Assembly (NCBI GenBank): GCA_016699365.1 | Contig: CP064973.1 | Coordinates: 301,684 to 365,683, forward strand | Reading direction: 5' to 3' | DNA: 64,000 bases | Source: Candidatus Nomurabacteria bacterium | GTDB taxonomy: Bacteria > Patescibacteriota > Minisyncoccia > Phycocordibacterales > UBA9973 | In this document: positions 1 to 64,000 of the stretch, piece after piece | Numbering within the stretch: position 1 is the stretch's first letter | Layout of the letters: each line of letters opens with the position of its first letter | Notes under the pieces: generated by a model | Told to the model about the DNA's origin: nothing | What the model saw: only the letters and a program-made list of their open reading frames with translations | The model's database searches: none | Made by a program: the position numbers and the translations under genes

Positions 1-852
1 TTAGGATTTCATGGTGAAGGTCTTGAGAGAATTCATAATGGAATGAAACAAAAAACAGGAATGGTTCTAGCAACAGGACCTACTGGCTCAGGTAAGACTA
101 CAACACTTTATACAATGCTTGATATCTTAAATACTCCAGATGTGAATATATCTACAGTAGAAGATCCGATTGAATATCAAATGCAGAGAATAAACCAAAC
201 TCAAGTAAAATCTGAAATAGGTTTAACTTTTGCAAATGGATTGAGAACACTGCTTCGTCAAGATCCAGATATAATAATGGTTGGAGAGATACGCGACACC
301 GAAACTGTTTCGCTTGCTATAAACGCAGCGCTGACAGGTCATTTGGTGCTTTCTACAATACACACGAACTCTGCTGCGGGAGCGATACCTCGTATGATCG
401 ACATGGGAGCTGAGCCATTTTTAATCGTGTCTACAGTTAAAACTATAATCGCACAAAGACTAGTGCGAAGACTCACAAGTGTAAAAGAAAAATATTTTTT
501 AGAGAAAGAAGAAATATCTGCTCTTGCAAAAATAGTTGATCTAGACAGAATGATGGTTTTTCTTAAAGAAGAAGGTGCTGTTCCAAAGGACGCTAAATGG
601 GAAACAATTCCTTTTTATAAAACTAAATCCTCTGAAGAATCTGAGAGTGGATATAGTGGAAGACTTGGAATACATGAGGTTATGGCAGTTACCCCTACAA
701 TCAAAGAACTTATATTAAAAGGTGCTTCAGAAGATGTAATAGAAGAACAGGCAAAAAAAGAAGGAATGATGACCATGATAGAAGATGGTCTATATATGGC
801 GGTTCAAGGTTTAACTACCACAGAGGAAGTTTTGCGTGTGGTTTCAGAATAA
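1..852 (+). CDS. pilB: Type IV pilus assembly / type II secretion ATPase (GspE/PilB family), C-terminal part. The ORF is open to the window start, so the gene is 5'-truncated here.
   Basis: Walker A motif [17 protein letters not shown] plus the conserved GspE C-terminal region; the reading frame is open from nt 1. Confidence 0.85.
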
Positions 853-864
853 AGATATTTCATA

Positions 865-2082
865 ATGAAATATACATATAAAGTAAAAAATAAAGACGGA
901 ACAGAAAAAAAAGGAGAAATAGAAGCTCCGGATAAATTTAGTGCAGCAAAGTCTCTTCGTGTTGATGGTGCACAGCCTATATCTATATCTGAAGCCAAAG
1001 TTAAAAAGACAGGCATATCAGTCCCTTTTATCGATTCAATTTTTAATAAAATTAAACTCCATGAAAAGATAATTTTTACTAGAAATTTAAGTGGAATGTT
1101 ATCTGCTGGTTTATCGTTGTATAGAGCATTGGTGGTTTTAGAAAAGCAGACAAAAAATGAAAAATTTAGATCGATACTCAATTCTCTTATAAAAGATATA
1201 GATAAAGGCGGTACTTTATCTGAAGGTATGTCTAAATATCCAAAAGTTTTTTCTACTTTATTTGTTTCTATGGTTAGAGCAGGAGAAGAATCTGGAAAAA
1301 TGTCTGACTCTTTAAAAGAAATTGGATTAAATCTTCAAAAAACCTACGATTTAAATAAAAAAATTAAGGGTGCGATAATGTACCCATCTATAATAGTCGG
1401 AGCTATTTTTTTGATAGGTATTTTTATGATGATTTTTGTTGTACCAGTACTAACCTCTACATTCAAGGAGTTAAATATAGAATTACCTGCAAGTACAAAA
1501 TTTATTATTTTTATAAGCGATTCATTATCAAAAAGTCCATTATTAACATTAGGTTTGGTTTTCTTACTTTTTATAGGACTATTTTTATTGTTTAAATCAA
1601 AATTTTTTAAAAAATATTTTGATTTAATAATATTTCACATCCCGGTTGTTGGAGAGATAGTAAAAGAAGTTAATTCTGCTCGTACAGCTAGAACACTTTC
1701 ATCTCTACTCATTTCTGGGGTTGATATGACAAAAGGCCTTATTATTACAGGAGAGGTTTTACAAAATAAATTTTATAAAGATACAATGCAAAAGGCTGTA
1801 GTCGATATTCAAAAAGGTATTACACTATCATCTGTATTCAAAGAACGAGTAAATTTATATCCAATAATGGTTGGTGAAATGATCGAAGTTGGAGAGGAGA
1901 CAGGTAAACTTTCTAATATGTTGGTAGATATAGCAGTTTTTTATGAATCTGAGGTAGACAATAAGACAAAAGATTTATCTACAATTATTGAACCCGTACT
2001 GATGATTTTAATAGGAGCTGCTGTAGGATTTTTTGCTATTTCGATGATATCACCAATGTATTCTTTGATGGATTCGATCTAA
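865..2082 (+). CDS. pilC: Type IV pilus inner-membrane platform protein (GspF/PilC family)
   Basis: Two T2SS-F-type domains and three TM segments; immediately downstream of pilB. Confidence 0.8.
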   Translation: MKYTYKVKNKDGTEKKGEIEAPDKFSAAKSLRVDGAQPISISEAKVKKTGISVPFIDSIFNKIKLHEKIIFTRNLSGMLSAGLSLYRALVVLEKQTKNEKFRSILNSLIKDIDKGGTLSEGMSKYPKVFSTLFVSMVRAGEESGKMSDSLKEIGLNLQKTYDLNKKIKGAIMYPSIIVGAIFLIGIFMMIFVVPVLTSTFKELNIELPASTKFIIFISDSLSKSPLLTLGLVFLLFIGLFLLFKSKFFKKYFDLIIFHIPVVGEIVKEVNSARTARTLSSLLISGVDMTKGLIITGEVLQNKFYKDTMQKAVVDIQKGITLSSVFKERVNLYPIMVGEMIEVGEETGKLSNMLVDIAVFYESEVDNKTKDLSTIIEPVLMILIGAAVGFFAISMISPMYSLMDSI

Positions 2083-2090
2083 TTATAATT

Positions 2091-3881
2091 ATGAAAGATT
2101 TCAAAAATAAAGGTGTCACTTTAATTGAAACCCTAGTAGCAGTAGCTTTTATTGTAGTTTTTTCTGTTGCTATTTATAACGTATATTCAAAAATACTTGA
2201 AACTACAGCTACTTTATCGAATAGACAAATAGCGGCAGCCCTAGCAAATGAACAATGTGAAATAATAAGAAATATGCCTTATGAAAACATAGGGACTTTG
2301 GGCGGAATTCCATCAGGAACACTATTACAATCACAGACACTAACAAGGGATAATATAAATTTTGATGTTTTTATAACAATAAGAAATATTGATGATCCTT
2401 TTGATGGTACTTTAGGTGGTATACCAAATGATTTGTCCCCAGCAGACAATAAACTGGTCGCGATTGAGATTGCTTGTGATACTTGTAAAAATTTTATACC
2501 AGTAGAATATACAACACATATAGCACCAAAAAATTTAGAAACATCATCTACAAACGGTGCTTTGATAATACGAGTATATGATGCAGATGGTATTCCTGTG
2601 CCGGATGCTTTGATTGAAATTGACAATACCGAGCTATCACCAGAAATTCATATAGATGATGTTTCGGGTATAGATGGTACTTTGAATATAGTGGACGCAC
2701 CTCCTTCTGTTGATTCTTATAAAATTAGGGTCTCAAAAGATGGGTACTCAAGTGAAGAGACCTATCCAATTGGAGATATAAATAATCCTAATCCTACCAA
2801 ACCAAACCAAACTGTTATAGTTCAACAAATAACCCAAGTAAGTTTTTTTATAGACAAAGTTAGTACTATACAAGCGAATTCAATTTTTGAAGATTGTGAT
2901 ACTGCACAAAATATTGATTTTCAAATAAATGGTTCAAAGACAATAGGCACATTACCAGACGTGCTTAAATACGACGCATATTATACGACGAATTCTTCCG
3001 GTAATAAGACAATATCGAATCTAGAGTGGGATACTTATAATGTAAGCGTTACAGATAGTTCATATGATCTTATAGGTACTAACCCTTTACTGACACTGGG
3101 CTTAGTACCTGATTCCTCTCAAGATTTAGATTTGATTGTTGCTCCTAAAGATCCAGCCAGATTACTTGCTGTTATTAGAGATCAGTCCACAGGATTACCT
3201 TTGACTGATGTTTCTGTGCGTCTTGAGGGTCCTACAGGATATGATAATACTTTAATTACCGGTCGTGGATTCCTGACTCAGACAGATTGGTCTAATGGAG
3301 CAGGTCAAGACATGATAGGTTCATACTCACAATATGCAAATTCAGGTGGAAGGATAGAGACCAATTCAAATCCTGGTTCAATAGAAATTGAAGATGTTTT
3401 CGGATCATATATAGAAGGTGGGTGGTTAGAATCTTCTACTTTTGATACTAATAATCTTAGTAATTTTCACCAAATATTATGGAGTCCAAGTAGCCAGCCT
3501 ATTCTCACCGGTGATGATAGTGTAAAATTTCAGGTTGCTTCAAATAATGACGGTTTAACTTGGAATTTTTCTGGTCCTGATGGTACAGGAAGCACATACT
3601 ATACTCTTTCAGATACAAATATAAATTCTTCAATAAGCGGCAATAGATATTTTAGGTATAAGATATATTTAAGTACAGAAGATTCAGCTTATACTCCTAA
3701 CGTTTCAGATATTTCATTTACTCTTACAACAGAATGCACGCCTCCAGGACAGGTTTCTTTTTCCGGTCTTGTTTATGGGGAATATACAATAACAGTTACT
3801 AAATCTGGATATCAAGACTATATTCAATCGGTTACTATTTCAGACGAGTGGCAAAAGGAAGAAATAGCAATTTCGCAATAA
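2091..3881 (+). CDS. Large prepilin-type N-terminal cleavage/methylation domain protein (596-aa pilin-like protein)
   Basis: N-terminus KNKG/VTLIETLVAVAFIVVF is a class III signal with Glu at +5; a long Ser/Thr/Asn-rich, beta-rich C-terminal domain follows. Confidence 0.6.
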   Translation: MKDFKNKGVTLIETLVAVAFIVVFSVAIYNVYSKILETTATLSNRQIAAALANEQCEIIRNMPYENIGTLGGIPSGTLLQSQTLTRDNINFDVFITIRNIDDPFDGTLGGIPNDLSPADNKLVAIEIACDTCKNFIPVEYTTHIAPKNLETSSTNGALIIRVYDADGIPVPDALIEIDNTELSPEIHIDDVSGIDGTLNIVDAPPSVDSYKIRVSKDGYSSEETYPIGDINNPNPTKPNQTVIVQQITQVSFFIDKVSTIQANSIFEDCDTAQNIDFQINGSKTIGTLPDVLKYDAYYTTNSSGNKTISNLEWDTYNVSVTDSSYDLIGTNPLLTLGLVPDSSQDLDLIVAPKDPARLLAVIRDQSTGLPLTDVSVRLEGPTGYDNTLITGRGFLTQTDWSNGAGQDMIGSYSQYANSGGRIETNSNPGSIEIEDVFGSYIEGGWLESSTFDTNNLSNFHQILWSPSSQPILTGDDSVKFQVASNNDGLTWNFSGPDGTGSTYYTLSDTNINSSISGNRYFRYKIYLSTEDSAYTPNVSDISFTLTTECTPPGQVSFSGLVYGEYTITVTKSGYQDYIQSVTISDEWQKEEIAISQ

Positions 3882-3885
3882 ATAT

Positions 3886-4488
3886 ATGAATAAACAAAAA
3901 GGTTTTACTTTTATAGAAATTTTAGTAACAGTCGCTGTAGTGGGATTAATAATTTTAGTATCAAGCTCTTTGAATAAAGATGTAATTGTATTTAGTAGAA
4001 TATTTCAATCTGGATTAAACGCGGCAGATGAAGCTAGAAAAATATTAAGACCAATGGCAAATGAGATTCGTTCCGCATCCCCGTCTTCTGCAGGTGCTTA
4101 TCCTATAGAGAGCGCTACAGCGACATCTTTTATTTTTTTCTCAGATATAGACAGTGATGGAGACAAGGATCGTGTTAGATACTATTTATCAGGAACAACA
4201 CTAAAAAAGGGTGTTATAAACCCATCAGGAAATCCTGCTGTTTATTCTTCTATGTCTGAAGTTAATACAGATATTGTCCATAATATACAGAATGGAGCTA
4301 CTCCAATATTTTTGTATTATGATGCATATTATGACGGGACAACAAACCCTTTGCCAGATCCTGTTTCTATATCATCAATAAGATTGATTAAAATTAATTT
4401 TATAATTGATTCTGATTTGAATAAGTTACCATCTGCGACTACAATTAGTACACAAGTATCTTTTCGTAACCTAAAAGACAATTTATAA
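3886..4488 (+). CDS. Prepilin-type pseudopilin / minor pilin
   Basis: N-terminus QKG/FTFIEILVTVAVVGLIILV is a prepilin cleavage motif. Confidence 0.6.
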   Translation: MNKQKGFTFIEILVTVAVVGLIILVSSSLNKDVIVFSRIFQSGLNAADEARKILRPMANEIRSASPSSAGAYPIESATATSFIFFSDIDSDGDKDRVRYYLSGTTLKKGVINPSGNPAVYSSMSEVNTDIVHNIQNGATPIFLYYDAYYDGTTNPLPDPVSISSIRLIKINFIIDSDLNKLPSATTISTQVSFRNLKDNL

Positions 4489-4490
4489 AT

Positions 4491-5969
4491 ATGAATAGAA
4501 AAGGTTTTATACTTTTAAATACAATTATTTTTTCATCAATTGCTATTACCATAGTATATGGATTTATTGGTTGGGCTGGGACAAGCCTTAAAGCAACCAG
4601 ACATCTTATTGCTAGAGAACAGGCTTTTCAAATTGCAGAAGCAGGTATTGATTATTATAGATGGCATCTAGCACACTCACCTACAGACTATCAGGATGGT
4701 ACTGGGGCAGAAGGACCTTATATACATGATTTCAAAGATAAAGACGGTAATGTAATAGGTCAATATACCCTAACAATAACCCCGCCCATAACAGGTTCTA
4801 CTTTAATAAAGATTAAATCTACAGGTACTGTCGTATCAAATCCAGAAGTACACAGGACCATCATGTCTCATTTAGCAATACCTTCTCTTGCAAAATATGC
4901 TGTAGTCGCCAATGATGTTATGCGTTTTGGTGAAGGAACTGAAACTTTTGGCCCTATTCATGCAAATGGTGGGGTGCGTTTTGATGGTATTGCTCATAAT
5001 ATAGTTACCTCTGCTGTTTCTTCATATGATGATCCAGATCACGAAGATTCTGGTACAGAAAAATTAGAATTTGGAGTTCACACTCATGTAAAACCACCAC
5101 CTGCTTCTGGGACATATACTAATTACGTTTCTGCTGAAACACCACCTAACACTGTAAATGAAAGAACTGATGTATTTATAGCAGGTAGGATATTTCCATA
5201 TCCTACGGCAGATTTCGTGGGTATTACTGCGAATATTTCACAAATGAAAACAGATGCACAATCAGATGGTCACTATTATAATCCTTCTGGTTCGCTAGGA
5301 TATCACTTGGTTTTAAAGACGAATGACACTTATGATTTATATAAAGTTACAAGTCTCACTGCTGTTCCGAATGGTTGTAAAAATAAATTAAATGAAGATG
5401 GTTGGGGGACCTGGAGTATAAAATCTTCAGGCGGACAGACATTGTTGGGGAATTATAATTTTCCTAATAATGGAATTATATTTTTAGATGACAATGTTTG
5501 GGTTGATGGGCAGATAAATACTGCTAGATTGACAATTGTTGCCGGTCATTTTCCAGACATAATTGCAAGTAGAAGGAGTATAACCATAAACAATGATTTA
5601 ATTTATACAAACTATGATGGACAAGACGTTATTGGTTTAATAGCCCAGAAAAATATAAACGTTGGTCTTATGTCAGAAGATGATCTAAGGATAGATGCCG
5701 CTATCGTTGCACAAAATGGACGTGCAGGTAGGTATTATTATGGAAATGGAGGTTCTGCGGGTAATTGTGGTTCCACAGCAAGTCGAGATACCCTTACTTT
5801 GTTTGGTATGATAGCCACAAACCTTAGATACGGGTTTGCTTTTACAGACGGAACTGGATATGATTTACGCTATTTAAATTATGATGCAAATCTTCTATAT
5901 GGTCCACCACCATCATTTCCACTTACTTCTGATAAATACTCAACTGTTTTCTGGGAAGAACAGAAATAA
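4491..5969 (+). CDS. Pilus-associated minor pilin-like protein (PilX-like N-terminal hydrophobic segment, no Glu at +5)
   Basis: N-terminus RKG/FILLNTIIFSSIAITIV; position in the pilus operon; no other recognisable domain. Confidence 0.35.
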   Translation: MNRKGFILLNTIIFSSIAITIVYGFIGWAGTSLKATRHLIAREQAFQIAEAGIDYYRWHLAHSPTDYQDGTGAEGPYIHDFKDKDGNVIGQYTLTITPPITGSTLIKIKSTGTVVSNPEVHRTIMSHLAIPSLAKYAVVANDVMRFGEGTETFGPIHANGGVRFDGIAHNIVTSAVSSYDDPDHEDSGTEKLEFGVHTHVKPPPASGTYTNYVSAETPPNTVNERTDVFIAGRIFPYPTADFVGITANISQMKTDAQSDGHYYNPSGSLGYHLVLKTNDTYDLYKVTSLTAVPNGCKNKLNEDGWGTWSIKSSGGQTLLGNYNFPNNGIIFLDDNVWVDGQINTARLTIVAGHFPDIIASRRSITINNDLIYTNYDGQDVIGLIAQKNINVGLMSEDDLRIDAAIVAQNGRAGRYYYGNGGSAGNCGSTASRDTLTLFGMIATNLRYGFAFTDGTGYDLRYLNYDANLLYGPPPSFPLTSDKYSTVFWEEQK

Positions 5970-6006
5970 ATTACATAAATAATTATATTTTGTTATAATA
6001 TTAATC

Positions 6007-6771
6007 ATGAAAACAAAGAAGATTATCGTTGCGAATTGGAAGATGAATCCGCTAAATACTAAAGACGCGATAAAACTTTTTTCCTCTATTAAATCTACAT
6101 CTCAAAAAAGTAAAAAAACTTCCATAGTAGTGTGTAGTCCATCTATTTTTTTGCCGGTACTATCTAAATATTCAAGTATTAAATGTGCGCTAGGTGCTCA
6201 GAACATGCATTTTGAAACAAACGGTGCTTTTACAGGAGAAATTTCTGCAAAGATGTTGAAAGATTCTAAGGTTTCTTATGTTATTTTGGGTCATTCAGAG
6301 AGGCGAGCAATGGGTGAAGATGATATTTTTATAAATCAAAAGATAAAAATGGCTATCAAGTCTGGCATAACACCGATTTTGTGTGTAGGGGAAAAGGAGC
6401 GCACAGGAGATGCTTGGTATTTACATGCAGTTAAAACTCAAGTAGATGGATGTTTGGAAGGATTGAGGCCAAGTGATCTAGCAAAGATAGTCATAGCCTA
6501 TGAACCCGTGTGGGCGATAGGCAAAGATTCTGTTCGAGTAGCAACTCCAAGTGAATGTGAAGAAATGGTCATATATATACGAAAAGTTTTATCTGATAAG
6601 TTCGGAGCAAAAAATGCTCAAACTCCTATGATTGTTTATGGAGGTTCTGTAGACAGTAAGGAAGCTCAGGATTTTATGATGAACGGTGGTATAGATGGAT
6701 TCTTAGTTGGAAGAGCCAGTTTGAATCCAAAAGAATTTGAAAAAATAGTACAAATTGTAGATTTAATATAA
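6007..6771 (+). CDS. tpiA: Triosephosphate isomerase
   Basis: Motifs VANWKMN, ILGHSERR, AYEPVWAIG and GGSV. Confidence 0.85.
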   Translation: MKTKKIIVANWKMNPLNTKDAIKLFSSIKSTSQKSKKTSIVVCSPSIFLPVLSKYSSIKCALGAQNMHFETNGAFTGEISAKMLKDSKVSYVILGHSERRAMGEDDIFINQKIKMAIKSGITPILCVGEKERTGDAWYLHAVKTQVDGCLEGLRPSDLAKIVIAYEPVWAIGKDSVRVATPSECEEMVIYIRKVLSDKFGAKNAQTPMIVYGGSVDSKEAQDFMMNGGIDGFLVGRASLNPKEFEKIVQIVDLI

Positions 6772-6776
6772 ATATT

Positions 6777-6803
6777 AAAACCCGCCAAATTTGGCGGGTT
6801 TTA
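6777..6803 (+). terminator. Rho-independent terminator (CCCGCCAA-loop-TTGGCGGG + T tract)
   Basis: Perfect 8-bp GC stem followed by TTTT directly after the tpiA stop codon. Confidence 0.7.
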
Positions 6804-6818
6804 TGATACAATTTTTGT

Positions 6819-7928
6819 ATGAAATCCATAAAAAGTCTTGGAAATATAAAAGGTAAGGCGGTTCTCGTGAGAGTCGATTTCAACGTTCCAATTGAAGGAG
6901 ATAAAATAATAGACCCTACTAGAATACTAAAAGCTATACCAACAATTGAATATCTAAAGAAAAAAGGTGCTTTAGTAATACTGATTTCTCACTCTGATTT
7001 ACAAAAAGACACTCAAACACTTTTACCTGTAGTAAAATTTTTAAATAAACATATAAAAGTGCGTTTTATAGAAGGCGCGATTCCTAAATCTATAGATATA
7101 AAAAATGGAGAGGTGGTTTTATTGGAAAACTTGCGTCGATTTAAAGGCGAAAAAGAAAACGATCCAAAGTTTGCAAAAAGCTTGGCTCTCTTGGGTAGTG
7201 TCTATGTAAACGAAGCCTTCCCTGTATCACATAGAGCCCATGCGTCTATTGTTGGTGTGCCGAGATATTTGCCATCATATGTTGGATTTCAATTTGAAAA
7301 AGAAATCAAGAATCTATCTCTCATCCTTAATAAACCCAAAAGACCATTTTTGTTTATATTGGGTGGAGCAAAATTTGAAACTAAAATGCCTCTTATAAAA
7401 AAGTTTCTAAAAGATGCTGATAGGGTAGTTGTAACAGGGGCGCTTATGAACAACTTTTTTAAAGAAGCTTCTTTTGAAGTCGGAAGATCTCTTGTAGAAA
7501 GCGGAGATTATGGAATTAAAAAAATAATAAATAACCCAAAACTTCTTTTACCTGTGGATGTAGTAGTTACTGGTCAAGATGGAGGAAGACTTACTAAAGG
7601 TATCGATGAGGTTGGCAAAAAAGACAAGATTGTGGATATAGGAGATAGGATAATAAAAGAATTTGAGATTTTAATAAATAAATCTAAATTTGTTTTATGG
7701 AATGGTCATACTGGGGAGTACGAAGCTGGCTTTGACCATGGAACCATAGCTTTGTTGAAAATATTGGCTAAATCAAAGGCAAAAACAATAATCGGCGGAG
7801 GAGATACTGTTGCTCTCGTTTCTAAAATGAAAATGGAGGATAAGTTTTCTTTTATTTCAACTGGTGGTGGAGCCACTTTAGAATATCTATCTAAAGGTAC
7901 GTTGCCTGGAATTAAGGCTTTGAAATAA
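6819..7928 (+). CDS. pgk: Phosphoglycerate kinase
   Basis: N-terminal VRVDFNVP motif and C-terminal GGGDT...STGGGA motif; 369 aa, somewhat short. Confidence 0.85.
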   Translation: MKSIKSLGNIKGKAVLVRVDFNVPIEGDKIIDPTRILKAIPTIEYLKKKGALVILISHSDLQKDTQTLLPVVKFLNKHIKVRFIEGAIPKSIDIKNGEVVLLENLRRFKGEKENDPKFAKSLALLGSVYVNEAFPVSHRAHASIVGVPRYLPSYVGFQFEKEIKNLSLILNKPKRPFLFILGGAKFETKMPLIKKFLKDADRVVVTGALMNNFFKEASFEVGRSLVESGDYGIKKIINNPKLLLPVDVVVTGQDGGRLTKGIDEVGKKDKIVDIGDRIIKEFEILINKSKFVLWNGHTGEYEAGFDHGTIALLKILAKSKAKTIIGGGDTVALVSKMKMEDKFSFISTGGGATLEYLSKGTLPGIKALK

Positions 7929-7929
7929 A

Positions 7930-7956
7930 GAAAAAATCCGCTTTGCGGATTTTTTA
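7930..7956. terminator. Rho-independent terminator hairpin GAAAAAATCCGCTTTGCGGATTTTTT (copy 1 of an exact 27-nt direct repeat)
   Basis: ATCCGC/GCGGAT stem flanked by an A tract and a T tract; it lies 2 nt after the pgk stop codon. Confidence 0.7.
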
Positions 7957-8336
7957 ATTTGTTTTTTCTTATTACTTTTTTAAAAAAGTAATGCAAAAAC
8001 TTCTTTGGGTATATTAAAAATCTAGCTCACTACACTCAGGCTCGTTAAAAATATTAACTCGTTTCACTCAAACAGAATATTTTTTACTTCGTAACACTCG
8101 CCTTCGTGTGTTCGTAGACAATTTTTAATATAAGCCAAAGCTAGGACCCAAAGGATTCTGAGTTCTTAAATAACCCAATCCACACTTTCTAAAAAGCCTT
8201 GCGCAGGCGGGTAGCCGAGCAGAGCAAAAATCCAGCAGGATTTTATGCGTGCTTTTTAAAAGTGATGGATAAAATAAAAGTTTTCTAGAAACTAAGTTAT
8301 ATAAAACCACGAATGTGATATGGGTTTTGTATAAAA
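7957..8336. repeat. Structured intergenic element, copy A (homologous to the element at 15351-15700; candidate ncRNA or MITE-like repeat)
   Basis: It shares with copy B the 22-nt AT palindrome (ATTACTTTTTT/AAAAAAGTAAT), CAAAAACTTCTTTG, CTCG..TTAAAA.TATTAACTC, TCAAACAGAATA.TTTT and CG.AAC..TCG.C.TC.T. No plausible ORF. Confidence 0.45.
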
Positions 8337-8363
8337 GAAAAAATCCGCTTTGCGGATTTTTTC
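8337..8363. terminator. Second exact copy of the 27-nt terminator hairpin; acts as the terminator for the convergent minus-strand M23 peptidase gene
   Basis: Identical to 7930-7956; located 17 nt downstream of the minus-strand stop codon at 8380. Confidence 0.65.
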
Positions 8364-8379
8364 TTTTCAGAGTTTTTAT

Positions 8380-9447
8380 TTAAAATGGATTTTTTGCTCC
8401 ACGAATCTCGAAGTGCAAGTGTGGTCCTGTTGATCTTCCTGTGTTTCCGACAGCACCTATTACTTGTCCTTGGGTGACTGTTGCTCCCAAAGGAACAGAC
8501 ACTTTTGACATGTGTGCGTATAAAGTTTGAGTTCCGTTTGAGTGTTTTATAACCACATAACTTCCATATCCTCCACCCCATCCTCCTGATCTGGAAACAA
8601 TAACTGTTCCACTTGCTGATGCATATATTGGAGTTCCAACCGGTGCTGCAATATCTATACCGTTAAATCCATGAAGTCCTTGGGATTTTCTTCCACCAGA
8701 CAGTGGTCTGATGTAATAACCCTTCTGTTCAGGTGCACTCGTTCCCCAAGTTTTTTCTTTTTTACTACTAGAAGAAGATGTTTTGGTTGTTTTTGTTACT
8801 TTTGGTGCAGCTATTTCACCATCTGGTATAAGAAGTATTTCACCTGTTTTCAAAGATGCTGTTTCAATAATTCCATTAAATTGGGCTATTTCTTTTGCAT
8901 CCGCATTGAAATTCTTTGCAATACTAGATATTGTCTCACCCTTTTTAACAACATGTCTAACTCCTGTTATTGGCAGTATTGTTAACATCTGGCCTTCCTT
9001 TAGGCTATCTCCTTTTTTTAGATCGTTTGCCCACATTATTGTATTGGCAGAAACCCCATACATTTCCGCGATTGCTCCTATAGAATCTCCAGACCTTACA
9101 ACATACAGACTGATCTCGTCGCTTTCTGGGAAGTCATATTCTACAACGTCGGCTAGTGTTCCTAGTGGACCCACTTCAGATTTTAGAGCTCCGTCGCTTA
9201 TAGTTACAGTTTTCTCTATTAGAACTTGGTTTGGGTCTGGGCTATGATATGCCATCAAAATAGGCATTGTCTGTGAATTTTGCTCTATATTACTTGTCTC
9301 CGCATGTACTTCTGTTGTAGAAGATAGGCCAAAAATCGATAAAATATTGGCCTCTGTCCTAAGCGGGAATATGACGAAGGCTCCTATTATAGATATAGAA
9401 AAACAAACTTCTTTGGTAGGAAGCTTATTATATAAGGCTATTTTCAT
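8380..9447 (-). CDS. LysM-domain peptidase M23 (peptidoglycan endopeptidase)
   Basis: Signal peptide; two LysM repeats (YVVRSGDSIGAIAEMYGVS.., HVVKKGETISSIAKNF..); C-terminal M23 motifs HGFNGIDIAAPVGTPIYA and GRSTGPHLHFEIR. Confidence 0.8.
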   Translation of the reverse strand: MKIALYNKLPTKEVCFSISIIGAFVIFPLRTEANILSIFGLSSTTEVHAETSNIEQNSQTMPILMAYHSPDPNQVLIEKTVTISDGALKSEVGPLGTLADVVEYDFPESDEISLYVVRSGDSIGAIAEMYGVSANTIMWANDLKKGDSLKEGQMLTILPITGVRHVVKKGETISSIAKNFNADAKEIAQFNGIIETASLKTGEILLIPDGEIAAPKVTKTTKTSSSSSKKEKTWGTSAPEQKGYYIRPLSGGRKSQGLHGFNGIDIAAPVGTPIYASASGTVIVSRSGGWGGGYGSYVVIKHSNGTQTLYAHMSKVSVPLGATVTQGQVIGAVGNTGRSTGPHLHFEIRGAKNPF

Positions 9448-9762
9448 CTGACCCCTTGAATTATAGGTGTTTTTCAGGTCAGAATCTTTTATTGTAGGTT
9501 TTATATGCTTTTTTATTTCCCTCCACTAGTCGCATGTAGGTGACCAAAAAGTAGTAACTACAAGCTTTTTTGACTGTTTTGGGGTTACGATCGTTCGGAA
9601 AGTCTATCAAAATATAGCTTTATGGGGATATCTGTATTAGGGATACTGCAAAATAAGGTATACTTATCTATATGAACCCTATATATTGAGGGTATCCGAT
9701 ACCGGCAGGCTAGTCAACGAACTATATCCACACCCTGTGGATTACCTGTGTGGCCAATAAAT

Positions 9763-9790
9763 TTGACAAAATTTTAAAATTTAGTATAAT
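9763..9790 (+). promoter_or_regulatory. Sigma70-like promoter TTGACA-N16-TATAAT. The ATG is only about 11 nt downstream, so the transcript would be near-leaderless.
   Basis: Consensus -35 and -10 hexamers immediately upstream of the 9802 start codon. Confidence 0.5.
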
Positions 9791-9801
9791 TATATTACAA
9801 T

Positions 9802-11616
9802 ATGTCAGAACAACCCCCAAAGGTTTCAGATATTAACCCAAGCCAACTAATAGCTTATTTGGATGAGCAAATCCTGAAGGATGTGGCAAACCATCTTTTT
9901 ATAAAAGCGAGACTAGAAAAGCCAGTAGCTGAATTTTCCAAGACCAAAGACCCTGAGTCTATAAGAAAGATACTCGTTATTTTAAGAGATTCTGGCAAAA
10001 TAACCAAAGATGAAGCCTCTTTGGTAGCAGATTCTTTCAATGAATATATGAAAATTCATAACATAACAGGATCTATTGATATTTCTGTTTCTGCAGAAAA
10101 AATTAAAAATACAGACAATGAATCTAGTGTTGATTTAGATGCCACCGAAGTTTTTACTGTCGGTGTTTTTAGTGCAGATGAATTGATGCAAGAAATTGAC
10201 AGTCAGATAGAAAAATTAAAAGTAGCAGATCGCAAGAAGATAAAAAAGATATTGGAGGCTTTTCAAGAAGGTGTTGTTAAGTCAGTAAAAAATGAGCTTT
10301 TGAAAAAAGTTAAATCAACTGATGAATCAACTGTAAACAAAATACTTTTGATTGTAGAAAAGTATCTTAAGACACATGATGTAGAAAAAAAAGAACAAGA
10401 AATTTCAGATCGTTCGGAAGTAAAAAACAAAAGACCAACAAAGGTGGTAAAAGATCTAAAAGATTTGGACCTCGATGCTATAGAATCAGAATCTCAGGAC
10501 GGAATACAAACAGAAAGTGCAGAAGAGCTTAAGGTGTTAGGGCAATATAACACCCTAGTTGATCTTGGTTGGACAAAAAAACAAATCAAGAGTTTTTCTG
10601 AACAAAGAAGAGAAGAGATAGCTAAAAGAGGCGAGAAAAATCCCAACAGTCCTAAATTTAAAGAAATTGTTTCAAGTGATAAAAACTTAGGTTTAAATGC
10701 AGACGCTATTTTCGATAGACTCACAGCTATTCTTGAAAAGGGTAGTCCTTATAAAGATTCTGATGTAAAAGTTTTCAGAGGAGAAAAATTCTTAGATAAA
10801 GACTCTGGGATGATATTTGAGGTTGTAGATACAATCCGTACAGAAGAAGATCCAGAAGGATTGGATGATTCAGAAAAGTTTGCTTACTACGAAAATCATG
10901 ATCAGGTTTTATTGGAAGGTCCATTTGATTATGAGACTGGTAAAAATATTACCAAAAAAATAAGCAACAGAGAATTTGCTGATTTAATTGCGAATGAATC
11001 TTTTGTTTCTACAACAGATAAAAATCCTGAAGTTACAGGAGGTTCAAACGAGGAAATTGATTCTCTGGAGGACGAAATAAATAGACTAGTGAAGCAACTC
11101 GATGGACTTAGGGCGCCAAAAACAAACAACGAGCGTTCTCTAAAAGAAGATTTACAAAAAGAAGTTTTTGAGAAAAGAAATAAACTAAAAGAGCTTGTGA
11201 GTTTAGAAAACAAAGATAGTATAATAGAAGGTAAAATAATGCGTTTTATAGAAAATGCAGGAATCCCATTTGAGTATGGAGATATTCTTTTACCTATAAA
11301 TGGTGGAAATGAATTCATAATAAAACACCCATTTACTGAATTTGAAGGTCAGACACTATATACTTATACTTATTACAAAATAGCCAGATATAATATAAAA
11401 AATCCACCCAAAGATATTCCTAAAAATAAACTAGAAGATTTTCAGTATTCTGAACGCAAAGATTTTAAGTCTGAAGATATTACAAAATACAGGGTAACAA
11501 AAAGAGAATATCTTGGTATACTTTTGAAGACTGTAGAAATAGAGAAAAATAAGATACAAGAAAAAAGAAACTTATTGGAATTATTAAAAGAAGAGATTAA
11601 AAAAAGGGATTTGTAA
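9802..11616 (+). CDS. Hypothetical 604-aa protein, highly charged (K/E/D-rich) with predicted coiled-coil segments, no TM segment
   Basis: Long ORF with coherent codon usage; no recognisable catalytic motif. Confidence 0.65.
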   Translation: MSEQPPKVSDINPSQLIAYLDEQILKDVANHLFIKARLEKPVAEFSKTKDPESIRKILVILRDSGKITKDEASLVADSFNEYMKIHNITGSIDISVSAEKIKNTDNESSVDLDATEVFTVGVFSADELMQEIDSQIEKLKVADRKKIKKILEAFQEGVVKSVKNELLKKVKSTDESTVNKILLIVEKYLKTHDVEKKEQEISDRSEVKNKRPTKVVKDLKDLDLDAIESESQDGIQTESAEELKVLGQYNTLVDLGWTKKQIKSFSEQRREEIAKRGEKNPNSPKFKEIVSSDKNLGLNADAIFDRLTAILEKGSPYKDSDVKVFRGEKFLDKDSGMIFEVVDTIRTEEDPEGLDDSEKFAYYENHDQVLLEGPFDYETGKNITKKISNREFADLIANESFVSTTDKNPEVTGGSNEEIDSLEDEINRLVKQLDGLRAPKTNNERSLKEDLQKEVFEKRNKLKELVSLENKDSIIEGKIMRFIENAGIPFEYGDILLPINGGNEFIIKHPFTEFEGQTLYTYTYYKIARYNIKNPPKDIPKNKLEDFQYSERKDFKSEDITKYRVTKREYLGILLKTVEIEKNKIQEKRNLLELLKEEIKKRDL

Positions 11617-11643
11617 AATAATTATTAATTTTATTTAAAATAT

Positions 11644-14600
11644 ATGAGCGAAAAAGACCCAGGATTTAACAAACTTACTAAACAAGAGCTCCAAGATAAG
11701 GCAGACGCTCTTGAGAAAGAAATAGAGAAAGGCTCAGCAAATCTGGGTTCTTTGGAAAGCAAGATACTTGAAGCTCTTCAAGAGGATAAGATTTCTAAAA
11801 AATCTTCTAGTAAAAAGTCTGATACAAAAAAGCATAATACTAAGCGCGGAGGAAATACTCCAAAGTCTGAAGAAAAAAATGATAAAATAGAAAATCCTAC
11901 TCGAAAAGAAGCAAACGACTTTTTAGATAAAATAGTAGAAGGCACTCCTCTGTATTTTAATCAAACTAAAGAAACAAGAATTGTAGAAACTATCACAGAA
12001 AATAAATCAGGTGTAAAAACTTACAATCTAGATGATGGCTCTTCTCATACTGACAAAGCTTTGTTTTATGCTAGAACAGTTGGGAAAGTTGGTATAGGCA
12101 ATCTTGAAACAGAAAAAAATAAGACAAATACAAAAAGTGAAATACTTGATATTGGAGGTGGTATAAAAATCACAGCAGGACAAGAGTATGCAGATAGTGA
12201 CAGACCTTCCGTTAAGTATGAGATTGTTAAAGTAGAAAACGGAAAAGTTTTTTATAAAATGTCTGGTAGTAGAGCAGTTTCAAGTATGACCGAAGAAAAA
12301 ACTCGTAAGTTTTTTGAATCTAATCCAAACATGAAACTAGTTGGTCAAACATGGGAAGTTTCTAAATCTAAAAAAGAAAAAGATCCAAAGCCCGATACAC
12401 AAACCCAAGAAGCTCCTATTGGGGGTGTTTCTATGACAAAAGAGGGTGCAGATGCTCGTGTCGCTTCTCTTGCGATCGGAGATATATTGTACGGTGTTTC
12501 TGCAGATGAATACGCAGAAATTACAAATATTGAAACTAAGGGTAAGGGAAATAAAAAGAAAAAAATATATACACTTGAAAAACGTGCAAATGGGGAAGTG
12601 ATGACATATTCTGCAGCTGAATTGGCTGAAAGATTTTTACTTGGTAAGGTTGCGATTGATTCTTCGAGTGAATATATCGGAAAAATTGAAAAACCAGAAT
12701 ATGATATTGGCGCTATTAAAAATGCAGTAAATGATTTGGATATAGGTGCTGTGGTAAAAGGAAAAGATAGTGGAGAAGAATACACACTTATCCGATTGAT
12801 TACCGACAAAAATGGTAATAAGATTTTTGAATTTGAAAATAATAAAACTGGAGACAAAAGATCTGAGAGCGAGAGGGAGATGGTAAATTCACTTAAAAAT
12901 GATGCATTTGAAATATTGTCTACAAGTGGAGTCCAAGAATTTAAAGAACAGAAACCAGAAGATGTTTTAGCAGAAGAACAGAATGAACCTGCTGAGGAAA
13001 ATGCTAAAGAAACTAAAACAAAAGAACCAAAAATACAAAAAGAGGAAAAAGGAGTATCTCCTTCGGAGGATTTAACTACTGCAAGAGATGCTTATATGGC
13101 TAGTTACAGAGCTATGCTTGCTGAGCGACAGAGTGTAATGAAAGGAAAGAGAAATATATTTGGAAAAATATGGTCAAAAGTAGTGGGTGAAAAGATATCC
13201 AAAGAAGATCTTCCAGAAGACAATGCAAAATTAGTTGCATATGAACAAGCAAAGAAAGATTATGAAAATGCAAAAGTTGGATATGGAAATTATTTGTATG
13301 CAAAGAAGAAAGAGGATCTTGATAAAACTAAAATATCTAAAGAGAGCAAAGTAAAAGCTCTTGTTGACTATAAATCTGGAGAACTTTTCAAAAAACTCAT
13401 ATTAGATGAAGGAGATATTTTAGAGAAAGGAAAAATAGAGGCACTTCCAAAAAGAGAACAGGGGGTCTTATTAAAAGCTCTTCAGTGGTATGGAGAGGTT
13501 CAGCCTAGATACAAGCGTGTGGCACTATCAGTTCTAATAGGTACAGGTGTAGCAGCACTTTCTGCTGGAAGCTTAGCAGCTCTCGGTGGTGCGGCTATAG
13601 GAGTAGGTGCTCGTGTAGTGGGTGGAGCAATAGCAGGAGAAGCAGGCATAGGAATAAAGAGTCTCTTCTTTAGCCAGAAAAAAATTGATAAGGGATTTGA
13701 GAAAAGGAAAAAAACACTTGGACAAGGTTCTGGAGAGGGAGAATTTTCAGAGGAATGGTTGAAATCCCAAGAAGGTGTATTTGGTGCAGAATTGAAGAGG
13801 AAAAAGAAATTAGAAAAAGTAAATCGTTATATAAATGCAGGTATTAGACTGGGTTCAAGTGTTGGTGCAGGTCTTATGGCCGGACACTTTGCTGCTGAGA
13901 ATGCAAATGAAGGCACAGGTCCAGTAATTGATCACACTCCACCACCAGAACCAGAGATTGAGACTATAAATCCTCTTGCAACTGTTCAGCCTGGAGATGG
14001 TGTTGAGCATGTATTTATTCGCCAAATTGAAGCTGATCCAGATCTTGCACGTTCTATGGGTTGGGATGGAAATTCTAGTCTACATACTTTTGCTCAAGGT
14101 GAAGCACATAGACTGGCTATAAATACAGGATACTTCAACAATGGAACAGAGCTTCGACTTGGATATGACACAATAGGCCACTCTTCTTATGTTATTACTG
14201 AAATGCCAGATGGTAGTTTTGGTGTTAGAGAATTTATAGATGGAAAACTAATTGAAACTCATAGTGCTGGATCTCCTTTTGAAGCTACTCCAGATGAAAC
14301 AGAATATATTTATCATGGTTCAAGAAGCGGTGGAACATTGGATGCAGAACCAGATGTTTCTAGCTCTACAGATATCGGGCAAAATCAGATGGGTGGCACT
14401 ACCGATATACTTGATAGTGTCGGACAAAACCAAATGGGCGCGTCGGCTGCAAATGGTATAGACAATACTGTTCTTACTAAAGGCAATCAAATAGATTTGG
14501 GTGCTAAGAGTGGGGCACAAATGGGCGAGGTGGAAACAGTAGATGCTTCTGCTCCAGAAACCCCTGCTGCTACAACTGATGCTTCTGTAGGAGTAAATAC

Positions 14601-14982
14601 TCCAGAAGTTAGTGCAGACAGTCTTTCTTTGGAAGTTGATAAAAATACTACTGATTTTATAAATAAATACTTAGACAATAGTTCTGTAGAAGGTGTAAAT
14701 ACTAGAACATGGGAGATATGGCAAAGTTATCCTTCTGATTCAATATACGAGACGGATGAATTGGGTCGTATTACACATTCAATAAACTTTGATGGTAATT
14801 ATGAAGATACTCCTGGTCATGTAGTAGAAACTGCTTCAAAAGCAGATACAAGAGCAATTAATAATATGCTTGATGATATCGAAAAACTTGCCAACAAATT
14901 CGGGATTCCTCCGACAACAGGTCAAACACTTCAATCTTACATAGAAACTTTGCAAAAAGCTGAGATACAAAATGCAAAATAA
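11644..14982 (+). CDS. Hypothetical 1112-aa protein: charged coiled-coil N-terminal half, Gly/Ala-rich TM hairpin (residues ~625-675), Thr/Gly-rich C-terminal domain
   Basis: Long ORF; glycine-zipper-like hydrophobic segment VALSVLIGTGVAALSAGSLAALGGAAIGVG; short internal repeats GQNQMG. Confidence 0.65.
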   Translation: MSEKDPGFNKLTKQELQDKADALEKEIEKGSANLGSLESKILEALQEDKISKKSSSKKSDTKKHNTKRGGNTPKSEEKNDKIENPTRKEANDFLDKIVEGTPLYFNQTKETRIVETITENKSGVKTYNLDDGSSHTDKALFYARTVGKVGIGNLETEKNKTNTKSEILDIGGGIKITAGQEYADSDRPSVKYEIVKVENGKVFYKMSGSRAVSSMTEEKTRKFFESNPNMKLVGQTWEVSKSKKEKDPKPDTQTQEAPIGGVSMTKEGADARVASLAIGDILYGVSADEYAEITNIETKGKGNKKKKIYTLEKRANGEVMTYSAAELAERFLLGKVAIDSSSEYIGKIEKPEYDIGAIKNAVNDLDIGAVVKGKDSGEEYTLIRLITDKNGNKIFEFENNKTGDKRSESEREMVNSLKNDAFEILSTSGVQEFKEQKPEDVLAEEQNEPAEENAKETKTKEPKIQKEEKGVSPSEDLTTARDAYMASYRAMLAERQSVMKGKRNIFGKIWSKVVGEKISKEDLPEDNAKLVAYEQAKKDYENAKVGYGNYLYAKKKEDLDKTKISKESKVKALVDYKSGELFKKLILDEGDILEKGKIEALPKREQGVLLKALQWYGEVQPRYKRVALSVLIGTGVAALSAGSLAALGGAAIGVGARVVGGAIAGEAGIGIKSLFFSQKKIDKGFEKRKKTLGQGSGEGEFSEEWLKSQEGVFGAELKRKKKLEKVNRYINAGIRLGSSVGAGLMAGHFAAENANEGTGPVIDHTPPPEPEIETINPLATVQPGDGVEHVFIRQIEADPDLARSMGWDGNSSLHTFAQGEAHRLAINTGYFNNGTELRLGYDTIGHSSYVITEMPDGSFGVREFIDGKLIETHSAGSPFEATPDETEYIYHGSRSGGTLDAEPDVSSSTDIGQNQMGGTTDILDSVGQNQMGASAANGIDNTVLTKGNQIDLGAKSGAQMGEVETVDASAPETPAATTDASVGVNTPEVSADSLSLEVDKNTTDFINKYLDNSSVEGVNTRTWEIWQSYPSDSIYETDELGRITHSINFDGNYEDTPGHVVETASKADTRAINNMLDDIEKLANKFGIPPTTGQTLQSYIETLQKAEIQNAK

Positions 14983-15003
14983 TTATTATTTAAATTAAAA
15001 AAT

Positions 15004-15309
15004 ATGGATCAAAAATTACGTCAAACAATTATAAATGCATACAATCTCGGCTCTCTATCAGAAGATGAGCAAAATGATATTATCGAGCGAATAGGCTCAC
15101 TAATATTTCAAGGAATACTAATGAGAGTCATGGAGGATATGCCAGAGACTCTTCAATCAGAATTTGAAGAGATGTTAGATAAAGACGCATCTCCTGAAAT
15201 GATAATTGGCTTCTTGCGTGAAAATGTACGAGACTTTGAAAATATCGCAAAAGAAGAAGCTGAAAAATTTCAAAGAGAAAGTATGTCAGTGATGAGTCAG
15301 ATAGGATAA
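15004..15309 (+). CDS. Hypothetical small acidic helical protein (101 aa)
   Basis: Last gene of the 9802-15309 operon; followed by a terminator. Confidence 0.55.
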   Translation: MDQKLRQTIINAYNLGSLSEDEQNDIIERIGSLIFQGILMRVMEDMPETLQSEFEEMLDKDASPEMIIGFLRENVRDFENIAKEEAEKFQRESMSVMSQIG

Positions 15310-15321
15310 AAATATTTTAAA

Positions 15322-15350
15322 AGAAAAAACCCGCCCTGCGGGTTTTTTCT
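15322..15350 (+). terminator. Rho-independent terminator (CCCGC-CCT-GCGGG + T6)
   Basis: GC hairpin plus T tract 13 nt after the stop codon. Confidence 0.7.
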
Positions 15351-15700
15351 TTGTTTGTTTCTTTTCGTTACTTTTTTGAAAAAGTAACACAAAAACTTCT
15401 TTGCATATGACCCTGTGTATATTCACAAGACTCGAACTCATTAAAAGTATTAACTCCCCCACGGCCGCGGGGTCAAACAGAATACTTTTTCCTAACGGAA
15501 CATTCGTCCTCTTCTGTTCATATAAACACAGGGTCACAAGGCAAAGTTTGAATTCAAATACATCAGATGCCTGCCTTTTAAAAGACTAGCGAGCGTGGCG
15601 ACACGAGCCTGCCTGTCGACAGACAGGCTCGAGGAATTTTCTAGCAAGAAAATATCCGTACTTTTAAAAGGCAGGCATGAAGAATAGTTTTCCAGAAGCT
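15351..15700. repeat. Structured intergenic element, copy B (candidate ncRNA): two large stem-loop domains
   Basis: 5' core homologous to copy A. A 10-bp stem GACCCTGTGT(15409-18)/ACACAGGGTC(15527-36) encloses ~110 nt. A perfect 16-bp stem GCCTGCCTTTTAAAAG(15569-84)/CTTTTAAAAGGCAGGC(15661-76) encloses a GC-rich near-perfect palindrome at 15604-15631. Confidence 0.5.
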
Positions 15701-15784
15701 AAACTTTAAAAAACCAATTATAAAATTAAGGTTAAAAAAGTTTATATAAAAATTTATAGCTCGTATGTTATAGTCTATAGACTT

Positions 15785-17701
15785 ATGAAACATCTTGATG
15801 GTCTAAATGAAGCGCAGTTAGAAGCAGTTATTGCAACTGAGGGCCCTTTGATGATTGTCGCTGGAGCTGGTGCAGGAAAAACTAAAACTATTACTCACAG
15901 AATACTGGAGTTAATACATAAAGGCATAGATCCAGATAAAATTTTAGCTATTACGTTTACAAATAAGGCCGCAAGTGAAATGCGTGAGAGAGTAATGCAT
16001 GCAATTGGCGATATGAGACTATCGACCAAGCCTTTTATATCTACTTTTCATGCTCTAGGTGTCCATATTCTAAAAGAAAACGCACGGGAAGTTGGAATAA
16101 CAAGACATTTTACAATACTCGATGAGTCTGATGCTGTTTCGATGATAAAAGAATCTATTCGTGAAGAAGGTTTAGATCCAAAAGAACACGAGCCGAGAAA
16201 ATATAAATATGTAATCTCAAAAGAGAAGGGAGATTTTTTTACTCAAGAAGAATATGCGGCAAAGGTGGGGAGTGCGGCAGAGGAATTATATGCACGTATA
16301 TGGGCTCGATATGAAATAAAGAAGAAAAAAGAAAATGCTTTGGATTTTGATGATCTTTTATTAAAAAGCGTTTTACTGCTTAAAAAGAATCCCGAGATAA
16401 AGAAATCTTATCAATCTAGATGGAAGTATGTTCATATAGATGAATATCAGGACACAAACCAAGTCCAATACGAACTTTCAAAACTTTTAGTCGGCGAAGA
16501 AAGACATATATGTGTCGTAGGGGATACAGATCAGAATATATATTCTTGGAGAGGGGCAAATCTAAAAAATATGCTTAGATTTGAAAAAGATTATCCAAAT
16601 GCAAAAATAGTTTTTCTTGAGCAGAATTATCGTTCTACCAGTGTAATACTTGAGGCTGCAAATACTGTTATACAAAAAAATACTGTCCGCGTACCTAAGA
16701 ATCTCTTTACCTTAAAAGAAGGTGGAGAAAAAATAACCCTAAAAGAATGTTTTGGTGAAATAGACGAAGCGCATTTTGTTGCTGAAACTGCCTCTTCCTA
16801 TATACGTGACGGTGTAGAAGCTAGTGATATCGCTGTGCTCTATAGAGCAAATTTCCAGTCTCGTGTTATAGAAGAAGCTATGTTAGATATTGGTTTGCCT
16901 TACCAAGTTTTAGGTACAAAATTCTTTGATCGAAAAGAAATCAAAGACATGCTTTCTTACATCAGGGCTTCACTAAACAGAGATTCGCTTTCTGATATAA
17001 GACGCATAATAAATACACCTGTCCGTGGTATAGGTAAAACAACTATGTTGAAAGTTATGGCAGGTGATACAGAGAGTCTTCCTCCAGCTATGAAAGCAAA
17101 GATAAAAGTTTTTTATGAAAAGCTTGAGGCAATAAATAATTTTGCGCAGTTCAATGTGCCAAGTGAAATTATAAAATTTACTCTCTCAGAATCTGGCATA
17201 GAAGATGCTTATAAGGCTGGTACAGAAGAAGAGCAAGAAAGATTGGAAAATATAAAAGAACTTGTTACACTCGCAACTCGTTATGACTCGCTTGGTCCAC
17301 AAGAAGGTTTGGACGCACTCCTCACAAGTGCAGCTCTTGCGAGTGACCAAGACACACTAGAAGGAGCTGGTGCTGGTGTAAAACTTATGACAGTTCATGC
17401 GGCAAAGGGACTTGAATTTAAAGTTGTATTTATTGTTGGACTCGAAGAAGGTCTTTTTCCTCATGAGCGTGCAGGTCAATATAAAAAGACTGAAGAAGCC
17501 GAAGAGGAGCGTAGACTTTTCTATGTCGCGATTACTCGCGCAAAAGAAAAGCTCTATCTAACTTACGCTACAACTCGTACAATATACGGTATGCGTCAAA
17601 TAAACAGTCAGTCTAGTTTTATTTCTGATATACCTGCACATCTAATTAACTTCGAACAAGATGGCCAGAGCGGAATACTGAAAACTATTTTTCTTGATTA
17701 A
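15785..17701 (+). CDS. pcrA: ATP-dependent DNA helicase, UvrD/PcrA/Rep family
   Basis: Motifs AGAGAGKTKTITHRI (Walker A), LAITFTNKAA, IDEYQDTN and VGDTDQNIYSWRGA. Confidence 0.8.
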   Translation: MKHLDGLNEAQLEAVIATEGPLMIVAGAGAGKTKTITHRILELIHKGIDPDKILAITFTNKAASEMRERVMHAIGDMRLSTKPFISTFHALGVHILKENAREVGITRHFTILDESDAVSMIKESIREEGLDPKEHEPRKYKYVISKEKGDFFTQEEYAAKVGSAAEELYARIWARYEIKKKKENALDFDDLLLKSVLLLKKNPEIKKSYQSRWKYVHIDEYQDTNQVQYELSKLLVGEERHICVVGDTDQNIYSWRGANLKNMLRFEKDYPNAKIVFLEQNYRSTSVILEAANTVIQKNTVRVPKNLFTLKEGGEKITLKECFGEIDEAHFVAETASSYIRDGVEASDIAVLYRANFQSRVIEEAMLDIGLPYQVLGTKFFDRKEIKDMLSYIRASLNRDSLSDIRRIINTPVRGIGKTTMLKVMAGDTESLPPAMKAKIKVFYEKLEAINNFAQFNVPSEIIKFTLSESGIEDAYKAGTEEEQERLENIKELVTLATRYDSLGPQEGLDALLTSAALASDQDTLEGAGAGVKLMTVHAAKGLEFKVVFIVGLEEGLFPHERAGQYKKTEEAEEERRLFYVAITRAKEKLYLTYATTRTIYGMRQINSQSSFISDIPAHLINFEQDGQSGILKTIFLD

Positions 17702-17704
17702 TAT

Positions 17705-18517
17705 ATGAAACACATTGCAAAAAAATCTTTAGGGCAAAATTTCTTGAACTCACCAGGGGCAATTTCTAAGATGGTAAGTGCTGCAGGTGCTAGAGAAAAA
17801 GATATTGTTTTGGAAATAGGTCCTGGTAAGGGAGTTTTAACTCGTGCTCTCTTGAATACAGCAGGCAAGGTTGTTGCTATTGAAAAAGATTATGAATTAG
17901 CCGCCTTCCTTCATGAGGAATTTAAAAAAGAGATAGATGAAGGCAGACTAGAAATCATAGAAGGTGATGCGCTAGATTTTGATCCGCAAAAAATGTCTTT
18001 TTATAAGAATTTTGAATATAAACTGATTGCCAATATTCCATATAATATAACTGGTGCAATTTTTGAAAAATTTTTGTCAGCAAAGTATCAACCATCTGTT
18101 TTAGTTCTACTTATTCAAGACGAGGTAGCAAAGAGAATAGTTGCTAAATCTAGTAAAGAAAGCATCTTGTCTATATCTATAAAAGCCTATGGAGATCCAG
18201 TTTATATACAGAAAGTTGTACGAGGCTCTTTTTTTCCGATTCCGGGAGTTGATTCAGCTATTTTGGCGGTAAATAATATTTCTCGTAATAATTTTGAAGA
18301 TTTAGAGCATGAAACTGTATTTTTTAGTCTACTTAAAATAGGTTTTTCTCATAAAAGGAAGAAATTGGCAGGAAATCTAAGGGATTATTCAAAAGACATA
18401 GAGTGGAGAACTATCTTAAGCTCTATTGGGGTTGATTCAGAAATTAGAGCTGAAGATTTGGATTTAAAAGATTGGATTTTGCTCGGTAAAACTATTTTAG
18501 ATATTAACAGGAGTTAG
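17705..18517 (+). CDS. rsmA: 16S rRNA (adenine1518/1519-N6)-dimethyltransferase
   Basis: Motifs LGQNFL and VLEIGPGKGVLT (SAM-binding), plus NIPYNIT. Confidence 0.85.
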   Translation: MKHIAKKSLGQNFLNSPGAISKMVSAAGAREKDIVLEIGPGKGVLTRALLNTAGKVVAIEKDYELAAFLHEEFKKEIDEGRLEIIEGDALDFDPQKMSFYKNFEYKLIANIPYNITGAIFEKFLSAKYQPSVLVLLIQDEVAKRIVAKSSKESILSISIKAYGDPVYIQKVVRGSFFPIPGVDSAILAVNNISRNNFEDLEHETVFFSLLKIGFSHKRKKLAGNLRDYSKDIEWRTILSSIGVDSEIRAEDLDLKDWILLGKTILDINRS

Positions 18518-18554
18518 TCTACATATAATTTTCTAGAGTGTATAATGACTCCAT

Positions 18555-19469
18555 ATGAATACTCAGTTTTCTAAGTACCTGCCTAGCAAGAATTTTCAAA
18601 AAGCCATATTTGCTATTGTATTAGGAATTATAATTTTATTCCTAGTATCTAAAATTCCAAGTTTTATAAAAAAACAAGAACCAAAGAAAGAGCCTTTTGC
18701 TGTTCTTGAAGTAGGGGAACTTGTTGAACAAGATGCCGATGGTGATGGTCTAAAAGATTGGGAAGAGCCTATGTGGGGTATGGATCCTGAAAATCGTGAT
18801 ACAAATGGCGACGGTGTGAGTGATGGAGAAGAAGTTTCTAGAATAAAGGCTTCCTTGGGATCAGGAGGTTTGCAAGACACAGAAGATATTGATTTGACTC
18901 AAACAGAGACTTTTAGCCAGCAATTGTTCTCTCTAATATCAGCACTTCAAGAAAATGGCGAACTAACAGACCAATCTGAGGAGAGTATTATTGCAGAGAT
19001 ATCTGCCTTTATTCAAGACAGTCCTGAAGGAACTGTTTATTATATGAAAGATATAAAAACAGTATCTGATACTAGCGTGAATGCTGTTGCATATATAAAG
19101 GCAGTCGATAGTGCGTTTGCAAAATATCCAATAGAGCCTTTGGACTTTATTCTTTTTGATACCGTGGTAACTACACCCAATACAAAATCAGTCAATTCTG
19201 AATTGAAAGCAGTTTCAGATAAATATAAATCATTGGCTGACACGCTACTTGCTACTCCAGTTGTTGTTGGTGAAAGTGCTGTACACTTGGCCCTGTTAAA
19301 TAGTATTGTTTCCGCAGCAGAAATGTTTGAAAATATTTCTAGATATGCAATAGATCCGATACCGGCACTTGCAAGTGCTTATCAGGCAGGTTCTATAGTA
19401 GATGCTATGCTCTCAAATCTAGAAACTTTGAACCAAGACATAATCGATGCAACTAGTACAAATAATTAG
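18555..19469 (+). CDS. Hypothetical N-terminally membrane-anchored protein with Ca-binding-like DxDxDG repeats
   Basis: N-terminal TM segment; DADGDGLKDWEE...DTNGDGVSDGEE (thrombospondin-type-3/EF-like); helical remainder. Confidence 0.55.
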   Translation: MNTQFSKYLPSKNFQKAIFAIVLGIIILFLVSKIPSFIKKQEPKKEPFAVLEVGELVEQDADGDGLKDWEEPMWGMDPENRDTNGDGVSDGEEVSRIKASLGSGGLQDTEDIDLTQTETFSQQLFSLISALQENGELTDQSEESIIAEISAFIQDSPEGTVYYMKDIKTVSDTSVNAVAYIKAVDSAFAKYPIEPLDFILFDTVVTTPNTKSVNSELKAVSDKYKSLADTLLATPVVVGESAVHLALLNSIVSAAEMFENISRYAIDPIPALASAYQAGSIVDAMLSNLETLNQDIIDATSTNN

Positions 19470-19496
19470 CCATAATGTTACAATTAAAATACTTTT

Positions 19497-21620
19497 ATGT
19501 CTTCAAAATATAAATTTCTAAAACCTATTGCCAAAGTATCTTTTGCTTTTGTGCTTATTTTTACACTTACCACTAGTCAAGCTAGTGCTACTGGCCTACC
19601 TACTGTTGACCTGGCAAATTTACCAGTCAATATAGGTAGTGCGATAACCTCTTCTCAGACAGCTGTAACCACAATAAAAGAATTCAGTGAGGGTATGTTA
19701 GCCAAGATGTTGAAGAAGATCGGCTCTCAAGTAGCTCTAAATATGACCCAGCAGGTTATAAACTGGGGTTCTACAGGTTTCAAGGGCAATCCATTCTTCG
19801 TACGTGATCAACAGAGTTTCTATAAAAGTATTGCAGATGAACAAGTTGAAGCTTTTGTGAACGAAATAAGCGCAGATGAGACTGCTTTTCCATATTCTAG
19901 AAATATATCTATGAATTTGATCACCGATCAGGTTTTGGGTAACAGTGGTGATTTTAAAAGTAAATTGAATTTTTCTCTCGATGAAACCATAGGGCCTAAT
20001 TGGGAAGATTTTACTGAAGATGATTTTAGTGTAGGAGGATGGGATGGTTGGATGGCATATACACAAAATGACGCAAACAATCCAGTAGGAGCATATTTGC
20101 GTTCAGCCGAAGAACTTGAAAACAGAGTAGATGCAGTAAAAAATACGACTCAGACAGAGCTTGCTCAAAGTGGGGGATTTTTGTCTATGAAAAAATGTGT
20201 TCAATACAAAGACGGAGTCGATGCATCAGGACTTGATCCGTTAGGAGAAGATATGGAAGAGTACCTGAGCAGTCTGTCTCTTTCTCTTGGAAGTGATATA
20301 GAGTTCAACGCAAGCGATGATTGTGCACGTTACGAAACAGTAACACCAGGTAAGCTTATTGCCGCACAATTACAACAGTCAGTAGAGGCACCTCTAACAA
20401 AAGCCATGAATGACTCCGCGACTGGTAATACAATCCTGGATTCAGTATCAAATCTTGCGGCTGGCCTTATAACACAAGGTATAACACAATTGATAGGAAA
20501 CATAGACACTACAGATCCAGAAGACCCAACAGCTGGTGGACCAGGAAATAACTCAGAATTTCAATCTAGTGGAGATGTATTTGTGTGGAATACAGGCGAT
20601 ACTGTAGATTTGGAGGCTACTCCAATATATGTAGGAGGGGTACTTACGGGTGTGCCTAGTGAATTGTTGCAAACATCTATCGATGATACTCAAGCTGAAC
20701 TTGACTTACTTATGTCTTCAAAAAATCTTATTAGAGATTTCCCTAAAAAAACAATGGAGCTTGATCAGTGTTTACCGGGTCCAGATTATAAATTCGCAAA
20801 TCGAATGCGTGAACAATACCTATTGGAATCAAAGAAGGTTCAAAATAAATCAGATAACGATACTGAAAATGGAGATGAAGCCCAAGATCAAATAAAATGT
20901 TTCGATGGGTTCATATCTCAACTTATATCTGATATAAAAATTGCACTTATCTCAGGAACTCTACGTGACGGTCCAGCGTTAGGTCAATCTCAAATCGCAA
21001 GTTGTCCTGGAGGTAGGCCTTGGGAAGATGTAAATTTTCCATACAAGAATATTCCTTCTGCGCCAATTATATATGATCAAGTAAATAGAATTTCTGGATA
21101 TAACGATGAAGCTGGAGCGCTTGATGCGAAGATTTCTTCTAAGATTAGAGCTTTGGCAATCCTGCAGGGCATAAAAGCAAATATTGTTACATATCCAAAT
21201 ACTGAGCTTCTAAATCCTCTAGATACTCAGTCTCCAGAAAACAAAGAACTAAAAGATAAGCTCGCTTCACAGTATGTTTCGATTGAATCTAAAATTGGAC
21301 GCCCAGATACAATTGCCGATGCTCTCGTAGAATACGATACATATGTAGATGAAGATTATGACATATTTAATGCTGCAAATCCGAGTTCTTTATTATCTAA
21401 ATGTCTTGCCGAAAGAACTGATTTCGCTAGTGCTCCGATGTACTCGGACGCTTGGCATACTATAGTAGATGATAATAGGCAAACTTTGTTCTGTGCTTGG
21501 GAAGATTCGTGGGGTAATTTTTATACACAGACCAGAGGTTACAATGATAATGATTTTGAATTTGAGTGTGATAGCTGGTATAGGGGAGGTATAGACGATT
21601 ATAAGGGTGATGCATTCTAA
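19497..21620 (+). CDS. Hypothetical secreted protein (707 aa, signal peptide)
   Basis: N-terminal signal peptide ending ..TTSQASA; no known motif. Confidence 0.6.
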   Translation: MSSKYKFLKPIAKVSFAFVLIFTLTTSQASATGLPTVDLANLPVNIGSAITSSQTAVTTIKEFSEGMLAKMLKKIGSQVALNMTQQVINWGSTGFKGNPFFVRDQQSFYKSIADEQVEAFVNEISADETAFPYSRNISMNLITDQVLGNSGDFKSKLNFSLDETIGPNWEDFTEDDFSVGGWDGWMAYTQNDANNPVGAYLRSAEELENRVDAVKNTTQTELAQSGGFLSMKKCVQYKDGVDASGLDPLGEDMEEYLSSLSLSLGSDIEFNASDDCARYETVTPGKLIAAQLQQSVEAPLTKAMNDSATGNTILDSVSNLAAGLITQGITQLIGNIDTTDPEDPTAGGPGNNSEFQSSGDVFVWNTGDTVDLEATPIYVGGVLTGVPSELLQTSIDDTQAELDLLMSSKNLIRDFPKKTMELDQCLPGPDYKFANRMREQYLLESKKVQNKSDNDTENGDEAQDQIKCFDGFISQLISDIKIALISGTLRDGPALGQSQIASCPGGRPWEDVNFPYKNIPSAPIIYDQVNRISGYNDEAGALDAKISSKIRALAILQGIKANIVTYPNTELLNPLDTQSPENKELKDKLASQYVSIESKIGRPDTIADALVEYDTYVDEDYDIFNAANPSSLLSKCLAERTDFASAPMYSDAWHTIVDDNRQTLFCAWEDSWGNFYTQTRGYNDNDFEFECDSWYRGGIDDYKGDAF

Positions 21621-21752
21621 AGTTTAAAAAAGAAAAATCTTCCAATAATATGGGGGATTTTTCTTTGGTAATTCACTTTTTTATTGTATTTACTATATAT
21701 TTGCATGGTACAATATACGTACAATTCTATTGTGCAAAAAATATCAAAAAGA

Positions 21753-24700
21753 ATGAAGAATATTTGCGCATCGACACTACTCTTTACTATAGTAATGAGC
21801 TCTTTTTCGTTTTTGTTTTTACCTAGAGTTGCTAAAGCAAATCTAAATGATAATTTCGAAGTTCCTACAATTGAAATTTCGTCAATTGGAGAGACCACAG
21901 CTACAATAAAATATACTCTAAAAGTCGGTGGTAACAATGGTAATATTGGACACGATATCTATAAAAACCAGAAGACAGTAGCAACACCTGGAGCAATCGC
22001 GGATGGAACTGAAGAGTTGGGTGACGCTAGTGATGGGGGAATTGAAGATAGAGTGGGAAATGTATTCGTTAAAGGTGCGGATGGAAACTCTAAATATGAA
22101 ATAATTTCAGGTAATTCAAATGACAATACTGGACCTTTTACTGATCCGGAAAATGGTGGTGCACTCGGATCGTTTGATGAGCTTGAGTGTAACGGATATG
22201 GTTGCGGAGTTTATCTAGATATCGCAGCTATTACGGCTAGTAATTTTGATAGTTTAGACAATAAAGAGGCTCCTAGAATGAGTCAGGAAGAAGTTTTGGC
22301 GGGAACTGAAGCTTCTCTTAGAGCGGGACGTCTAATACCAGGAGAAACTTTTGATCCAGAAATTGGTTTTTCATTTGTTATTATTCCAGACGTTTTTAAA
22401 TCTGAACAAACAGTTATTGTAACAATAACTGGTCTTACTGCTGATACACAATATTATGCATCTGGACGCTTGATGGAAGGAGGTGGAGGAGATGATTTGA
22501 GTGCATCAGATGATGATGAAGACAAGATAGTAGAGTTTAAGACTAAGCCTGTTGGTTCTGGTGAGGTGACTGGTGCCGCTGGTCAAACTACAGCATCAGC
22601 TACCGATGTGGGTGGTTCAGATAATGGTCCTGCTTGTTTCAAAATGGCCGCGGGTGTAGTGCCTTACTTGAGTATCCCTGGATGTTTTGCACAATTGCTC
22701 TACTATGTTTTCTACAAACCAACAGCATTTTTGGCTGGTCTTGCTGCAATGTTTTTGGATTGGTTTATGCATTTTTCTATACAGAGTGCTACCTATAGTG
22801 AATCTGAATTTATATCACAAGGCTGGTCACTTGTTCGTGATATATCAAACATAGTATTTATTTTTATACTTTTATATATAGCAATAGGAACTATACTCCG
22901 ACTACCTTCTGTTGATGCGAAAAAGATGATTGGTACGCTTGTTGTAGTGGCGCTTTTGATAAATTTCAGTTTATTTTTTACAAAGATAGTGGTTGATGCT
23001 TCCAATATTTTAGCGAACCTAATGTATAGCACTATATCAGTCGGAGGTGGAACAGGTGTGGGAGATGAGAAGACAATATCTGGCGCTTTGGTAAGTCAAT
23101 TCAACCCACAAACTATTTTCTCAAAAAGTGGAATAGATTCAGAAGGTGACATAGGTATGTATATCATTGTGACATTGATAGCTGTCGCTATGAACGTTCT
23201 TTTGATAATAATGTTCTTGAAGATAGGTATTTTATTTGTTGGTAGAGTCATATCTCTTATGGTTGCAATGATTTTCTCGCCACTCGCTTTTATATCCATG
23301 ATAGTTCCGGGTATGAAGTCTTGGAAAAATGTTGGTTGGACCAATTGGTCTAGTGAGCTGATAAAAACGGCATTTCTTGCTCCAGTATTTCTATTCTTCT
23401 TGTACTTGATAGTTTTATTCTTAGATTTAAAAACTCTTGCTATATCTGACACAGCTTCTGCTGGAGCAAATCTTCTATACGTCCTGCTTCCGTTTGCGAT
23501 TGTCTACACTTTACTCATGAAAGCACAGAAACTTGCTATAGATTTGTCTGGAGAGATTGGTCAGCAATCCATGGCTGTTATGAGTAAGGTGGGAGGTCTT
23601 GCTGTTGGAGCAGCTACAGGAGGAGCGGCTCTGGCGCTTCGTGGTACGGTTGGGGCCGCTGCCGCTCGTACTGCAGCAAACCCAGAGCTTCAAGCAGCCG
23701 CAGCTGCTGGAGACAAAGGGGCACAACGTAAACTTGCGCTTGCAAACTATGGTGCAGCAAGTAGTTTTGATTTCCGAAAGACAAAGGCTGGTACTGCGTT
23801 TGGTAAACAGACTGGATGGGATATGGACACAAAGGGTAGTGCTAAATTTGCACAAAATCTTGGAAACATGGTTGGTGGTGCAGGTAAATTTGATCTTTCT
23901 ACAGAAGGTGGAGCTAAGTCTGCAAATGAACGCAAGACAAAAGAGAAGTCAGACAAGGTAGAGACATATCTACTCAAGGGTTATGAAGCTAGTCAGCAAG
24001 ATAAAAAAGCAGGAGCTTGGAAAGCTGATCTTGAAAAAGCGCTTGAGCAAGAAAGAAAGAATAATCCAAATCTTGATGAGGTGCAGTTTAGAAAAGACTT
24101 TGAGAAGGGTAATACAACTACTACTTATGTGGATCCTACAACAGGTCAGACTGAAACAATTCGTGGTAGAGCAAAAGAAAAAACAGCAAAAGAAGTCAAT
24201 TCTGAAAGATTACACGATCAAGCAAATGAAGTTGAATTTGGAAATGGCTATACAGAGAAAAGAAATGTTGCTAAAGAGCAGGCTACACAAGCTGGTCAAA
24301 GATTTGATGAAGCTAAATGGAGAAAGGATAACAATATTGAGACTAGATCTGATATGTCTAAATCTGAAAAACAATTTACTGTGGATACTCGCAAAAAAGC
24401 AGGAGAAGAATCAAAACCTATTAGTGGAAAAGAGAGACAGAAGGCAGAAGGTCAGATTACTAGAGCCGCATATGAGCTTAAGAAAATTGATCAGCACTTG
24501 CAAGATATTGCAGATACTTGGAATGCAGACCCTGCAAATGCAGGAAATCCAATTCAGGCAAAAGATGTTTCATTTGATCATGTTGAATTCGCTATGAATG
24601 AAGGTCAGTCAAGTCTATCTATATACGAAGCTCAATTGAAAAAAGCCGAAAAAGATGTTGCTGATGGAACAATTACAGCGCAGCAGTACGCTCAAGTTAA

Positions 24701-24812
24701 ATCTCAGTATGATAAGACAAAAGGAGAAATTGCTTCTTATAAAACATTGTTTAATGACAAAGCTCAGCAGCAGAATGCTAAATCCGAGGCTGAAGAAAAA
24801 TTATCTAGTTAA
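21753..24812 (+). CDS. Large polytopic membrane protein with VirB6/TrbL-like topology (signal peptide, ~280-aa exodomain, at least 6 TM helices, long charged coiled-coil C-terminal tail)
   Basis: Start moved to the ATG at 21753 (signal peptide MKNICASTLLFTIVMSSFSFLFLPRVAKA); the track's 21684 is a TTG that overlaps the TGgTACAAT extended -10. TM cluster at residues ~320-620. Two genes upstream of VirB4. Confidence 0.4.
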   Translation: MKNICASTLLFTIVMSSFSFLFLPRVAKANLNDNFEVPTIEISSIGETTATIKYTLKVGGNNGNIGHDIYKNQKTVATPGAIADGTEELGDASDGGIEDRVGNVFVKGADGNSKYEIISGNSNDNTGPFTDPENGGALGSFDELECNGYGCGVYLDIAAITASNFDSLDNKEAPRMSQEEVLAGTEASLRAGRLIPGETFDPEIGFSFVIIPDVFKSEQTVIVTITGLTADTQYYASGRLMEGGGGDDLSASDDDEDKIVEFKTKPVGSGEVTGAAGQTTASATDVGGSDNGPACFKMAAGVVPYLSIPGCFAQLLYYVFYKPTAFLAGLAAMFLDWFMHFSIQSATYSESEFISQGWSLVRDISNIVFIFILLYIAIGTILRLPSVDAKKMIGTLVVVALLINFSLFFTKIVVDASNILANLMYSTISVGGGTGVGDEKTISGALVSQFNPQTIFSKSGIDSEGDIGMYIIVTLIAVAMNVLLIIMFLKIGILFVGRVISLMVAMIFSPLAFISMIVPGMKSWKNVGWTNWSSELIKTAFLAPVFLFFLYLIVLFLDLKTLAISDTASAGANLLYVLLPFAIVYTLLMKAQKLAIDLSGEIGQQSMAVMSKVGGLAVGAATGGAALALRGTVGAAAARTAANPELQAAAAAGDKGAQRKLALANYGAASSFDFRKTKAGTAFGKQTGWDMDTKGSAKFAQNLGNMVGGAGKFDLSTEGGAKSANERKTKEKSDKVETYLLKGYEASQQDKKAGAWKADLEKALEQERKNNPNLDEVQFRKDFEKGNTTTTYVDPTTGQTETIRGRAKEKTAKEVNSERLHDQANEVEFGNGYTEKRNVAKEQATQAGQRFDEAKWRKDNNIETRSDMSKSEKQFTVDTRKKAGEESKPISGKERQKAEGQITRAAYELKKIDQHLQDIADTWNADPANAGNPIQAKDVSFDHVEFAMNEGQSSLSIYEAQLKKAEKDVADGTITAQQYAQVKSQYDKTKGEIASYKTLFNDKAQQQNAKSEAEEKLSS

Positions 24813-24817
24813 AAAAT

Positions 24818-25714
24818 ATGAAATTTACAGTTGAACAAATAAATAAAGCCTTTGACTCTATCCCAGTAGCTACACGCAAGGCTATGAGTGTTACACCTGT
24901 CGATAAAGTTATGCAAGAGTTGGCTGCAACTCACCAAGTTTCGCTTGATAAAATATCTCAAATTTCTGGTCAAATAACTTTCGTCTTGATTGGTCTTGAA
25001 AAAGCAGGGGATTTCTATGATTCAATTAAGTTTCAAACTGGTCTATCAGATGATATTTTGATAAAACTTGTAGATGAAATAAACAAAAAAATATTTGTTC
25101 CATTTAGACAAGCAATGATTGCATTCTCTTATGAACCAGAAGAAGAGGTAGTAGAAAGTGAACCCGAGGCACCAAGCAATCCTTCGATCAAGTTGAATTT
25201 TCCAGGAACTCCAAAAGCACAAGAGCAAAATGATAGAGCAATTCTTCGTAGTACCGATATAGAGATAGATGAAGATCCAGGAGAGCAGGTTAGAGAGGCT
25301 CTAGAAGATGTAAGCGCAAGAAGTCTAGACAGAGACAAGCTTTTAAGAACACTAGAGAATCCTCCTAAAAGTGAAGGTTTAATAAAAATTCCAGAGGTTG
25401 TAAGACCGGCTGTTTCAGAGATTGGTACAAGTTTTAATAGAGAGAGTATAAAAGTTCCGACGAATATTGTTCCACCGCCTGTAAATTTTTCAGATAAAGT
25501 GGATACAGTACCTCGCCAAGAGAATGATATATCTCCAATACAAAAACTTGCTCAATCAGCAGGAGTTATTGGCACTCCGGAGGTTTCTGGGACTGGTATT
25601 GTAGGTAGCAAACTACAAGCTACTTTTAAAATTCCAAAAGAAGTTAGTAATTACACAGTCCCAGCCATAGGAGAAAAGAAAATTCAGAGTGATCCGTACA
25701 GAGAGCCGGTTTAA
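24818..25714 (+). CDS. Hypothetical acidic protein (298 aa)
   Basis: ORF inside the VirB4 cluster; no TM segment and no recognisable motif. Confidence 0.5.
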   Translation: MKFTVEQINKAFDSIPVATRKAMSVTPVDKVMQELAATHQVSLDKISQISGQITFVLIGLEKAGDFYDSIKFQTGLSDDILIKLVDEINKKIFVPFRQAMIAFSYEPEEEVVESEPEAPSNPSIKLNFPGTPKAQEQNDRAILRSTDIEIDEDPGEQVREALEDVSARSLDRDKLLRTLENPPKSEGLIKIPEVVRPAVSEIGTSFNRESIKVPTNIVPPPVNFSDKVDTVPRQENDISPIQKLAQSAGVIGTPEVSGTGIVGSKLQATFKIPKEVSNYTVPAIGEKKIQSDPYREPV

Positions 25715-25867
25715 AAAATTAGTAAAAATCCCCAAAGGGGATTTTTACTTTATAACCACATGCGTAGTATAGGTTGTGTATATAATAAAAAATCCCATTG
25801 ATTGTGATGGCATAGTATCTCTCTGTATAGTATCTAAAATCTTATAGAATTCTGATATAATACATAC

Positions 25868-26272
25868 ATGCGATTTAGCGTCCCTCAATTTATTGATATC
25901 GAAGATAAAATATTTGGACCATTTACCTTCAAGCAGTTTGTGTATTTAGCTGGAGGTGCTGGTATTTGTTTCATTGTATACAAGTTGCTACCTTTTTTCT
26001 TTGCGGTTATATTTATAGTTCCAATAGCAGGTCTCGCACTGGCTTTGACTTTTTACAAAGTTAACAACAAGCCTTTTATTGCAATACTCGAGTCTTATAT
26101 TAGATTTCTTATGCAGGGTAAGTTGTATATTTGGAAAAAAGATCCGAAGAAAAAAGAAATAAATAAGACAGAAGATGTACTTCCTGCTCCGATTGTTCCT
26201 AGATTATCAGAAAGTAGACTTAAGGATATATCCTGGAGTCTAGATGTTCTCGATGTAAACTCTAAAAAGTAA
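25868..26272 (+). CDS. Small two-TM membrane protein, VirB3/PrgI-like by size, topology and position
   Basis: 134 aa with two adjacent hydrophobic helices near the N-terminus; immediately upstream of the VirB4 ORFs, as is typical for VirB3. Confidence 0.4.
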   Translation: MRFSVPQFIDIEDKIFGPFTFKQFVYLAGGAGICFIVYKLLPFFFAVIFIVPIAGLALALTFYKVNNKPFIAILESYIRFLMQGKLYIWKKDPKKKEINKTEDVLPAPIVPRLSESRLKDISWSLDVLDVNSKK

Positions 26273-26294
26273 ACTATTTGGTATACTAAACTCT

Positions 26295-26939
26295 ATGGCA
26301 ATCAACGCACGCTCAACACAATCATTCGTACCGATCAAAGAAGTTCGGGATGGCGTTGTTGTACTTAAAGATGGTGGTTTGCGTGCTGTGATTATGGCAT
26401 CTTCTGTAAACCTATCGCTTAAGTCTAGTGATGAACAACAAGCTATAATTATGCAATTCCAAACCTTCTTGAATTCTTTGGAATTTTCGACTCAAATAAT
26501 TGTTCAATCTAGGAGATTGGACATAAAACCATACTTACTTACACTTGAGAATCGAATGAAGGATCAAGTCGAACCCCTACTTAAAGTTCAAACAAAAGAG
26601 TATATAGAATTTATAAGATCATTTACAGAACAGGTGAACATAATGACAAAGAACTTTTTTATAGTAGTACCTTATTCTGCAGCTCCATTGTCAAAGCAGG
26701 GTAGTATAACAAAGGCATTTTCCGATCTTACTGGTGCTGGAGATAAAGTTAGTCAAAAAAATGACGCACTATCTTTATTTGAAGAAAAAAGAACCCAGTT
26801 AGAGCAGCGTGTTGCAGTTATTCAACAGGGTCTTAATCGTTGTGGTGTGCGTAGTACAAAACTTGGGACAGAAGAAGTGATAGAACTTTTTTATAAAGTA
26901 TTTAATCCTGGTGAGACTGAACAAAATATAAAAATATAA
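26295..26939 (+). CDS. VirB4 N-terminal-domain-like protein (CagE/TrbE/VirB-type N-terminus). Either a separate ORF or the frameshifted 5' part of virB4.
   Basis: PIKEVRDGVVVLKDGGLRAVIMASSVNLSLKSSDEQQAIIMQFQTFLNSL matches the characteristic VirB4 N-terminus. Its stop overlaps the next ATG in another frame at an A-rich run. Confidence 0.45.
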   Translation: MAINARSTQSFVPIKEVRDGVVVLKDGGLRAVIMASSVNLSLKSSDEQQAIIMQFQTFLNSLEFSTQIIVQSRRLDIKPYLLTLENRMKDQVEPLLKVQTKEYIEFIRSFTEQVNIMTKNFFIVVPYSAAPLSKQGSITKAFSDLTGAGDKVSQKNDALSLFEEKRTQLEQRVAVIQQGLNRCGVRSTKLGTEEVIELFYKVFNPGETEQNIKI

Positions 26940-26941
26940 TT

Positions 26942-28768
26942 ATGGGAATTTTAGATAAAATTTTAGGTAAATCAAGTAAAAAAGCAGACGAACACCAAGT
27001 TTTGCCTGTTTTACCAGAGGAAATATATCAAGCGGCAACTCTAGAACTTCAGGATGTTATCGCGCCATCAGCACTACAAGTTGAGCCAAAGGCTTTGCAT
27101 TTGGGTGATAAAATAGCTCGTACTTTTTTTGTAATTTCTTATCCAAGATATCTTACTGATAACTGGTTTGCGCCAATCATCAACTTAGATAAAATATTTG
27201 ATGTTTCTTTTTTCATACACCCTATTGATACAGCTACAATATTGCGTCAATTTCAGAAAAAAGTTGCTGAGGTGCAAAGTCAGATAAATATGAGAGAGAG
27301 CCGTGGTCTTGTTCGTGACCCAATACTTGATACTGCGTACCGCGACCTAGAAAGTTTGCGTGATAGTTTGCAACAAGCCCAAGAAAAGATGTTTGATGTT
27401 GGTTTGTATATAACAATGTATGCCGACAATGAAGATGAGCTTTTCAAGTTGGAAAATGAAATAAAGTCTATCTTAGATGCCAAGCTAGTGTATCTAAAGC
27501 CAGCACTGTTTCAGCAGGAAGAAGGATTTAAGAGTGTAATTCCAATAGGTACAGATCTTCTTGGTGTACACCAGAAGCTTAATTCTGAACCTCTTTCTAG
27601 TATTTTCCCATTCGTTTCTTTTGACCTTACTTCTGATAAGGGTATTTTATATGGCGTAAATCGACACAATTCAAGCTTGGTTATATTCGACCGTTTCTCA
27701 CTTGAAAACTATAACTCTATTACTTTTGCAAAATCTGGTTCTGGTAAATCTTATGCCACAAAACTAGAGCTTATTCGTACTCTCATGTTCGACACAGAAG
27801 TGATTGTGATAGACCCAGAGCGTGAATATGAATACTTGGCTGAAGCGGTAGGTGGAAGATATTTCAATATTTCACTATCTAGTGATCACCACATCAATCC
27901 TTTTGATCTTCCTATACCTCGTGAAGATGAAACAGCTAGTGATGTGCTTCGCTCCAATACAATCAACTTGGTTGGGTTGTTTAGAATAATGCTCGGCGGC
28001 CTTACTCCAGAAGAAGATGCAATTATTGATCGTGCGATAACTGAGACATATGCTATCAAGGATATCACTGCAAATTCTGATTTCTCGAATATTGAACCAC
28101 CGCTTTTGTCTGACTTTGAAATGGTTTTATCAGGAATGGAGAATACCGAATCCGTTGTTCAGAAGTTGCAAAAGTACACTCGCGGTAGTTGGGCAGGTTT
28201 CTTAAATCAGCCTTCAAACGTTGATATCAATAAAAAATTCGTAGTGTTTTCAGTGCGTGATATGGAAGACGAACTCAAGCCTGTTGCGATGTATATTGTT
28301 ACTCACTACATTTGGAATGCAGTACGTAAAAATCTACGCAAAAGATTGCTTGTAGTGGACGAGGCATGGTGGATGATGAAAAGTGAAGACACAGCATCTT
28401 TCTTGTACTCAATTGCCAAGCGCGGAAGAAAATACTATCTAGGACTAATGACCATAACACAAGACGTGGGGGACTTCTTGAAAAGTCCGTACGGATTGCC
28501 GATCGTAACAAACTCTTCTATTCAATTGCTGTTGAAACAATCTCCTAGTTCTATAGATGTTCTTCAAAAGACTTTCAATTTAACAGATGAAGAAAAGTAT
28601 CTTCTTTTAGAATCAGGAGTCGGAGAGGGAATATTTTTTGCTGGATTAAAGCATGTCGCCATAAAGATTATTGCTTCATATACTGAAGATCAGATCATAA
28701 CATCTGATCCATCACAAGTATTGGCCATCCAGAAAGCTAAAAAGGATTTAGAAGAAGCGTCTAGTTAG
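26942..28768 (+). CDS. virB4: Type IV secretion / conjugal transfer ATPase, VirB4 family (Gram-positive PrgJ/TcpF-like)
   Basis: Walker A motif FAKSGSGKSYAT; Walker B motif LLVVDEAWWMM; motifs IAPSALQVEPKALHLGDKIARTFFVISYPRYL and C-terminal MTITQDVGDF. Confidence 0.8.
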   Translation: MGILDKILGKSSKKADEHQVLPVLPEEIYQAATLELQDVIAPSALQVEPKALHLGDKIARTFFVISYPRYLTDNWFAPIINLDKIFDVSFFIHPIDTATILRQFQKKVAEVQSQINMRESRGLVRDPILDTAYRDLESLRDSLQQAQEKMFDVGLYITMYADNEDELFKLENEIKSILDAKLVYLKPALFQQEEGFKSVIPIGTDLLGVHQKLNSEPLSSIFPFVSFDLTSDKGILYGVNRHNSSLVIFDRFSLENYNSITFAKSGSGKSYATKLELIRTLMFDTEVIVIDPEREYEYLAEAVGGRYFNISLSSDHHINPFDLPIPREDETASDVLRSNTINLVGLFRIMLGGLTPEEDAIIDRAITETYAIKDITANSDFSNIEPPLLSDFEMVLSGMENTESVVQKLQKYTRGSWAGFLNQPSNVDINKKFVVFSVRDMEDELKPVAMYIVTHYIWNAVRKNLRKRLLVVDEAWWMMKSEDTASFLYSIAKRGRKYYLGLMTITQDVGDFLKSPYGLPIVTNSSIQLLLKQSPSSIDVLQKTFNLTDEEKYLLLESGVGEGIFFAGLKHVAIKIIASYTEDQIITSDPSQVLAIQKAKKDLEEASS

Positions 28769-28863
28769 TCCTTGTATACAGTAGATGCTTATTTTATAAT
28801 AGTTTTAATGAATAAAAAGCGATATCGTCTACTTTACTCTATTTTTCAATCACAATTTTCTCT

Positions 28864-29805
28864 GTGATTATGTTCTCTGCACCTTTTAGCACAAGCGCAC
28901 TTGTTGGCAGTGATGTTATTGCAGAAATTACTCCAGAAATACCTGGCCCAAATGAACAAGTTACAATCAGGCTTACTAGTTATGCTATAGATTTGAATAG
29001 TTCACTAATTACTTGGAAGATTGGTGGTAAAACAGTTTTATCAAAAAACGGAGCCGTTTCCTATACTTTAAGTTCTGGTGCTAGTGGTTCTAGAACTACA
29101 GTTGAGGCAACTATTGTTTTTAGAGGTTCAACTTTAGTAAAGACAATATTGATTGAGCCTTCAACAATAGATCTTATATGGGAAGCTGTAGATTCATATA
29201 CACCTCCTTTTTATAAAGGTAAGGCACTACCTTCATCGGAAGCTGTTATAAAAATAGTAGGTATACCAGACATGAAATCTGGTGGAATAAAGCTTTCAAA
29301 AAATGACCTGACTTTCTCATGGGAGAGAAATTTTAGTGCGCTGCCAGTTTTTTCTGGATACGCAAAAGATTCTTTTATTTTTAAAACTAGTTATTTGAAT
29401 ACAACAGAAACAATATCTTTAAAAGCTAGCTCTATCAACGGTGGTCTTTCAGCTCAAAAAATCTCTACAATAAGAACCTCTTCACCTTTTATTGTTTTTT
29501 ATGAGTACAGTCCTCTTGCTGGAGTAAATTATAAAAAAAATCTTGGTGAATATTTTTCTCTAACTAAAGATGAGGCTACTATTGTAGCGGAGCCTTATTT
29601 CTTTTCTCCGAAAGATGCACTATCTAATGATCTAGATTATGAGTGGAAAATCAATGGCACAAGGATTGCAAACCAGTATCCTAAAAATACTCTTGTAGTT
29701 AGGAAACCTGCTGGTGCTAGTGGTAATGCATTTATTGATCTTTCAATTGAAAGTAAACCTAGGCTTTTTCAATCAGCAGATAAAACTTTAAATATTAATC
29801 TATAA
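28864..29805 (+). CDS. Hypothetical beta-rich secreted protein (313 aa)
   Basis: ORF in the cluster; Ser/Thr-rich, Ig-like character; no motif. Confidence 0.5.
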   Translation: MIMFSAPFSTSALVGSDVIAEITPEIPGPNEQVTIRLTSYAIDLNSSLITWKIGGKTVLSKNGAVSYTLSSGASGSRTTVEATIVFRGSTLVKTILIEPSTIDLIWEAVDSYTPPFYKGKALPSSEAVIKIVGIPDMKSGGIKLSKNDLTFSWERNFSALPVFSGYAKDSFIFKTSYLNTTETISLKASSINGGLSAQKISTIRTSSPFIVFYEYSPLAGVNYKKNLGEYFSLTKDEATIVAEPYFFSPKDALSNDLDYEWKINGTRIANQYPKNTLVVRKPAGASGNAFIDLSIESKPRLFQSADKTLNINL

Positions 29806-29809
29806 AACC

Positions 29810-31171
29810 ATGATCATTTTTAAAAAATATAAGATTGCGCTAGCTGTTATTATTTTCTTGGGCCTGATCGTATCCAAGAGTGTTTATGCTGCTGTAGATG
29901 TTTTTGTTGATGATGGAGGAACAGATCTTAATCCAACATCTTTTTCTTTTGAGGGAGATGTTGTTGGAGCGGGGACCGGATTTTCTATGATCCCTGTATG
30001 GGGTGTTACAGCTACATCTTTAACAAATAGTGCCCCAGTAATTACACCGCTTGCGGACGGTTCATTTAGTGGTTCTATAACAGGCCTTACTCCAAATACA
30101 ACTTACTACTATCAGTTTATAGATGCAGCTGACGGCACAATAAAGCTTACGATAGTAGATTCGTTTACTACTCCGCTTGTTTTTGCTGGTACGGATGGTG
30201 GTAAAGATGCCGTAGATTTGACCGGCTCTGGTTCAGGAACTTCAAATCCGAATTGTACAAATGGTGATGATTCATACTGTTTACTAGCTCCTATACCTGG
30301 TTTATCTGAAGTTAATCCGGCAAATACTGATCTTGGTGATTATCTGAATATAATTATAAAATTTGCGATTGGGTTTGCCGGTGCGCTTGCAGTTATCATG
30401 ATGGTGCTTGGAGGTATTCAATATATGTCTACAGATGCGCTGTCTGGAAAGAGCGAGGGGAGAGAGCGTATTACTTATGCTCTGGGAGGATTATTGTTAG
30501 CTCTAGCTAGTTACTTAATACTAAATACAATAAATCCAAATTTGGTTAATTTACATCTTGGAATCCAGGGTACAAACATACAAGTTGTTGAATCGCCGGA
30601 AGATATATTTGCTTTACAGGTTCAGTCTTTTGAATCAACAGGGCAAAATACTTTGGGTAATAAGTATTTGATGTTTGGTAATTATGCTGCCCCTCTACCT
30701 AGTGCTGGAGTGTCCGATTTTGTAAATACATACTTGAAAAATGGATATTCTCTTTCAGAAATAAAAATAAATACATCTACTAAAAAAGCAGAATTTGTAG
30801 CAAAAAATGGAGGAGCAACGAAGAGCGTTATTATAGATATAAACATAGGAGCAAACGGTGCTTCTGAGGTGGGGATGGGTGTGAGTGGAGATTTAAAAAC
30901 ACCAAAAGGTATATGGACTATACCTGCAAATGGTAGGAAGATTTCTGAGAACCAGGATTCTGCTATTTTAAATGGAGCTGGTGTAAACATGGGCGCAGCT
31001 TTTGTGAATACAGGTGCTACTTTGCCTAGCGGCACAGATCGAGGTATTGGTTTTCATGGACAGGCTAACAATAATCTAGGAAATACAGCTGGATGTATAA
31101 AGATGCGAAATGACGACATCTTGATCCTTTATCCTTATATGGTTTCTGGTGTTAAAGTAAATATATTCTAG
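29810..31171 (+). CDS. Secreted/membrane protein combining a VirB2/TrbC-like two-helix hydrophobic hairpin with a C-terminal L,D-transpeptidase (YkuD) catalytic domain
   Basis: Signal peptide. Hairpin KFAIGFAGALAVIMMVLGGIQYMS..YALGGLLLALASYLIL. C-terminus GIGFHGQANNNLGNTAGCIKMRNDDILILYPYMVSGVKVNI matches the YkuD motif HG..(S/T).GC(I/V)(R/K)M.N.D. Confidence 0.55.
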   Translation: MIIFKKYKIALAVIIFLGLIVSKSVYAAVDVFVDDGGTDLNPTSFSFEGDVVGAGTGFSMIPVWGVTATSLTNSAPVITPLADGSFSGSITGLTPNTTYYYQFIDAADGTIKLTIVDSFTTPLVFAGTDGGKDAVDLTGSGSGTSNPNCTNGDDSYCLLAPIPGLSEVNPANTDLGDYLNIIIKFAIGFAGALAVIMMVLGGIQYMSTDALSGKSEGRERITYALGGLLLALASYLILNTINPNLVNLHLGIQGTNIQVVESPEDIFALQVQSFESTGQNTLGNKYLMFGNYAAPLPSAGVSDFVNTYLKNGYSLSEIKINTSTKKAEFVAKNGGATKSVIIDINIGANGASEVGMGVSGDLKTPKGIWTIPANGRKISENQDSAILNGAGVNMGAAFVNTGATLPSGTDRGIGFHGQANNNLGNTAGCIKMRNDDILILYPYMVSGVKVNIF

Positions 31172-31172
31172 T

Positions 31173-32540
31173 ATGAATAAAAAAAGATTAATCATAATAG
31201 TTTCATTTATTGTAATCATTTTGATTGTCTTTTTATCTATTTTTTTGAAAAATAAAAATACAAATCCTGAAACAAGTGGAGATGGTTTTAGTTTGTCAGA
31301 CCTTTTTCCTTTCGGGTCTGTGACTGACAGAGGTGGTAGTTCGGACAATGATACAAACGACGATATTATTCCTGATGTTGTTACTGTGGATGAGAATGGG
31401 AATGTGATTATTCCACGCCTTAGACAGGTTTCTACTTTCCCTGTTTCTGGAGCAACTGTATTTAATACAAAAAGAACAAGAGTTGTTCCAATCCCTCCTC
31501 TACCAATCGAAGGTGACTCAGGAGGTGATCCTGTTGTTATAGCGCAGACTCCAACAGAAGAAATTGTAGTAGAAGATGCGACAGCTATCAGGTATATGGA
31601 ACAATCAACTGCTCATATATATGAGACTTATACTGATACATTGACTGAAACAAGAATTTCAAATACAACCATACCTAGGATATATGATACCTATTGGAAT
31701 TTAGACGGAGGGTCTGTAGTTTTTAGATATTTAGAAGATGGAACAAATAAGATACAAACATATCTTGCAACACTTTCTTCTCCGAGTGTTTTTGCGGAAG
31801 GGGGTAGTAGTCAAAATCCATCAGTTTTAAAAGATTTAAAGGGAAATTTTTTGGTGGAAGGAATTACAGATATATCGGTGTCACCAGACAAGACTAGGTT
31901 TTTTACTCTCGAGCCTGTTGTCGGGGGAGTTGTTGGTATAACAGAGGATTTTCTAGGTGGTAAAAAATCTCAAGTATTTGAATCATCTCTTTCTGAATGG
32001 TTGTCATTTTGGCCAAATGCGACAACTCTAACACTTACTACAAAACCTTCAGGCACACTTCCTGGGTACATGTATTCCGTAGATGTAAATAAAAAAAGTT
32101 TTGACAAAGTACTAGGAGGGATTGTTGGTTTAACTACAAAAATGAGCCCAGATGGTAAAAAAGTTTTATACAGCGCATCTGTTGCAAATGAGGTAAGACT
32201 TTATTCTTATGATTTAAATACAAAATCTACTACAGATCTGGGTATATCTACTCTTCCAGAGAAGTGTGTATGGTCAAAAGACAGCATAACTGTATATTGT
32301 GCTGTACCAGAAAGTTTCTTGTTGGGGGTATATCCTGATGTTTGGTATCAAGGACGTGTATCTTTTGAAGATACATTGTGGAGTATGAACCTCAGTACAA
32401 GTGTTTATTATGTATTAGTTGACCCTATAGAAACAATTAATATTCCTATTGATATGACAAACCTATTCTTGGACGGAAGTGAAAAATACATTTTTTTCAC
32501 CAATAAAAAAGACGGGATTCTCTGGAGTTATAGCATATAA
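31173..32540 (+). CDS. N-terminally membrane-anchored protein with PD40/TolB-like beta-propeller repeats
   Basis: N-terminal TM segment; repeats of the SPDKTRFF / SPDGKKVLYSA type. Confidence 0.45.
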   Translation: MNKKRLIIIVSFIVIILIVFLSIFLKNKNTNPETSGDGFSLSDLFPFGSVTDRGGSSDNDTNDDIIPDVVTVDENGNVIIPRLRQVSTFPVSGATVFNTKRTRVVPIPPLPIEGDSGGDPVVIAQTPTEEIVVEDATAIRYMEQSTAHIYETYTDTLTETRISNTTIPRIYDTYWNLDGGSVVFRYLEDGTNKIQTYLATLSSPSVFAEGGSSQNPSVLKDLKGNFLVEGITDISVSPDKTRFFTLEPVVGGVVGITEDFLGGKKSQVFESSLSEWLSFWPNATTLTLTTKPSGTLPGYMYSVDVNKKSFDKVLGGIVGLTTKMSPDGKKVLYSASVANEVRLYSYDLNTKSTTDLGISTLPEKCVWSKDSITVYCAVPESFLLGVYPDVWYQGRVSFEDTLWSMNLSTSVYYVLVDPIETINIPIDMTNLFLDGSEKYIFFTNKKDGILWSYSI

Positions 32541-32553
32541 ATCCATACAGCTA

Positions 32554-32582
32554 TTGCAAATACTATAAATATGATGTATAGT
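32554..32582 (+). promoter_or_regulatory. Sigma70-like promoter TTGCAA-N17-TATAGT
   Basis: Good hexamers ~30 nt upstream of the 32614 ATG. Confidence 0.45.
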
Positions 32583-32613
32583 ATTTTCGAACTTCTTAAA
32601 TTAAATATTAGCT

Positions 32614-32808
32614 ATGGATAAAACAACTACAGACGGAGATGTGATTCTACACATTTTAAACGAAAAAGGTAAAGAGGGTTCCCTGACAATAGGAGACATA
32701 ATATCCTTTTACAAAGATGACTCTAGAGTTTTAAACTCTCGCACTATTGCAGAAGAAATGCGAGATCTTGAAAAAGAGGGTTTTATAGAAAAAATTCTCG
32801 ACAAGTGA
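32614..32808 (+). CDS. Small hypothetical protein (64 aa), possibly winged-helix-like
   Basis: Short ORF with its own promoter and a downstream terminator. Confidence 0.35.
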   Translation: MDKTTTDGDVILHILNEKGKEGSLTIGDIISFYKDDSRVLNSRTIAEEMRDLEKEGFIEKILDK

Positions 32809-32885
32809 TGTGGTCGATAACCCAGAAAGGTCTGATGAAGATATCAGATATTCCTGAGCTATCCTCTTCCGGATCTCATACGAGT

Positions 32886-32922
32886 TAAAAAATATCCCCC
32901 GCATTTGCGGGGGATTTAATTT
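32886..32922. terminator. Bidirectional Rho-independent terminator (ATCCCCCGC-ATTT-GCGGGGGAT)
   Basis: 9-bp GC-rich stem between two convergent genes; A and T tracts on either side. Confidence 0.7.
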
Positions 32923-33329
32923 TATAAGACAGATTTTATTTTTTCTGCAGTTTCTTCAGCTTCACCTAGCATATAAGGCTTGCCTGGCCAATGCTTTAGT
33001 CCATCTCCTGCAAAACGGGGAATTATATGCATATGATAGTGCCATATAACTTGTCCGGCATCAGTGCCATTGTTTTGTCCTATATTTATACCTGTTGCGC
33101 CTATACTAAATTTTATAGCGTTGGCTATTTTCTTTGCTGTCGGCATCAATTTTTCAAGCAACTCATCGGGCATCTCATGTATATTTTCATGGTGCTCTTT
33201 TGGTATTAGGAGTGTGTGCCCAGGATTTATTGGATTAACATCCAAAAAAGCCAAACCGACTTCGTCCTCATAGACCTTGGTGCAAGGTATTTCTCCTTTT
33301 ATGATTTTACAAAAAATACAACTTTCCAT
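32922..33329 (-). CDS. HIT-family (histidine triad) nucleotide hydrolase
   Basis: Histidine triad HYHMHIIP and the NPGHTLLIPKEH motif. Confidence 0.8.
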   Translation of the reverse strand: MESCIFCKIIKGEIPCTKVYEDEVGLAFLDVNPINPGHTLLIPKEHHENIHEMPDELLEKLMPTAKKIANAIKFSIGATGINIGQNNGTDAGQVIWHYHMHIIPRFAGDGLKHWPGKPYMLGEAEETAEKIKSVL

Positions 33330-33420
33330 ACAAAAATAATACCATAATAGGAATATTTTAGTTATAAGCTATTTTTTAGGAGACGGGATAATAAATACCT
33401 CTCGTGCTACAATCATTTCT

Positions 33421-35071
33421 ATGCAATCGGGTGAATTACTAAAAAAACTATTAGAAAATAGAGGTGTAGACGAAGGTCAAATAGACTCTTTTTTGCTCCC
33501 AGACTACGAAAAGACTTTGCATGACCCTTTTTTATTCAAGGATATGGAGCGTGCGTGCGTGAGAATTTTTGAAGCTATAGATCAGAATCAAAAAATAGTT
33601 GTTTATGCAGATTATGATGCAGATGGAATTCCTGGGGCAGTTATATTCAATGATTTTTTCAAAAGATTGGGTATGAGAATTTTGATATATACATACCCGA
33701 TCGTCACGATGAGGGTTATGGTTTACATAAAAGCGCAGTAGATGAATTTATAAAACAAGGTGTATCGCTCATAATTACTGTTGATTTGGGTATTACCGCA
33801 GTGGAAGAAGTAAGAGATGCTCTTATTGGAGGAGTTGATGTGATTATTACCGATCACCATTTACCACACGCAGGAGTTCCAAGGGCTTTTGCAATCATCA
33901 ATCCTAAATACGATACAAATTATCCATTTGATGGACTTTGCGGAGCAGGAGTTGCTTTCAAGGTTGTGTGTGCGCTTATAAAAAAATATGGAGAATATTG
34001 GAATATAAAAGAAGGTTGGGAAAAGTGGACACTTGATATGGCAGGACTCGCCACCCTTTCTGATATGGTTCCATTGGTAGGTGAGAATAGAACCATTGCT
34101 TATTGGGGTCTTCATGTAATGCGTAAATCTCCTAGACCGGGGTTGGTGCATTTATTTAAAAAAGCGGGGATTAATATGCGCTATATCAATGAAGAAGATA
34201 TAACTTTTTCACTTACTCCTAGACTAAATGCTGCTTCACGTATGGCATCTCCTAAAAGTGCTTTTATGATGCTCGCAGAAAAAGATATTTTAAAAGCGCA
34301 GGGTTTTGCAGAATATCTTACTGGCATAAATGACGAAAGAAAGACAATAGTTGCTAGCATAATGAAAGATGTTCACAAGAACTTAGAAAAAAGAGAACTT
34401 TGTGAAGTTATAGTTATCGGTAATCCGTCTTGGCGAGTCGGGGTGCTGGGTCTTGTTGCTTCAAAAATATGTGAGACTTATAAACGTCCTGCTTTTGTTT
34501 GGGGTAGAGAGGGTGGAAAAGAGGAGGATGATGCTCCTATAAAAGGGTCTTGTAGATCAGATGGAAGTGTAAATATTGTTGAGCTCATGCAACTAGAAAG
34601 TGAATCTTTTGCTAGTTTTGGAGGACATGAAATGGCGGGAGGATTTAGTGTAAAAAGTGAGCATATACATTTTTTAGAAGATAAATTAGCATCTAAATTT
34701 TCATCGATTAAAAGAGATGTAAAAATAGATGACATAGCATATGATCTCGAGCTTAGTATAAGTGATATAAACAAAGGTAACTACAAATCCATAGATAGCC
34801 TATCCCCATATGGCCTTGGCAATCCAAAACCCATCTTTTTATTTAAGAGTGTAAAGATAGAATCTATGAAGCAATTTGGTAAAGAAAAAAATCATCTAGA
34901 GATGATATTTTCAGGAGGTGGTAAAAAAGTTAAAGCCATATCTTTTTTGACTCACCGCATGAGTATGGAGTTTTAGGGGAAGGTTTAAATGTAGATTTGT
35001 ACGCAACATTTGAGTTGTCTAGATTTGCAGGTAAAGAAGAGCTCCGCTTGAGAATAGTTGATATAAAATAA
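33421..35071 (+). pseudogene. recJ: recJ-like DHH-family single-stranded-DNA exonuclease interrupted by two -1 frameshifts, at a G3 run (~33669) and a T6 run (~34943)
   Basis: DHH motifs VVYADYDADG and ITDHH. The conserved IPDRHDEGYGL and the C-terminal ...HEYGVLGEGLNVDLYATFELSRFAGKEELRLRIVDIK continue in the adjacent frames. Confidence 0.6.
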
Positions 35072-35101
35072 AAATCGCACATGTTTGTGCGATTTTTATT
35101 T
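35068..35101. terminator. Bidirectional Rho-independent terminator (AATCGCACA-loop-TGTGCGATT)
   Basis: 9-bp stem flanked by A and T runs between convergent genes. Confidence 0.65.
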
Positions 35102-35108
35102 TATATAT

Positions 35109-35366
35109 CTATAGGTCTGAATCTACTCCCTCTACATCTACACTGTCTAAGTCTGTGCCTATAGAGTTAATTTCTGCTGACAATTCTGCATCTCCTGATA
35201 CTTGCTCGTTTACATTAGTGTCTAGAGTCTCTACTTCGTAATTGAATTCTTTTCCTTTGTTTGTATTCATTACAAAATATATACCTACAAGTATCACTAT
35301 TGCTACAAGAACCCAAATTATTGAATTTCCTTTTTGTGATTTCATATTTTTAAAATAGAAATGCAC
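35109..35366 (-). CDS. Small single-TM protein with acidic C-terminal tail (85 aa)
   Basis: Hydrophobic helix IIWVLVAIVILVGIYFV. Confidence 0.45.
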   Translation of the reverse strand: MHFYFKNMKSQKGNSIIWVLVAIVILVGIYFVMNTNKGKEFNYEVETLDTNVNEQVSGDAELSAEINSIGTDLDSVDVEGVDSDL

Positions 35367-35436
35367 ACAGATATTTTTTCGGTGTGCATTTTCTATAACT
35401 ATTGTTAATTTTTAAACATTTCCAATAATAATTATA

Positions 35437-35898
35437 TTAGAGAGCTGGTTCGTCTGCTGGAGCGTCTTCTGCTTCTCCCTTCTTGTTCTCAATAGCTTCT
35501 CTTAGTTCATCGCGTAGTTCTTTTACAGAATCTCTGTATTCCATCAACGCATCTTTTGCTTCTTTAGTTTGAGTGCGGATTTCAGCAGTTGGAGTTGCTA
35601 CACCTCCTGCTATTGTTTCATCTATAAGAGTCTTTAGAGCCTCAACTTCTGCTTTTGCAGCATCTTGCTTTGCTATAACTGCATCATATGCATCTTCTGC
35701 TTTTGATGTGTCATAACCTTTTGCCTCTGCTTTTACCATAACTGCTTCAAATCTATCTAGGATGCCGTCCATTCGGACAACTAAACTATCTAGACGTCCC
35801 TTGAAAGATGTTAGTCCTTCAGGTTTTGCAGCTAGTGCACTAGAACTTGTAAATAATACTGCTAGAGCCAAAGCTCCGATTGCTAGTTTGTTTTTCAT
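35437..35898 (-). CDS. Secreted Ala/Glu/Lys-rich alpha-helical protein (153 aa)
   Basis: Signal peptide MKNKLAIGALALAVLFTSSSALA; locally higher GC than the neighbouring sequence. Confidence 0.5.
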   Translation of the reverse strand: MKNKLAIGALALAVLFTSSSALAAKPEGLTSFKGRLDSLVVRMDGILDRFEAVMVKAEAKGYDTSKAEDAYDAVIAKQDAAKAEVEALKTLIDETIAGGVATPTAEIRTQTKEAKDALMEYRDSVKELRDELREAIENKKGEAEDAPADEPAL

Positions 35899-36050
35899 AT
35901 GTTTTTTATGTTAGTTAAGATTAATGCTTTTAAACACAAGGTTTTTTAACCTTGTACACTATATATTACGAATGATTTCTCATTTTGTGACAAAGACCAG
36001 GGGTGTTTTTATACTATAAATCATAGCATAAATTTACCTTGTCAATTATA

Positions 36051-36860
36051 ATGGTTCCTATGCAATACGGAATAGAGATATATACAGATGGGTCTTCTAG
36101 GGGTAATCCTGGTCCTGGGGGCTATGGTGCTATTTTGATCATAAAAACCGATGTGACTGATTCTTTAGATTGGAAAAAGCAGGTTAAAATAATCGAAATT
36201 GGGGGAAAGGATACTCATACTACAAACAACGCCATGGAGCTCACTGGTGCGCTGAAGGCTCTTGAGGAGATAAAAAATCGATCAATCAAAGGCAACATAG
36301 CTGTTCATACTGATTCCAGTTATTTACTTCAAGGTATTGAATCTTGGATATATGCGTGGGAGAAAAATGGATGGAAAACAAAAGAGGGAGCAGATGTAGC
36401 CAATCAGGAAATTTGGAAAAAATTATTGGCTATTACTTATAAAGCTAAACTGTCTCGTGAAAGAGAAATAGTTTGGCAAAAAGTAAAAGGCCATTCGGGT
36501 TTGGTTGCAAATGAGCGCGTAGATGAGATAGCTACAAAAAGTGCATTGGGGGAGCATGTGCTTCTTTTTACAGGAACCTTATTAGACTATGAAAATCTTT
36601 TTGGTTTTGATATGGATATTCATCCAACAGAATTAAAAACAGCTGACAAATTAAATCCAAAAATAAAAGACAAAAAATCTAAGTCTAAAAGTTCTAAACC
36701 AGCGTATTCTTATGTGAGTTTAGTGGACGGTAAAATACACAAAGATAAAACTTGGGACGAATGCAAAAAGAGGGTAACAGGTAAAAGTGGTGTTAAATAT
36801 AAGAAGGTTTTTTCAAAATCTGAAGAAGATGAACTCATAGAGAAATTCAAAAGTATTTAG
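36051..36860 (+). CDS. rnhA: Ribonuclease HI with a ~120-aa Lys-rich C-terminal extension
   Basis: Motifs IEIYTDGSSRGNPGPGGYG, HTDSSYL and VKGHSGLVANERVDEIA. The track's 36039 start is a TTG; the ATG is at 36051. Confidence 0.75.
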   Translation: MVPMQYGIEIYTDGSSRGNPGPGGYGAILIIKTDVTDSLDWKKQVKIIEIGGKDTHTTNNAMELTGALKALEEIKNRSIKGNIAVHTDSSYLLQGIESWIYAWEKNGWKTKEGADVANQEIWKKLLAITYKAKLSREREIVWQKVKGHSGLVANERVDEIATKSALGEHVLLFTGTLLDYENLFGFDMDIHPTELKTADKLNPKIKDKKSKSKSSKPAYSYVSLVDGKIHKDKTWDECKKRVTGKSGVKYKKVFSKSEEDELIEKFKSI

Positions 36861-36872
36861 ACTTTTTAGAAT

Positions 36873-38363
36873 ATGCCTGATAGATTATTTTATACAATTA
36901 CATTGGGTTTTATTTTAGGTGTAGCTCTCGAATCTTTTTTATTTATACCAGCAGAAATACTGGTTGTTTTTATTTGTGTGGCTATACCGCTTTTATTCAT
37001 ATCTTTTTTTGTGGAGAGGTTTAGAGAAATTTTTCTTGTACTTTCCATACTACTTGTGTCTGTATTTTTTGGGATATTGAGATTTCAAATTTATGAGAAC
37101 AATCATTTAAAAAAATTAGATTTGTTTTTGAATAAAAAAGTTGAGATCTTTGGTGTAATAGTAGATGAGCCAGACAGAAGAGAGAACAATCAAAAAATCC
37201 TAGTCCGGACAAGAGAAGTTGAAGGGCAGAGCATAGAATCAAATGTCCTTGCGACCACAGATCTATATCCAGTTTTTAAATATGGAGACATTGTGTCTGT
37301 ACAAGGAGTAATATCCAAGCCTGCAAATTTCGCCACCGATCAAGGTAAAGTTTTTGACTATATATCTTATCTAGGAAAAGACAATATATTCTATTTGATG
37401 CAAAAAGTTCAAATAGAACTAGTGGATCACGATGCGCCTTATAAATTTCAAGAAATATTATTTGAATTTAAAAATAGAATTATTAAAAATATTGAAAGTG
37501 TAATACCTGCTCCTGAGAGTACTTTTATGTCTGGGATTACACTTGGTGCACGTTCTGGTTTGCCTAGTAATATTCGTGATGAATTTATAAAGACCGGAAC
37601 AATACATATAGTTGCTTTGTCTGGGTATAACATATCAGTGGTTGCAAATGGTATTCAAAAGTTTTTTACTTTATTTTTATCTCGTTACGGCGCCTTGTCA
37701 TTTGGTGGGTTGTCTATAGTTTTGTTTGTGCTAATGAGTGGCGCAAGTTCTACGGCCATTAGAGCGGGGATCATGGCTATTCTTGTAATAATGGCTCGTT
37801 TTAGTGGTAAGGAATACGATATAAATCGCGGACTAGTTTTAGCGGCAGTTTTGATGATTTTGGCGAATCCTAAAACTTTAATCTTTGATATATCTTTTCA
37901 ACTATCTTTTTTGGCTACAATCGGAATTATATACATAACTCCCATAACTGAGATCTGGTTTTCTTTCATTAAAAAAAAGAGATTTGGTTGGCTCAGGGAA
38001 ATAATTGCTTCAACAGTGGCTGCTCAGATTGCTACCTTGCCTTTTATTGTTTACACAATGGGTAATCTTTCTATTATTTCTTTACCAATCAATATACTTA
38101 TTTTGCCTTTTATACCACTGGCAATGTATTTAGGTTTTTTAGTAGGAGTCCTAGGATTCATCGGGCAGTTCATGGCTTATCCTTTTGGCTTTTTAAGCAC
38201 AGTGCTTCTAGATAAAATTCTTTCTGTTATTAGTTATGGTGCAAAGATACCCCTTTCTTCTGTGTATGTAAAAGAATTTTCTTTTTGGATTATATTTTTA
38301 ATATATGGAGTCATATTTTATTTTGTTTATCGTTGGCACAGGAGTAGAAAAAGCATATTTTAG
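36873..38363 (+). CDS. comEC: ComEC/Rec2 DNA-internalisation channel, membrane (competence) domain only
   Basis: Polytopic membrane protein; competence-domain motif GTIHIVALSGYNISVV; no MBL domain in this ORF. Confidence 0.7.
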   Translation: MPDRLFYTITLGFILGVALESFLFIPAEILVVFICVAIPLLFISFFVERFREIFLVLSILLVSVFFGILRFQIYENNHLKKLDLFLNKKVEIFGVIVDEPDRRENNQKILVRTREVEGQSIESNVLATTDLYPVFKYGDIVSVQGVISKPANFATDQGKVFDYISYLGKDNIFYLMQKVQIELVDHDAPYKFQEILFEFKNRIIKNIESVIPAPESTFMSGITLGARSGLPSNIRDEFIKTGTIHIVALSGYNISVVANGIQKFFTLFLSRYGALSFGGLSIVLFVLMSGASSTAIRAGIMAILVIMARFSGKEYDINRGLVLAAVLMILANPKTLIFDISFQLSFLATIGIIYITPITEIWFSFIKKKRFGWLREIIASTVAAQIATLPFIVYTMGNLSIISLPINILILPFIPLAMYLGFLVGVLGFIGQFMAYPFGFLSTVLLDKILSVISYGAKIPLSSVYVKEFSFWIIFLIYGVIFYFVYRWHRSRKSIF

Positions 38364-38386
38364 ATTTTTATAATATACTTATACAC

Positions 38387-39490
38387 ATGGACAATATAAA
38401 CCTAAACAACCAAGCACCTGAGGCCAGCAAGAAGTTGAAGCTTTCGGTTGCTGGTTTCATTTTTTTAATAATTATAGGAATGATTATTGCTGTTTTTGTG
38501 ACAAATGTAAAAATTACAAGACAGATAGAAAATAAATTTAATAAATACAAAGGATCAGAACAGATGGTTGATTCAGTTGACCAAAAAACTGATTTACAAA
38601 ATGGAAATATAGAAGGAATAGATAGTTCTCAAGATTCTGGTGATTCAAGTGGTTCTTCATCTGTTGCGGGCGCGCTCTCTTACAATGAGGATTATACTGT
38701 CACCACAAAATCAAATGTGGTCTATGGAAATGCTTCAGGGATGGATCTAAAGATCGACATCTACACTCCAAATGGCGCCTCTTCACCAACACCACTTGTT
38801 CTGTATATTCACGGAGGAGGATTTAAAGGTGGAAGTAAGAATGGCGTAGCTGATGATGCAGTTATGCTTGCCAAGCACGGCACAGCTGTCGTTGGTATCG
38901 ACTACAGACTCTCCGGTACAGCAGTTTTTCCTGCGCCGCTTTACGATATAAAAGGTGTTGCCAGGTACATGAAAGCTCATGCAAACGAGTACAATATAGA
39001 CCCTAACGCATTTTTTACACTCGGTGAGTCAGCAGGAGGGGTTCTAGCGTCTCTAATGGGTGTGACAGAAGGGAACACAAGCTTAGAGGGGGCAATCGGA
39101 GGTAATACTAGCTACAGCAGCAACATTGCGGGTGTAATCAATATTTCTGGAAGCTATATCGCATCTATTGTTGATACTATGTCAGGTGGAATCAAAAATT
39201 CTATTGGTAATGAAGTTGGATGTTCTCCTGTCCCAAGTACAACATGCGAAGATGAGTATAAAGCACTCTCTCCAGAGATGTATATAACTAGTGGTGACTC
39301 TCCGTTCCTTATCCTTCATGGTGACAAAGACAGAAGTGTTCCGACTATTCAGGCGACAACACTTGATCAAAAGCTCGCCGCAGTAGGTGTAGCTAGTGAT
39401 GTTTATGTTGCAAGTGACCTAGCTCATGTCGGTGGACTACTCGCGCGGTATCTCGATGAGGTGATAAGTTTTATAAATACGAATAGTTAG
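38387..39490 (+). CDS. Membrane-anchored alpha/beta-hydrolase (esterase/lipase, fold-3 type)
   Basis: Oxyanion-hole motif HGGGF and nucleophile elbow GESAGG; N-terminal TM segment. Confidence 0.7.
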   Translation: MDNINLNNQAPEASKKLKLSVAGFIFLIIIGMIIAVFVTNVKITRQIENKFNKYKGSEQMVDSVDQKTDLQNGNIEGIDSSQDSGDSSGSSSVAGALSYNEDYTVTTKSNVVYGNASGMDLKIDIYTPNGASSPTPLVLYIHGGGFKGGSKNGVADDAVMLAKHGTAVVGIDYRLSGTAVFPAPLYDIKGVARYMKAHANEYNIDPNAFFTLGESAGGVLASLMGVTEGNTSLEGAIGGNTSYSSNIAGVINISGSYIASIVDTMSGGIKNSIGNEVGCSPVPSTTCEDEYKALSPEMYITSGDSPFLILHGDKDRSVPTIQATTLDQKLAAVGVASDVYVASDLAHVGGLLARYLDEVISFINTNS

Positions 39491-39496
39491 TAAAAT

Positions 39497-39528
39497 AAAA
39501 AGACCGCTCAGTTGAGCGGTCTTTTTAT
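39497..39528. terminator. Bidirectional terminator (GACCGCTC-AGTT-GAGCGGTC)
   Basis: Perfect 8-bp stem flanked by A and T tracts between convergent genes. Confidence 0.7.
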
Positions 39529-39529
39529 T

Positions 39530-40105
39530 TTACTTGTTGAAGTTTTCTTCGATCACTTTCCAGTTTAGGTTTTCAAAAAAGTCTGCAACATACTGCTTCT
39601 TTCCGCTTGGTTGATAGTCAGCAACGTATGAGTGTTCCCACATGTCTATAGCAAGAATCATTTCGCAACCATTGAGTTGTCCCAAGTGTTGCTCGTCTAC
39701 CCATGAAGCGAGGAATTTATCTTCTTTCCTGTCATACCAAAGTACTGCCCATCCGATACCGCGGGTGAGAGCGAGTGCAGAAAATTCTTTTATAAATACT
39801 TCATATGATCCGAAAAGTTCTACGAGCCTTTTGCCGAGGTTGCTTTCAGGATCAAATGCAGCAGGTCCACCTTCGAGGGAAGCGAAATATACTTCGTGGT
39901 TTCGCATTCCGTTGTATTCGAAACTAAAACGACGGAAAAGTTCTCCTGCAATATACGCATCTGTCGTACTATCAATTTTCGACATTTTTTCAATGATTCC
40001 GTTCGCATTTTTTACATAGCCTTCGTAAAGTTTGATATGTTCTTCGATAGTTTTTGCACTGATTCCTTTAAGGGTGGGGATATTGAAAGTTTTTGGTGTA
40101 AACAT
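39530..40105 (-). CDS. sodA: Fe/Mn superoxide dismutase
   Basis: DMWEHSYV(A)DYQ and N-terminal HH.KHH-type motifs. Confidence 0.85.
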   Translation of the reverse strand: MFTPKTFNIPTLKGISAKTIEEHIKLYEGYVKNANGIIEKMSKIDSTTDAYIAGELFRRFSFEYNGMRNHEVYFASLEGGPAAFDPESNLGKRLVELFGSYEVFIKEFSALALTRGIGWAVLWYDRKEDKFLASWVDEQHLGQLNGCEMILAIDMWEHSYVADYQPSGKKQYVADFFENLNWKVIEENFNK

Positions 40106-40177
40106 GTATTTTAGGTTTATTGTTAATGTATATATTCTAACATATTTGTATTTATTGGTTTTGCTATAATCAAGACT

Positions 40178-41038
40178 GTGAAGAACAGAAAAATTATAAC
40201 TATATTTGCATTTTTATTTTTGTTTTGCATAACTGTGTGGTCACAGTCTCAGGTAATTGAGGTTCCAAAAGACGGAGATCTTCTAAAGGTTTCATTTTTA
40301 GATGTTGGACAGGGGGATGCGATATACATAGAAGCTCCAAATGGTCGACAGATGATAATTGACGGTGGGCCGAGTCAATCTATCTTAAGATCTTTACCAG
40401 AAGTCATGTCTTTTGGAGATAAAACTATAGATGTAATTGTAATTACGAATCCGGACTTAGATCATTATAGTGGCTTTATTCCAGTTTTAGATAATTATAG
40501 TATTGGTGCAGTCTTGGAAGCTGGGACCAGCTCAGATACAAGCATGTACAAAGTTCTTCAGAATAAAATAAAGGCCGAGGATGTTCCGCATATAGTTGCT
40601 TTTAAAGGTCAACGTATTGTTTTGGATGAAAGTAAAAATATATATTTTGAAATTCTTTTTCCAGACAGAGATGTATCGGGGTGGTCTAGTAATGATGGTT
40701 CTCTAATTGGCAGATTGGTTTATGAAGATACGACTATTTTATTTATGGGAGATTCAACAAAATTGGCTGAGGGGATAGTTGTATCAGGAAGTGATATATC
40801 TGGTACTGATATCTTGAAAGTTGGTCATCATGGTTCTTCTACATCTACAGGCACCGCGCTACTAGAAGAGGCTCGTCCTAAGTTGGCTATTATTTCATCT
40901 GGATTGAACAATAGATATGGTCATCCAAAAAAAGATGTAACTGATAGACTTTCAAATTTTGGTATTCCTTATCTCGTTACCATGTATGAGGGTACAATAA
41001 ATTGTGAAAGTGACGGGGTAGAGTTTGTTTGTGAATAA
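40178..41038 (+). CDS. ComEC-type metallo-beta-lactamase-fold protein (the separated C-terminal domain of ComEC), secreted/anchored
   Basis: Motifs VSFLDVGQGDA, ITNPDLDHYSG, VGHHGSSTST and YGHP are typical of the ComEC MBL domain. Confidence 0.7.
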   Translation: MKNRKIITIFAFLFLFCITVWSQSQVIEVPKDGDLLKVSFLDVGQGDAIYIEAPNGRQMIIDGGPSQSILRSLPEVMSFGDKTIDVIVITNPDLDHYSGFIPVLDNYSIGAVLEAGTSSDTSMYKVLQNKIKAEDVPHIVAFKGQRIVLDESKNIYFEILFPDRDVSGWSSNDGSLIGRLVYEDTTILFMGDSTKLAEGIVVSGSDISGTDILKVGHHGSSTSTGTALLEEARPKLAIISSGLNNRYGHPKKDVTDRLSNFGIPYLVTMYEGTINCESDGVEFVCE

Positions 41039-41072
41039 AAAATTCCCCTTATAAAGGGGAATTTTTTATTTG
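41038..41072. terminator. Bidirectional terminator (TTCCCCTT-ATAA-AGGGGAA)
   Basis: Hairpin with flanking A and T tracts. Confidence 0.65.
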
Positions 41073-41073
41073 A

Positions 41074-41310
41074 TTACACCAGCCTTTTTAGAGTAGCATA
41101 TGCACCATTTTTGTTTATTGTGCGTAGGCCTCTTGTTGATATTGTTAGATTTAGAGTTTTACCAATCTCAGGTACATAAATACGCTTTTTTTGTAGGTTT
41201 ACATATCGGCGAGTTTTGCCGGTAGGGGTAAAAATCGTCGCACGAGTGCGATTCGCGTATTTACCTGCTGTAATACTATTTCTTTTTGTTACTGCGCATT
41301 GTTTTGACAT
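41074..41310 (-). CDS. rpmB: 50S ribosomal protein L28
   Basis: 78 aa; MSKQCAVTKR...KRIYVPE pattern. Confidence 0.65.
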   Translation of the reverse strand: MSKQCAVTKRNSITAGKYANRTRATIFTPTGKTRRYVNLQKKRIYVPEIGKTLNLTISTRGLRTINKNGAYATLKRLV

Positions 41311-41362
41311 AAATATTCACTTAAGATATAAGCTTTTGCATGTTATCATATATAGTATTGGT

Positions 41363-41980
41363 ATGCAAGAATTAGATGCAATTTTCTATATTTTGATTCT
41401 TTTAATGTCTGTCGTTATACACGAGGTGGCTCACGGTTTTGCTGCGGAAAAATTGGGCGACCCAACAGCTCGTATAGCAGGAAGATTAACATTGAATCCT
41501 ATAAAACACCTAGACCCAATAGGTTCGGTTCTTATACCGTTACTTTTAGTTATATCAAATACAGGTTTTATATTTGGCTGGGCTAAGCCCGTTCCCTACA
41601 ATCCAAATAACTTGAGGGATAAAAAATGGGGGACAGTTTTCGTGGCTTCTGCTGGAGTTTTAGCCAACTTAACCCTTGCTGTTATCTTTTCTGTTGTTAT
41701 CAGGGTGCTTAGTATTTCTGGCATTTTTAGTAGTTCTTTTGTAGCAGTACTCGGTGCTGTAGTTTTGGTAAATTTAGTTTTGTTTATTTTTAATTTAATA
41801 CCAATCCCACCTTTGGATGGTTCAAAAATATTATTTGCTCTTTTGCCTGCAAAATACAGAAACATTGAGATATTCATGGAAAGATACGCCCTTCCGATTT
41901 TGATTTTATTTATTGTATTTCTGTGGAAATATGTTTCACCTCTTTTATTGTGGTTATTTGCAACATTAACAGGATTTTAG
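41363..41980 (+). CDS. Site-2 protease family / peptidase M50 zinc metalloprotease
   Basis: HEVAHG (HExxH) in a TM helix, plus NLIP..PLDG. Start moved from 41216 to 41363 to avoid antisense overlap with rpmB. Confidence 0.65.
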   Translation: MQELDAIFYILILLMSVVIHEVAHGFAAEKLGDPTARIAGRLTLNPIKHLDPIGSVLIPLLLVISNTGFIFGWAKPVPYNPNNLRDKKWGTVFVASAGVLANLTLAVIFSVVIRVLSISGIFSSSFVAVLGAVVLVNLVLFIFNLIPIPPLDGSKILFALLPAKYRNIEIFMERYALPILILFIVFLWKYVSPLLLWLFATLTGF

Positions 41981-41984
41981 ATTC

Positions 41985-43886
41985 ATGAAGAGAATTTTAT
42001 TTTTATTTATAATATCAATATTTTTTCTAAATGTTTTTTCTGTGGTTGCTTCTGAGACTGAGGGTACTATTGATGTAGATAGTTATACTTCAAAAATATA
42101 TACACACGGGGAATTGATTTATTGGCTTGTCCCTGGCAATGCTGGTGCAGAAGATGTTCTTATAACTGATACTACTGTTGTTGGAGATATTTGGGGTCCT
42201 AGTTTAGGGTGGATTCATTTGGATCCGAATTCTGGTGGCGTTTTAAATGACCCGGATGCAGATTCTTCTCGAGGCCAGCTTTCGGGATATGCGTGGGGAG
42301 AGGGTGCAGGGTGGATAAATTTTGGTCCGTTTTCAAATAGCTCCACACAAGAAGTCTATATAGATATGGATGGAGAGTTTGTTGGTTTTGCATGGAGTGA
42401 AAACTATGGCTGGATACAATTTGACTGTGGTGTTACAGGAGCTTGCGTAAAGACTGATTGGAGACCTAAAGATGCTAGAGATGGGGACACCACTGGGGGT
42501 GGTGGGGGCAATCCTCCAAGTTTATGTTCTGATGTAAATGCTACAAATTACGGTGGAAGTCTTCCTTGTACATATATAATTTCTATTTGTTCTGATGTTG
42601 CTGCAGCTAACTTCGGCGGCGCATCACCTTGTAATTATCCGCCTAGTGAATGTGTAGGGGTGGAATGTAATCCACCAGAAGAACAAGATGTGTGTGGAGA
42701 TTTGTTTGCTACAAATTACGGCGGATCGTTACCTTGTAATTATTCACCTAGTGAATGTGTTGGCGCAGAATGTAATCCACCAGAAACTTGCACGGGTGAT
42801 GATTGTGTTCCACCACCTCCACCACCTACCGATATAGACGTAGAAGATTGTGTTGGTATTGGTTGTGTTGCAGATGATGGTATCAATTTTATTGATGATC
42901 TGTCAGGAGGAGTAGAAGATTATATAAACAGTGCAGATGGAGGTCTAGCGACTAGAATTTTTACTGGTTTTGCTCTTACAACTAGTGCTGTTATATCGAT
43001 TGCTTCGCTGTTGTTCATGAACCCACTCTCACTCTCTGAACTTGTTTTTATTCCTTTTAGATTGTGGTCGCTACTACTGGCAGCATTTGGATTATCAAAA
43101 CGCCGTCCACCATGGGGAACTGTCTACGATTCTATAACCAAGCAACCTCTTGATCCGGCGTATGTTGTTTTGTATGACAAATATGGAAGTGAAGTATCAA
43201 CATCTATAACTGATCTAGATGGACGTTTCGGCTTCTTGGTTCCAGGTGGAATATATAAAATAATCGCCAATAAAACTAACTATAAATTTCCTTCAGAAAA
43301 ATTAGCTGGCCAGAAGAAAGATGAGCTCTATCAAGATTTGTATTTTGGCGAAGAATTAGAGGTTACAGAAAATTCTCCGATTACAAAAAATATTCCTATG
43401 GATCCAATAAACTTTGATTGGAATGAATTTGCAAAGAAACAACAAAAACTGATGAAGTTCTATTCAAGACGTGATGCTATTTTCAGACAAATATCTGACA
43501 CTTTATTTGCGGCTGGATTCTTTATATCTTTTATTGCGTTTCTAGTATCTCCTGTTTTGTACAATATAATTATATTTAGTTTATATATATTACTGTTTAT
43601 TCTTAGAGAGGTTGGATATAAAGCACATAAGTTGGGTGGAATTGTTGATAAGGCAACTGGTCTACCTCTGTCGTATGCAATATTGAGAGTTTATTCTGTG
43701 GCAAATAACCAGGAAATCACACACAAGGTTGCTGATGCGAGAGGTCACTACTATTGTCTAATTTCAAATGGAAATTATTATGTGACAATAGAAAAGAAAA
43801 ACGAAGATTCTACTTATACAAAGGTTTTCGTATCACTTGCTTTTGAAGTTAAGGATGGTCACATAAAAGATGTATTCAGTGTATAA
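41985..43886 (+). CDS. Hypothetical membrane protein with a tandem Cys-rich repeat region and a C-terminal TM domain
   Basis: Signal/TM N-terminus; repeats CSDV.A.N(Y/F)GG..PC.Y...EC(V)G.ECNPPE; several TM helices near the C-terminus. Confidence 0.55.
   Translation: MKRILFLFIISIFFLNVFSVVASETEGTIDVDSYTSKIYTHGELIYWLVPGNAGAEDVLITDTTVVGDIWGPSLGWIHLDPNSGGVLNDPDADSSRGQLSGYAWGEGAGWINFGPFSNSSTQEVYIDMDGEFVGFAWSENYGWIQFDCGVTGACVKTDWRPKDARDGDTTGGGGGNPPSLCSDVNATNYGGSLPCTYIISICSDVAAANFGGASPCNYPPSECVGVECNPPEEQDVCGDLFATNYGGSLPCNYSPSECVGAECNPPETCTGDDCVPPPPPPTDIDVEDCVGIGCVADDGINFIDDLSGGVEDYINSADGGLATRIFTGFALTTSAVISIASLLFMNPLSLSELVFIPFRLWSLLLAAFGLSKRRPPWGTVYDSITKQPLDPAYVVLYDKYGSEVSTSITDLDGRFGFLVPGGIYKIIANKTNYKFPSEKLAGQKKDELYQDLYFGEELEVTENSPITKNIPMDPINFDWNEFAKKQQKLMKFYSRRDAIFRQISDTLFAAGFFISFIAFLVSPVLYNIIIFSLYILLFILREVGYKAHKLGGIVDKATGLPLSYAILRVYSVANNQEITHKVADARGHYYCLISNGNYYVTIEKKNEDSTYTKVFVSLAFEVKDGHIKDVFSV
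42525..42795 (+). repeat. Three diverged tandem repeats of ~90 nt encoding Cys-rich modules
   Basis: The nucleotide and protein motif repeats three times: TGTTCTGATGT..GCTACAAATTACGG..CCTTGTAATTAT..AGTGAATGTGT. Confidence 0.5.
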
Positions 43887-43892
43887 GATAAA

Positions 43893-45614
43893 ATGTATAG
43901 ATTTAAAATTTTTAAAAAAAATATACTACGCGAAAACCGACTTCTAGTCATCGCACTTCTTTTTCTATTCGTCTTCTCTATAACAATCAGAGCTTTTGCA
44001 ACATATCCAGCAACTCCATTTGCTCCGTCTGATCAAGAAAACGATCCTTCTTGTTCTCCTGGTGATGCAAACTGTTATGTAACTCCTATGGCAATTGGGG
44101 AGACTGTGGGGACGGGGACACTCGGATCTGTTTTATTTCTTGGAACAGCAGGTATTTTAGCTGAAGACAATACGAATTTCTTTTGGGATGATACAAATAA
44201 TAGACTTGGTCTCGGTACAGCATCACCAGATACAATTTTAGATATCACAGGTTCTGGTGGTGGAGCACTTTTTACTTTTAATACTGGTGGTACAAACAAG
44301 ACTGCTCAAATAAACTTTGTTGATGCAAGTACGAGTAAGGCGGTTTTAGGATGGGATGGACCCAATGCTCGTTTTGAGCTTGATACGGATGAATCAATAT
44401 ATCTCGGGGATATGGCAACAGAAGATTATTATTTTTCTATTGAAAGAGGATCTTTTATGCTTACCGGTGGACAAACGAGTGTGTACAATTCAACTGGAGC
44501 TGACTTGGTTGTTAGTGGAGACAGTGACGGGGTTTCCGTTTCACCCGGTATAAATACTTTTGAGATGGCAATATATTCTAGTGCTGCAGGCATTATGCCT
44601 CTTTGGATAAATCTTGCTACGAGTCAGACTGCGAATGCTATCACTGTGACAGACAATGGAGGAAGTACTCTCACTGCGATTACTGCAGGCGGTCTTGTAC
44701 AAGCAACTTCTGGCTCAACAACAACTCCTGGTTTTGGATTTGTGGGTGATACTGATAACGGTTTATACCGTGCTACTACAAATGAAATAGGCTTAGTCAC
44801 AGCAAGCACTGAACGTTTACGCATCGATGCTGCTGGAGAAATAGGAATAGGAGATACAACACCAGACTACTTACTTGATGTTGAAAACACAGGAGTAGAT
44901 ACAAATATATTTGCTCTAACTGATTCGGATGGTGCCTGTTTACACAATCCAGAAGCGGGAACCGAAACGGTAACTTGTTCTTCTGATGAAAGATTGAAGG
45001 AGAATATAGTCAATGCTGATCCGCTGTTGCCTTACTTTAGAGAATTTAATATTCGTGAGTATGACGTGCGCGCTTCGGGAGATCATATGGTTGGAGTTGT
45101 TGCACAAGAAGTCCAAGAAATATATCCCGATTTAGTAAAAATGGGTGGCAATGGTTTTTATACTGTTGAAATACCGAGCACTTGGCAAGTGATCAAAGCT
45201 ATACAGGAGCTTGATATATCTATTCAGAGTATCTCATCTCTTTCTCTTGAAAATGAAAGATCATTGGCAAGTATTATGATTGACTGGTTTTCCGATGCCG
45301 CAAACGGAATACAAACTTTTTTTGCTAGAGAAATACACACAAACGTATTATGTGTAGGAGAAGTGTGTGTCACTGAAGAAGAATTTTTAAATATTGTAAA
45401 TAAAAATAATGAATCTGTTGGTAATGAAGTATCTTCTGATCAGAATATAAATAGTGAAGATATTCCTTCTGAAGAAGATTCGATTACTCCGCTAGAAGAA
45501 GTAGTTATACCAAACGAGGAACCTCCTGTAGAAAGTGAACCAACTATTGTTCCAGATGAAGAAACCACACCTGAAATTCCAGATCTTGAAGAAGAACCTC
45601 TAATATTGGAATAA
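43893..45614 (+). CDS. Membrane-anchored tail-fibre-like protein with a C-terminal intramolecular-chaperone (peptidase S74-like) domain
   Basis: N-terminal TM segment; Gly/Thr-rich repeat body; C-terminal motifs SSDERLKENIV and GDHMVGVVAQEVQEIYP. Confidence 0.6.
   Translation: MYRFKIFKKNILRENRLLVIALLFLFVFSITIRAFATYPATPFAPSDQENDPSCSPGDANCYVTPMAIGETVGTGTLGSVLFLGTAGILAEDNTNFFWDDTNNRLGLGTASPDTILDITGSGGGALFTFNTGGTNKTAQINFVDASTSKAVLGWDGPNARFELDTDESIYLGDMATEDYYFSIERGSFMLTGGQTSVYNSTGADLVVSGDSDGVSVSPGINTFEMAIYSSAAGIMPLWINLATSQTANAITVTDNGGSTLTAITAGGLVQATSGSTTTPGFGFVGDTDNGLYRATTNEIGLVTASTERLRIDAAGEIGIGDTTPDYLLDVENTGVDTNIFALTDSDGACLHNPEAGTETVTCSSDERLKENIVNADPLLPYFREFNIREYDVRASGDHMVGVVAQEVQEIYPDLVKMGGNGFYTVEIPSTWQVIKAIQELDISIQSISSLSLENERSLASIMIDWFSDAANGIQTFFAREIHTNVLCVGEVCVTEEEFLNIVNKNNESVGNEVSSDQNINSEDIPSEEDSITPLEEVVIPNEEPPVESEPTIVPDEETTPEIPDLEEEPLILE
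43929..44101 (+). repeat. 173-nt segment 100% identical to 45731-45903 (5' cassette shared by the two fibre-protein paralogs)
   Basis: Exact nucleotide identity by direct comparison. Confidence 0.8.
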
Positions 45615-45676
45615 GTATTGGTTTTAAACATATTCAAGAGATATAATCTATTTTTTGAGATATAATAGATTTGTAG

Positions 45677-48600
45677 ATGTTTAAACAAAAGATTTTAGGA
45701 AAAATCAAAAAGTTCTACACTTTTTCAGTGCGCGAAAACCGACTTCTAGTCATCGCACTTCTTTTTCTATTCGTCTTCTCTATAACAATCAGAGCTTTTG
45801 CAACATATCCAGCAACTCCATTTGCTCCGTCTGATCAAGAAAACGATCCTTCTTGTTCTCCTGGTGATGCAAACTGTTATGTAACTCCTATGGCAATTGG
45901 GGAAGTTGTTGGTTCAGGTGACGACAATTCAGTGCTCTTTATTGATACCAATGGTGACCTTGCAGAAGATAGTACCAATTTTTATTTCGATGATTCCACA
46001 GATACTCTATATATAGACAATGTTACGCTGGCAAATAATTTAGAAATAACTACAACTTCAAGTTCTACTGTCGGTGTTTTAACAAAAGACGGAACACGTT
46101 TTTTGCATTCATATAAACCAGCTGGAACAAATGACAACTTGTTTTTGGGTAAAGGAGCAGGAAACTTTACACTCTCTGCAACATCAAACTTCAATGCCAA
46201 TACTGGTATAGGAGAGAACTCACTCGCAACACTTTCTACTGGTTATTTCAACACTGCCTTGGGTACAGCTGCTCTTAGATATACAACTACCGGAAACAAT
46301 AATACTGCTGTTGGGTTACAGGCAGGTAATCGTATTACTACAGGTACATATAACGTGGCTGTTGGGCGAGATGCTTTATACGGAGCAGGCTCACCTTCTA
46401 GTGCATCGGGCTCATACAACGTCGCTTTGGGTTATGCTCCTTTGTATTCTCTTTCAACAGGATCAAATAACGTAGCTGTTGGATATCAAGCAGGTTTGAA
46501 TTCATCTTCTGCAGGGAACAATGTGTTTCTTGGATATGAAGCAGGTCACGACATTACAACAGAATCAGGAAATATTTTTATTGGATATCAAGCAGGAGCT
46601 GACGCAACTGGGTCTGATCAGTTATACATAGAAAACACCAACAGTGCATCACCGCTTATTTTTGGAGATTTTGCAAATGATTATGTAAATATAAATGGAA
46701 GACTTGGTGTTGGAACATCGCCATTGTTGAAATTGGACGTAGCAGGTTCGGGTAGATTTACAGGAGCAGCTACCTCTGTTTTAACAGGATCTATAGATGC
46801 TACTGCTTCTACTACTGTTACAGGTGTCGGTACTCTTTTCTCAACAGAGCTTGTAGTTGGGGATAGAATTACAGTTTCAGGAGAATCACGAACTGTTACA
46901 GCGATTGCTTCGGACACAAGCTTAACTGTTGACACTGCATTTACTGATACAGCAAACGATGCATCGCCCGACAAACTTGCAGCGATCTTTATTGCGCGCG
47001 GATCTGACAGTACTCTCACTATGGTCCAAAACAATTTTGGAAACATTGGAATAGGAACTAGTAGTCCAGATTTTGAAGTGGAAGTGGTTTCAGCTTCTCA
47101 GAACGTTGAAGTAGTTGCTTCTGGATACAATGGTAGAAAGCCAGTTTTTGCAGGACGAAGTGCAAATGGAACAGAAGCTGTGCCAACCGCAACAGTTGCG
47201 ACAGATATACTTGCAGAATTTGCAGGTCAAGGGTATGGGGCGACAGGTTTTGCTCCTTCATCCACTGCATCTATTAGAGTTGTTGCAGAAGAAACTTTTG
47301 ATGATGCAGGATATGGTTCACAACTTTTGTTTCGCACTACTCCAAACAACTCAACCACCCTTACTTCTCGTATGGTTATAACAGCAGATGGCAATGTGGG
47401 TATTGGGGACACGGGTCCGGATAACATTCTTGATATTGCGGCAGATGCTGCTGCTGGTATTGCAATTAGCGCATCGGGTGTTGATGTTGATCCTTATATA
47501 AAATTTGAGCTCGTAGACAATACACCATCTTTCACTATAGGCGTAGATGATTCTGATAGTGATAGTTTCAAGATATCTACTACAGCACTTGGGACAAGTG
47601 ATAGATTTATTATTGATTCATCTGGAAACATAAATGTTGGAGGAGATGGGACACCAGGATCACTTTTCTCTGTTGGTTCAACTTCACAATTTCAAGTTGG
47701 TTCGTCTGGTTCGATCGATGCCGTTACAACAATCACAACATCGGGAGGAATAATCATTGGATCTTCTGGAACAGGTGCTCTTAGTGTTGGAACTACTTCT
47801 GGTGTTTACAGAACAACAAGTGCTGGTAGTAACGTTACGCCTCAAACAGTTTTTGATGTAGATAACTCAAACTCCACCGCTGGTTCTCAAGCATATATTT
47901 TTGATACAAATAGTGGGTTTGTTTTTACTGCCGCAAACGGTGCACGTCGTATTGCACGAGCAGCAATTGATATTACCAATCTTACAAATACCGCAGGTTC
48001 TGAAACAGGTGATTTAGCTTTTTCTACTAAACCATCAGGTGCTGCAATAACCGAACGCTTACGCATCGATGCATCAGGAGAAGTTGGTATTGGAGACACA
48101 ACTCCAGACTATCTGCTTGATGTTGAGAATACCGGGGTTGATACAGATGTATTTGCTCTCACTGATTCTGATGGTGCTTGTTTGCACAATCCTGAAGCTG
48201 GATCTGAGACCGTAACTTGTTCTTCTGATGAAAGATTGAAGGAGAATATAGTTGACGCGAATAGTATCTTGCCTTACTTCATGGATTTTCGTATTAGAGA
48301 ATACGATGTTTTGGCATCCGGTGATCATATGACTGGAGTTATTGCTCAGGAGGTAATGGAGGTTTACCCAGAACTTGTCAGAATGGGTGGCAATGGTTTT
48401 TATACTGTTGAAATACCGAGCACTTGGCAAGTAATAAAAGGTATTCAAGAGCTAAAGATATCAATTGATGATTTAGAATCTTTTGATTTAGAGAATGAAA
48501 ATTCACTAGCACATAAGATTATTCTCTGGCTAAATGACACTACAAATGGAATCCAAAATATATTTGCAAAACGAGTGACTGTTGAAGAGCTCTGTGTTGA

Positions 48601-48889
48601 GGATGTTTGTATAACAAAAGATGATCTTTTGGATATTTTAGATGATAGTGGTTCGTATACTCCTGTTGTGAATGATGGTGGTAATACAGAAGAAACTCCT
48701 ATAGATGATCCAATTATTGAAGAAGAACCAGTAGATTCAGAAGGAGATGGTGTAATTGAAGAGGAAAATACTCCAGAGGAGCCGCCAGTAGAAGAAGAAA
48801 TTGTCTCAGATGAAAATACCGAAGAATTGGGTGGTGGTACTGAAGGGGATCCACAATCCGAAGAGGGTGCAGGTGGAGAAGTCATATAA
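45677..48889 (+). CDS. Membrane-anchored tail-fibre-like protein (1070 aa), paralog of 43893..45614, with the same S74-like C-terminal domain
   Basis: Identical N-terminal 58 aa; body of (N/G)..(A/V)(V/L)G..AG-type repeats; C-terminal motifs SSDERLKENIV and GDHMTGVIAQEV. Confidence 0.6.
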   Translation: MFKQKILGKIKKFYTFSVRENRLLVIALLFLFVFSITIRAFATYPATPFAPSDQENDPSCSPGDANCYVTPMAIGEVVGSGDDNSVLFIDTNGDLAEDSTNFYFDDSTDTLYIDNVTLANNLEITTTSSSTVGVLTKDGTRFLHSYKPAGTNDNLFLGKGAGNFTLSATSNFNANTGIGENSLATLSTGYFNTALGTAALRYTTTGNNNTAVGLQAGNRITTGTYNVAVGRDALYGAGSPSSASGSYNVALGYAPLYSLSTGSNNVAVGYQAGLNSSSAGNNVFLGYEAGHDITTESGNIFIGYQAGADATGSDQLYIENTNSASPLIFGDFANDYVNINGRLGVGTSPLLKLDVAGSGRFTGAATSVLTGSIDATASTTVTGVGTLFSTELVVGDRITVSGESRTVTAIASDTSLTVDTAFTDTANDASPDKLAAIFIARGSDSTLTMVQNNFGNIGIGTSSPDFEVEVVSASQNVEVVASGYNGRKPVFAGRSANGTEAVPTATVATDILAEFAGQGYGATGFAPSSTASIRVVAEETFDDAGYGSQLLFRTTPNNSTTLTSRMVITADGNVGIGDTGPDNILDIAADAAAGIAISASGVDVDPYIKFELVDNTPSFTIGVDDSDSDSFKISTTALGTSDRFIIDSSGNINVGGDGTPGSLFSVGSTSQFQVGSSGSIDAVTTITTSGGIIIGSSGTGALSVGTTSGVYRTTSAGSNVTPQTVFDVDNSNSTAGSQAYIFDTNSGFVFTAANGARRIARAAIDITNLTNTAGSETGDLAFSTKPSGAAITERLRIDASGEVGIGDTTPDYLLDVENTGVDTDVFALTDSDGACLHNPEAGSETVTCSSDERLKENIVDANSILPYFMDFRIREYDVLASGDHMTGVIAQEVMEVYPELVRMGGNGFYTVEIPSTWQVIKGIQELKISIDDLESFDLENENSLAHKIILWLNDTTNGIQNIFAKRVTVEELCVEDVCITKDDLLDILDDSGSYTPVVNDGGNTEETPIDDPIIEEEPVDSEGDGVIEEENTPEEPPVEEEIVSDENTEELGGGTEGDPQSEEGAGGEVI
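45731..45903 (+). repeat. Second copy of the 173-nt identical cassette
   Basis: Exact identity to 43929-44101. Confidence 0.8.
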
Positions 48890-48999
48890 TTTGTATATTT
48901 ATAGTAAATAAGTCTTTTGGCCCTTGCAAAAGGTCGAAGGGTATAGTAAAGTATCCGTACTAGCTTTTACGAGCTATTTAATTTTGAATCTAAACATAG

Positions 49000-49425
49000 A
49001 TGCCAACAGTAAATCAACTTATAAGAAAAAATAGAAAGAAAATAGTCCGTAAGTCAAAAGCGGTCGCTTTGGCGCGTGGTTTTAATGCTATCGACAACAG
49101 ACCTATATTTTACCCATCTCCTTTCAAGAGAGGTGTGTGTACAAAAGTTACAACAACTACTCCAAAAAAGCCTAACTCAGCGCTTCGAAAAATTGCTCGT
49201 GTTCGCCTTACAAACGGAATGGAAGTTACAGCTTATATCCCAGGAGAGGGACACAATATCCAAGAACACTCAGTAGTAGTACTAAGAGGAGGTCGCGTTA
49301 AGGACCTTATTGGGGTACGTTACCACATAGTGCGTGGTGTGCTTGATACACAAGGTGTTGAGAAGCGCCGTCAATCAAGATCATTATACGGAGCAAAGAA
49401 ACCTAAGAAAGACGCTAAGAAATAA
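49000..49425 (+). CDS. rpsL: 30S ribosomal protein S12
   Basis: [10 protein letters not shown]... Confidence 0.9.
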
Positions 49426-49430
49426 AATAT

Positions 49431-49901
49431 ATGCGAAGAAGACTAAAAAATAAAAAAATAGTAGAAGCAGACTTGGTTTACAACTCACCAAGACTAGCGA
49501 AATTTATAAACTACATCATGCTTGATGGTAAGAAGGAGACAGCTCGAGGTGTTGTTTATGGAGCTCTAGATATTATAAAAGAGAAGGCAGCTACAGAAAC
49601 TCCATTAGAAGTTTTTGATGCAGCTATTCGTAACGCTGGTCCTACAACAGAAGTTCGTTCACGCCGTATTGGTGGAGCAAACTATCAAGTTCCTCGTGAA
49701 GTTCGTCCAGAACGAAGACAATCTCTTGCTTTCCGATGGATAAAGGAAGCTGCTCGTGGTAAAAAAGGTGTCCCTATGGCTGCCTCATTAGCTGATGAAC
49801 TAATACTGGCTTCAAAGAATGAAGGTTCTGCTATCAAGAAACGTGATGATACTCACAAGATGGCTGAAGCAAACAAAGCGTTCGCTCACTTTGCTTGGTA
49901 A
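49431..49901 (+). CDS. rpsG: 30S ribosomal protein S7
   Basis: S7 family pattern; follows rpsL. Confidence 0.9.
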   Translation: MRRRLKNKKIVEADLVYNSPRLAKFINYIMLDGKKETARGVVYGALDIIKEKAATETPLEVFDAAIRNAGPTTEVRSRRIGGANYQVPREVRPERRQSLAFRWIKEAARGKKGVPMAASLADELILASKNEGSAIKKRDDTHKMAEANKAFAHFAW

Positions 49902-49907
49902 AAAAAA

Positions 49908-49931
49908 TAACCCCGAAAGGGGTATTTTTTT
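49908..49931 (+). terminator. Short hairpin (CCCC-GAAA-GGGG) plus T7; terminator or attenuator between rpsG and fusA
   Basis: GNRA-type tetraloop hairpin followed by a T run. Confidence 0.5.
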
Positions 49932-50052
49932 ACCACTAAAATTAGGTCTATTGGGTCTAGTAAAAATTTGCAAAAAATAACCTTGCGCTGTATAGTATGG
50001 GCATGACTTTGGAGGGTCTTTTTTTATTAACTCCACAAAACTATTAATATAT

Positions 50053-52203
50053 ATGGAACGAGATTACCCACTAGAAAAAGTTAGAAATTTTGGAATTATT
50101 GCACACATCGACGCTGGTAAAACAACTACCTCAGAGCGTGTTTTGTACTACACTGGTATGTCACACAAGATCGGTGAAGTTCACAACGGAGAAGCTACTA
50201 CAGACTGGATGGAACAAGAAAAAGAACGCGGTATCACTATCACTTCTGCTGCTATTACATGTTTTTGGACACCAACATATGCTCCAAATGATAAAGCTAA
50301 AAAACACCGTTTCAATATTATCGATACACCAGGACACATCGACTTCACTGTTGAGGTTAAGCGTTCACTTCGCGTACTAGACGGAGCGGTTGTTGTTTTT
50401 GATGGAGTTGCTGGAGTAGAACCTCAATCTGAGACAAACTGGCGCTATGCTGACGAAGCTAAGGTTCCACGTATTTGTTTCGTTAACAAACTAGACAGAA
50501 CAGGTGCTTCTTTTGAGCACTCATACAAAACTATTCTAGAACGTTTGAATAAAAATGCAGTTAGAATGCAAATTCCTATTGGTCTTGAAGATAAATTTGA
50601 AGGAATTGTAGATTTGCTTACTATGAAATCATTTCGTTCAGAAGGAGCGATGGGAGAAAAAATCATAGAAGGGGAAATACCTGCTGATATGATAGCTGAC
50701 GCAGAAAAATATCGCGCAGAATTGATTGAAAAGATAGTTGAACAAGATGATGCTTTGATGACTGAATATCTTGATGGAAAGATTCCAGATCTAGAAACTC
50801 TAAAAAAGACACTTCGCAAGGCTGTTATTGCTAACAATATTTTCCCAGTTTTTGCTGGTTCAGCTCTAAAAAACAAAGGTGTGCAATTGGTTTTGGATGC
50901 AGTTATTGATTATCTACCAGCGCCAACTGATATTCCTCCAATCCCAGGTATAAATCCTGATACAGAAGAGGCAGATATTCGCCCAGCTTCTGATGAAGCT
51001 CCATTTTCTGCGCTTGCTTTCAAAGTTGCAACTGACCCATTCGTTGGGCAAATAATATTCTTCCGTGTTTACTCAGGTTCACTTGCTGCTGGAAGTTATA
51101 TTTACAACCCTCGTACTAGAAACAAAGAGCGTATTGGACGCATACTTCGAATGCACGCAAACGAACGTGAAGAAGTGAAAAAGGTTTTTGCTGGAGAAAT
51201 CGCAGCAGCTGTTGGTCTTAAAGATACAAAGACTTCAGACACTCTATGTGATGAAGAAAAACCAATCATGCTTGAGCGTATTATTTTCCCAGAACCTGTT
51301 ATCTCTCTACGTATTGAGCCAAAAACAAAAGCTGACCAAGAAAAAATGGGTATGGCACTATCTCGACTTGCAGATGAAGACCCAACTTTCCGTGTATCTA
51401 CAGATCAAGAAACAGGTGAGACTATAATTGCTGGAATGGGAGAGCTACACTTGGATATTATCGTTGATCGTATGAAGAGAGAGTTCTCAGTTGAAGCAAA
51501 TGTTGGTAAGCCACAGGTTGCGTATCGTGAGACTATTACAGGTACTGCTGATGTAGAAGGAAAATACATCAAACAGTCTGGAGGACGCGGAAACTATGGT
51601 CACGTTCGAATCAAGGTTAAGCCTATGGACATGACTTTGTCTAAAGAAGATATTGCAGATCTACCAAAGAATACAAAACATGAAGATCACTTTGAGTTTA
51701 TAAACAACATTAAAGGAGGTGTTATTCCACAAGAATATATTCCTGCTTGTGAAAAAGGATTCAGAGAAGGTCTTGATCGTGGAATTCTTGCAGGTTTCAA
51801 AATGGTAGATGTATCAGTAGACCTATATGACGGTTCTTACCACGAAGTTGACTCAAACGAAATGGCTTTCAAGATTGCAGCATCTATGGCAATCCAAGAT
51901 GCAGCTCGTACAGCTAGACCGGTGATACTTGAGCCTATGATGAAAGTTGAAGTTGTAACTCCAGAAAAATTCATGGGAGATGTGACTGGTTCACTATCAG
52001 CAAAACGCGGACTCATCGAAGGTATGGAAGATAGGGGTATGAACAAAGCTGTTAAAGCTGTTGTACCACTATCTGAAATGTTCGGTTACATGACAAATTT
52101 GCGTTCTATGACTGAAGGTCGCGCAGGATTCACTATGGAATTCCTACGTTACGATATAGTCCCTCAAAACGTTGCAGATACTATTATTGCAGCAAGAAAA
52201 TAA
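50053..52203 (+). CDS. fusA: Elongation factor G
   Basis: AHIDAGKTT and DTPGHIDF; 716 aa. Confidence 0.9.
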
Positions 52204-52220
52204 AAAATCTTAAAAACAAA

Positions 52221-52250
52221 AACCCTCGCATAATCGCGAGGGTTTTTGTT
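52221..52250 (+). terminator. Rho-independent terminator (CCCTCGC-loop-GCGAGGG + T tract)
   Basis: 7-bp GC stem plus TTTTTGTTT. Confidence 0.7.
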
Positions 52251-52278
52251 TGACATTTTTATATTTTTTGTTATAATA
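52250..52278 (+). promoter_or_regulatory. Sigma70 promoter TTGACA-N17-TATAAT
   Basis: Perfect consensus hexamers ~24 nt upstream of the 52302 ATG. Confidence 0.55.
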
Positions 52279-52301
52279 CAAAAAAACAAAACCGAATATA
52301 A

Positions 52302-52856
52302 ATGAAAAGTTTAATACAGATGATCCGCGAAAGACATATATTAAGAAAATTATGGCTTTGGTTACTTTTGTTTCTGAGACCTTTTATTATGGCCACTCTC
52401 ATTACTTTTATATGGTATATATTTTTACCATATATTAAGCCGTACTATTTACTTACTGAGAATGATGAGATGATCGCTGCTCTCATAGGTATATTCGCCG
52501 GACTCTATGTCTTGCCGGTCGCGTTTATGCTAGACCGTGTAGGAAGTGAGTATGTGAAAATTATTGATGCCATAGACACTGACAATGAAGAGCAGTTTCG
52601 GAAATACTTTAGGACTAGTACAAATCCGATGACTCACGTCTTCATGTTTGTGATTTCTATGCACATCATGTATTTCTTTGCAGTCAGAAATTATTCTGAA
52701 TATAGCGATGGAATACAAGTTATTGCGCACCTGTCTTTTGTAGTTGCATTTGTATGGCAAACTGCAAATATAATCGATCAACCCAAAAACGCTCCATGGC
52801 TTGTTGGGAAGATCAAGAAAGAGTGGCTCAAGCCACAAAAAAATCAGAAAAAATAA
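52302..52856 (+). CDS. Hypothetical membrane protein (184 aa, at least 4 TM)
   Basis: Hydrophobic helices; own promoter and terminator. Confidence 0.55.
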   Translation: MKSLIQMIRERHILRKLWLWLLLFLRPFIMATLITFIWYIFLPYIKPYYLLTENDEMIAALIGIFAGLYVLPVAFMLDRVGSEYVKIIDAIDTDNEEQFRKYFRTSTNPMTHVFMFVISMHIMYFFAVRNYSEYSDGIQVIAHLSFVVAFVWQTANIIDQPKNAPWLVGKIKKEWLKPQKNQKK

Positions 52857-52861
52857 AAATT

Positions 52862-52892
52862 AAAACCCGTCCAAATGGACGGGTTTGTTTTA
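52862..52892. terminator. Bidirectional terminator (CCCGTCC-AAAT-GGACGGG)
   Basis: 7-bp stem between convergent genes. Confidence 0.65.
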
Positions 52893-53459
52893 TTTTATAA
52901 GCTTCATCGGAAGATATCCGGAGTTAATCCGAGTTTCCAAATTGGCTGCTTCAATTCTGCTGACTTTTTCCAGGGCGATTCGATATCCAGGGATTTCGAT
53001 TTTTAAAACATCGTCGATATCAAATTTGTCATCTATGTGAGACCGTGCACCAGCGGGAGCTTTTTGTCCATTTTTATAAAATGGATGTTTCAAGGCCTCT
53101 ACTTTTGCAACTTCTATAGATTCGGCCACGACCAATATTTTCTTGTGGTCTTCTTCAAATTCGTTTGGAGTATAGGCTCCAAAATTTATGAAGTATAAAT
53201 TCTTTTTAGCTTTTATCTTTTCGCCATTTCTCAAAGGGAAGGCGATAACTTTATAGCCATCTATACACTTCACTTCTTTCCACACGTCTACATGTAGAGT
53301 ATTTTTTTCTTCCGTTTGTGCCTCAGGCCAGAAAGCTATCATTTTTTCTTTTAGGTCTTCGAATTTATCTCCAACTCCAAAAAAGATATCATGTTGTTCA
53401 GTATTTCTACCTACTGGTTTGCAGCCAAGTAAAACCATAAAAAGCTTTTTCTTATCCAT
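52890..53459 (-). CDS. Hypothetical conserved cytoplasmic protein (189 aa)
   Basis: Clean ORF; no motif recognised with confidence. Confidence 0.55.
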   Translation of the reverse strand: MDKKKLFMVLLGCKPVGRNTEQHDIFFGVGDKFEDLKEKMIAFWPEAQTEEKNTLHVDVWKEVKCIDGYKVIAFPLRNGEKIKAKKNLYFINFGAYTPNEFEEDHKKILVVAESIEVAKVEALKHPFYKNGQKAPAGARSHIDDKFDIDDVLKIEIPGYRIALEKVSRIEAANLETRINSGYLPMKLIK

Positions 53460-53548
53460 ATTGTGAACTTTTTTGTATACATTAGTTTAAAATATCGCTC
53501 TTGTCAATATCTATTTTATATGGTATTTTAATTTTAAACAAATGTAAT

Positions 53549-53986
53549 ATGACCAGAAAAATAGAGGTATTTAAAAAACCTCCCAATTACCACAGATATA
53601 GCAAAGCAATTTCTACTGTGAATGCTTTGATAAGGCTTATAAAAGGCAAACAGCTGATGCTCGGCCGGGAGAATCTTAATAGATTGCAGTACTCTATCGA
53701 TTTCATGAAGAGTTCAAATGCTTCAAGCAAGAAGAAAGAGGAGATTGCCACTAAAAGCATTACTGCGAGTCTTGATCGAAACGTTGAGTATCTCGGAGTT
53801 ATTCAGATGTCGAACGTCCTCGATGAGGCTTTCAAAAAACGCGATAAAGAATTTGCGCTCAAGTTGATCCAGGACTTTATTGATTTTAAGAGGCCTGAGA
53901 TTCACGAGGTAGATAAAGACAATTTACTTTATATTTTAAAAGAGATTAGAGACGACCTCGAAATGAACCAACGTTTGAATAAGTGA
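53549..53986 (+). CDS. Hypothetical protein (145 aa from the first ATG)
   Basis: The track ORF begins at an alternative start at 53501; first ATG at 53549. Confidence 0.45.
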   Translation: MTRKIEVFKKPPNYHRYSKAISTVNALIRLIKGKQLMLGRENLNRLQYSIDFMKSSNASSKKKEEIATKSITASLDRNVEYLGVIQMSNVLDEAFKKRDKEFALKLIQDFIDFKRPEIHEVDKDNLLYILKEIRDDLEMNQRLNK

Positions 53987-54058
53987 CTTTTAAAACCCTA
54001 ATTAAGGGTTTTTATTTTTTCATTTGATATTCGTCTTTAAAGATGTAAACTATTAAAA

Positions 54059-54784
54059 ATGAACACAAATATGGAAAATAAAAAAGTATGTTTTATCACA
54101 GGTGCGACAGGGGAGATAGGTCAGTTTATAGTTGCCGAAGGAGTAAACAGAGGCTATAAGGTGGTTGCTTTTGGTAGAAATGAAGACAAGCTTCAAGCTC
54201 TCAAAAAAGAACATGGAGACAGTATTGATGTTATATCCCTAGATCTTGGTTCTAAAGCAAACATAGAAGAGGCTCTGAATACAATTTTTATTCGGATGCA
54301 CGAAATAGATTGCGTTATCAACTCTACTGGTAAATTTGCCTGGGATTATAAGTATCCAGGTGAAACTGTAGATGAGCAGAGATTGAGTGCCATAGAAGAC
54401 CTTGAAGAGCAGAACTACTTAGCACCGATGCGTTTTGTAGATGCTTTAAAAAAATGCTACCAAAGTCAAAATAAAGTTAAGATTTTGAATGTTTCATCTC
54501 ATGCTGCATCTTTCCCGTTGAAAGATTTGATCATCTGGCCAGAATGGGGGTATGTGTTTTCAAAACGCTCTTTTTCAAAGGTAACTATCAGTAGAGGGTT
54601 GGATAAAGACGAGAAGTTTAAATACTTGCTTATTGAGCCCAAAATCATCGATACACCCAAAATGCGAGCCGATTTTAACGATACTTCCGAGACTAGAAGG
54701 CCTCAAATAAAGGTAGATTGGGATAAAGATGCCCAAAAACCTGAGAATCTGGCTTCTGAGATGTTTGACATGCTCGGAAATTAA
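54059..54784 (+). CDS. Short-chain dehydrogenase/reductase (SDR) family oxidoreductase
   Basis: Rossmann motif KKVCFITGATGEIGQ. Confidence 0.65.
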   Translation: MNTNMENKKVCFITGATGEIGQFIVAEGVNRGYKVVAFGRNEDKLQALKKEHGDSIDVISLDLGSKANIEEALNTIFIRMHEIDCVINSTGKFAWDYKYPGETVDEQRLSAIEDLEEQNYLAPMRFVDALKKCYQSQNKVKILNVSSHAASFPLKDLIIWPEWGYVFSKRSFSKVTISRGLDKDEKFKYLLIEPKIIDTPKMRADFNDTSETRRPQIKVDWDKDAQKPENLASEMFDMLGN

Positions 54785-54785
54785 C

Positions 54786-54813
54786 AAAAAACCCTCCTAA
54801 TTGGAGGGTTTTA
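54786..54813 (+). terminator. Rho-independent terminator (CCCTCC-TAATT-GGAGGG)
   Basis: GC stem plus T run. Confidence 0.7.
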
Positions 54814-54824
54814 GCTTGTAAAAT

Positions 54825-54852
54825 TTGACAATATTTTCATATTTGCTAGTAT
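54825..54852 (+). promoter_or_regulatory. Sigma70 promoter TTGACA-N16-TAGTAT upstream of tuf, leaving a ~100-nt leader
   Basis: Consensus -35 hexamer and a good -10 hexamer. Confidence 0.5.
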
Positions 54853-54953
54853 ATAGACAACGCAATTTTGCGCTGTTTTTATTTGAACAGTATTATTAAT
54901 TTACATAATTTTACACATGAATAGCTCGTCTATTCCTCTGTGATCTCAAAAAT

Positions 54954-56150
54954 ATGGCAACAGAAGCATTCGATCGAAGTAAGCCTCACGTAAACGTGGG
55001 AACAATTGGTCACGTAGACCATGGAAAGACAACATTAACTGCGGCTATTCTGCATGTTCTTAACATGGCAGGAAACAAAGTTAAGATGAAAGATGTTAAT
55101 GCGATTGACTCCGCACCTGAAGAAAAGGCTCGTGGTATCACTATTAACCTTTCACACAACGAGTATGAAACTCCTACTCGTCACTACGCACACATTGATG
55201 CTCCAGGTCACGCTGACTACATCAAAAACATGATTACTGGTGCAGCTCAGATGGACGGTGCAATCCTAGTGGTTGCAGCTACTGATGGAGCTATGCCACA
55301 AACTCGTGAACACGTTCTTCTTGCAAAACAAGTTGGTGTTCCAAAAATTATCGTTTTCCTAAACAAGTGCGACATGGTTGACGACAAAGATCTTATCGAT
55401 CTAGTTGAAGAAGAAATCCGTGAAATCCTTACAAAACAAGGCTTTGATGGTGCAAACGCTCCTGTTATCCGTGGATCAGGTCTAAAAGCTCTTGAATCAA
55501 CTTCAATGGAAGATGAATGGGCAAAGAAAGTTCTTGAACTTACAGAAGCTCTAGATACATACATTCCAGTACCAGAACGCGATACAGCTAAGCCTTTCCT
55601 TATGGCAGTTGAAGATATCTTCTCTATCGAAGGACGTGGAACTGTTGCTACAGGTAAAATCGAGCGTGGAATCGTAAAGGTTGGTGAAGAAATTGAAATC
55701 GTTGGTATCAGAGATACAGCTAAAACAACTGTTACTGGTATTGAAATGTTCAACAAGAACCTAAACGAAGGTCAAGCTGGAGACAACGCTGGTATCCTAC
55801 TTCGCGGTACAAAGAAAGAAGATATTACTCGTGGACAAGTTCTAGCAAAGTCTGGATCTGTTACTCCTCATGATCAATTTGATTGTGAAGTTTATATCTT
55901 GAAAAAAGAAGAGGGAGGTCGTCACACACCATTTTTCAAAGGTTACAAACCACAATTCTATATCCGTACAACTGACGTTACTGGAGAGGTTACACTTCCA
56001 GAAGGAGTAGAAATGGTTATGCCTGGAGATACTATAACTTTCAAAGTTAAGCTTATTACTCCAGTTGCACTAGAAGAACAACAGCGTTTCGCTATCCGTG
56101 AAGGAGGTAAGACAGTTGGAGCTGGTGTTGTAACTAAAATTACTGCATAA
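54954..56150 (+). CDS. tuf: Elongation factor Tu
   Basis: [10 protein letters not shown] and DAPGHADY. Confidence 0.9.
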
Positions 56151-56187
56151 CAGAGAGATTATCGTGCGAAAGCACTAAAGTTCATTC

Positions 56188-56553
56188 ATGACAACAAAAA
56201 CAACAAAACCAAAAGCAACTCGCAAGAAGACAGTAAAGGATGATGCTAGTATTAAGCTTCGTATACGTGTACGTGCATACGAAAATAAAATTCTTGACGC
56301 TTCTGTCAAGCAAATTATAGACACAGCACTACGTTATGATGCTACAGTAGTAGGACCAATTCCACTTCCGACAGAAATCAAGAAATACACTGTCAATCGT
56401 GCTTCCTTTGTCTACAAAAATTCTCGTGAACAGTTTGAAATGCGTGTTCACAAGCGTGTTATCGATATTTTGAATCCAAATCAAAAGACGATAGAAGCTC
56501 TAACGAATTTAAGTCTTCCTTCTGGTGTTGATATTGATGTAAAGATGCTCTAA
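56188..56553 (+). CDS. rpsJ: 30S ribosomal protein S10 (with ~20-aa basic N-terminal extension)
   Basis: IRIRVRAYENKILD... Confidence 0.85.
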   Translation: MTTKTTKPKATRKKTVKDDASIKLRIRVRAYENKILDASVKQIIDTALRYDATVVGPIPLPTEIKKYTVNRASFVYKNSREQFEMRVHKRVIDILNPNQKTIEALTNLSLPSGVDIDVKML

Positions 56554-56647
56554 TAGGCGCGCATAATAAATGGCGCAAAGTAAAGCAGGGTGGCTACTAA
56601 AAAAGTATCCTCACTGTTTTCTTTGCCTTATCACTTAAATTACTAAT

Positions 56648-57262
56648 ATGAAATTTATTCTCGGAACAAAACAACATATGGCAAACTACTTTACCGAAGA
56701 TGGTAAGGTTGTTCCTGTGACTTTAGTTTCTACAGGTCCAATTGTTGTTACACAGGTTAAAGAAAAGGACAAAGATGGATACTCTGCTGTGCAGATTGGT
56801 TATGGTACTCAAAAGCCAGAACGTAAAACAAAGGCAGAAGTTGGACATACAAAAGATTTAGGATCTTTTAGATTCTTGCGTGAGTGGAGAATGGAAAATC
56901 CAACATTGAAACGTGGTGATACATTGAACTTGGATCAATTCGCTGTAGGCGACAATGTAAGTGTTAGTGGTATTACAAAAGGTAAAGGTTTTCAAGGTGT
57001 GGTTAAGCGCCATGGTTTCCATGGAGACAAGAGATCACACGGACGTAAGCACTCAGAACGTGCTCCAGGTTCTATTGGAGGAGGAGGACGTGCTGGAGGT
57101 CGCGTTATCAAAGGGATGCGCATGGCGGGAAGAATGGGAAGTGATTTTATCACTGTAGAGAATCTTACTGTTGTTGCTATTGATCCTGAAACAAATACTT
57201 TATTTATAAAAGGTGCCATACCTGGTCGTCGTGGTACGCTTGTTGAGGTAACTTCAAAATAA
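56648..57262 (+). CDS. rplC: 50S ribosomal protein L3
   Basis: L3 family pattern. Confidence 0.9.
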   Translation: MKFILGTKQHMANYFTEDGKVVPVTLVSTGPIVVTQVKEKDKDGYSAVQIGYGTQKPERKTKAEVGHTKDLGSFRFLREWRMENPTLKRGDTLNLDQFAVGDNVSVSGITKGKGFQGVVKRHGFHGDKRSHGRKHSERAPGSIGGGGRAGGRVIKGMRMAGRMGSDFITVENLTVVAIDPETNTLFIKGAIPGRRGTLVEVTSK

Positions 57263-57266
57263 TTTT

Positions 57267-58007
57267 ATGGCTACAACAAACAAAACAAAAAAATCTACAA
57301 AGAAAGTTCCTGGAACAGCTCCTAAGGCTAAAGCCGTTTCTTTGGATGCAGTTGTGTATGACCAAAAAGGTGTTGCTGGAGAAACAATTAAGCTTCCAGA
57401 AAATGTTTTTGGCGTAAAGTGGAACGGTGACATGGTTCACCAGGTAGTTACAAGTATTCTCGGAAACAAGCGTGCTGGTACTGCTGATACAAAAGATCGC
57501 GGAGAAGTTCGTGGTGGAGGTATCAAACCTTGGAAACAAAAGGGAACAGGACGATCTCGTCACGGTTCAAGTCGTTCACCAATATGGGTTGGTGGAGGTA
57601 CTACTCATGGTCCAATTTCAGAAAAGAACTACAAGAGAAAGATTAACAAGAAGATGAGAAACAAAGCTCTAGCTACTGTTCTTTCAGAAAAATGGAAGAG
57701 TGGTCAGGTATTGTTTGTATCTCCTTTAAAGATTGGTACTAAGACAAAAGAAGGTGCTTCTGTAATGAATGCTCTAAAATCTATTAGTGGTTTTGAAAAG
57801 ATTGGAGTAAACGGAAGAAGAAATACTGCAATTCTGTTCCCAGAAGTTGATAGTGTTTCACTTAGACCTTTCGGTAACATACCTGCTGTTAGATTGGAAT
57901 CTGTATTGGATATAAATCCAGCACAAGTTTTAAACTATAAATATCTTATTATCGTTGACCCAGAGACTTGTCTATCTGCACTTCTAAAACGCGTAACTTC
58001 AAAATAA
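57267..58007 (+). CDS. rplD: 50S ribosomal protein L4
   Basis: L4 family pattern; conserved order. Confidence 0.85.
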   Translation: MATTNKTKKSTKKVPGTAPKAKAVSLDAVVYDQKGVAGETIKLPENVFGVKWNGDMVHQVVTSILGNKRAGTADTKDRGEVRGGGIKPWKQKGTGRSRHGSSRSPIWVGGGTTHGPISEKNYKRKINKKMRNKALATVLSEKWKSGQVLFVSPLKIGTKTKEGASVMNALKSISGFEKIGVNGRRNTAILFPEVDSVSLRPFGNIPAVRLESVLDINPAQVLNYKYLIIVDPETCLSALLKRVTSK

Positions 58008-58011
58008 TTTT

Positions 58012-58311
58012 ATGGCTACAACAAACAAAACAAAAAAAGGAAAAGAGGGTATCATAAAAAGACCTCGCATAAGTGAAAAGGCGGCATTTGTATCTACAAA
58101 AAATGTCTACACTTTCGATGTTTCTCCAGATGCAACAAAGCCTGAAATAATAAAAAATATTGTGGCTAAGTATAAAGTTACACCTGTGAAAGTAGGTATA
58201 GTTACAATTAGAAAAAATAAGATTACTGTACGAGGTAAACGCGGTACAACAAGTGGTGGAAAGAAAGCCTATGTTTATCTTAAAAAAGGCGATAGTATAG
58301 AATTAATATAA
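58012..58311 (+). CDS. rplW: 50S ribosomal protein L23
   Basis: Size and conserved order. Confidence 0.8.
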   Translation: MATTNKTKKGKEGIIKRPRISEKAAFVSTKNVYTFDVSPDATKPEIIKNIVAKYKVTPVKVGIVTIRKNKITVRGKRGTTSGGKKAYVYLKKGDSIELI

Positions 58312-58333
58312 ATAGGAAAATAGTATCACTAAT

Positions 58334-59182
58334 ATGAAATCATATAAACCAACAACTCCATCACGCAGACATATGACAACGATCCCGTATCGCGAGTTGC
58401 TTTCTGGTGCAAAAAAACCAGAGAAGTCTCTTGTGTATGGACGTAAGCGCTCTGTTGGACGTAACAACCAAGGACGTATCACAACTCGCCACAAAGGAGG
58501 AGGACACAAGCGCCTTTTCAGAGAAGTAGATTTTCTTTACAACAAGTTTGATATTCCAGCCAAGATCACTTCAATTGAATATGATCCAAACAGAACAGCT
58601 TTTATTGCTCTTGCTGTATATAAAGATGGAGAAAAGAGATATGTTATTGCTCCAAAAAGCATGAAAGTAGGAGATACTTTCGTTGTATCTGAGAGTGCTC
58701 CTCTAACTACTGGAAATAGATTACCTTTGAGAAAAATCCCTGTTGGTACTTTTGTATACAACATAGAACTTAAGCCAAAAGGTGGTGCTAAAATTTCTCG
58801 TGGTGCAGGTGTTTTCACTCAAGTGGTTGCAAACTCAGATGGCCAAACACACCTAAAGATGCCTTCAAGTGAAATTCGTAAAGTTTCAGAAGAATGTTTC
58901 GCTTGTATTGGAGAAGTTTCAAACGGTGAACATGCTCTAGAGTCTATAGGTAAAGCAGGACGTAGTCGCTGGAAGGGTATTCGCCCAACAGTTCGCGGAT
59001 CTGTGATGAACCCAGTTGATCACCCATACGGAGGAGGAGAAGGACGCCAAGGACGCGGAACTCGCCGACCAAAGACTATGTGGGGTAAAGTTACAGGAGG
59101 ACGAAAAACTCGTACACCTAAAAAATACTCAAACCACCTTATCGTATCTCGTCGCAAGACAGGAAAAAATAGAAAAGGTTAA
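58334..59182 (+). CDS. rplB: 50S ribosomal protein L2
   Basis: L2 C-terminal motif GGGEGRQ.. Confidence 0.9.
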   Translation: MKSYKPTTPSRRHMTTIPYRELLSGAKKPEKSLVYGRKRSVGRNNQGRITTRHKGGGHKRLFREVDFLYNKFDIPAKITSIEYDPNRTAFIALAVYKDGEKRYVIAPKSMKVGDTFVVSESAPLTTGNRLPLRKIPVGTFVYNIELKPKGGAKISRGAGVFTQVVANSDGQTHLKMPSSEIRKVSEECFACIGEVSNGEHALESIGKAGRSRWKGIRPTVRGSVMNPVDHPYGGGEGRQGRGTRRPKTMWGKVTGGRKTRTPKKYSNHLIVSRRKTGKNRKG

Positions 59183-59185
59183 AAG

Positions 59186-59216
59186 AAAAGCCTCGCACTT
59201 GCGAGGCTTTTCTTTT
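59186..59216 (+). terminator. Rho-independent terminator (GCCTCGC-ACTT-GCGAGGC + T run)
   Basis: Perfect 7-bp GC stem right after rplB. Confidence 0.7.
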
Positions 59217-59252
59217 TTTCTTTTTGTGTTACTGTAAAACAAAACGAACACT

Positions 59253-59570
59253 ATGAGAATAATAATTGTCCGCGTAGAATTGCCCGAAGCAAAATTTAAT
59301 TATCTAAAGAATAAACTCATATCTTTAGGCCACTCTGTAGCCACTGTAGAGCTCAGGGAGGGTATGACCCATGAAGACTTGTCGAATGATTCAGTAATTA
59401 TTTTTGCCAACGACCCTCTGGTTTTAATACCAAAGGAATGCAATGATTTTATTGGCTGGGCTGCAAAAAAAGATGTTTCTTTTGTATATCTAAATCAATC
59501 AAAGATTCCAAACCAGAGCCTCATTCCTAACTTAGGAGGTGACATACAGAATCTTCAAGTTTTTGCATAA
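59253..59570 (+). CDS. Hypothetical 105-aa protein inserted between rplB and rpsS
   Basis: ORF with its own terminators on both sides; no ribosomal-protein similarity. Confidence 0.5.
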   Translation: MRIIIVRVELPEAKFNYLKNKLISLGHSVATVELREGMTHEDLSNDSVIIFANDPLVLIPKECNDFIGWAAKKDVSFVYLNQSKIPNQSLIPNLGGDIQNLQVFA

Positions 59571-59577
59571 TTATATT

Positions 59578-59607
59578 TAAATCCCTCGATAAAGGGGGAT
59601 TTTTTTG
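59578..59607 (+). terminator. Terminator-like hairpin (ATCCCTC-GATAAA-GGGGGAT + T7)
   Basis: Imperfect GC stem plus a long T run. Confidence 0.55.
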
Positions 59608-59678
59608 TGGGACATGTCTCTAAAATTGGTTTTTTTGAGCATGATCGCTGAATTTATGAATCTATAAAGAATCCTTAT

Positions 59679-59707
59679 TTGACAATAAATGTGCTGTCTG
59701 CTAGTAT
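59679..59707 (+). promoter_or_regulatory. Sigma70 promoter TTGACA-N17-TAGTAT, internal promoter for rpsS-rplE with a ~130-nt leader
   Basis: Consensus -35 hexamer and a good -10 hexamer. Confidence 0.5.
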
Positions 59708-59838
59708 AGTTTCGACGCTCGTAGAGAGCTATTTTAATTAGTAAATAGGCAAAAGGGACGAGGGAACGGGAATAAAGTACTTATTTTTTCTTGTAAAACT
59801 CAAATAATCCCTAATTCCTAATCACTTACCCCTAACAC

Positions 59839-60189
59839 ATGACACGATCACTTAAAAAAGGTCCATACGTTGACGAGAGACTCCTCAAAAAAATTGAGGG
59901 TAAAAATCCTATTGCTACAGGGGTTATTCGAACTTGGTCACGATCTTCTCAAATAAGTCCAGAAATGGTTGGTTTCAATTTTGGTGTACATAACGGTAAA
60001 AGTCACATAGAAGTGCTTGTTACAGAGGATATGGTGGGTCACAGATTAGGTGAATTTTCACCAACTCGTAAGTTTATTAGACATGGAGGTAAGATGCAAA
60101 AGGAACTTGAAGCAAAGCAGAAAGAGACAGAAATCGCTCAAGCTAAGGCTGCAAAGGCTACTTCAGATAGTAAGACAACTAAGAAATAA
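59839..60189 (+). CDS. rpsS: 30S ribosomal protein S19 (with Lys-rich C-terminal extension)
   Basis: [12 protein letters not shown]... Confidence 0.9.
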
Positions 60190-60191
60190 TT

Positions 60192-60599
60192 ATGAAGGCT
60201 TCAATTCCAAATTACAGACAGTCACCTAGAAAGGTTCGCTTAGTTGCGGATTTGATTAAGGGCAAGAAAGTAAAAGATGCTGAATTGGCTCTATCTTTTT
60301 TACCTAAGCGCGCAGCAACACCACTTTTGGTTTTGTTACGTTCAGCTGTTGCAAATGCAACTCAAAATTCTGGCATTAAAGTAGAGAATCTTGTAGTTTC
60401 AGATGTTAGAGTAGACAAAGGAGTAACCATGAAGCGTTTCATGCCTCGTGCACGTGGTTCTGCATCTCGTATAAACAAGAGATCAAGTCATGTATTGCTT
60501 GTTTTGTCTGAAAAGGTAGAGAAAGCAAAAGCAGTAAAGACAAAGACTTCAACAGCAAAGAAAGCAGCACCAAAGAAGGCTAAAAAAGTAACTGAATAA
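60192..60599 (+). CDS. rplV: 50S ribosomal protein L22
   Basis: Conserved order; family pattern. Confidence 0.85.
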   Translation: MKASIPNYRQSPRKVRLVADLIKGKKVKDAELALSFLPKRAATPLLVLLRSAVANATQNSGIKVENLVVSDVRVDKGVTMKRFMPRARGSASRINKRSSHVLLVLSEKVEKAKAVKTKTSTAKKAAPKKAKKVTE

Positions 60600-60619
60600 T
60601 ATTTTTTAAATAATAATTT

Positions 60620-61285
60620 ATGTCAAAAATTGTCCACCCATATGCACATCGCCTAGTAATACTCAGAGATTGGAAATCTCGTTGGTTTGCTAGTGGTAAA
60701 AAATATGTAGATTTTCTACGTGTTGATGTTTTGATACGTGAATACCTAGAGAAGAGACTTCGTGGATCTTATGTTTCATCTATTGAGGTAGAAAGAAACC
60801 AAAAGGCTTTTCGTATAATAATACGCACATCAAGACCAGGTATGCTTATTGGTAGAAATGGAGAAGGATCAATCAAGCTAAAAGCAGACATAATCAAAGA
60901 AATAAACAAACTAGGCATAAAGCCATCTGAAGAGATAAAGATAGATATAGTTGAAGTTGCTCAACCAGAAGCAGATGCAGCTCTTGTGGCTTACATGATT
61001 GCTGAAGGTCTTGAAAAGAGACTTCCTTACAGACGTGTTTTGAAACAGACAGTTGAGAAAGTTATGTCAGTAAGAGGTGTTGAAGGAGCTCGTATTGTTG
61101 TAGGAGGAAGATTGGGAGGAGCAGAAATCGCAAGAAGTGAGGAAATAAAGCGTGGTTCAATACCACTACAAACTTTCCGAGCTGATATTGATTTCGCACG
61201 CGAAAAGGCACACCTACCTTACGGAGATGTTGGTATCAAAGTTTGGATTTATCGTGGACAAGTTTTTCAAAAAGATAAGAAATAA
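60620..61285 (+). CDS. rpsC: 30S ribosomal protein S3
   Basis: KH domain followed by S3-C pattern. Confidence 0.9.
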   Translation: MSKIVHPYAHRLVILRDWKSRWFASGKKYVDFLRVDVLIREYLEKRLRGSYVSSIEVERNQKAFRIIIRTSRPGMLIGRNGEGSIKLKADIIKEINKLGIKPSEEIKIDIVEVAQPEADAALVAYMIAEGLEKRLPYRRVLKQTVEKVMSVRGVEGARIVVGGRLGGAEIARSEEIKRGSIPLQTFRADIDFAREKAHLPYGDVGIKVWIYRGQVFQKDKK

Positions 61286-61300
61286 TTTTAATTTAAATTT

Positions 61301-61723
61301 ATGTTAGTCCCAAAGAAAGTAAAACATCGAAAATGGCAACGTGCACGTAAAGATATCTCAAAGCTCGGAAGTGATACGAGAGGTACTTCAGTGTCCTTCG
61401 GTTCTTATGGAATCAAGGCGACATCAAGTGCACGTGTTATGTCAAATCAAATCGAATCTGCTCGTAAGGCAATGACTCGTGCACTAGGTAAAACTGGTCG
61501 CGTTTGGATTCGAATATTCCCTGATCGTCCTGTAACAGCAAAACCACCAGAAGTGGGTATGGGAAAAGGAAAAGGAGATCTACAAGGATATTGCTTTGAA
61601 GTTAGACCAGGACGTGTTATTTTCGAAGTTGATGGTGTTGACGAGCGTATTGCTCGTGAGGCTCTACGAAAGGCTGGAACAAAGCTTCCTATGAAGACTA
61701 AGGTAGTAAGTCGCGAATTGTAA
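61301..61723 (+). CDS. rplP: 50S ribosomal protein L16
   Basis: MLVPKKVKHRK... Confidence 0.9.
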   Translation: MLVPKKVKHRKWQRARKDISKLGSDTRGTSVSFGSYGIKATSSARVMSNQIESARKAMTRALGKTGRVWIRIFPDRPVTAKPPEVGMGKGKGDLQGYCFEVRPGRVIFEVDGVDERIAREALRKAGTKLPMKTKVVSREL

Positions 61724-61728
61724 AATTT

Positions 61729-61911
61729 ATGAAAAAGATGAAAGATATTAAAATAGAAGATATGGAAAAGGAACTAGCAGATGCTCGTGAAGCTCTTTCA
61801 AGTTTCAATTTCAATCTTTCTGGCGCAAAAACAAAGGATGTTCGCGCGGGTCGCAATACAAGAAGAAAAATCGCACGTATTTTAACAGAATTACGTCTAC
61901 GAAAAGCATAA
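61729..61911 (+). CDS. rpmC: 50S ribosomal protein L29
   Basis: Size and conserved order. Confidence 0.8.
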
Positions 61912-61915
61912 AACT

Positions 61916-62161
61916 ATGAAAACAGAAGTTGTAAAAAAGAAGAAGGTTCTAAATGGTGTAGTTGTATCAAACAAGATGGACAAGACTGCGGTTGTTTCAG
62001 TTTCGAATTTCAATAAGCATCCTAAGTACCAAAAATATATTAAAGTTTCAAAAAAATACAAAGCACATGATGAAGACAATAGTGCTGTGGTCGGACAAAA
62101 TGTAATGATTGAAGAATGTTCTCCTATTTCAAAGGACAAGCATTTTAAAATCATCAAATAA
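61916..62161 (+). CDS. rpsQ: 30S ribosomal protein S17
   Basis: Size and conserved order. Confidence 0.85.
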
Positions 62162-62186
62162 TAATCTTAATTTTTAAAATAATTTT

Positions 62187-62558
62187 ATGCTTCAAGATGG
62201 ATCAGTTGTAAAAATAACAGACAATGCCGGAGGAAAGATCGGTAAAGTTTTCAAAGTACTCGGAGCTGCAAAAAAGAGATATGCTCGCATAGGGGATATT
62301 GTCATCATTTCAGTTAAGATCGCAGAACCTCGTAAGGCTGTAAAGAAAAAAGATGTCCACCAAGCTGTAGTAGTACGCACTACAAATGCTTTCCGCAGAA
62401 AGGATGGTTCATATATCAGATTTGATGATAACGCAGTTGTTATCCTTGAAAAAGGTAAGCTTGAGCCAAAAGCGGGACGCATATTTGGACCAATACCTCG
62501 TGAGTTGGCAGAAAAAGGTTACCAGAAAATAGTATCCCTTGCTCCAGAGGTTCTATAA
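62187..62558 (+). CDS. rplN: 50S ribosomal protein L14
   Basis: L14 family pattern. Confidence 0.9.
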   Translation: MLQDGSVVKITDNAGGKIGKVFKVLGAAKKRYARIGDIVIISVKIAEPRKAVKKKDVHQAVVVRTTNAFRRKDGSYIRFDDNAVVILEKGKLEPKAGRIFGPIPRELAEKGYQKIVSLAPEVL

Positions 62559-62581
62559 AAAAAGTTTTAATAAACAAAATT

Positions 62582-62833
62582 ATGAAAATCAAGAAAGGAG
62601 ACAATGTAATAGTGCTAACAGGTAAGGATAAAGGCAAGAGTGGATCTGTCTTGAAGGCTATTCCTAGTGAAAATAAAGTTGTTATTGATGGAATAAATAA
62701 AAAAAAGAAGCATATTCGTAGCCGTGCAAGAGGTGCAAAAGGACAAGTAGTCGAAGTTTCTCTACCAATACACGCATCAAATGTTAAACTGAAGAGTGAT
62801 GCAGCGGCAAAACCTAAAAAGACTAAGAAATAA
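62582..62833 (+). CDS. rplX: 50S ribosomal protein L24
   Basis: KOW motif MKIKKGDNVIVLTGKDKGK. Confidence 0.85.
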   Translation: MKIKKGDNVIVLTGKDKGKSGSVLKAIPSENKVVIDGINKKKKHIRSRARGAKGQVVEVSLPIHASNVKLKSDAAAKPKKTKK

Positions 62834-62835
62834 TT

Positions 62836-63375
62836 ATGGAACCAATAAAGATAAAAGAAGAAAAAGCATATGAGATTATGAAAGCTAAGCGCGGTTATAA
62901 AAACCGTCTTGCCTCACCTCGTTTGTTGAAAGTCATAGTTGCATCTGGTACAGGTAGTGGAATCAAAAAGGATAAGAATCGCAATGAATTCATAATTGGC
63001 CGTCTTGCAAAGATCACAGGTCAAAAACCAGCAACAAAAAGTGCAAAGAAATCTATCGCTAGTTTTAAAGTTAGACAAGGAGATCCAGTTGGAGTTATGG
63101 TTACTCTACGCGGGGCTCGTATGTATGGATTCCTAGATAAACTGACAAACGTCGCTATCCCTCGTATGAAAGACTTCCGAGGTATTGAGACAAAGATCGT
63201 TGATTCTATAGGAAACTTAACTCTTCCAATCCGCGAACACACTATTTTCCCAGAAACAGGTGACGAAGAACTAAAAGATGTGTTTGGACTTGCTATTACA
63301 GTAGTAACAAGTGCAAAAACAAAAGAAGAAGCACTTGAATTCTTCACACTCCTAGGTTTTCCTTTCAAGAAATAA
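62836..63375 (+). CDS. rplE: 50S ribosomal protein L5
   Basis: L5 family pattern. Confidence 0.9.
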   Translation: MEPIKIKEEKAYEIMKAKRGYKNRLASPRLLKVIVASGTGSGIKKDKNRNEFIIGRLAKITGQKPATKSAKKSIASFKVRQGDPVGVMVTLRGARMYGFLDKLTNVAIPRMKDFRGIETKIVDSIGNLTLPIREHTIFPETGDEELKDVFGLAITVVTSAKTKEEALEFFTLLGFPFKK

Positions 63376-63389
63376 AAATATTTTATAAA

Positions 63390-63426
63390 ACAAAATCCCC
63401 TGCATATGCAGGGGATTTTGTTTTAT
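63390..63426 (+). terminator. Rho-independent terminator, 14-bp perfect palindrome AAAATCCCCTGCAT/ATGCAGGGGATTTT
   Basis: Strong hairpin plus T run right after rplE. Confidence 0.75.
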
Positions 63427-63453
63427 AAAGCAAACAAGATACAATGTTATTTA

Positions 63454-64000
63454 TGAATACAAATATGGAAATCAATCCAACTGATACAAGTAAAAAAGAA
63501 GATATCACTCCTATAGAACTTCAGGCTCTTTTAGCTGAACAGTCAGCTGCTGAGCAAGCTGTAACTCAAAAAGAACAGGAGCTTATGATCGCAAAGCAGA
63601 AATTAGAAGATATAAACAGTCGCATTACAAAAAGCAGAGAAACTGTTGTTGAAAACAAGATTCCAGAAACCATAGAGGCGTATACACACACAGAGGTATC
63701 TCAAAATTTGGAAACTCCTATAGTAAGTCCTACTCAAGAATCTGAAAATACTCCGGTAGTTAAAAGTGAAAACATGTTTTCCGTAGGTGAAGAAAGATAT
63801 GAAATGATTGCTTCTAAGATTTCTTCTGTAAAAGAAAATGTAAAATCTCGTGTTTCAGGTATGGGCAACAAATTAGGAAATTTCTTTAGAAAAATAAAAG
63901 ACTTTGGTTACGAAATACCTAAAAATATTTCTGTGGCTATTTTATCTACTGACAAAATAATAGAGTCTGGTTTGAATATGGGCACAAAAGGTTTGGATGC
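63454..64000 (+). CDS. Hypothetical protein, 5' part (the ORF runs off the window end); coiled-coil N-terminus
   Basis: Open frame from the ATG at 63454 to the end of the window without a stop. It sits where rpsN/rpsH would be expected. Confidence 0.4.

What the first reader, a model, noticed from the sequence alone, without database searches (positions are those of the whole stretch)
43893..48889. Two tandem paralogous membrane-anchored fibre proteins sharing a 173-nt perfectly identical 5' cassette
The genes at 43893 and 45677 encode proteins whose first ~58 residues after the extreme N-terminus are encoded by 100% identical DNA (43929-44101 = 45731-45903). Their repeat-rich bodies are unrelated in length (573 vs 1070 aa). 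Their C-terminal ~150 aa are again homologous but diverged (~75-80%). Perfect identity of only the 5' module implies recent gene conversion, or a recombination substrate that allows exchange of fibre bodies behind a constant anchor, reminiscent of surface-protein variation systems.
Basis: seen in the sequence. Interest (0 to 1): 0.6.

Follow-up and report, generated by a model that had tools for sequence, protein, structure and literature searches.

The report
Gene-converted leader module of tandem fibre genes
Two neighbouring genes of an ultra-small (Patescibacteria) bacterium encode phage-tail-fibre-like surface fibres, and their shared, perfectly identical 173-base start module is kept identical by repeated copying between the two genes (gene conversion), a familiar process seen here in an uncharacterised fibre family whose middle parts are swapped between strains.

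Summary
Window 43929-44101 equals 45731-45903: 173 nt, in frame in both genes, against saturated flanks (dS above 1).

The cause is concerted evolution by gene conversion. In a syntenic genome (L001) the two orthologues also share a near-identical cassette. That cassette differs from the window's at 18 sites, and every one of these is shared by both paralogues of a genome. With an outgroup (L016), 6 changes are derived in the window lineage and 8 in the L001 lineage. Short extra tracts lie near the S74 cleavage site. Three further colinear assemblies carrying both cassettes, plus a 518-bp contig across the A/B junction, exclude assembly collapse.

The genes encode a probable Sec signal peptide, a Cys-loop N-module, a variable beta-rich shaft, a Peptidase_S74 self-cleaving chaperone (SDxxxK) and an acidic tail. 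They sit among housekeeping genes. The closest characterised relatives are the Bdellovibrio MAT fibres.

I found no programmed switch: no recombinase, no inverted repeats, no silent copies, no alternative arrangement within the strain. Between strains and species, however, gene A comes and goes and fibre bodies are exchanged. Several breakpoints fall at or just 3' of the cassette's 3' end, so 'variable bodies behind a constant module' holds on evolutionary time.

This is a known kind of process in an undescribed Patescibacteria family, of moderate interest.

The parts
41985..43886 (+). Conserved upstream gene (633 aa): signal peptide, Cys-rich tandem repeats, hydrophobic segments, CarboxypepD_reg domains. 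It is the constant neighbour of the fibre gene(s). Context only; a candidate envelope partner.
   Evidence: same position in L001, L016, L044-L047, L049
43893..45614 (+). Gene A (573 aa), the short fibre protein. It starts 6 nt after the stop of the upstream gene, so it is probably co-transcribed with it.
   Evidence: 100% identical protein P0001, named 'tail fiber domain-containing protein [Candidatus Nomurabacteria bacterium]' by NCBI
43893..44000 (+). Probable Sec signal peptide of A (aa 1-36; basic n-region, 16-residue hydrophobic core, A-F-A|T site).
   Evidence: Ala at -1 invariant in the family; only hydrophobic segment; AF2 helix 16-34. Cleavage is inferred, not tested.
43929..44101 (+). 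Cassette, copy in A: 173 nt encoding aa 13-70 (the third base of codon 70 lies outside), i.e. the signal-peptide core and cleavage site plus the first 34 residues of the mature protein, including the Cys loop DPSCSPGDANC. This is the gene-conversion tract.
44970..45010 (+). 41-nt run identical to 48212-48252. It spans the S74 cleavage motif (VTCSSDERLKENI) and lies inside a stretch where sites group by genome (10 AB|A2B2 against 1 AA2|BB2). The comparable run in L001 is significant in the permutation test. Candidate short second conversion tract.
44982..45377 (+). C-terminal intramolecular chaperone / Peptidase_S74 domain of A (aa 364-495). Catalytic Ser364 (44982-44984) and Lys369 lie in the SDERLK motif. 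Release would leave a mature fibre of aa 37-363.
45140..45190 (+). 51-nt run identical to 48382-48432 (third short conversion tract).
45615..45676 (+). A-B intergenic region with a conserved promoter-like element (TTTTTTGAGATATAATAG; TATAAT at 45661-45666, 10 nt before the ATG). It is conserved upstream of B-type genes in four genomes.
   Evidence: promoter function is inferred
45677..48889 (+). Gene B (1070 aa), the long fibre protein.
45677..45802 (+). Probable signal peptide of B (aa 1-42).
45731..45903 (+). Cassette, copy in B (aa 19-76), identical to 43929-44101. Its 3' end lies at or just before a recurrent module breakpoint in the family (about 45904-45961 at DNA level).
48212..48252 (+). 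B copy of the 41-nt identical run.
48224..48619 (+). Peptidase_S74 chaperone domain of B (aa 850-981; Ser850, Lys855).
48382..48432 (+). B copy of the 51-nt identical run.

Best explanation
What the genes are. A and B are old tandem paralogues in the chromosome of a Patescibacteria (Candidatus Nomurabacteria-like) bacterium. Each encodes an exported fibre related to phage tail fibres. The order of parts is: Sec signal peptide, a short conserved Cys-loop N-module, a variable beta-rich shaft, a conserved stalk, a C-terminal Peptidase_S74 intramolecular chaperone that should drive trimer folding and then cut itself off at Ser364 (A) or Ser850 (B), and an acidic tail.

Why the cassette is identical. 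The 173-nt cassette encodes the signal-peptide core, the cleavage site and the first 34 mature residues. It is kept identical in the two genes by recurrent, non-reciprocal homologous recombination between the two direct copies (intrachromosomal gene conversion, i.e. concerted evolution).

What limits the tract. On the 5' side it stops where homology ends, because the first 12 codons of A and the first 18 of B are unrelated. On the 3' side it stops where divergence becomes too high. Shorter patches are also converted around the S74 cleavage site.

Inferred reason. Both fibres must use the same export and cleavage route and probably the same cell-proximal docking partner. Strong purifying selection therefore keeps the module similar enough to go on recombining, and conversion makes the two copies co-evolve.

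Wider pattern. The same conserved ends serve as homology arms on evolutionary time. Between strains and species, shaft segments, N-modules and the whole of gene A are exchanged, gained or lost.

Inferred biological role. The fibres are adhesins for contact with host or partner cells, by analogy with the Bdellovibrio MAT fibres.

Shown: the identity, concerted evolution in two lineages, the domain architecture, the mosaicism and the non-phage context. Inferred: RecA dependence, signal-peptide cleavage, trimer formation and autoproteolysis, surface display and an adhesive role.
For: Identity and mosaic divergence
- 173/173 nt are identical, against dS above 1.3 in the flanks.

Concerted evolution
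- In syntenic L001 (GCA_964634365.1), A2 and B2 share their own cassette with 1 difference.
- All 18 informative cassette sites group paralogues within a genome and none group orthologues. In the C-terminal 576 nt, 56 sites group orthologues, 13 group by genome and 10 show the third pattern.
- With L016 as outgroup, 6 shared-derived changes fall in the window lineage and 8 in the L001 lineage. L016 is more distant in three genes.
- The L001 tract is 192 nt, and its extra 19 nt are A-type, which implies A2-to-B2 transfer.
- A Sawyer-type permutation test finds further A-B and A2-B2 tracts (p below 1e-4).

Not an artefact
- Three ENA contigs, 99.8% identical and colinear with the window, carry both cassettes. 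They share one SNP set, so they represent one second strain.
- L014 confirms the A-3'/B-cassette junction.

Not an RNA element
- No Rfam hit; cassette fold z = 0.24.

Protein family
- PF13884 scores 34-35 bits against a cut-off of 22.
- S364, D365 and K369 are invariant in 19 homologues.
- The C-terminal profile hits solved S74/ICA domains 8JOV, 6F45, 7DC3, 3GUD and 8HQZ.
- The top Foldseek hits of the domain model are 7DC3, 3GUD and 3GW6.
- PHROG tail-fibre families match.
- The shafts hit Bdellovibrio MAT structures 8OML, 8ON4 and 8OND, whose architecture is described in PMC10769870.
- The N-module lies at the extreme N-terminus of nearly all of the 102 cluster representatives that matched, 73-2359 aa long. 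All 7 sampled long members (523-2359 aa) end in S74.

Context
- The genes lie between the L28/M50/membrane-protein genes and rpsL-rpsG-fusA in several syntenic genomes. Relatives elsewhere lie between pheST and gyrB. None is in a prophage.

Mosaicism
- Protein-level mosaics.
- The window B body is 81-88% identical at nt level to L048, which has an unrelated N-module, but only 65-75% identical to syntenic L001, which shares the N-module at 86-95%.

Recombination and uptake genes
- ComEC and RecJ lie nearby.
Against: - Only one other genome (L001) carries both A and B, so 'recurrent' rests on two lineages plus the short 3' tracts.
- The rest of the 705-kb genome could not be inspected for further cassette-bearing paralogues.
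- Signal-peptide cleavage, trimerisation, autoproteolysis and surface display are untested.
- The full-length AF2 monomer model was poor (pLDDT 46.7).
- Homology of the N-module to the MAT N-domain was not tested.
- The cassette is also unusually conserved between genomes at synonymous sites, which conversion alone does not explain. Codons 13-76 of neighbouring genes show a similar though weaker trend.
Confidence: 0.85

Rival explanations
1. Programmed antigenic or host-range variation. The identical cassettes would be the substrate of a dedicated switch (site-specific inversion or deletion, or pilE/pilS-like cassette donation) that places alternative fibre bodies behind one expressed constant 5' end within a clonal population.
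For: - Two direct repeats of 173 nt lie 1.8 kb apart and could recombine.
- The family is strongly mosaic, with breakpoints at or near the cassette end.
- Gene A is present or absent among close relatives.
Against: - No inverted repeats between 42 and 50 kb.
- No invertase or recombinase in the conserved neighbourhood.
- Both genes are full-length with their own starts, and B has its own conserved promoter-like region, so there are no silent cassettes.
- The repeats are direct, so recombination would delete rather than switch.
- The window and three colinear ENA contigs (two strains, 99.8% identical) show the same arrangement.
- A-less relatives (L049, L016) retain the B-type first 18 codons and upstream region, not the A-5'/B-body chimera that cassette recombination would leave. 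L047 also lacks A, but it carries a different N-module, so it does not bear on this test.
Confidence: 0.05
2. Assembly artefact: one real copy was used twice (repeat collapse or a chimeric contig), so the perfect identity is not biological.
For: - The source is a metagenome-assembled genome.
- 173 nt is close to short-read length.
- A related tiny contig (L014) does end in a fold-back artefact.
Against: - Three more contigs from different ENA samples reproduce both cassettes, each embedded in its unique flanks.
- L001 has its own cassette pair, with 18 lineage-specific sites, one internal difference and a longer tract, which collapse would not create.
- Both ORFs stay in frame and give family-typical N-termini.
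Confidence: 0.01
3. Selection at the nucleotide level: the cassette holds a DNA or RNA element (regulatory site, mRNA structure, codon-usage signal for export) that is constrained base by base, so identity reflects constraint rather than copying.
For: The cassette is less diverged at synonymous sites than the adjacent membrane gene in three genome comparisons: dS 0.02 against 0.28, 0.51 against 1.13, and 0.72 against 1.87 (Fisher p 4e-4 to 9e-3).
Against: - Between genomes the cassette still differs at 19-20 of 174 sites (window against L001) and at about 29 of 173 (against L016). These are mostly synonymous, yet they are always shared by both paralogues of a genome. Constraint cannot explain that pattern.
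- No Rfam match, and no excess RNA folding (z 0.24).
- Codons 13-76 of neighbouring genes have pooled pS 0.50 against 0.37 for the cassette (p 0.11).
Confidence: 0.05
4. Prophage or tailocin remnant: the two genes are phage tail-fibre genes left in the chromosome, and the shared 5' part is the baseplate-attachment domain typical of phage fibre paralogues.
For: - PHROG tail-fibre hits and the S74 domain.
- NCBI's name for the protein is 'tail fiber domain-containing protein'.
- The mosaicism resembles that of phage fibre genes.
Against: - Both proteins, and about 100 representative relatives, begin with a signal-peptide-like leader.
- The neighbours are ribosomal-protein, EF-G, M50 protease, pheST and gyrB genes, in synteny conserved across divergent genomes. 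No phage structural, integrase or lysis genes were called.
Confidence: 0.04

Closest known systems
Helicobacter pylori babA/babB and homA/homB (segmental concerted evolution of adhesin paralogues by RecA-dependent gene conversion; Pride and Blaser 2002, as reviewed in PMC3960876)
   Same: Paralogous surface-adhesin genes in which one terminal segment shows within-genome identity but between-genome divergence, while the ligand-binding middle stays distinct. Recombination between paralogues also creates chimeric alleles (for the literature; for this locus).
   Different: - Here the homogenised segment is at the 5' end (signal peptide plus N-module) rather than the 3' end.
- The paralogues are adjacent and tandem, not at distant loci.
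- The proteins are S74-chaperoned fibres, not outer-membrane beta-barrels.
- No phase-variable repeats were seen.
- No experimental conversion rate is available.
Bdellovibrio bacteriovorus MAT (mosaic adhesive trimer) fibres, S74 subfamily, e.g. Bd3182 (Caulton et al. 2024, PMC10769870)
   Same: - Cell-encoded (non-phage) tail-fibre-like proteins.
- A signal peptide, a conserved N-terminal cell-proximal part, a mosaic shaft, and a C-terminal S74 chaperone/protease with an SDxxxK motif.
- Direct sequence similarity of the shafts to solved MAT fragments: 8OML 5e-10, 8ON4 2e-7, 8OND 5e-3.
- Found in a bacterium that lives on other cells.
   Different: - A different phylum, with a monoderm-type envelope.
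- The conserved N-part is a short Cys-loop module of about 35 residues followed by a common 'SVLF...DNTNFFWDD' motif. It is not shown to be homologous to the roughly 130-aa MAT N-domain.
- The stalk just before the cleavage site is conserved rather than variable.
- Only two copies are visible here, against 21 in Bdellovibrio.
- Surface display and ligand binding are untested.
Mosaic phage tail-fibre genes and the invertible tail-fibre segments of phages Mu and P1 (constant N-terminal part joined to alternative variable parts); cited from general knowledge
   Same: A constant N-terminal attachment part with exchangeable distal parts. Module boundaries act as recombination points. S74 intramolecular chaperones occur in phage fibres and spikes (PDB hits 8JOV, 6F45, 3GUD, 8HQZ).
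   Different: No invertase, no inverted repeats and no phage context. Exchange is seen only between genomes, not as a switch within one genome.

Membership tests
Peptidase_S74 / C-terminal intramolecular chaperone (auto-processing) domain | Significant match to the family profile | tested here: met
   PF13884 scores 34.1 bits (A) and 35.3 bits (B) against a cut-off of 22. The family profile A6 hits solved S74/ICA domains 8JOV (2e-9), 6F45 (5e-7), 7DC3 (9e-5), 3GUD and 8HQZ.
Peptidase_S74 / C-terminal intramolecular chaperone (auto-processing) domain | Catalytic Ser-Lys dyad in an SDxxxK motif | tested here: met
   SDERLK is present at A 364-369 and B 850-855. S364, D365 and K369 are invariant in 19 aligned homologues.
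Peptidase_S74 / C-terminal intramolecular chaperone (auto-processing) domain | Characteristic fold | tested here: inconclusive
   For the domain model (pLDDT 69), the top 11 Foldseek PDB hits are all intramolecular chaperone domains (7DC3 E 3e-4, prob 1.0; 3GUD; 3GW6). TM-scores are only about 0.3, because a monomer model was compared with swapped trimers. The full-length model was unusable.
Peptidase_S74 / C-terminal intramolecular chaperone (auto-processing) domain | Trimerisation-dependent autoproteolytic release | not testable with these tools
   Needs expression of the wild type and a Ser-to-Ala mutant.
Bdellovibrio-type MAT fibre superfamily | N-terminal signal peptide | tested here: inconclusive
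   The features fit: a basic n-region, a 16-residue hydrophobic core, a conserved small-x-Ala site with invariant Ala at -1, and no other hydrophobic segment. No dedicated predictor was available and cleavage was not shown.
Bdellovibrio-type MAT fibre superfamily | Conserved beta-rich N-terminal domain of about 130 aa after the signal peptide, homologous among members | not tested
   This family has a conserved N-module (102 representatives). No MAT N-domain sequence or structure was available for comparison; the PDB holds only C-terminal fragments.
Bdellovibrio-type MAT fibre superfamily | Shaft homologous to MAT beta-helix/prism shafts | tested here: met
   phmmer of B against 8OML_A gives 5e-10 (99 aligned residues) and against 8ON4_A 2e-7; A against 8OND_A (Bd2133) gives 4.5e-3.
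Bdellovibrio-type MAT fibre superfamily | Mosaic: one end conserved, the rest exchanged among members | tested here: met
Bdellovibrio-type MAT fibre superfamily | Surface display and binding of target-cell surface molecules | not testable with these tools
   Experimental.
Concerted evolution by intragenomic gene conversion (bab/hom-type) | In the tract, paralogues within a genome are more alike than orthologues between genomes, and the reverse holds outside it | tested here: met
   Cassette: 18 sites group by genome and 0 by orthology. C-terminal part: 56 by orthology, 13 by genome, 10 third pattern.
Concerted evolution by intragenomic gene conversion (bab/hom-type) | Independent events in separate lineages (derived changes shared by both copies in each lineage; different tract ends) | tested here: met
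   There are 6 and 8 polarised shared-derived sites. The tracts are 173 and 192 nt. Outgroup status was checked. Additional short tracts are significant by permutation.
Concerted evolution by intragenomic gene conversion (bab/hom-type) | Dependence on homologous recombination (RecA) | not testable with these tools
   Only RecJ and ComEC were seen in the window. recA was not looked for outside the window.
Programmed surface-variation systems (invertible tail-fibre segments, shufflons, pilE/pilS, Mycoplasma vsa/vsp) | Dedicated recombinase and/or inverted recombination sites | tested here: not met
   No inverted-repeat pairs between 42 and 50 kb. No recombinase among the called genes of the syntenic 21 kb or the sampled window ORFs.
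Programmed surface-variation systems (invertible tail-fibre segments, shufflons, pilE/pilS, Mycoplasma vsa/vsp) | Silent, promoterless or truncated donor copies beside one expression site | tested here: not met
   Both genes are complete ORFs with start codons. A abuts the upstream gene and B has a conserved promoter-like region.
Programmed surface-variation systems (invertible tail-fibre segments, shufflons, pilE/pilS, Mycoplasma vsa/vsp) | Alternative arrangements within one strain population | tested here: not met
   The window and three ENA contigs are colinear and 99.8% identical. This covers assemblies only; raw reads were not available.

The most novel reading that the evidence does not exclude
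The N-module may be a genome-specific 'address tag' of a modular cell-recognition system in ultra-small episymbiotic Patescibacteria. The tag would combine the export signal with a cell-proximal docking peptide. In this reading the S74-chaperoned fibres, MAT-like and phage-like, are the organism's host-contact organelles. Every fibre paralogue of a cell must carry the resident tag, which gene conversion enforces. The ligand-binding shafts would be traded between strains and species by homologous recombination through the conserved ends, perhaps after natural DNA uptake through ComEC. That would let host range change the way phages change theirs.
Probability: 0.3. Interest if true: 0.7.

Novelty: new member of a known kind. 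Interest (0 to 1): 0.42.

Why it matters
The mechanism is textbook: gene conversion homogenising one segment of adhesin paralogues. The value lies in where it occurs.

How candidate-phyla-radiation bacteria recognise and hold on to partner cells is largely unknown. The searchable literature did not link them to S74 fibres: searches returned nothing relevant, and the eight papers that mention both terms were not opened.

This locus shows a widespread, chromosomally encoded family. About 100 representative clusters (50% identity) match the leader, nearly all at their extreme N-terminus. The architecture resembles the prey-recognition fibres of Bdellovibrio. One end is kept constant by conversion, and the bodies are demonstrably swapped between lineages.

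That gives concrete, testable candidates for host-contact structures. It also gives a clean natural example of module boundaries that coincide with conversion-tract ends.

Tried and rejected
Searches that returned nothing or little
- An exact 50-mer of the cassette in genome contigs gave no hits.
- A degenerate 29-mer in metagenome contigs gave no hits.
- The word-index protein search with the 64-aa cassette peptide returned only an 88-aa fragment.
A 4-sequence alignment worked, but the metagenome hits were only distant relatives without tandem pairs.
- The exact products of window A and B were not on record, because the database strain differs by a few SNPs.

Structure
- The full-length AF2 monomer of A had pLDDT 46.7, and its Foldseek hits were meaningless.

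Ideas tested and dropped
- RNA element in the cassette: no Rfam hit and fold z = 0.24.
- DGR or reverse transcriptase near the locus: none in the window, although one lies near relatives in L006-L008.
- Shared cassettes between the two S74 genes of L002 and L011: none, because they belong to different subfamilies.
- The divergent end of L014 as a possible alternative junction: it is a fold-back of the cassette itself.
- Reduced synonymous divergence of the cassette as proof of nucleotide-level function: not clearly different from the 5' parts of neighbouring genes.
- PF26696, listed for many distant hits, is absent from the local Pfam copy and could not be identified.

Full report
**1. The observation**

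ORF listing and repeat finding show two same-strand genes, A (43893-45614, 573 aa) and B (45677-48889, 1070 aa). They share a direct repeat. Base-by-base comparison gives 173/173 identity for 43929-44101 against 45731-45903. There is no extension to the left, the match breaks at position 174, and both copies are in frame 0.

The flanks are not merely somewhat diverged; they are saturated.
- The 10 codons before the cassette are 47% identical.
- The 31 codons after it are 56% identical.
- The alignable C-terminal 192 codons are 73% identical, with dS 1.3.

At that background the chance of 173 consecutive matches is about 2e-24. The window holds no third copy.

Identity is also not wholly confined to the 5' module (see section 3).

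**2. What the genes encode**

- Both proteins match Pfam Peptidase_S74, the 'chaperone of endosialidase', above the curated cut-off, and several PHROG tail-fibre families.
- An alignment of 19 homologues has S364, D365 and K369 invariant. This is the SDxxxK Ser-Lys dyad of this self-cleaving intramolecular chaperone.
- A profile of the C-terminal 165 residues finds solved S74/ICA domains: a phage tail fibre (8JOV), the S16 long tail fibre (6F45), the MyRF ICA domain (7DC3), phi29 gp12 (3GUD) and the T5 L-shaped fibre (8HQZ).
- A model of that domain (pLDDT 69) has only such chaperone domains as its top Foldseek hits, though with low TM-scores.
- The shafts hit crystal structures of Bdellovibrio 'mosaic adhesive trimer' (MAT) fibres: 8OML, 8ON4 and 8OND/Bd2133.
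- Caulton et al. describe MATs as cell-encoded, signal-peptide-bearing fibres with a conserved N-terminal cell-proximal domain and mosaic shafts and tips. One subfamily ends in an S74 domain with SDxxxK (PMC10769870).

The N-terminus carries the only hydrophobic segment of each protein. It has a basic n-region and a 16-residue core, and it ends in A-F-A|T. The -1 Ala is invariant and the -3 position is small across the family. I therefore read it as a cleavable Sec signal peptide rather than a membrane anchor. This is inference, since no dedicated predictor or experiment was available.

The mature N-terminus carries a conserved Cys loop (DPxCxPGDxxC). A full HMMER scan of 1.84 billion representatives found this leader module in 102 clusters, nearly always at residues 5-70 of proteins 73-2359 aa long. 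All 7 sampled long members (523-2359 aa) end in S74.

**3. Why the cassette is identical**

The identical protein A is on record as a Candidatus Nomurabacteria protein on a 705-kb contig. Its best relative, P0002, lies in a syntenic locus of another Patescibacteria genome (L001, GCA_964634365.1). The gene order there is L28, M50 protease, a 629-aa membrane protein, A2, B2, rpsL, rpsG, fusA.

A2 and B2 also share the cassette, with one difference. Their cassette differs from the window's at 18 sites, and at every one of these the two paralogues of a genome agree. No site groups A with A2 against B with B2. In the C-terminal 576 nt, 56 sites group orthologues, 13 group by genome and 10 show the third pattern.

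A third syntenic genome (L016) has a single B-type gene. It is more distant in three genes, so it serves as outgroup. It polarises 6 of the 18 changes to the window lineage and 8 to the L001 lineage. Both lineages therefore fixed changes in both copies after they split, which requires conversion in each lineage.

The L001 tract is 192 nt long, and its extra 19 nt are A-type, so B2 was the recipient there. The 5' limit is the same in both genomes and coincides with the end of homology, because A and B have unrelated first 12 and 18 codons.

A Sawyer-type permutation on polymorphic sites finds further significant paralogue-paralogue runs in the 3' part.
- A-B at C-terminal nt 348-391 and A2-B2 at nt 126-177 are both significant (p below 1e-4).
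- The window has exact runs of 41 nt (44970-45010 = 48212-48252, spanning the cleavage motif) and 51 nt (45140-45190 = 48382-48432).
- One SNP between two 99.8%-identical strains even hints at a very recent A-to-B patch.

**4. Artefact and other rivals**

Assembly artefact is excluded.
- Three ENA contigs from different samples are colinear with the window over 6.1-9.6 kb at 99.8% identity. They carry both cassettes unchanged. They share one set of 10-13 SNPs, so they represent a second strain.
- A 518-bp contig confirms the A-3'/B-5' junction. Its odd last 30 nt are a fold-back of the cassette, which is an artefact.

An RNA element is unlikely: there is no Rfam hit and no excess folding.

Nucleotide-level constraint cannot explain the within-genome identity, because the cassette differs at about 10-17% of sites between genomes, mostly at synonymous positions. 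I did find that the cassette is less diverged at synonymous sites than the adjacent membrane gene in three comparisons. Codons 13-76 of neighbouring genes show a similar if weaker tendency. I leave this as unexplained rather than as evidence of a further function.

A prophage origin is contradicted by the leaders and by the conserved housekeeping context in several syntenic genomes. Relatives elsewhere sit between pheST and gyrB.

**5. Is it a variation system?**

Within a genome I found none of the defining parts.
- There are no inverted repeats and no recombinase nearby.
- There are no truncated or silent copies.
- B has its own upstream element, TTTTTTGAGATATAATAG, with its TATAAT 10 nt before the ATG. 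It is conserved in four genomes.
- A starts 6 nt after the upstream gene.

Recombination between the direct cassettes would delete A's body and fuse A's first 12 codons to B. The A-less relatives L049 and L016 instead keep the B-type first 18 codons and upstream region, so they did not arise that way. L047 also lacks A, but it carries a different N-module.

Between genomes, however, the locus is a recombination hot spot.
- Gene A is absent in the closest relative, L049 (membrane-gene dS 0.28), but present in the more distant L001.
- The L049 B allele (P0221) has residues about 105-440 replaced, while its cassette differs at 1 of 173 nt.
- P0224 is the same kind of allele of B2, with the breakpoint right after the cassette.
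- P0219/P0222 and P0220 have B-type bodies 80-95% identical to B from 'VGSGDDNS' onward, behind two unrelated N-modules.
- At DNA level the window B body is 81-88% identical to L048, whose N-module is 40-55% identical. It is only 65-75% identical to syntenic L001, whose N-module is 86-95% identical. The switch falls between about 45904 and 45961.
- Other members show the same mosaicism, and one has a 99.6% internal 236-nt duplication.

It is not correct as a switch.

**6. Mechanism and comparison with what is known**

The best-supported account is this. A and B are old paralogues (dS saturated). The cassette peptide is far closer to that of the single B-type gene of L016 (50/58) than to the module of P0003, the relative with an A-type body (21/56). 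This suggests that A's original leader was overwritten from B. Since then the module has been homogenised repeatedly in both directions.

Functionally, both fibres must pass the same export and cleavage step and probably dock to the same cell-side partner. That maintains the sequence similarity that conversion needs.

The closest evolutionary precedent is the segmental concerted evolution of H. pylori babA/babB and homA/homB (PMC3960876). The closest protein system is the S74 subfamily of the Bdellovibrio MATs.

Membership of Peptidase_S74 is met by profile and catalytic motif. Membership of MAT is only partly testable: the shaft, S74 and mosaic criteria are met, while N-domain homology was not tested.

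I found no paper linking Patescibacteria or CPR bacteria to such fibres. One search listed eight papers that mention both Patescibacteria and 'tail fiber', but I did not open them.

**7. Verdict**

The gene-conversion reading is strongly supported, the programmed-variation reading is not, and 'membrane-anchored' is doubtful.

The phenomenon is a known kind. The family and its modular behaviour in Patescibacteria are undescribed and give a concrete lead to host-contact structures. Interest is moderate.

Noticed in passing
window 41985-43886: A 633-aa protein with a signal peptide, Cys-rich tandem repeats (42539-42785), hydrophobic segments at aa 325-369 and 502-547, and CarboxypepD_reg domains. 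It is the constant upstream neighbour of the fibre gene(s) in every syntenic locus, with or without gene A, and gene A starts 6 nt after its stop. Possible envelope partner of the fibres.
   Followed up: partly
L049:1-1300 (Logan SRR17347195), against window 43877-45621: The closest relative (membrane gene 94% nt identity, dS 0.28) lacks gene A entirely and keeps about 30 nt of intergenic sequence that the window lacks. L016 and L047 also lack A, whereas the more distant L001 has it. So A is a presence/absence polymorphism of unclear direction.
   Followed up: partly
window 45731-45903, against L049, L001 and L016: The cassette is 2- to 10-fold less diverged at synonymous sites than the adjacent membrane gene in three genome comparisons (Fisher p 4e-4 to 9e-3). 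Codons 13-76 of neighbouring genes are also somewhat low. The cause is unresolved: export-related codon constraint, inter-strain recombination, or chance.
   Followed up: partly
window 45615-45676; L001:11750-11812; L016:5940-6000; L049:1170-1223: The sequence TTTTTTGAGATATAATAG, followed by 8 nt ending GTAG and then the ATG, is conserved upstream of all B-type genes. The TATAAT ends 10 nt before the start codon, which suggests a very short or absent leader.
   Followed up: partly
window 48418, 48421 (in the 51-nt run 48382-48432): A second strain (three ENA contigs, 99.8% identical) differs from the window at these two B positions. At 48418 the window B carries the A-type base, whereas the ENA strain, L049 and L047 carry the other base. 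This hints at a very recent A-to-B micro-conversion.
   Followed up: partly
L041:6391-6626 and 8227-8462: A 1316-aa family member from a JGI metagenome contains an internal 236-nt direct repeat at 99.6% identity, which points to a recent intragenic duplication or conversion in another member.
   Followed up: no
L006:7080-7970, L007:6945-7970, L008:2831-3721: A reverse-transcriptase (RVT_1) gene lies two genes upstream of the B-type fibre gene P0011 in three contigs. It could be a retroelement or a diversity-generating element. Nothing comparable is in the window.
   Followed up: no
L002:717-1994, L011:6462-7748, L048:3313-4584: A second, shorter S74 fibre subfamily (423-428 aa) has a different leader without the Cys loop. 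It sits after a rhodanese gene in several related genomes.
   Followed up: no
L014:489-518: The last 30 nt of this low-coverage ENA contig are the reverse complement of cassette positions 44027-44056. This is a fold-back assembly artefact, not an alternative junction.
   Followed up: yes
window 33786-34976 and 36873-38363: RecJ and ComEC (DNA-uptake channel) genes lie 5-10 kb upstream. This is compatible with uptake-driven allele replacement at the fibre locus.
   Followed up: no
window 46284-46596: Five copies of a diverged repeat with a 51-nt period (some neighbours 117 nt apart) lie in the body of B, encoding a 17-residue motif of the type NNxAxGxxAG. This is typical of beta-helical shafts and is the part replaced in allele P0221.
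   Followed up: no
window 45378-45611 and 48620-48886: Both proteins end in acidic, Pro/Glu-rich low-complexity tails after the chaperone domain, preceded by a conserved Cys pair (LCVxxVC). These would be released together with the chaperone. Their role is unknown.
   Followed up: no

What the first reader, a model, noticed from the sequence alone, without database searches (positions are those of the whole stretch)
44960..45250. Phage tail-fibre-type intramolecular chaperone (peptidase S74-like) domain on cellular, N-terminally anchored proteins
Both paralogs end in a domain with the SSDERLKENIV ... GDHM(V/T)GV(V/I)AQEV.E.YP.LV motif. This is characteristic of the self-cleaving C-terminal chaperone domains of phage tailspikes and endosialidases (the Ser of S-D-x-R-L-K is the autocleavage site). 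The same domain recurs at roughly 48200-48480. There is no phage context: no capsid, terminase or integrase within 20 kb, and the proteins have N-terminal TM anchors. The domain is probably repurposed to fold trimeric cell-surface fibres, perhaps adhesins for an epibiotic lifestyle.
Basis: partly seen in the sequence, partly recalled or inferred. Interest (0 to 1): 0.55.

Follow-up and report, generated by a model that had tools for sequence, protein, structure and literature searches.

The report
Phage-like surface fibres of CPR bacteria
Two neighbouring chromosomal genes of an ultrasmall (Nomurabacteria/CPR) bacterium encode exported proteins built like phage tail fibres and ending in the self-cleaving folding domain that phages use; cell-borne fibres of this kind are already known from predatory Bdellovibrio, so this is a lineage-specific version of a known idea and a candidate host-attachment device.

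Summary
ORF A (43893-45614, 573 aa) and ORF B (45677-48889, 1070 aa) both match Pfam Peptidase_S74 above the curated cutoff. The Ser-Asp-x3-Lys motif is invariant, and the modelled fold matches MyRF ICA and phage S74 domains. The whole 64 kb is cellular, and the gene pair is syntenic in related CPR genomes.

The N-terminus looks like a cleavable Sec signal peptide (AFA|T), not a TM anchor. The whole protein, not only the last domain, is tail-fibre-like. The idea itself has a published, experimentally tested precedent: the Bdellovibrio MAT fibres (2024), whose crystal structures are the best PDB sequence matches to the fibre body.

What appears new is a large Patescibacteria-specific variant, with at least 2,212 clusters at 50% identity. 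It has its own N-terminal disulfide-loop module. It also has a roughly 60-aa Cys-hairpin extension plus a low-complexity tail after the S74 core, which were absent from the viral and proteobacterial relatives examined.

Trimerisation, self-cleavage, surface display and adhesion are all inferred, not shown. Novelty: new variant of a known kind. Interest: moderate.

The parts
43893..45614 (+). ORF A, 573 aa: exported tail-fibre-like protein ending in S74. It is identical to an NCBI protein named 'tail fiber domain-containing protein [Candidatus Nomurabacteria bacterium]'.
43893..44000 (+). ORF A aa 1-36: Sec-type signal peptide (basic n-region, h-region LLVIALLFLFVFSITI, c-region RAFA|T).
   Evidence: the only hydrophobic segment in the protein
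44001..44255 (+). ORF A aa 37-121: conserved N-terminal module. It comprises a CPR-specific Cys-loop segment (aa 37-70; invariant P52, C54, C61) and a generic fibre motif GSVLF..G.LAEDN.NFFWDD.NNRLGLGT (aa 71-121).
44256..44792 (+). ORF A aa 122-300: variable fibre body (27-28% identity within the family; length varies greatly between members).
44793..44981 (+). ORF A aa 301-363: conserved pre-S74 stalk (RLRIDAAGEIGIGDTTPDYLLDVEN...DSDGACLHNPEAG.ETVTCS). This would be the C-terminal tip of the mature fibre after cleavage.
44982..45215 (+). ORF A aa 364-441: S74/ICA core with the putative catalytic Ser364 and Lys369. Cleavage is expected at S363|S364.
   Evidence: cleavage position by analogy with Bd3182 S782 (PMC10769870)
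45216..45398 (+). ORF A aa 442-502: CPR-specific extension (W.SD..NGI..FFA...LCVGEVCVT..EF). It is modelled as two helices, a Cys487/Cys492 beta-hairpin and a helix.
45399..45611 (+). ORF A aa 503-573: acidic, Pro-rich low-complexity tail.
45677..48889 (+). ORF B, 1070 aa: paralogue with the same ends and a much longer, different body.
45677..46066 (+). ORF B aa 1-130: signal peptide (aa 1-42, ...RAFA|T) and N-terminal module (aa 43-130). The 182 nt at 45731-45912 are 98% identical to 43929-44110.
46284..46596 (+). ORF B: five copies of a 17-aa (51-nt) repeat (..TTG.NN.AVGY.AG..), probably beta-roll or beta-helix rungs of the fibre body.
48224..48457 (+). ORF B aa 850-927: S74/ICA core (Ser850, Lys855).
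48458..48886 (+). ORF B aa 928-1070: CPR-specific extension (aa 928-988) and acidic low-complexity tail.
41985..43886 (+). Upstream 633-aa protein with CarboxypepD_reg domains and predicted signal peptide and membrane-spanning segments (read from the sequence), 6 nt before ORF A. It is a conserved neighbour and a candidate partner or anchor; that role is inferred only.

Best explanation
ORF A and ORF B are chromosomal genes of a Patescibacteria (Nomurabacteria-type) bacterium. They encode Sec-exported homologues of phage tail fibres.

Proposed mechanism, with the basis for each step:
1. The N-terminal signal peptide directs export and is probably removed at AFA|T (inferred from sequence).
2. 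Outside the membrane, the C-terminal S74 intramolecular-chaperone domains of three chains associate and nucleate folding of a trimeric beta-helical fibre from the C-terminus. This is known for K1F endosialidase, phage T5 pb1 and Bdellovibrio Bd3182, and is inferred here.
3. The Ser364/Lys369 dyad (Ser850/Lys855 in ORF B) then cuts the chain just before the Ser. This releases a fragment of about 210-220 aa made of the chaperone, a CPR-specific Cys-hairpin extension and an acidic tail. The motif is shown; cleavage is inferred.
4. The mature fibre (about 330 aa per chain for A, about 810 for B) stays on the cell through the conserved disulfide-loop N-terminal module. The partner is unknown; the co-transcribed CarboxypepD_reg membrane protein is a candidate.
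5. The variable middle part of the fibre is exposed as the likely ligand-binding surface, for attachment to a host cell or another surface. This last step is the most speculative.

The family is large, multi-copy and mosaic in CPR, which parallels the Bdellovibrio MAT fibres.
For: S74 identity:
- Pfam match above the cutoff.
- Invariant S, D and K, and S-x4-K spacing kept in all 110 S74 ORFs.
- Confident model of aa 330-513, pLDDT 83. Its only confident PDB fold matches are MyRF ICA chains, probability 1.0. It has 223 BFVD matches at E<=1e-3; the named ones among the top 50 are ICA, S74, tail-fibre or virion structural proteins.

Tail-fibre nature of the whole protein:
- PHROG tail-fibre families match the body as well as the C-terminus.
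- The family profile hits the crystal structures of Bd1334, Bd2133, Bd2439 and Bd3182 in the fibre body, at E 9e-11 to 3e-4.
- ORF B alone hits only Bd1334.

Cellular origin:
- The window carries T4P, glycolysis, T4SS, UvrD, KsgA, RecJ, ComEC, M50 and the str operon, and no phage or eCIS genes.
- The same gene pair sits between the M50/CarboxypepD_reg genes and rpsL in L001 and L084.
- Other copies lie between pheT and gyrB or next to gatB.

Export:
- An AFA/VFA/ALA-type site in 87 of 93 members.
- Three conserved Cys pairs.
- Phage-like relatives lack the hydrophobic N-terminus.

Family size and mosaicism:
- 242 confirmed relatives in species-representative genomes; nearly all of the top 80 are Patescibacteria.
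- Tandem arrays of 2-4 genes.
- 2,212 clusters carry the extension.
- The same N-module occurs with an SO2946-like_C domain and no S74, or with an LVIVD propeller plus S74.
- The 5' module of the two paralogues is 98% identical at DNA level, against 79% for the 3' end.

Precedent: signal-peptide-bearing, surface-located, self-cleaving S74 fibres in Bdellovibrio (PMC10769870).
Against: - Nothing functional was tested: trimerisation, cleavage, localisation and ligand binding are all inferred.
- The monomer model of the full protein is poor (pLDDT 47.7), and no multimer prediction was possible.
- The part that would become the distal tip (aa 301-363) is the most conserved region of the family (63%; 87% between the paralogues). 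The middle is the variable part. This is unlike phage receptor-binding proteins and MAT fibres, where tips vary, and it weakens a simple 'variable adhesive tip' model.
- If both the signal peptide and the chaperone are removed, no covalent anchor remains. There is no LPXTG motif and no C-terminal TM segment in the translations, so retention on the cell is an assumption.
- The essential adhesins found by Tn-seq in the cultured CPR Southlakia are VCBS, dockerin and FN3 proteins, not S74 fibres (PMC10633639).
- All relatives come from MAGs, and the lifestyle of this organism is unknown.
Confidence: 0.55

Rival explanations
1. Same fibre, but the N-terminal hydrophobic segment is an uncleaved signal-anchor. 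The fibre would be tethered to the membrane by a TM helix.
For: There is a single strong hydrophobic segment at the N-terminus and no other anchor in the protein. This would solve the retention problem.
Against: A conserved small-x-small site (AFA, VFA, ALA, AYA) lies 7-10 residues after the hydrophobic core in 87 of 93 members. It is followed directly by a conserved mature N-terminus, TPP.S.Y.PGETLDP.C. That is the classical signal peptidase I layout. No dedicated predictor was available.
Confidence: 0.15
2. A structural envelope coat (an S-layer-like or fuzzy fibre layer) with no specific role in host recognition.
For: Both ends, including the would-be distal tip, are conserved. The genes sit among housekeeping genes and are probably co-transcribed with envelope proteins.
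Against: The family has multi-copy tandem arrays with very different bodies (423 to over 3,000 aa), and inserted binding-type domains such as an LVIVD propeller or SO2946-like_C. These features are more typical of diversifying binding proteins than of a uniform coat.
Confidence: 0.12
3. Secreted or surface tailspike-like enzymes (polysaccharide depolymerases) that digest host capsule or EPS, rather than adhesins.
For: S74 was first described on endosialidases and tailspikes. ORF B matches a PHROG 'tail spike protein' family over aa 154-463.
Against: No catalytic domain was detected by Pfam, NCBIfam or PDB sequence search. ORF A's body is only about 180 aa.
Confidence: 0.1
4. Tail fibres of an extracellular contractile injection system or tailocin encoded elsewhere in the genome.
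For: eCIS tail fibres can carry Peptidase_S74 (PMC12923769).
Against: eCIS and phage fibres assemble in the cytoplasm (established knowledge), and the phage-like relatives examined here lack the hydrophobic N-terminus that the CPR proteins have. No sheath, tube or baseplate gene is present in this window or in six other genomic contexts. 'Patescibacteria' does not occur in the main text of that eCIS catalogue.
Confidence: 0.03
5. Prophage remnant, or phage DNA mis-binned or mis-assembled into the genome.
For: There is sequence similarity to many phage tail-fibre families.
Against: The genes are embedded co-directionally between M50 and rpsL with short gaps (4, 6, 62 and about 110 nt). The G+C content is similar to the surroundings. 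The pair is syntenic in two other genomes. No phage gene is present in 64 kb. The CPR-specific extension was not found on viral contigs.
Confidence: 0.02

Closest known systems
Bdellovibrio bacteriovorus MAT (mosaic adhesive trimer) fibres, S74 subgroup, e.g. Bd3182 (Caulton et al. 2024, PMC10769870)
   Same: Both are cellular (not phage) genes with a signal peptide and a long fibre body. Sequence similarity in the body is detectable: the family profile matches the Bd1334, Bd2133, Bd2439 and Bd3182 structures. Both end in S74 with SDxxxK, are multi-copy and often tandem, and have a conserved N-terminal end with variable content elsewhere. Both organisms live on other cells: this is shown for Bdellovibrio and presumed for CPR.
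   Different: The MAT-defining N-terminal domain of about 130 aa is not detectably related to the CPR N-module. The CPR proteins carry an extra Cys-hairpin extension of about 60 aa plus a low-complexity tail after S74, which is absent from the Bdellovibrio locus L080. In CPR the pre-S74 tip is conserved and the middle varies. The envelope type differs: diderm versus the CPR envelope without an outer membrane (my own knowledge). Cleavage, surface display and ligand binding are shown for MAT but not here.
Phage tail-fibre and tailspike intramolecular chaperone domains (K1F endosialidase CIMCD, PDB 3GW6; phage T5 pb1, 4UW8; PDB 8JOV, 6F45)
   Same: The S74 core with the Ser-Lys dyad, the fold and fibre repeat motifs such as NRLGIGT..P.
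   Different: The phage proteins examined have no hydrophobic N-terminus. Their S74 core ends close to the C-terminus (post-Ser fragment 89-130 aa, against 195-233 aa here). They are encoded in virion modules.
MYRF (myelin regulatory factor) ICA domain, PDB 7DC3
   Same: It is the best solved-structure fold match (Foldseek probability 1.0) and a sequence-profile hit (E 4e-5). It is another example of S74 used by a cell rather than a virus.
   Different: MYRF is a eukaryotic membrane-bound transcription factor. There, cleavage releases a nuclear trimer, not an extracellular fibre.
eCIS tail fibres carrying Peptidase_S74 (PMC12923769)
   Same: S74 at the end of a fibre encoded in a bacterial chromosome.
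   Different: They are part of a contractile particle gene cluster and are assembled in the cytoplasm. No such cluster is present here.

Membership tests
[quoted passage not shown] | Match to the family HMM above the curated gathering score | tested here: met
   34.1 and 35.3 bits against a cutoff of 22; E 3.5e-8 and 1.4e-8
[quoted passage not shown] | Catalytic Ser and Lys in an S-D-x-x-x-K motif | tested here: met
   S364, D365 and K369 are invariant in 22 and in 58 aligned sequences. The S-x4-K spacing is kept in 110 of 110 S74 ORFs.
[quoted passage not shown] | ICA fold | tested here: met
   Model pLDDT is 83, with the core above 90. Top PDB matches are MyRF ICA 7DC3 chains at probability 1.0, with 3GW6 weak at rank 5. 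There are 223 BFVD matches at E<=1e-3; the named ones among the top 50 are ICA, S74, tail-fibre or virion structural proteins. TM-scores are low (0.3-0.46), as expected for one chain of an interlaced trimer.
[quoted passage not shown] | Sits C-terminal to a fibre or beta-helix stalk that it helps to fold | tested here: met
   The upstream region matches tail-fibre PHROGs and MAT beta-helix structures.
[quoted passage not shown] | Homotrimerisation and autoproteolytic release | not testable with these tools
   Only single-chain prediction is available. This needs expression of wild type and the S364A mutant.
Bdellovibrio MAT fibre family (PMC10769870) | N-terminal signal peptide | tested here: met
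   Heuristic n-h-c analysis finds an AxA-type site in 87 of 93 members. No SignalP was available.
Bdellovibrio MAT fibre family (PMC10769870) | Conserved beta-rich domain of about 130 aa immediately after the signal peptide | tested here: not met
   BLASTP of the Bdellovibrio L080 N-terminal domain against the ORF A N-terminus gives E 3.7. The CPR N-module HMM matches Bdellovibrio only through a generic fibre motif at an internal position.
Bdellovibrio MAT fibre family (PMC10769870) | Fibre body homologous to MAT beta-helix regions | tested here: met
   Profile hits: 8OML (Bd1334) 9e-11, 8OND (Bd2133) 3e-10, 8OL4 (Bd2439) 1e-4, 8OJN (Bd3182) 3e-4. ORF B alone against 8OML gives 5e-10.
Bdellovibrio MAT fibre family (PMC10769870) | One conserved end for presentation and a diversified distal end | tested here: inconclusive
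   The N-module is conserved. Alternative contents exist: SO2946-like_C without S74, and an LVIVD propeller. However, in the S74 members the pre-S74 tip is the most conserved part and the middle is variable.
Bdellovibrio MAT fibre family (PMC10769870) | Surface localisation and role in contact with another cell | not testable with these tools
   Requires microscopy or genetics in a cultured CPR.
Phage virion tail fibre or tailspike | Encoded in a phage or prophage structural module | tested here: not met
   No phage gene in 64 kb. Neighbours are housekeeping genes in six other contexts.
eCIS or tailocin tail fibre | Linked to sheath, tube and baseplate genes | tested here: not met
   None found in the window or in the related loci that carry Pfam annotation.

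The most novel reading that the evidence does not exclude
Patescibacteria as a group possess a very large, rapidly shuffling family of Sec-exported, self-processing homologues of phage receptor-binding fibres (at least 2,212 clusters at 50% identity, proteins up to about 3,600 aa). The family is marked by a CPR-only N-terminal disulfide-loop module and a CPR-only extension of the S74 chaperone. On this reading, these fibres, rather than or together with type IV pili, are the main determinants of which host cell an epibiotic CPR bacterium recognises, and the extended released fragment is an adaptation that lets an S74 chaperone work outside the cytoplasm.
Probability: 0.3. Interest if true: 0.7.

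Novelty: new variant of a known kind. Interest (0 to 1): 0.45.

Why it matters
How ultrasmall CPR/Patescibacteria recognise and hold on to their hosts is largely unknown beyond type IV pili and a few adhesins in cultured Saccharibacteria (PMC10633639, PMC12206443). A large, multi-copy, mosaic family of exported phage-tail-fibre homologues gives concrete candidates that can be expressed, tested for self-cleavage, and screened for binding to glycans or host cells. Their variable bodies could become markers for predicting host range from metagenomes. The finding also extends the reach of the S74 chaperone from the cytoplasm (phage, eCIS, MYRF) and the diderm predator Bdellovibrio to post-Sec folding in a different envelope. 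The CPR-specific extension may be the adaptation that makes this possible. No paper in the searchable library links S74 to CPR, although automated annotation already labels these genes 'tail fiber domain-containing protein'.

Tried and rejected
- A single-sequence PDB search of the ORF A C-terminus gave only insignificant hits. The family profile was needed.
- The full-length AlphaFold model of ORF A was poor (pLDDT 47.7) and was not used for fold search. A model of the C-terminal region from a deeper alignment worked.
- A profile search with the N-terminal module alone returned only short fragments of 160 aa or less and said nothing about C-terminal architectures. It was replaced by HMM scans of the fetched loci and of the exhaustive-search hits.
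It was replaced by a single-protein scan and a degenerate DNA pattern, whose one viral hit was a chance match.
- My first signal-peptidase-site heuristic picked sites inside the hydrophobic core and was redone.
- The idea that the two CarboxypepD_reg proteins of the window (2091-3881 and 41985-43886) are paralogues was not supported.
- A MAT-like N-terminal domain in the Saccharibacteria-labelled locus L023 is only weakly suggested (E 0.002 on a 20-aa stretch).
- The Southlakia Tn-seq paper was checked for an S74 fibre with a phenotype; none was found.
Full report
**1. What is there**

The region holds two co-directional ORFs. ORF A is 43893-45614 (573 aa) and ORF B is 45677-48889 (1070 aa). 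Both match Pfam PF13884 Peptidase_S74 above the curated threshold. ORF A matches at aa 364-416 (E 3.5e-8) and ORF B at aa 850-902 (E 1.4e-8). The quoted motifs are present. ORF A is identical to an NCBI protein already named 'tail fiber domain-containing protein [Candidatus Nomurabacteria bacterium]', on a 705-kb contig. So the domain had been recognised by automated annotation.

**2. Is it really S74?**

Ser364, Asp365 and Lys369 are invariant in an alignment of 22 CPR-type relatives. They are also invariant in 58 sequences that include phage-like relatives. In 110 S74-bearing ORFs from 87 loci the S-x4-K spacing is always kept.

A model of aa 330-513 built on the 58-sequence alignment is confident: mean pLDDT is 83 and the core is above 90. 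Its only confident matches among solved structures are the three chains of the MyRF ICA domain, 7DC3, at probability 1.0. The K1F endosialidase chaperone 3GW6 appears weakly at rank 5. Against predicted viral structures it has 223 matches at E<=1e-3, and the named ones among the top 50 are ICA, S74, tail-fibre or virion structural proteins. TM-scores are low, as expected when one chain of an interlaced trimer is compared.

A family profile also hits S74-bearing chains in the PDB by sequence: 8JOV at 1.7e-11, 6F45, and MyRF 7DC3. Self-cleavage and trimerisation cannot be tested with these tools.

**3. Not only the last domain is phage-like**

PHROG tail-fibre families match the body of both proteins as well as the C-terminus. 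The family profile hits the crystal structures of four Bdellovibrio MAT fibres in the fibre body: Bd1334 (8OML, 8ON4), Bd2133 (8OND), Bd2439 (8OL4) and Bd3182 (8OJN). ORF B on its own has only Bd1334 as a significant PDB hit. ORF B also contains five 17-aa repeats at 46284-46596.

**4. Cellular context**

The 64-kb window encodes the following:
- a type IV pilus operon, TIM and PGK, and an M23/LysM peptidase;
- UvrD and KsgA;
- T4SS parts (PrgI and a VirB4/TraG-like ATPase) and a YkuD transpeptidase;
- RecJ, RNase H, ComEC, an esterase, SOD and an MBL hydrolase;
- an M50 protease and a CarboxypepD_reg membrane protein;
- ORF A and ORF B;
- rpsL, rpsG, fusA and tuf.

The unannotated ORFs hit no PHROG family. 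There are no tRNAs and no Rfam matches, and G+C is even across the window. No terminator-like hairpin separates M50, the 633-aa gene, ORF A and ORF B (gaps of 4, 6 and 62 nt). A strong hairpin lies just upstream at 41043-41061.

The same pair lies between M50/CarboxypepD_reg and rpsL in a second genome (L001). In a third genome (L084) the slot holds two tandem units of CarboxypepD_reg gene plus S74 fibre gene. Other homologues lie between pheT and gyrB or next to gatB. Prophage, mis-binning and eCIS explanations are therefore very unlikely.

**5. Architecture of the family**

The CPR-type proteins share seven parts.
1. A basic n-region and a hydrophobic core, followed after 7-10 residues by a small-x-small site. 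This site (AFA, VFA, ALA, AYA and similar) is present in 87 of 93 members.
2. A conserved mature N-terminus, TPP.S.Y.PGETLDP.C.PGD.NC.V, with invariant Pro52, Cys54 and Cys61. It is followed by a generic fibre motif, GSVLF..G.LAEDN.NFFWDD.NNRLGIGT.
3. A body that varies in sequence (27-28% identity) and in length. Whole proteins with all three modules range from 423 to 1,927 aa, and family members with S74 and the extension reach about 3,150-3,600 aa.
4. A strongly conserved pre-S74 stalk (63% mean identity; 87% between A and B).
5. The S74 core.
6. An extension of about 60 aa with invariant Cys487 and Cys492. It is modelled as two helices, a Cys hairpin and a helix.
7. A low-complexity tail: acidic and Pro-rich in this window, T/P/S/G/D/E-rich across the family, with a median of 79 aa.

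All six Cys of ORF A fall into three conserved pairs, which fits an exported, disulfide-bonded protein. This is a heuristic judgement, because no dedicated predictor was available.

**6. What is specific to CPR**

The fragment after the catalytic Ser is 195-233 aa in most CPR-type proteins, against 89-130 aa in most phage-like relatives. In 87 loci, 97 of 110 S74 ORFs carry the extension. The proteobacterial loci (L024, L034, and Bdellovibrio L080 with three tandem S74 fibres) lack it.

An exhaustive profile search with the extension alone finds 2,212 cluster representatives at E<=1e-3, of which 437 are at E<=1e-10. In 120 of 138 new representatives it directly follows an S74 core. Most of the rest are N-truncated fragments or have divergent cores.

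On IMG/VR contigs only the S74 core is found. It ends close to the end of the ORF, with neither the extension nor the N-module. A degenerate DNA pattern for the extension recovers 16 CPR loci but gives only one hit in the viral collection, a chance match. The pattern's sensitivity is only about 16%, so absence from phages is suggested, not proven.

In species-representative genomes, 242 relatives were confirmed. The top 80 are nearly all Patescibacteria (Paceibacterota, Nomurabacteria, Minisyncoccia, Moraniibacteriota), often with several loci per genome. Tandem arrays of 2-4 genes are frequent.

**7. Mosaicism**

The same N-module is found with an SO2946-like_C domain and no S74 (P0069, P0078), and with an LVIVD beta-propeller body plus S74 (P0018). 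Between the two paralogues of the window, the 5' 182 nt are 98% identical at DNA level, while the 3' S74 region is 79% identical and the bodies are unrelated in length. This indicates gene conversion or recombination at the conserved ends.

**8. Comparison with what is known**

The closest known system is the Bdellovibrio MAT family (PMC10769870). It has 21 cellular fibre proteins with signal peptides, 13 of which end in S74 with SDxxxK. Self-cleavage was demonstrated for Bd3182 (S782A blocks it), along with surface location and a role in prey handling. That paper also lists S74-type MAT-like proteins in other predators and symbionts, including Micavibrio, Omnitrophica and Uabimicrobium, but not CPR.

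The proteins here work like MAT S74 fibres on every feature that could be checked by sequence. They fail one defining MAT feature, however. The conserved N-terminal domain of about 130 aa is not detectably related to the CPR N-module. They also differ in having the extension, and in having a conserved rather than variable pre-S74 tip.

No paper in the searchable library connects S74 or intramolecular chaperones with CPR/Patescibacteria. The essential adhesins of cultured Southlakia are of other types. NCBIfam has no model for these proteins.

**9. Most likely mechanism**

The proposed sequence is as follows:
- Sec export and signal-peptide removal (inferred).
- Extracytoplasmic association of three S74 domains, which nucleate folding of the trimeric fibre from the C-terminus (inferred from K1F, T5 and Bd3182).
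- Cleavage before Ser364 or Ser850 by the Ser/Lys dyad, releasing the chaperone, extension and tail (the motif is shown; the reaction is inferred).
- Retention of the mature fibre through the N-terminal disulfide-loop module on an unknown envelope partner. The co-transcribed and co-duplicated CarboxypepD_reg membrane protein is a candidate (inferred).
- Ligand binding by the variable body (speculative).

The extension may help an S74 chaperone to work after Sec export, for example by keeping unfolded chains soluble or close to the envelope. This is a hypothesis only.

**10. Verdict**

It is a new, lineage-specific variant of a known kind of system, of moderate interest. It is not a new principle. 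It is a large, undescribed CPR family that gives testable candidates for host recognition.

Noticed in passing
window 41985-43886 (+); L001 8105-9994; L084 8031-9959 and 12313-14430: A protein of about 630 aa with CarboxypepD_reg domains sits directly upstream of the fibre gene. From the sequence it has a signal peptide, GWIxF repeats, Cys-rich 'C..ATNYGGSLPC' repeats, a poly-Pro stretch and hydrophobic membrane-type segments. In L084 it is duplicated together with the S74 gene, giving two tandem pairs. It may be a functional partner or anchor.
   Followed up: partly
window 43929-44110 vs 45731-45912: The 5' 182 nt (signal peptide plus Cys loop) of the two paralogues are 98% identical at DNA level, while the rest of the genes is far more diverged. 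This suggests gene conversion or recombination at the conserved end.
   Followed up: partly
window 43-4488 (+): A type IV pilus operon (PilB-like T2SSE, PilC-like T2SSF, an N_methyl pilin) has a 596-aa CarboxypepD_reg/SpaA-like protein (2091-3881) inserted between pilC and the pilin. That protein is not a paralogue of the 633-aa protein.
   Followed up: partly
window 9802-14982 and 18555-25714, 28864-32540 (+): Several large ORFs (604, 1112, 304, 707, 1042, 298, 313 and 455 aa) have no Pfam or PHROG hit. Those around 25868-28768 flank PrgI and a VirB4/TraG-like ATPase and may be unrecognised parts of the CPR type IV secretion system.
   Followed up: no
L086 7080-7970: An RVT_1 reverse transcriptase gene lies about 2 kb upstream of an S74 fibre gene in another CPR contig. 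This could be a diversity-generating retroelement targeting the fibre.
   Followed up: no
L012 2-10867: A Minisyncoccia MAG carries a giant ORF, more than 3,621 aa and cut by the locus end, that ends in S74 plus the extension. Representatives up to 3,152 aa were also seen.
   Followed up: no
L023 7217-12352: A 1,711-aa S74 protein without the extension, in a Saccharibacteria-labelled MAG, has an N-terminus faintly resembling the Bdellovibrio MAT N-terminal domain (BLASTP E 0.002 over 20 aa). True MAT-type fibres may therefore also exist in some CPR.
   Followed up: partly
window 33786-34976 (+): The RecJ-like ORF is 396 aa with a TTG start, and its DHH match begins at profile position 49. The syntenic genes in L001 and L084 encode 550 aa. 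This may reflect a wrong start, a frameshift or a truncation.
   Followed up: no
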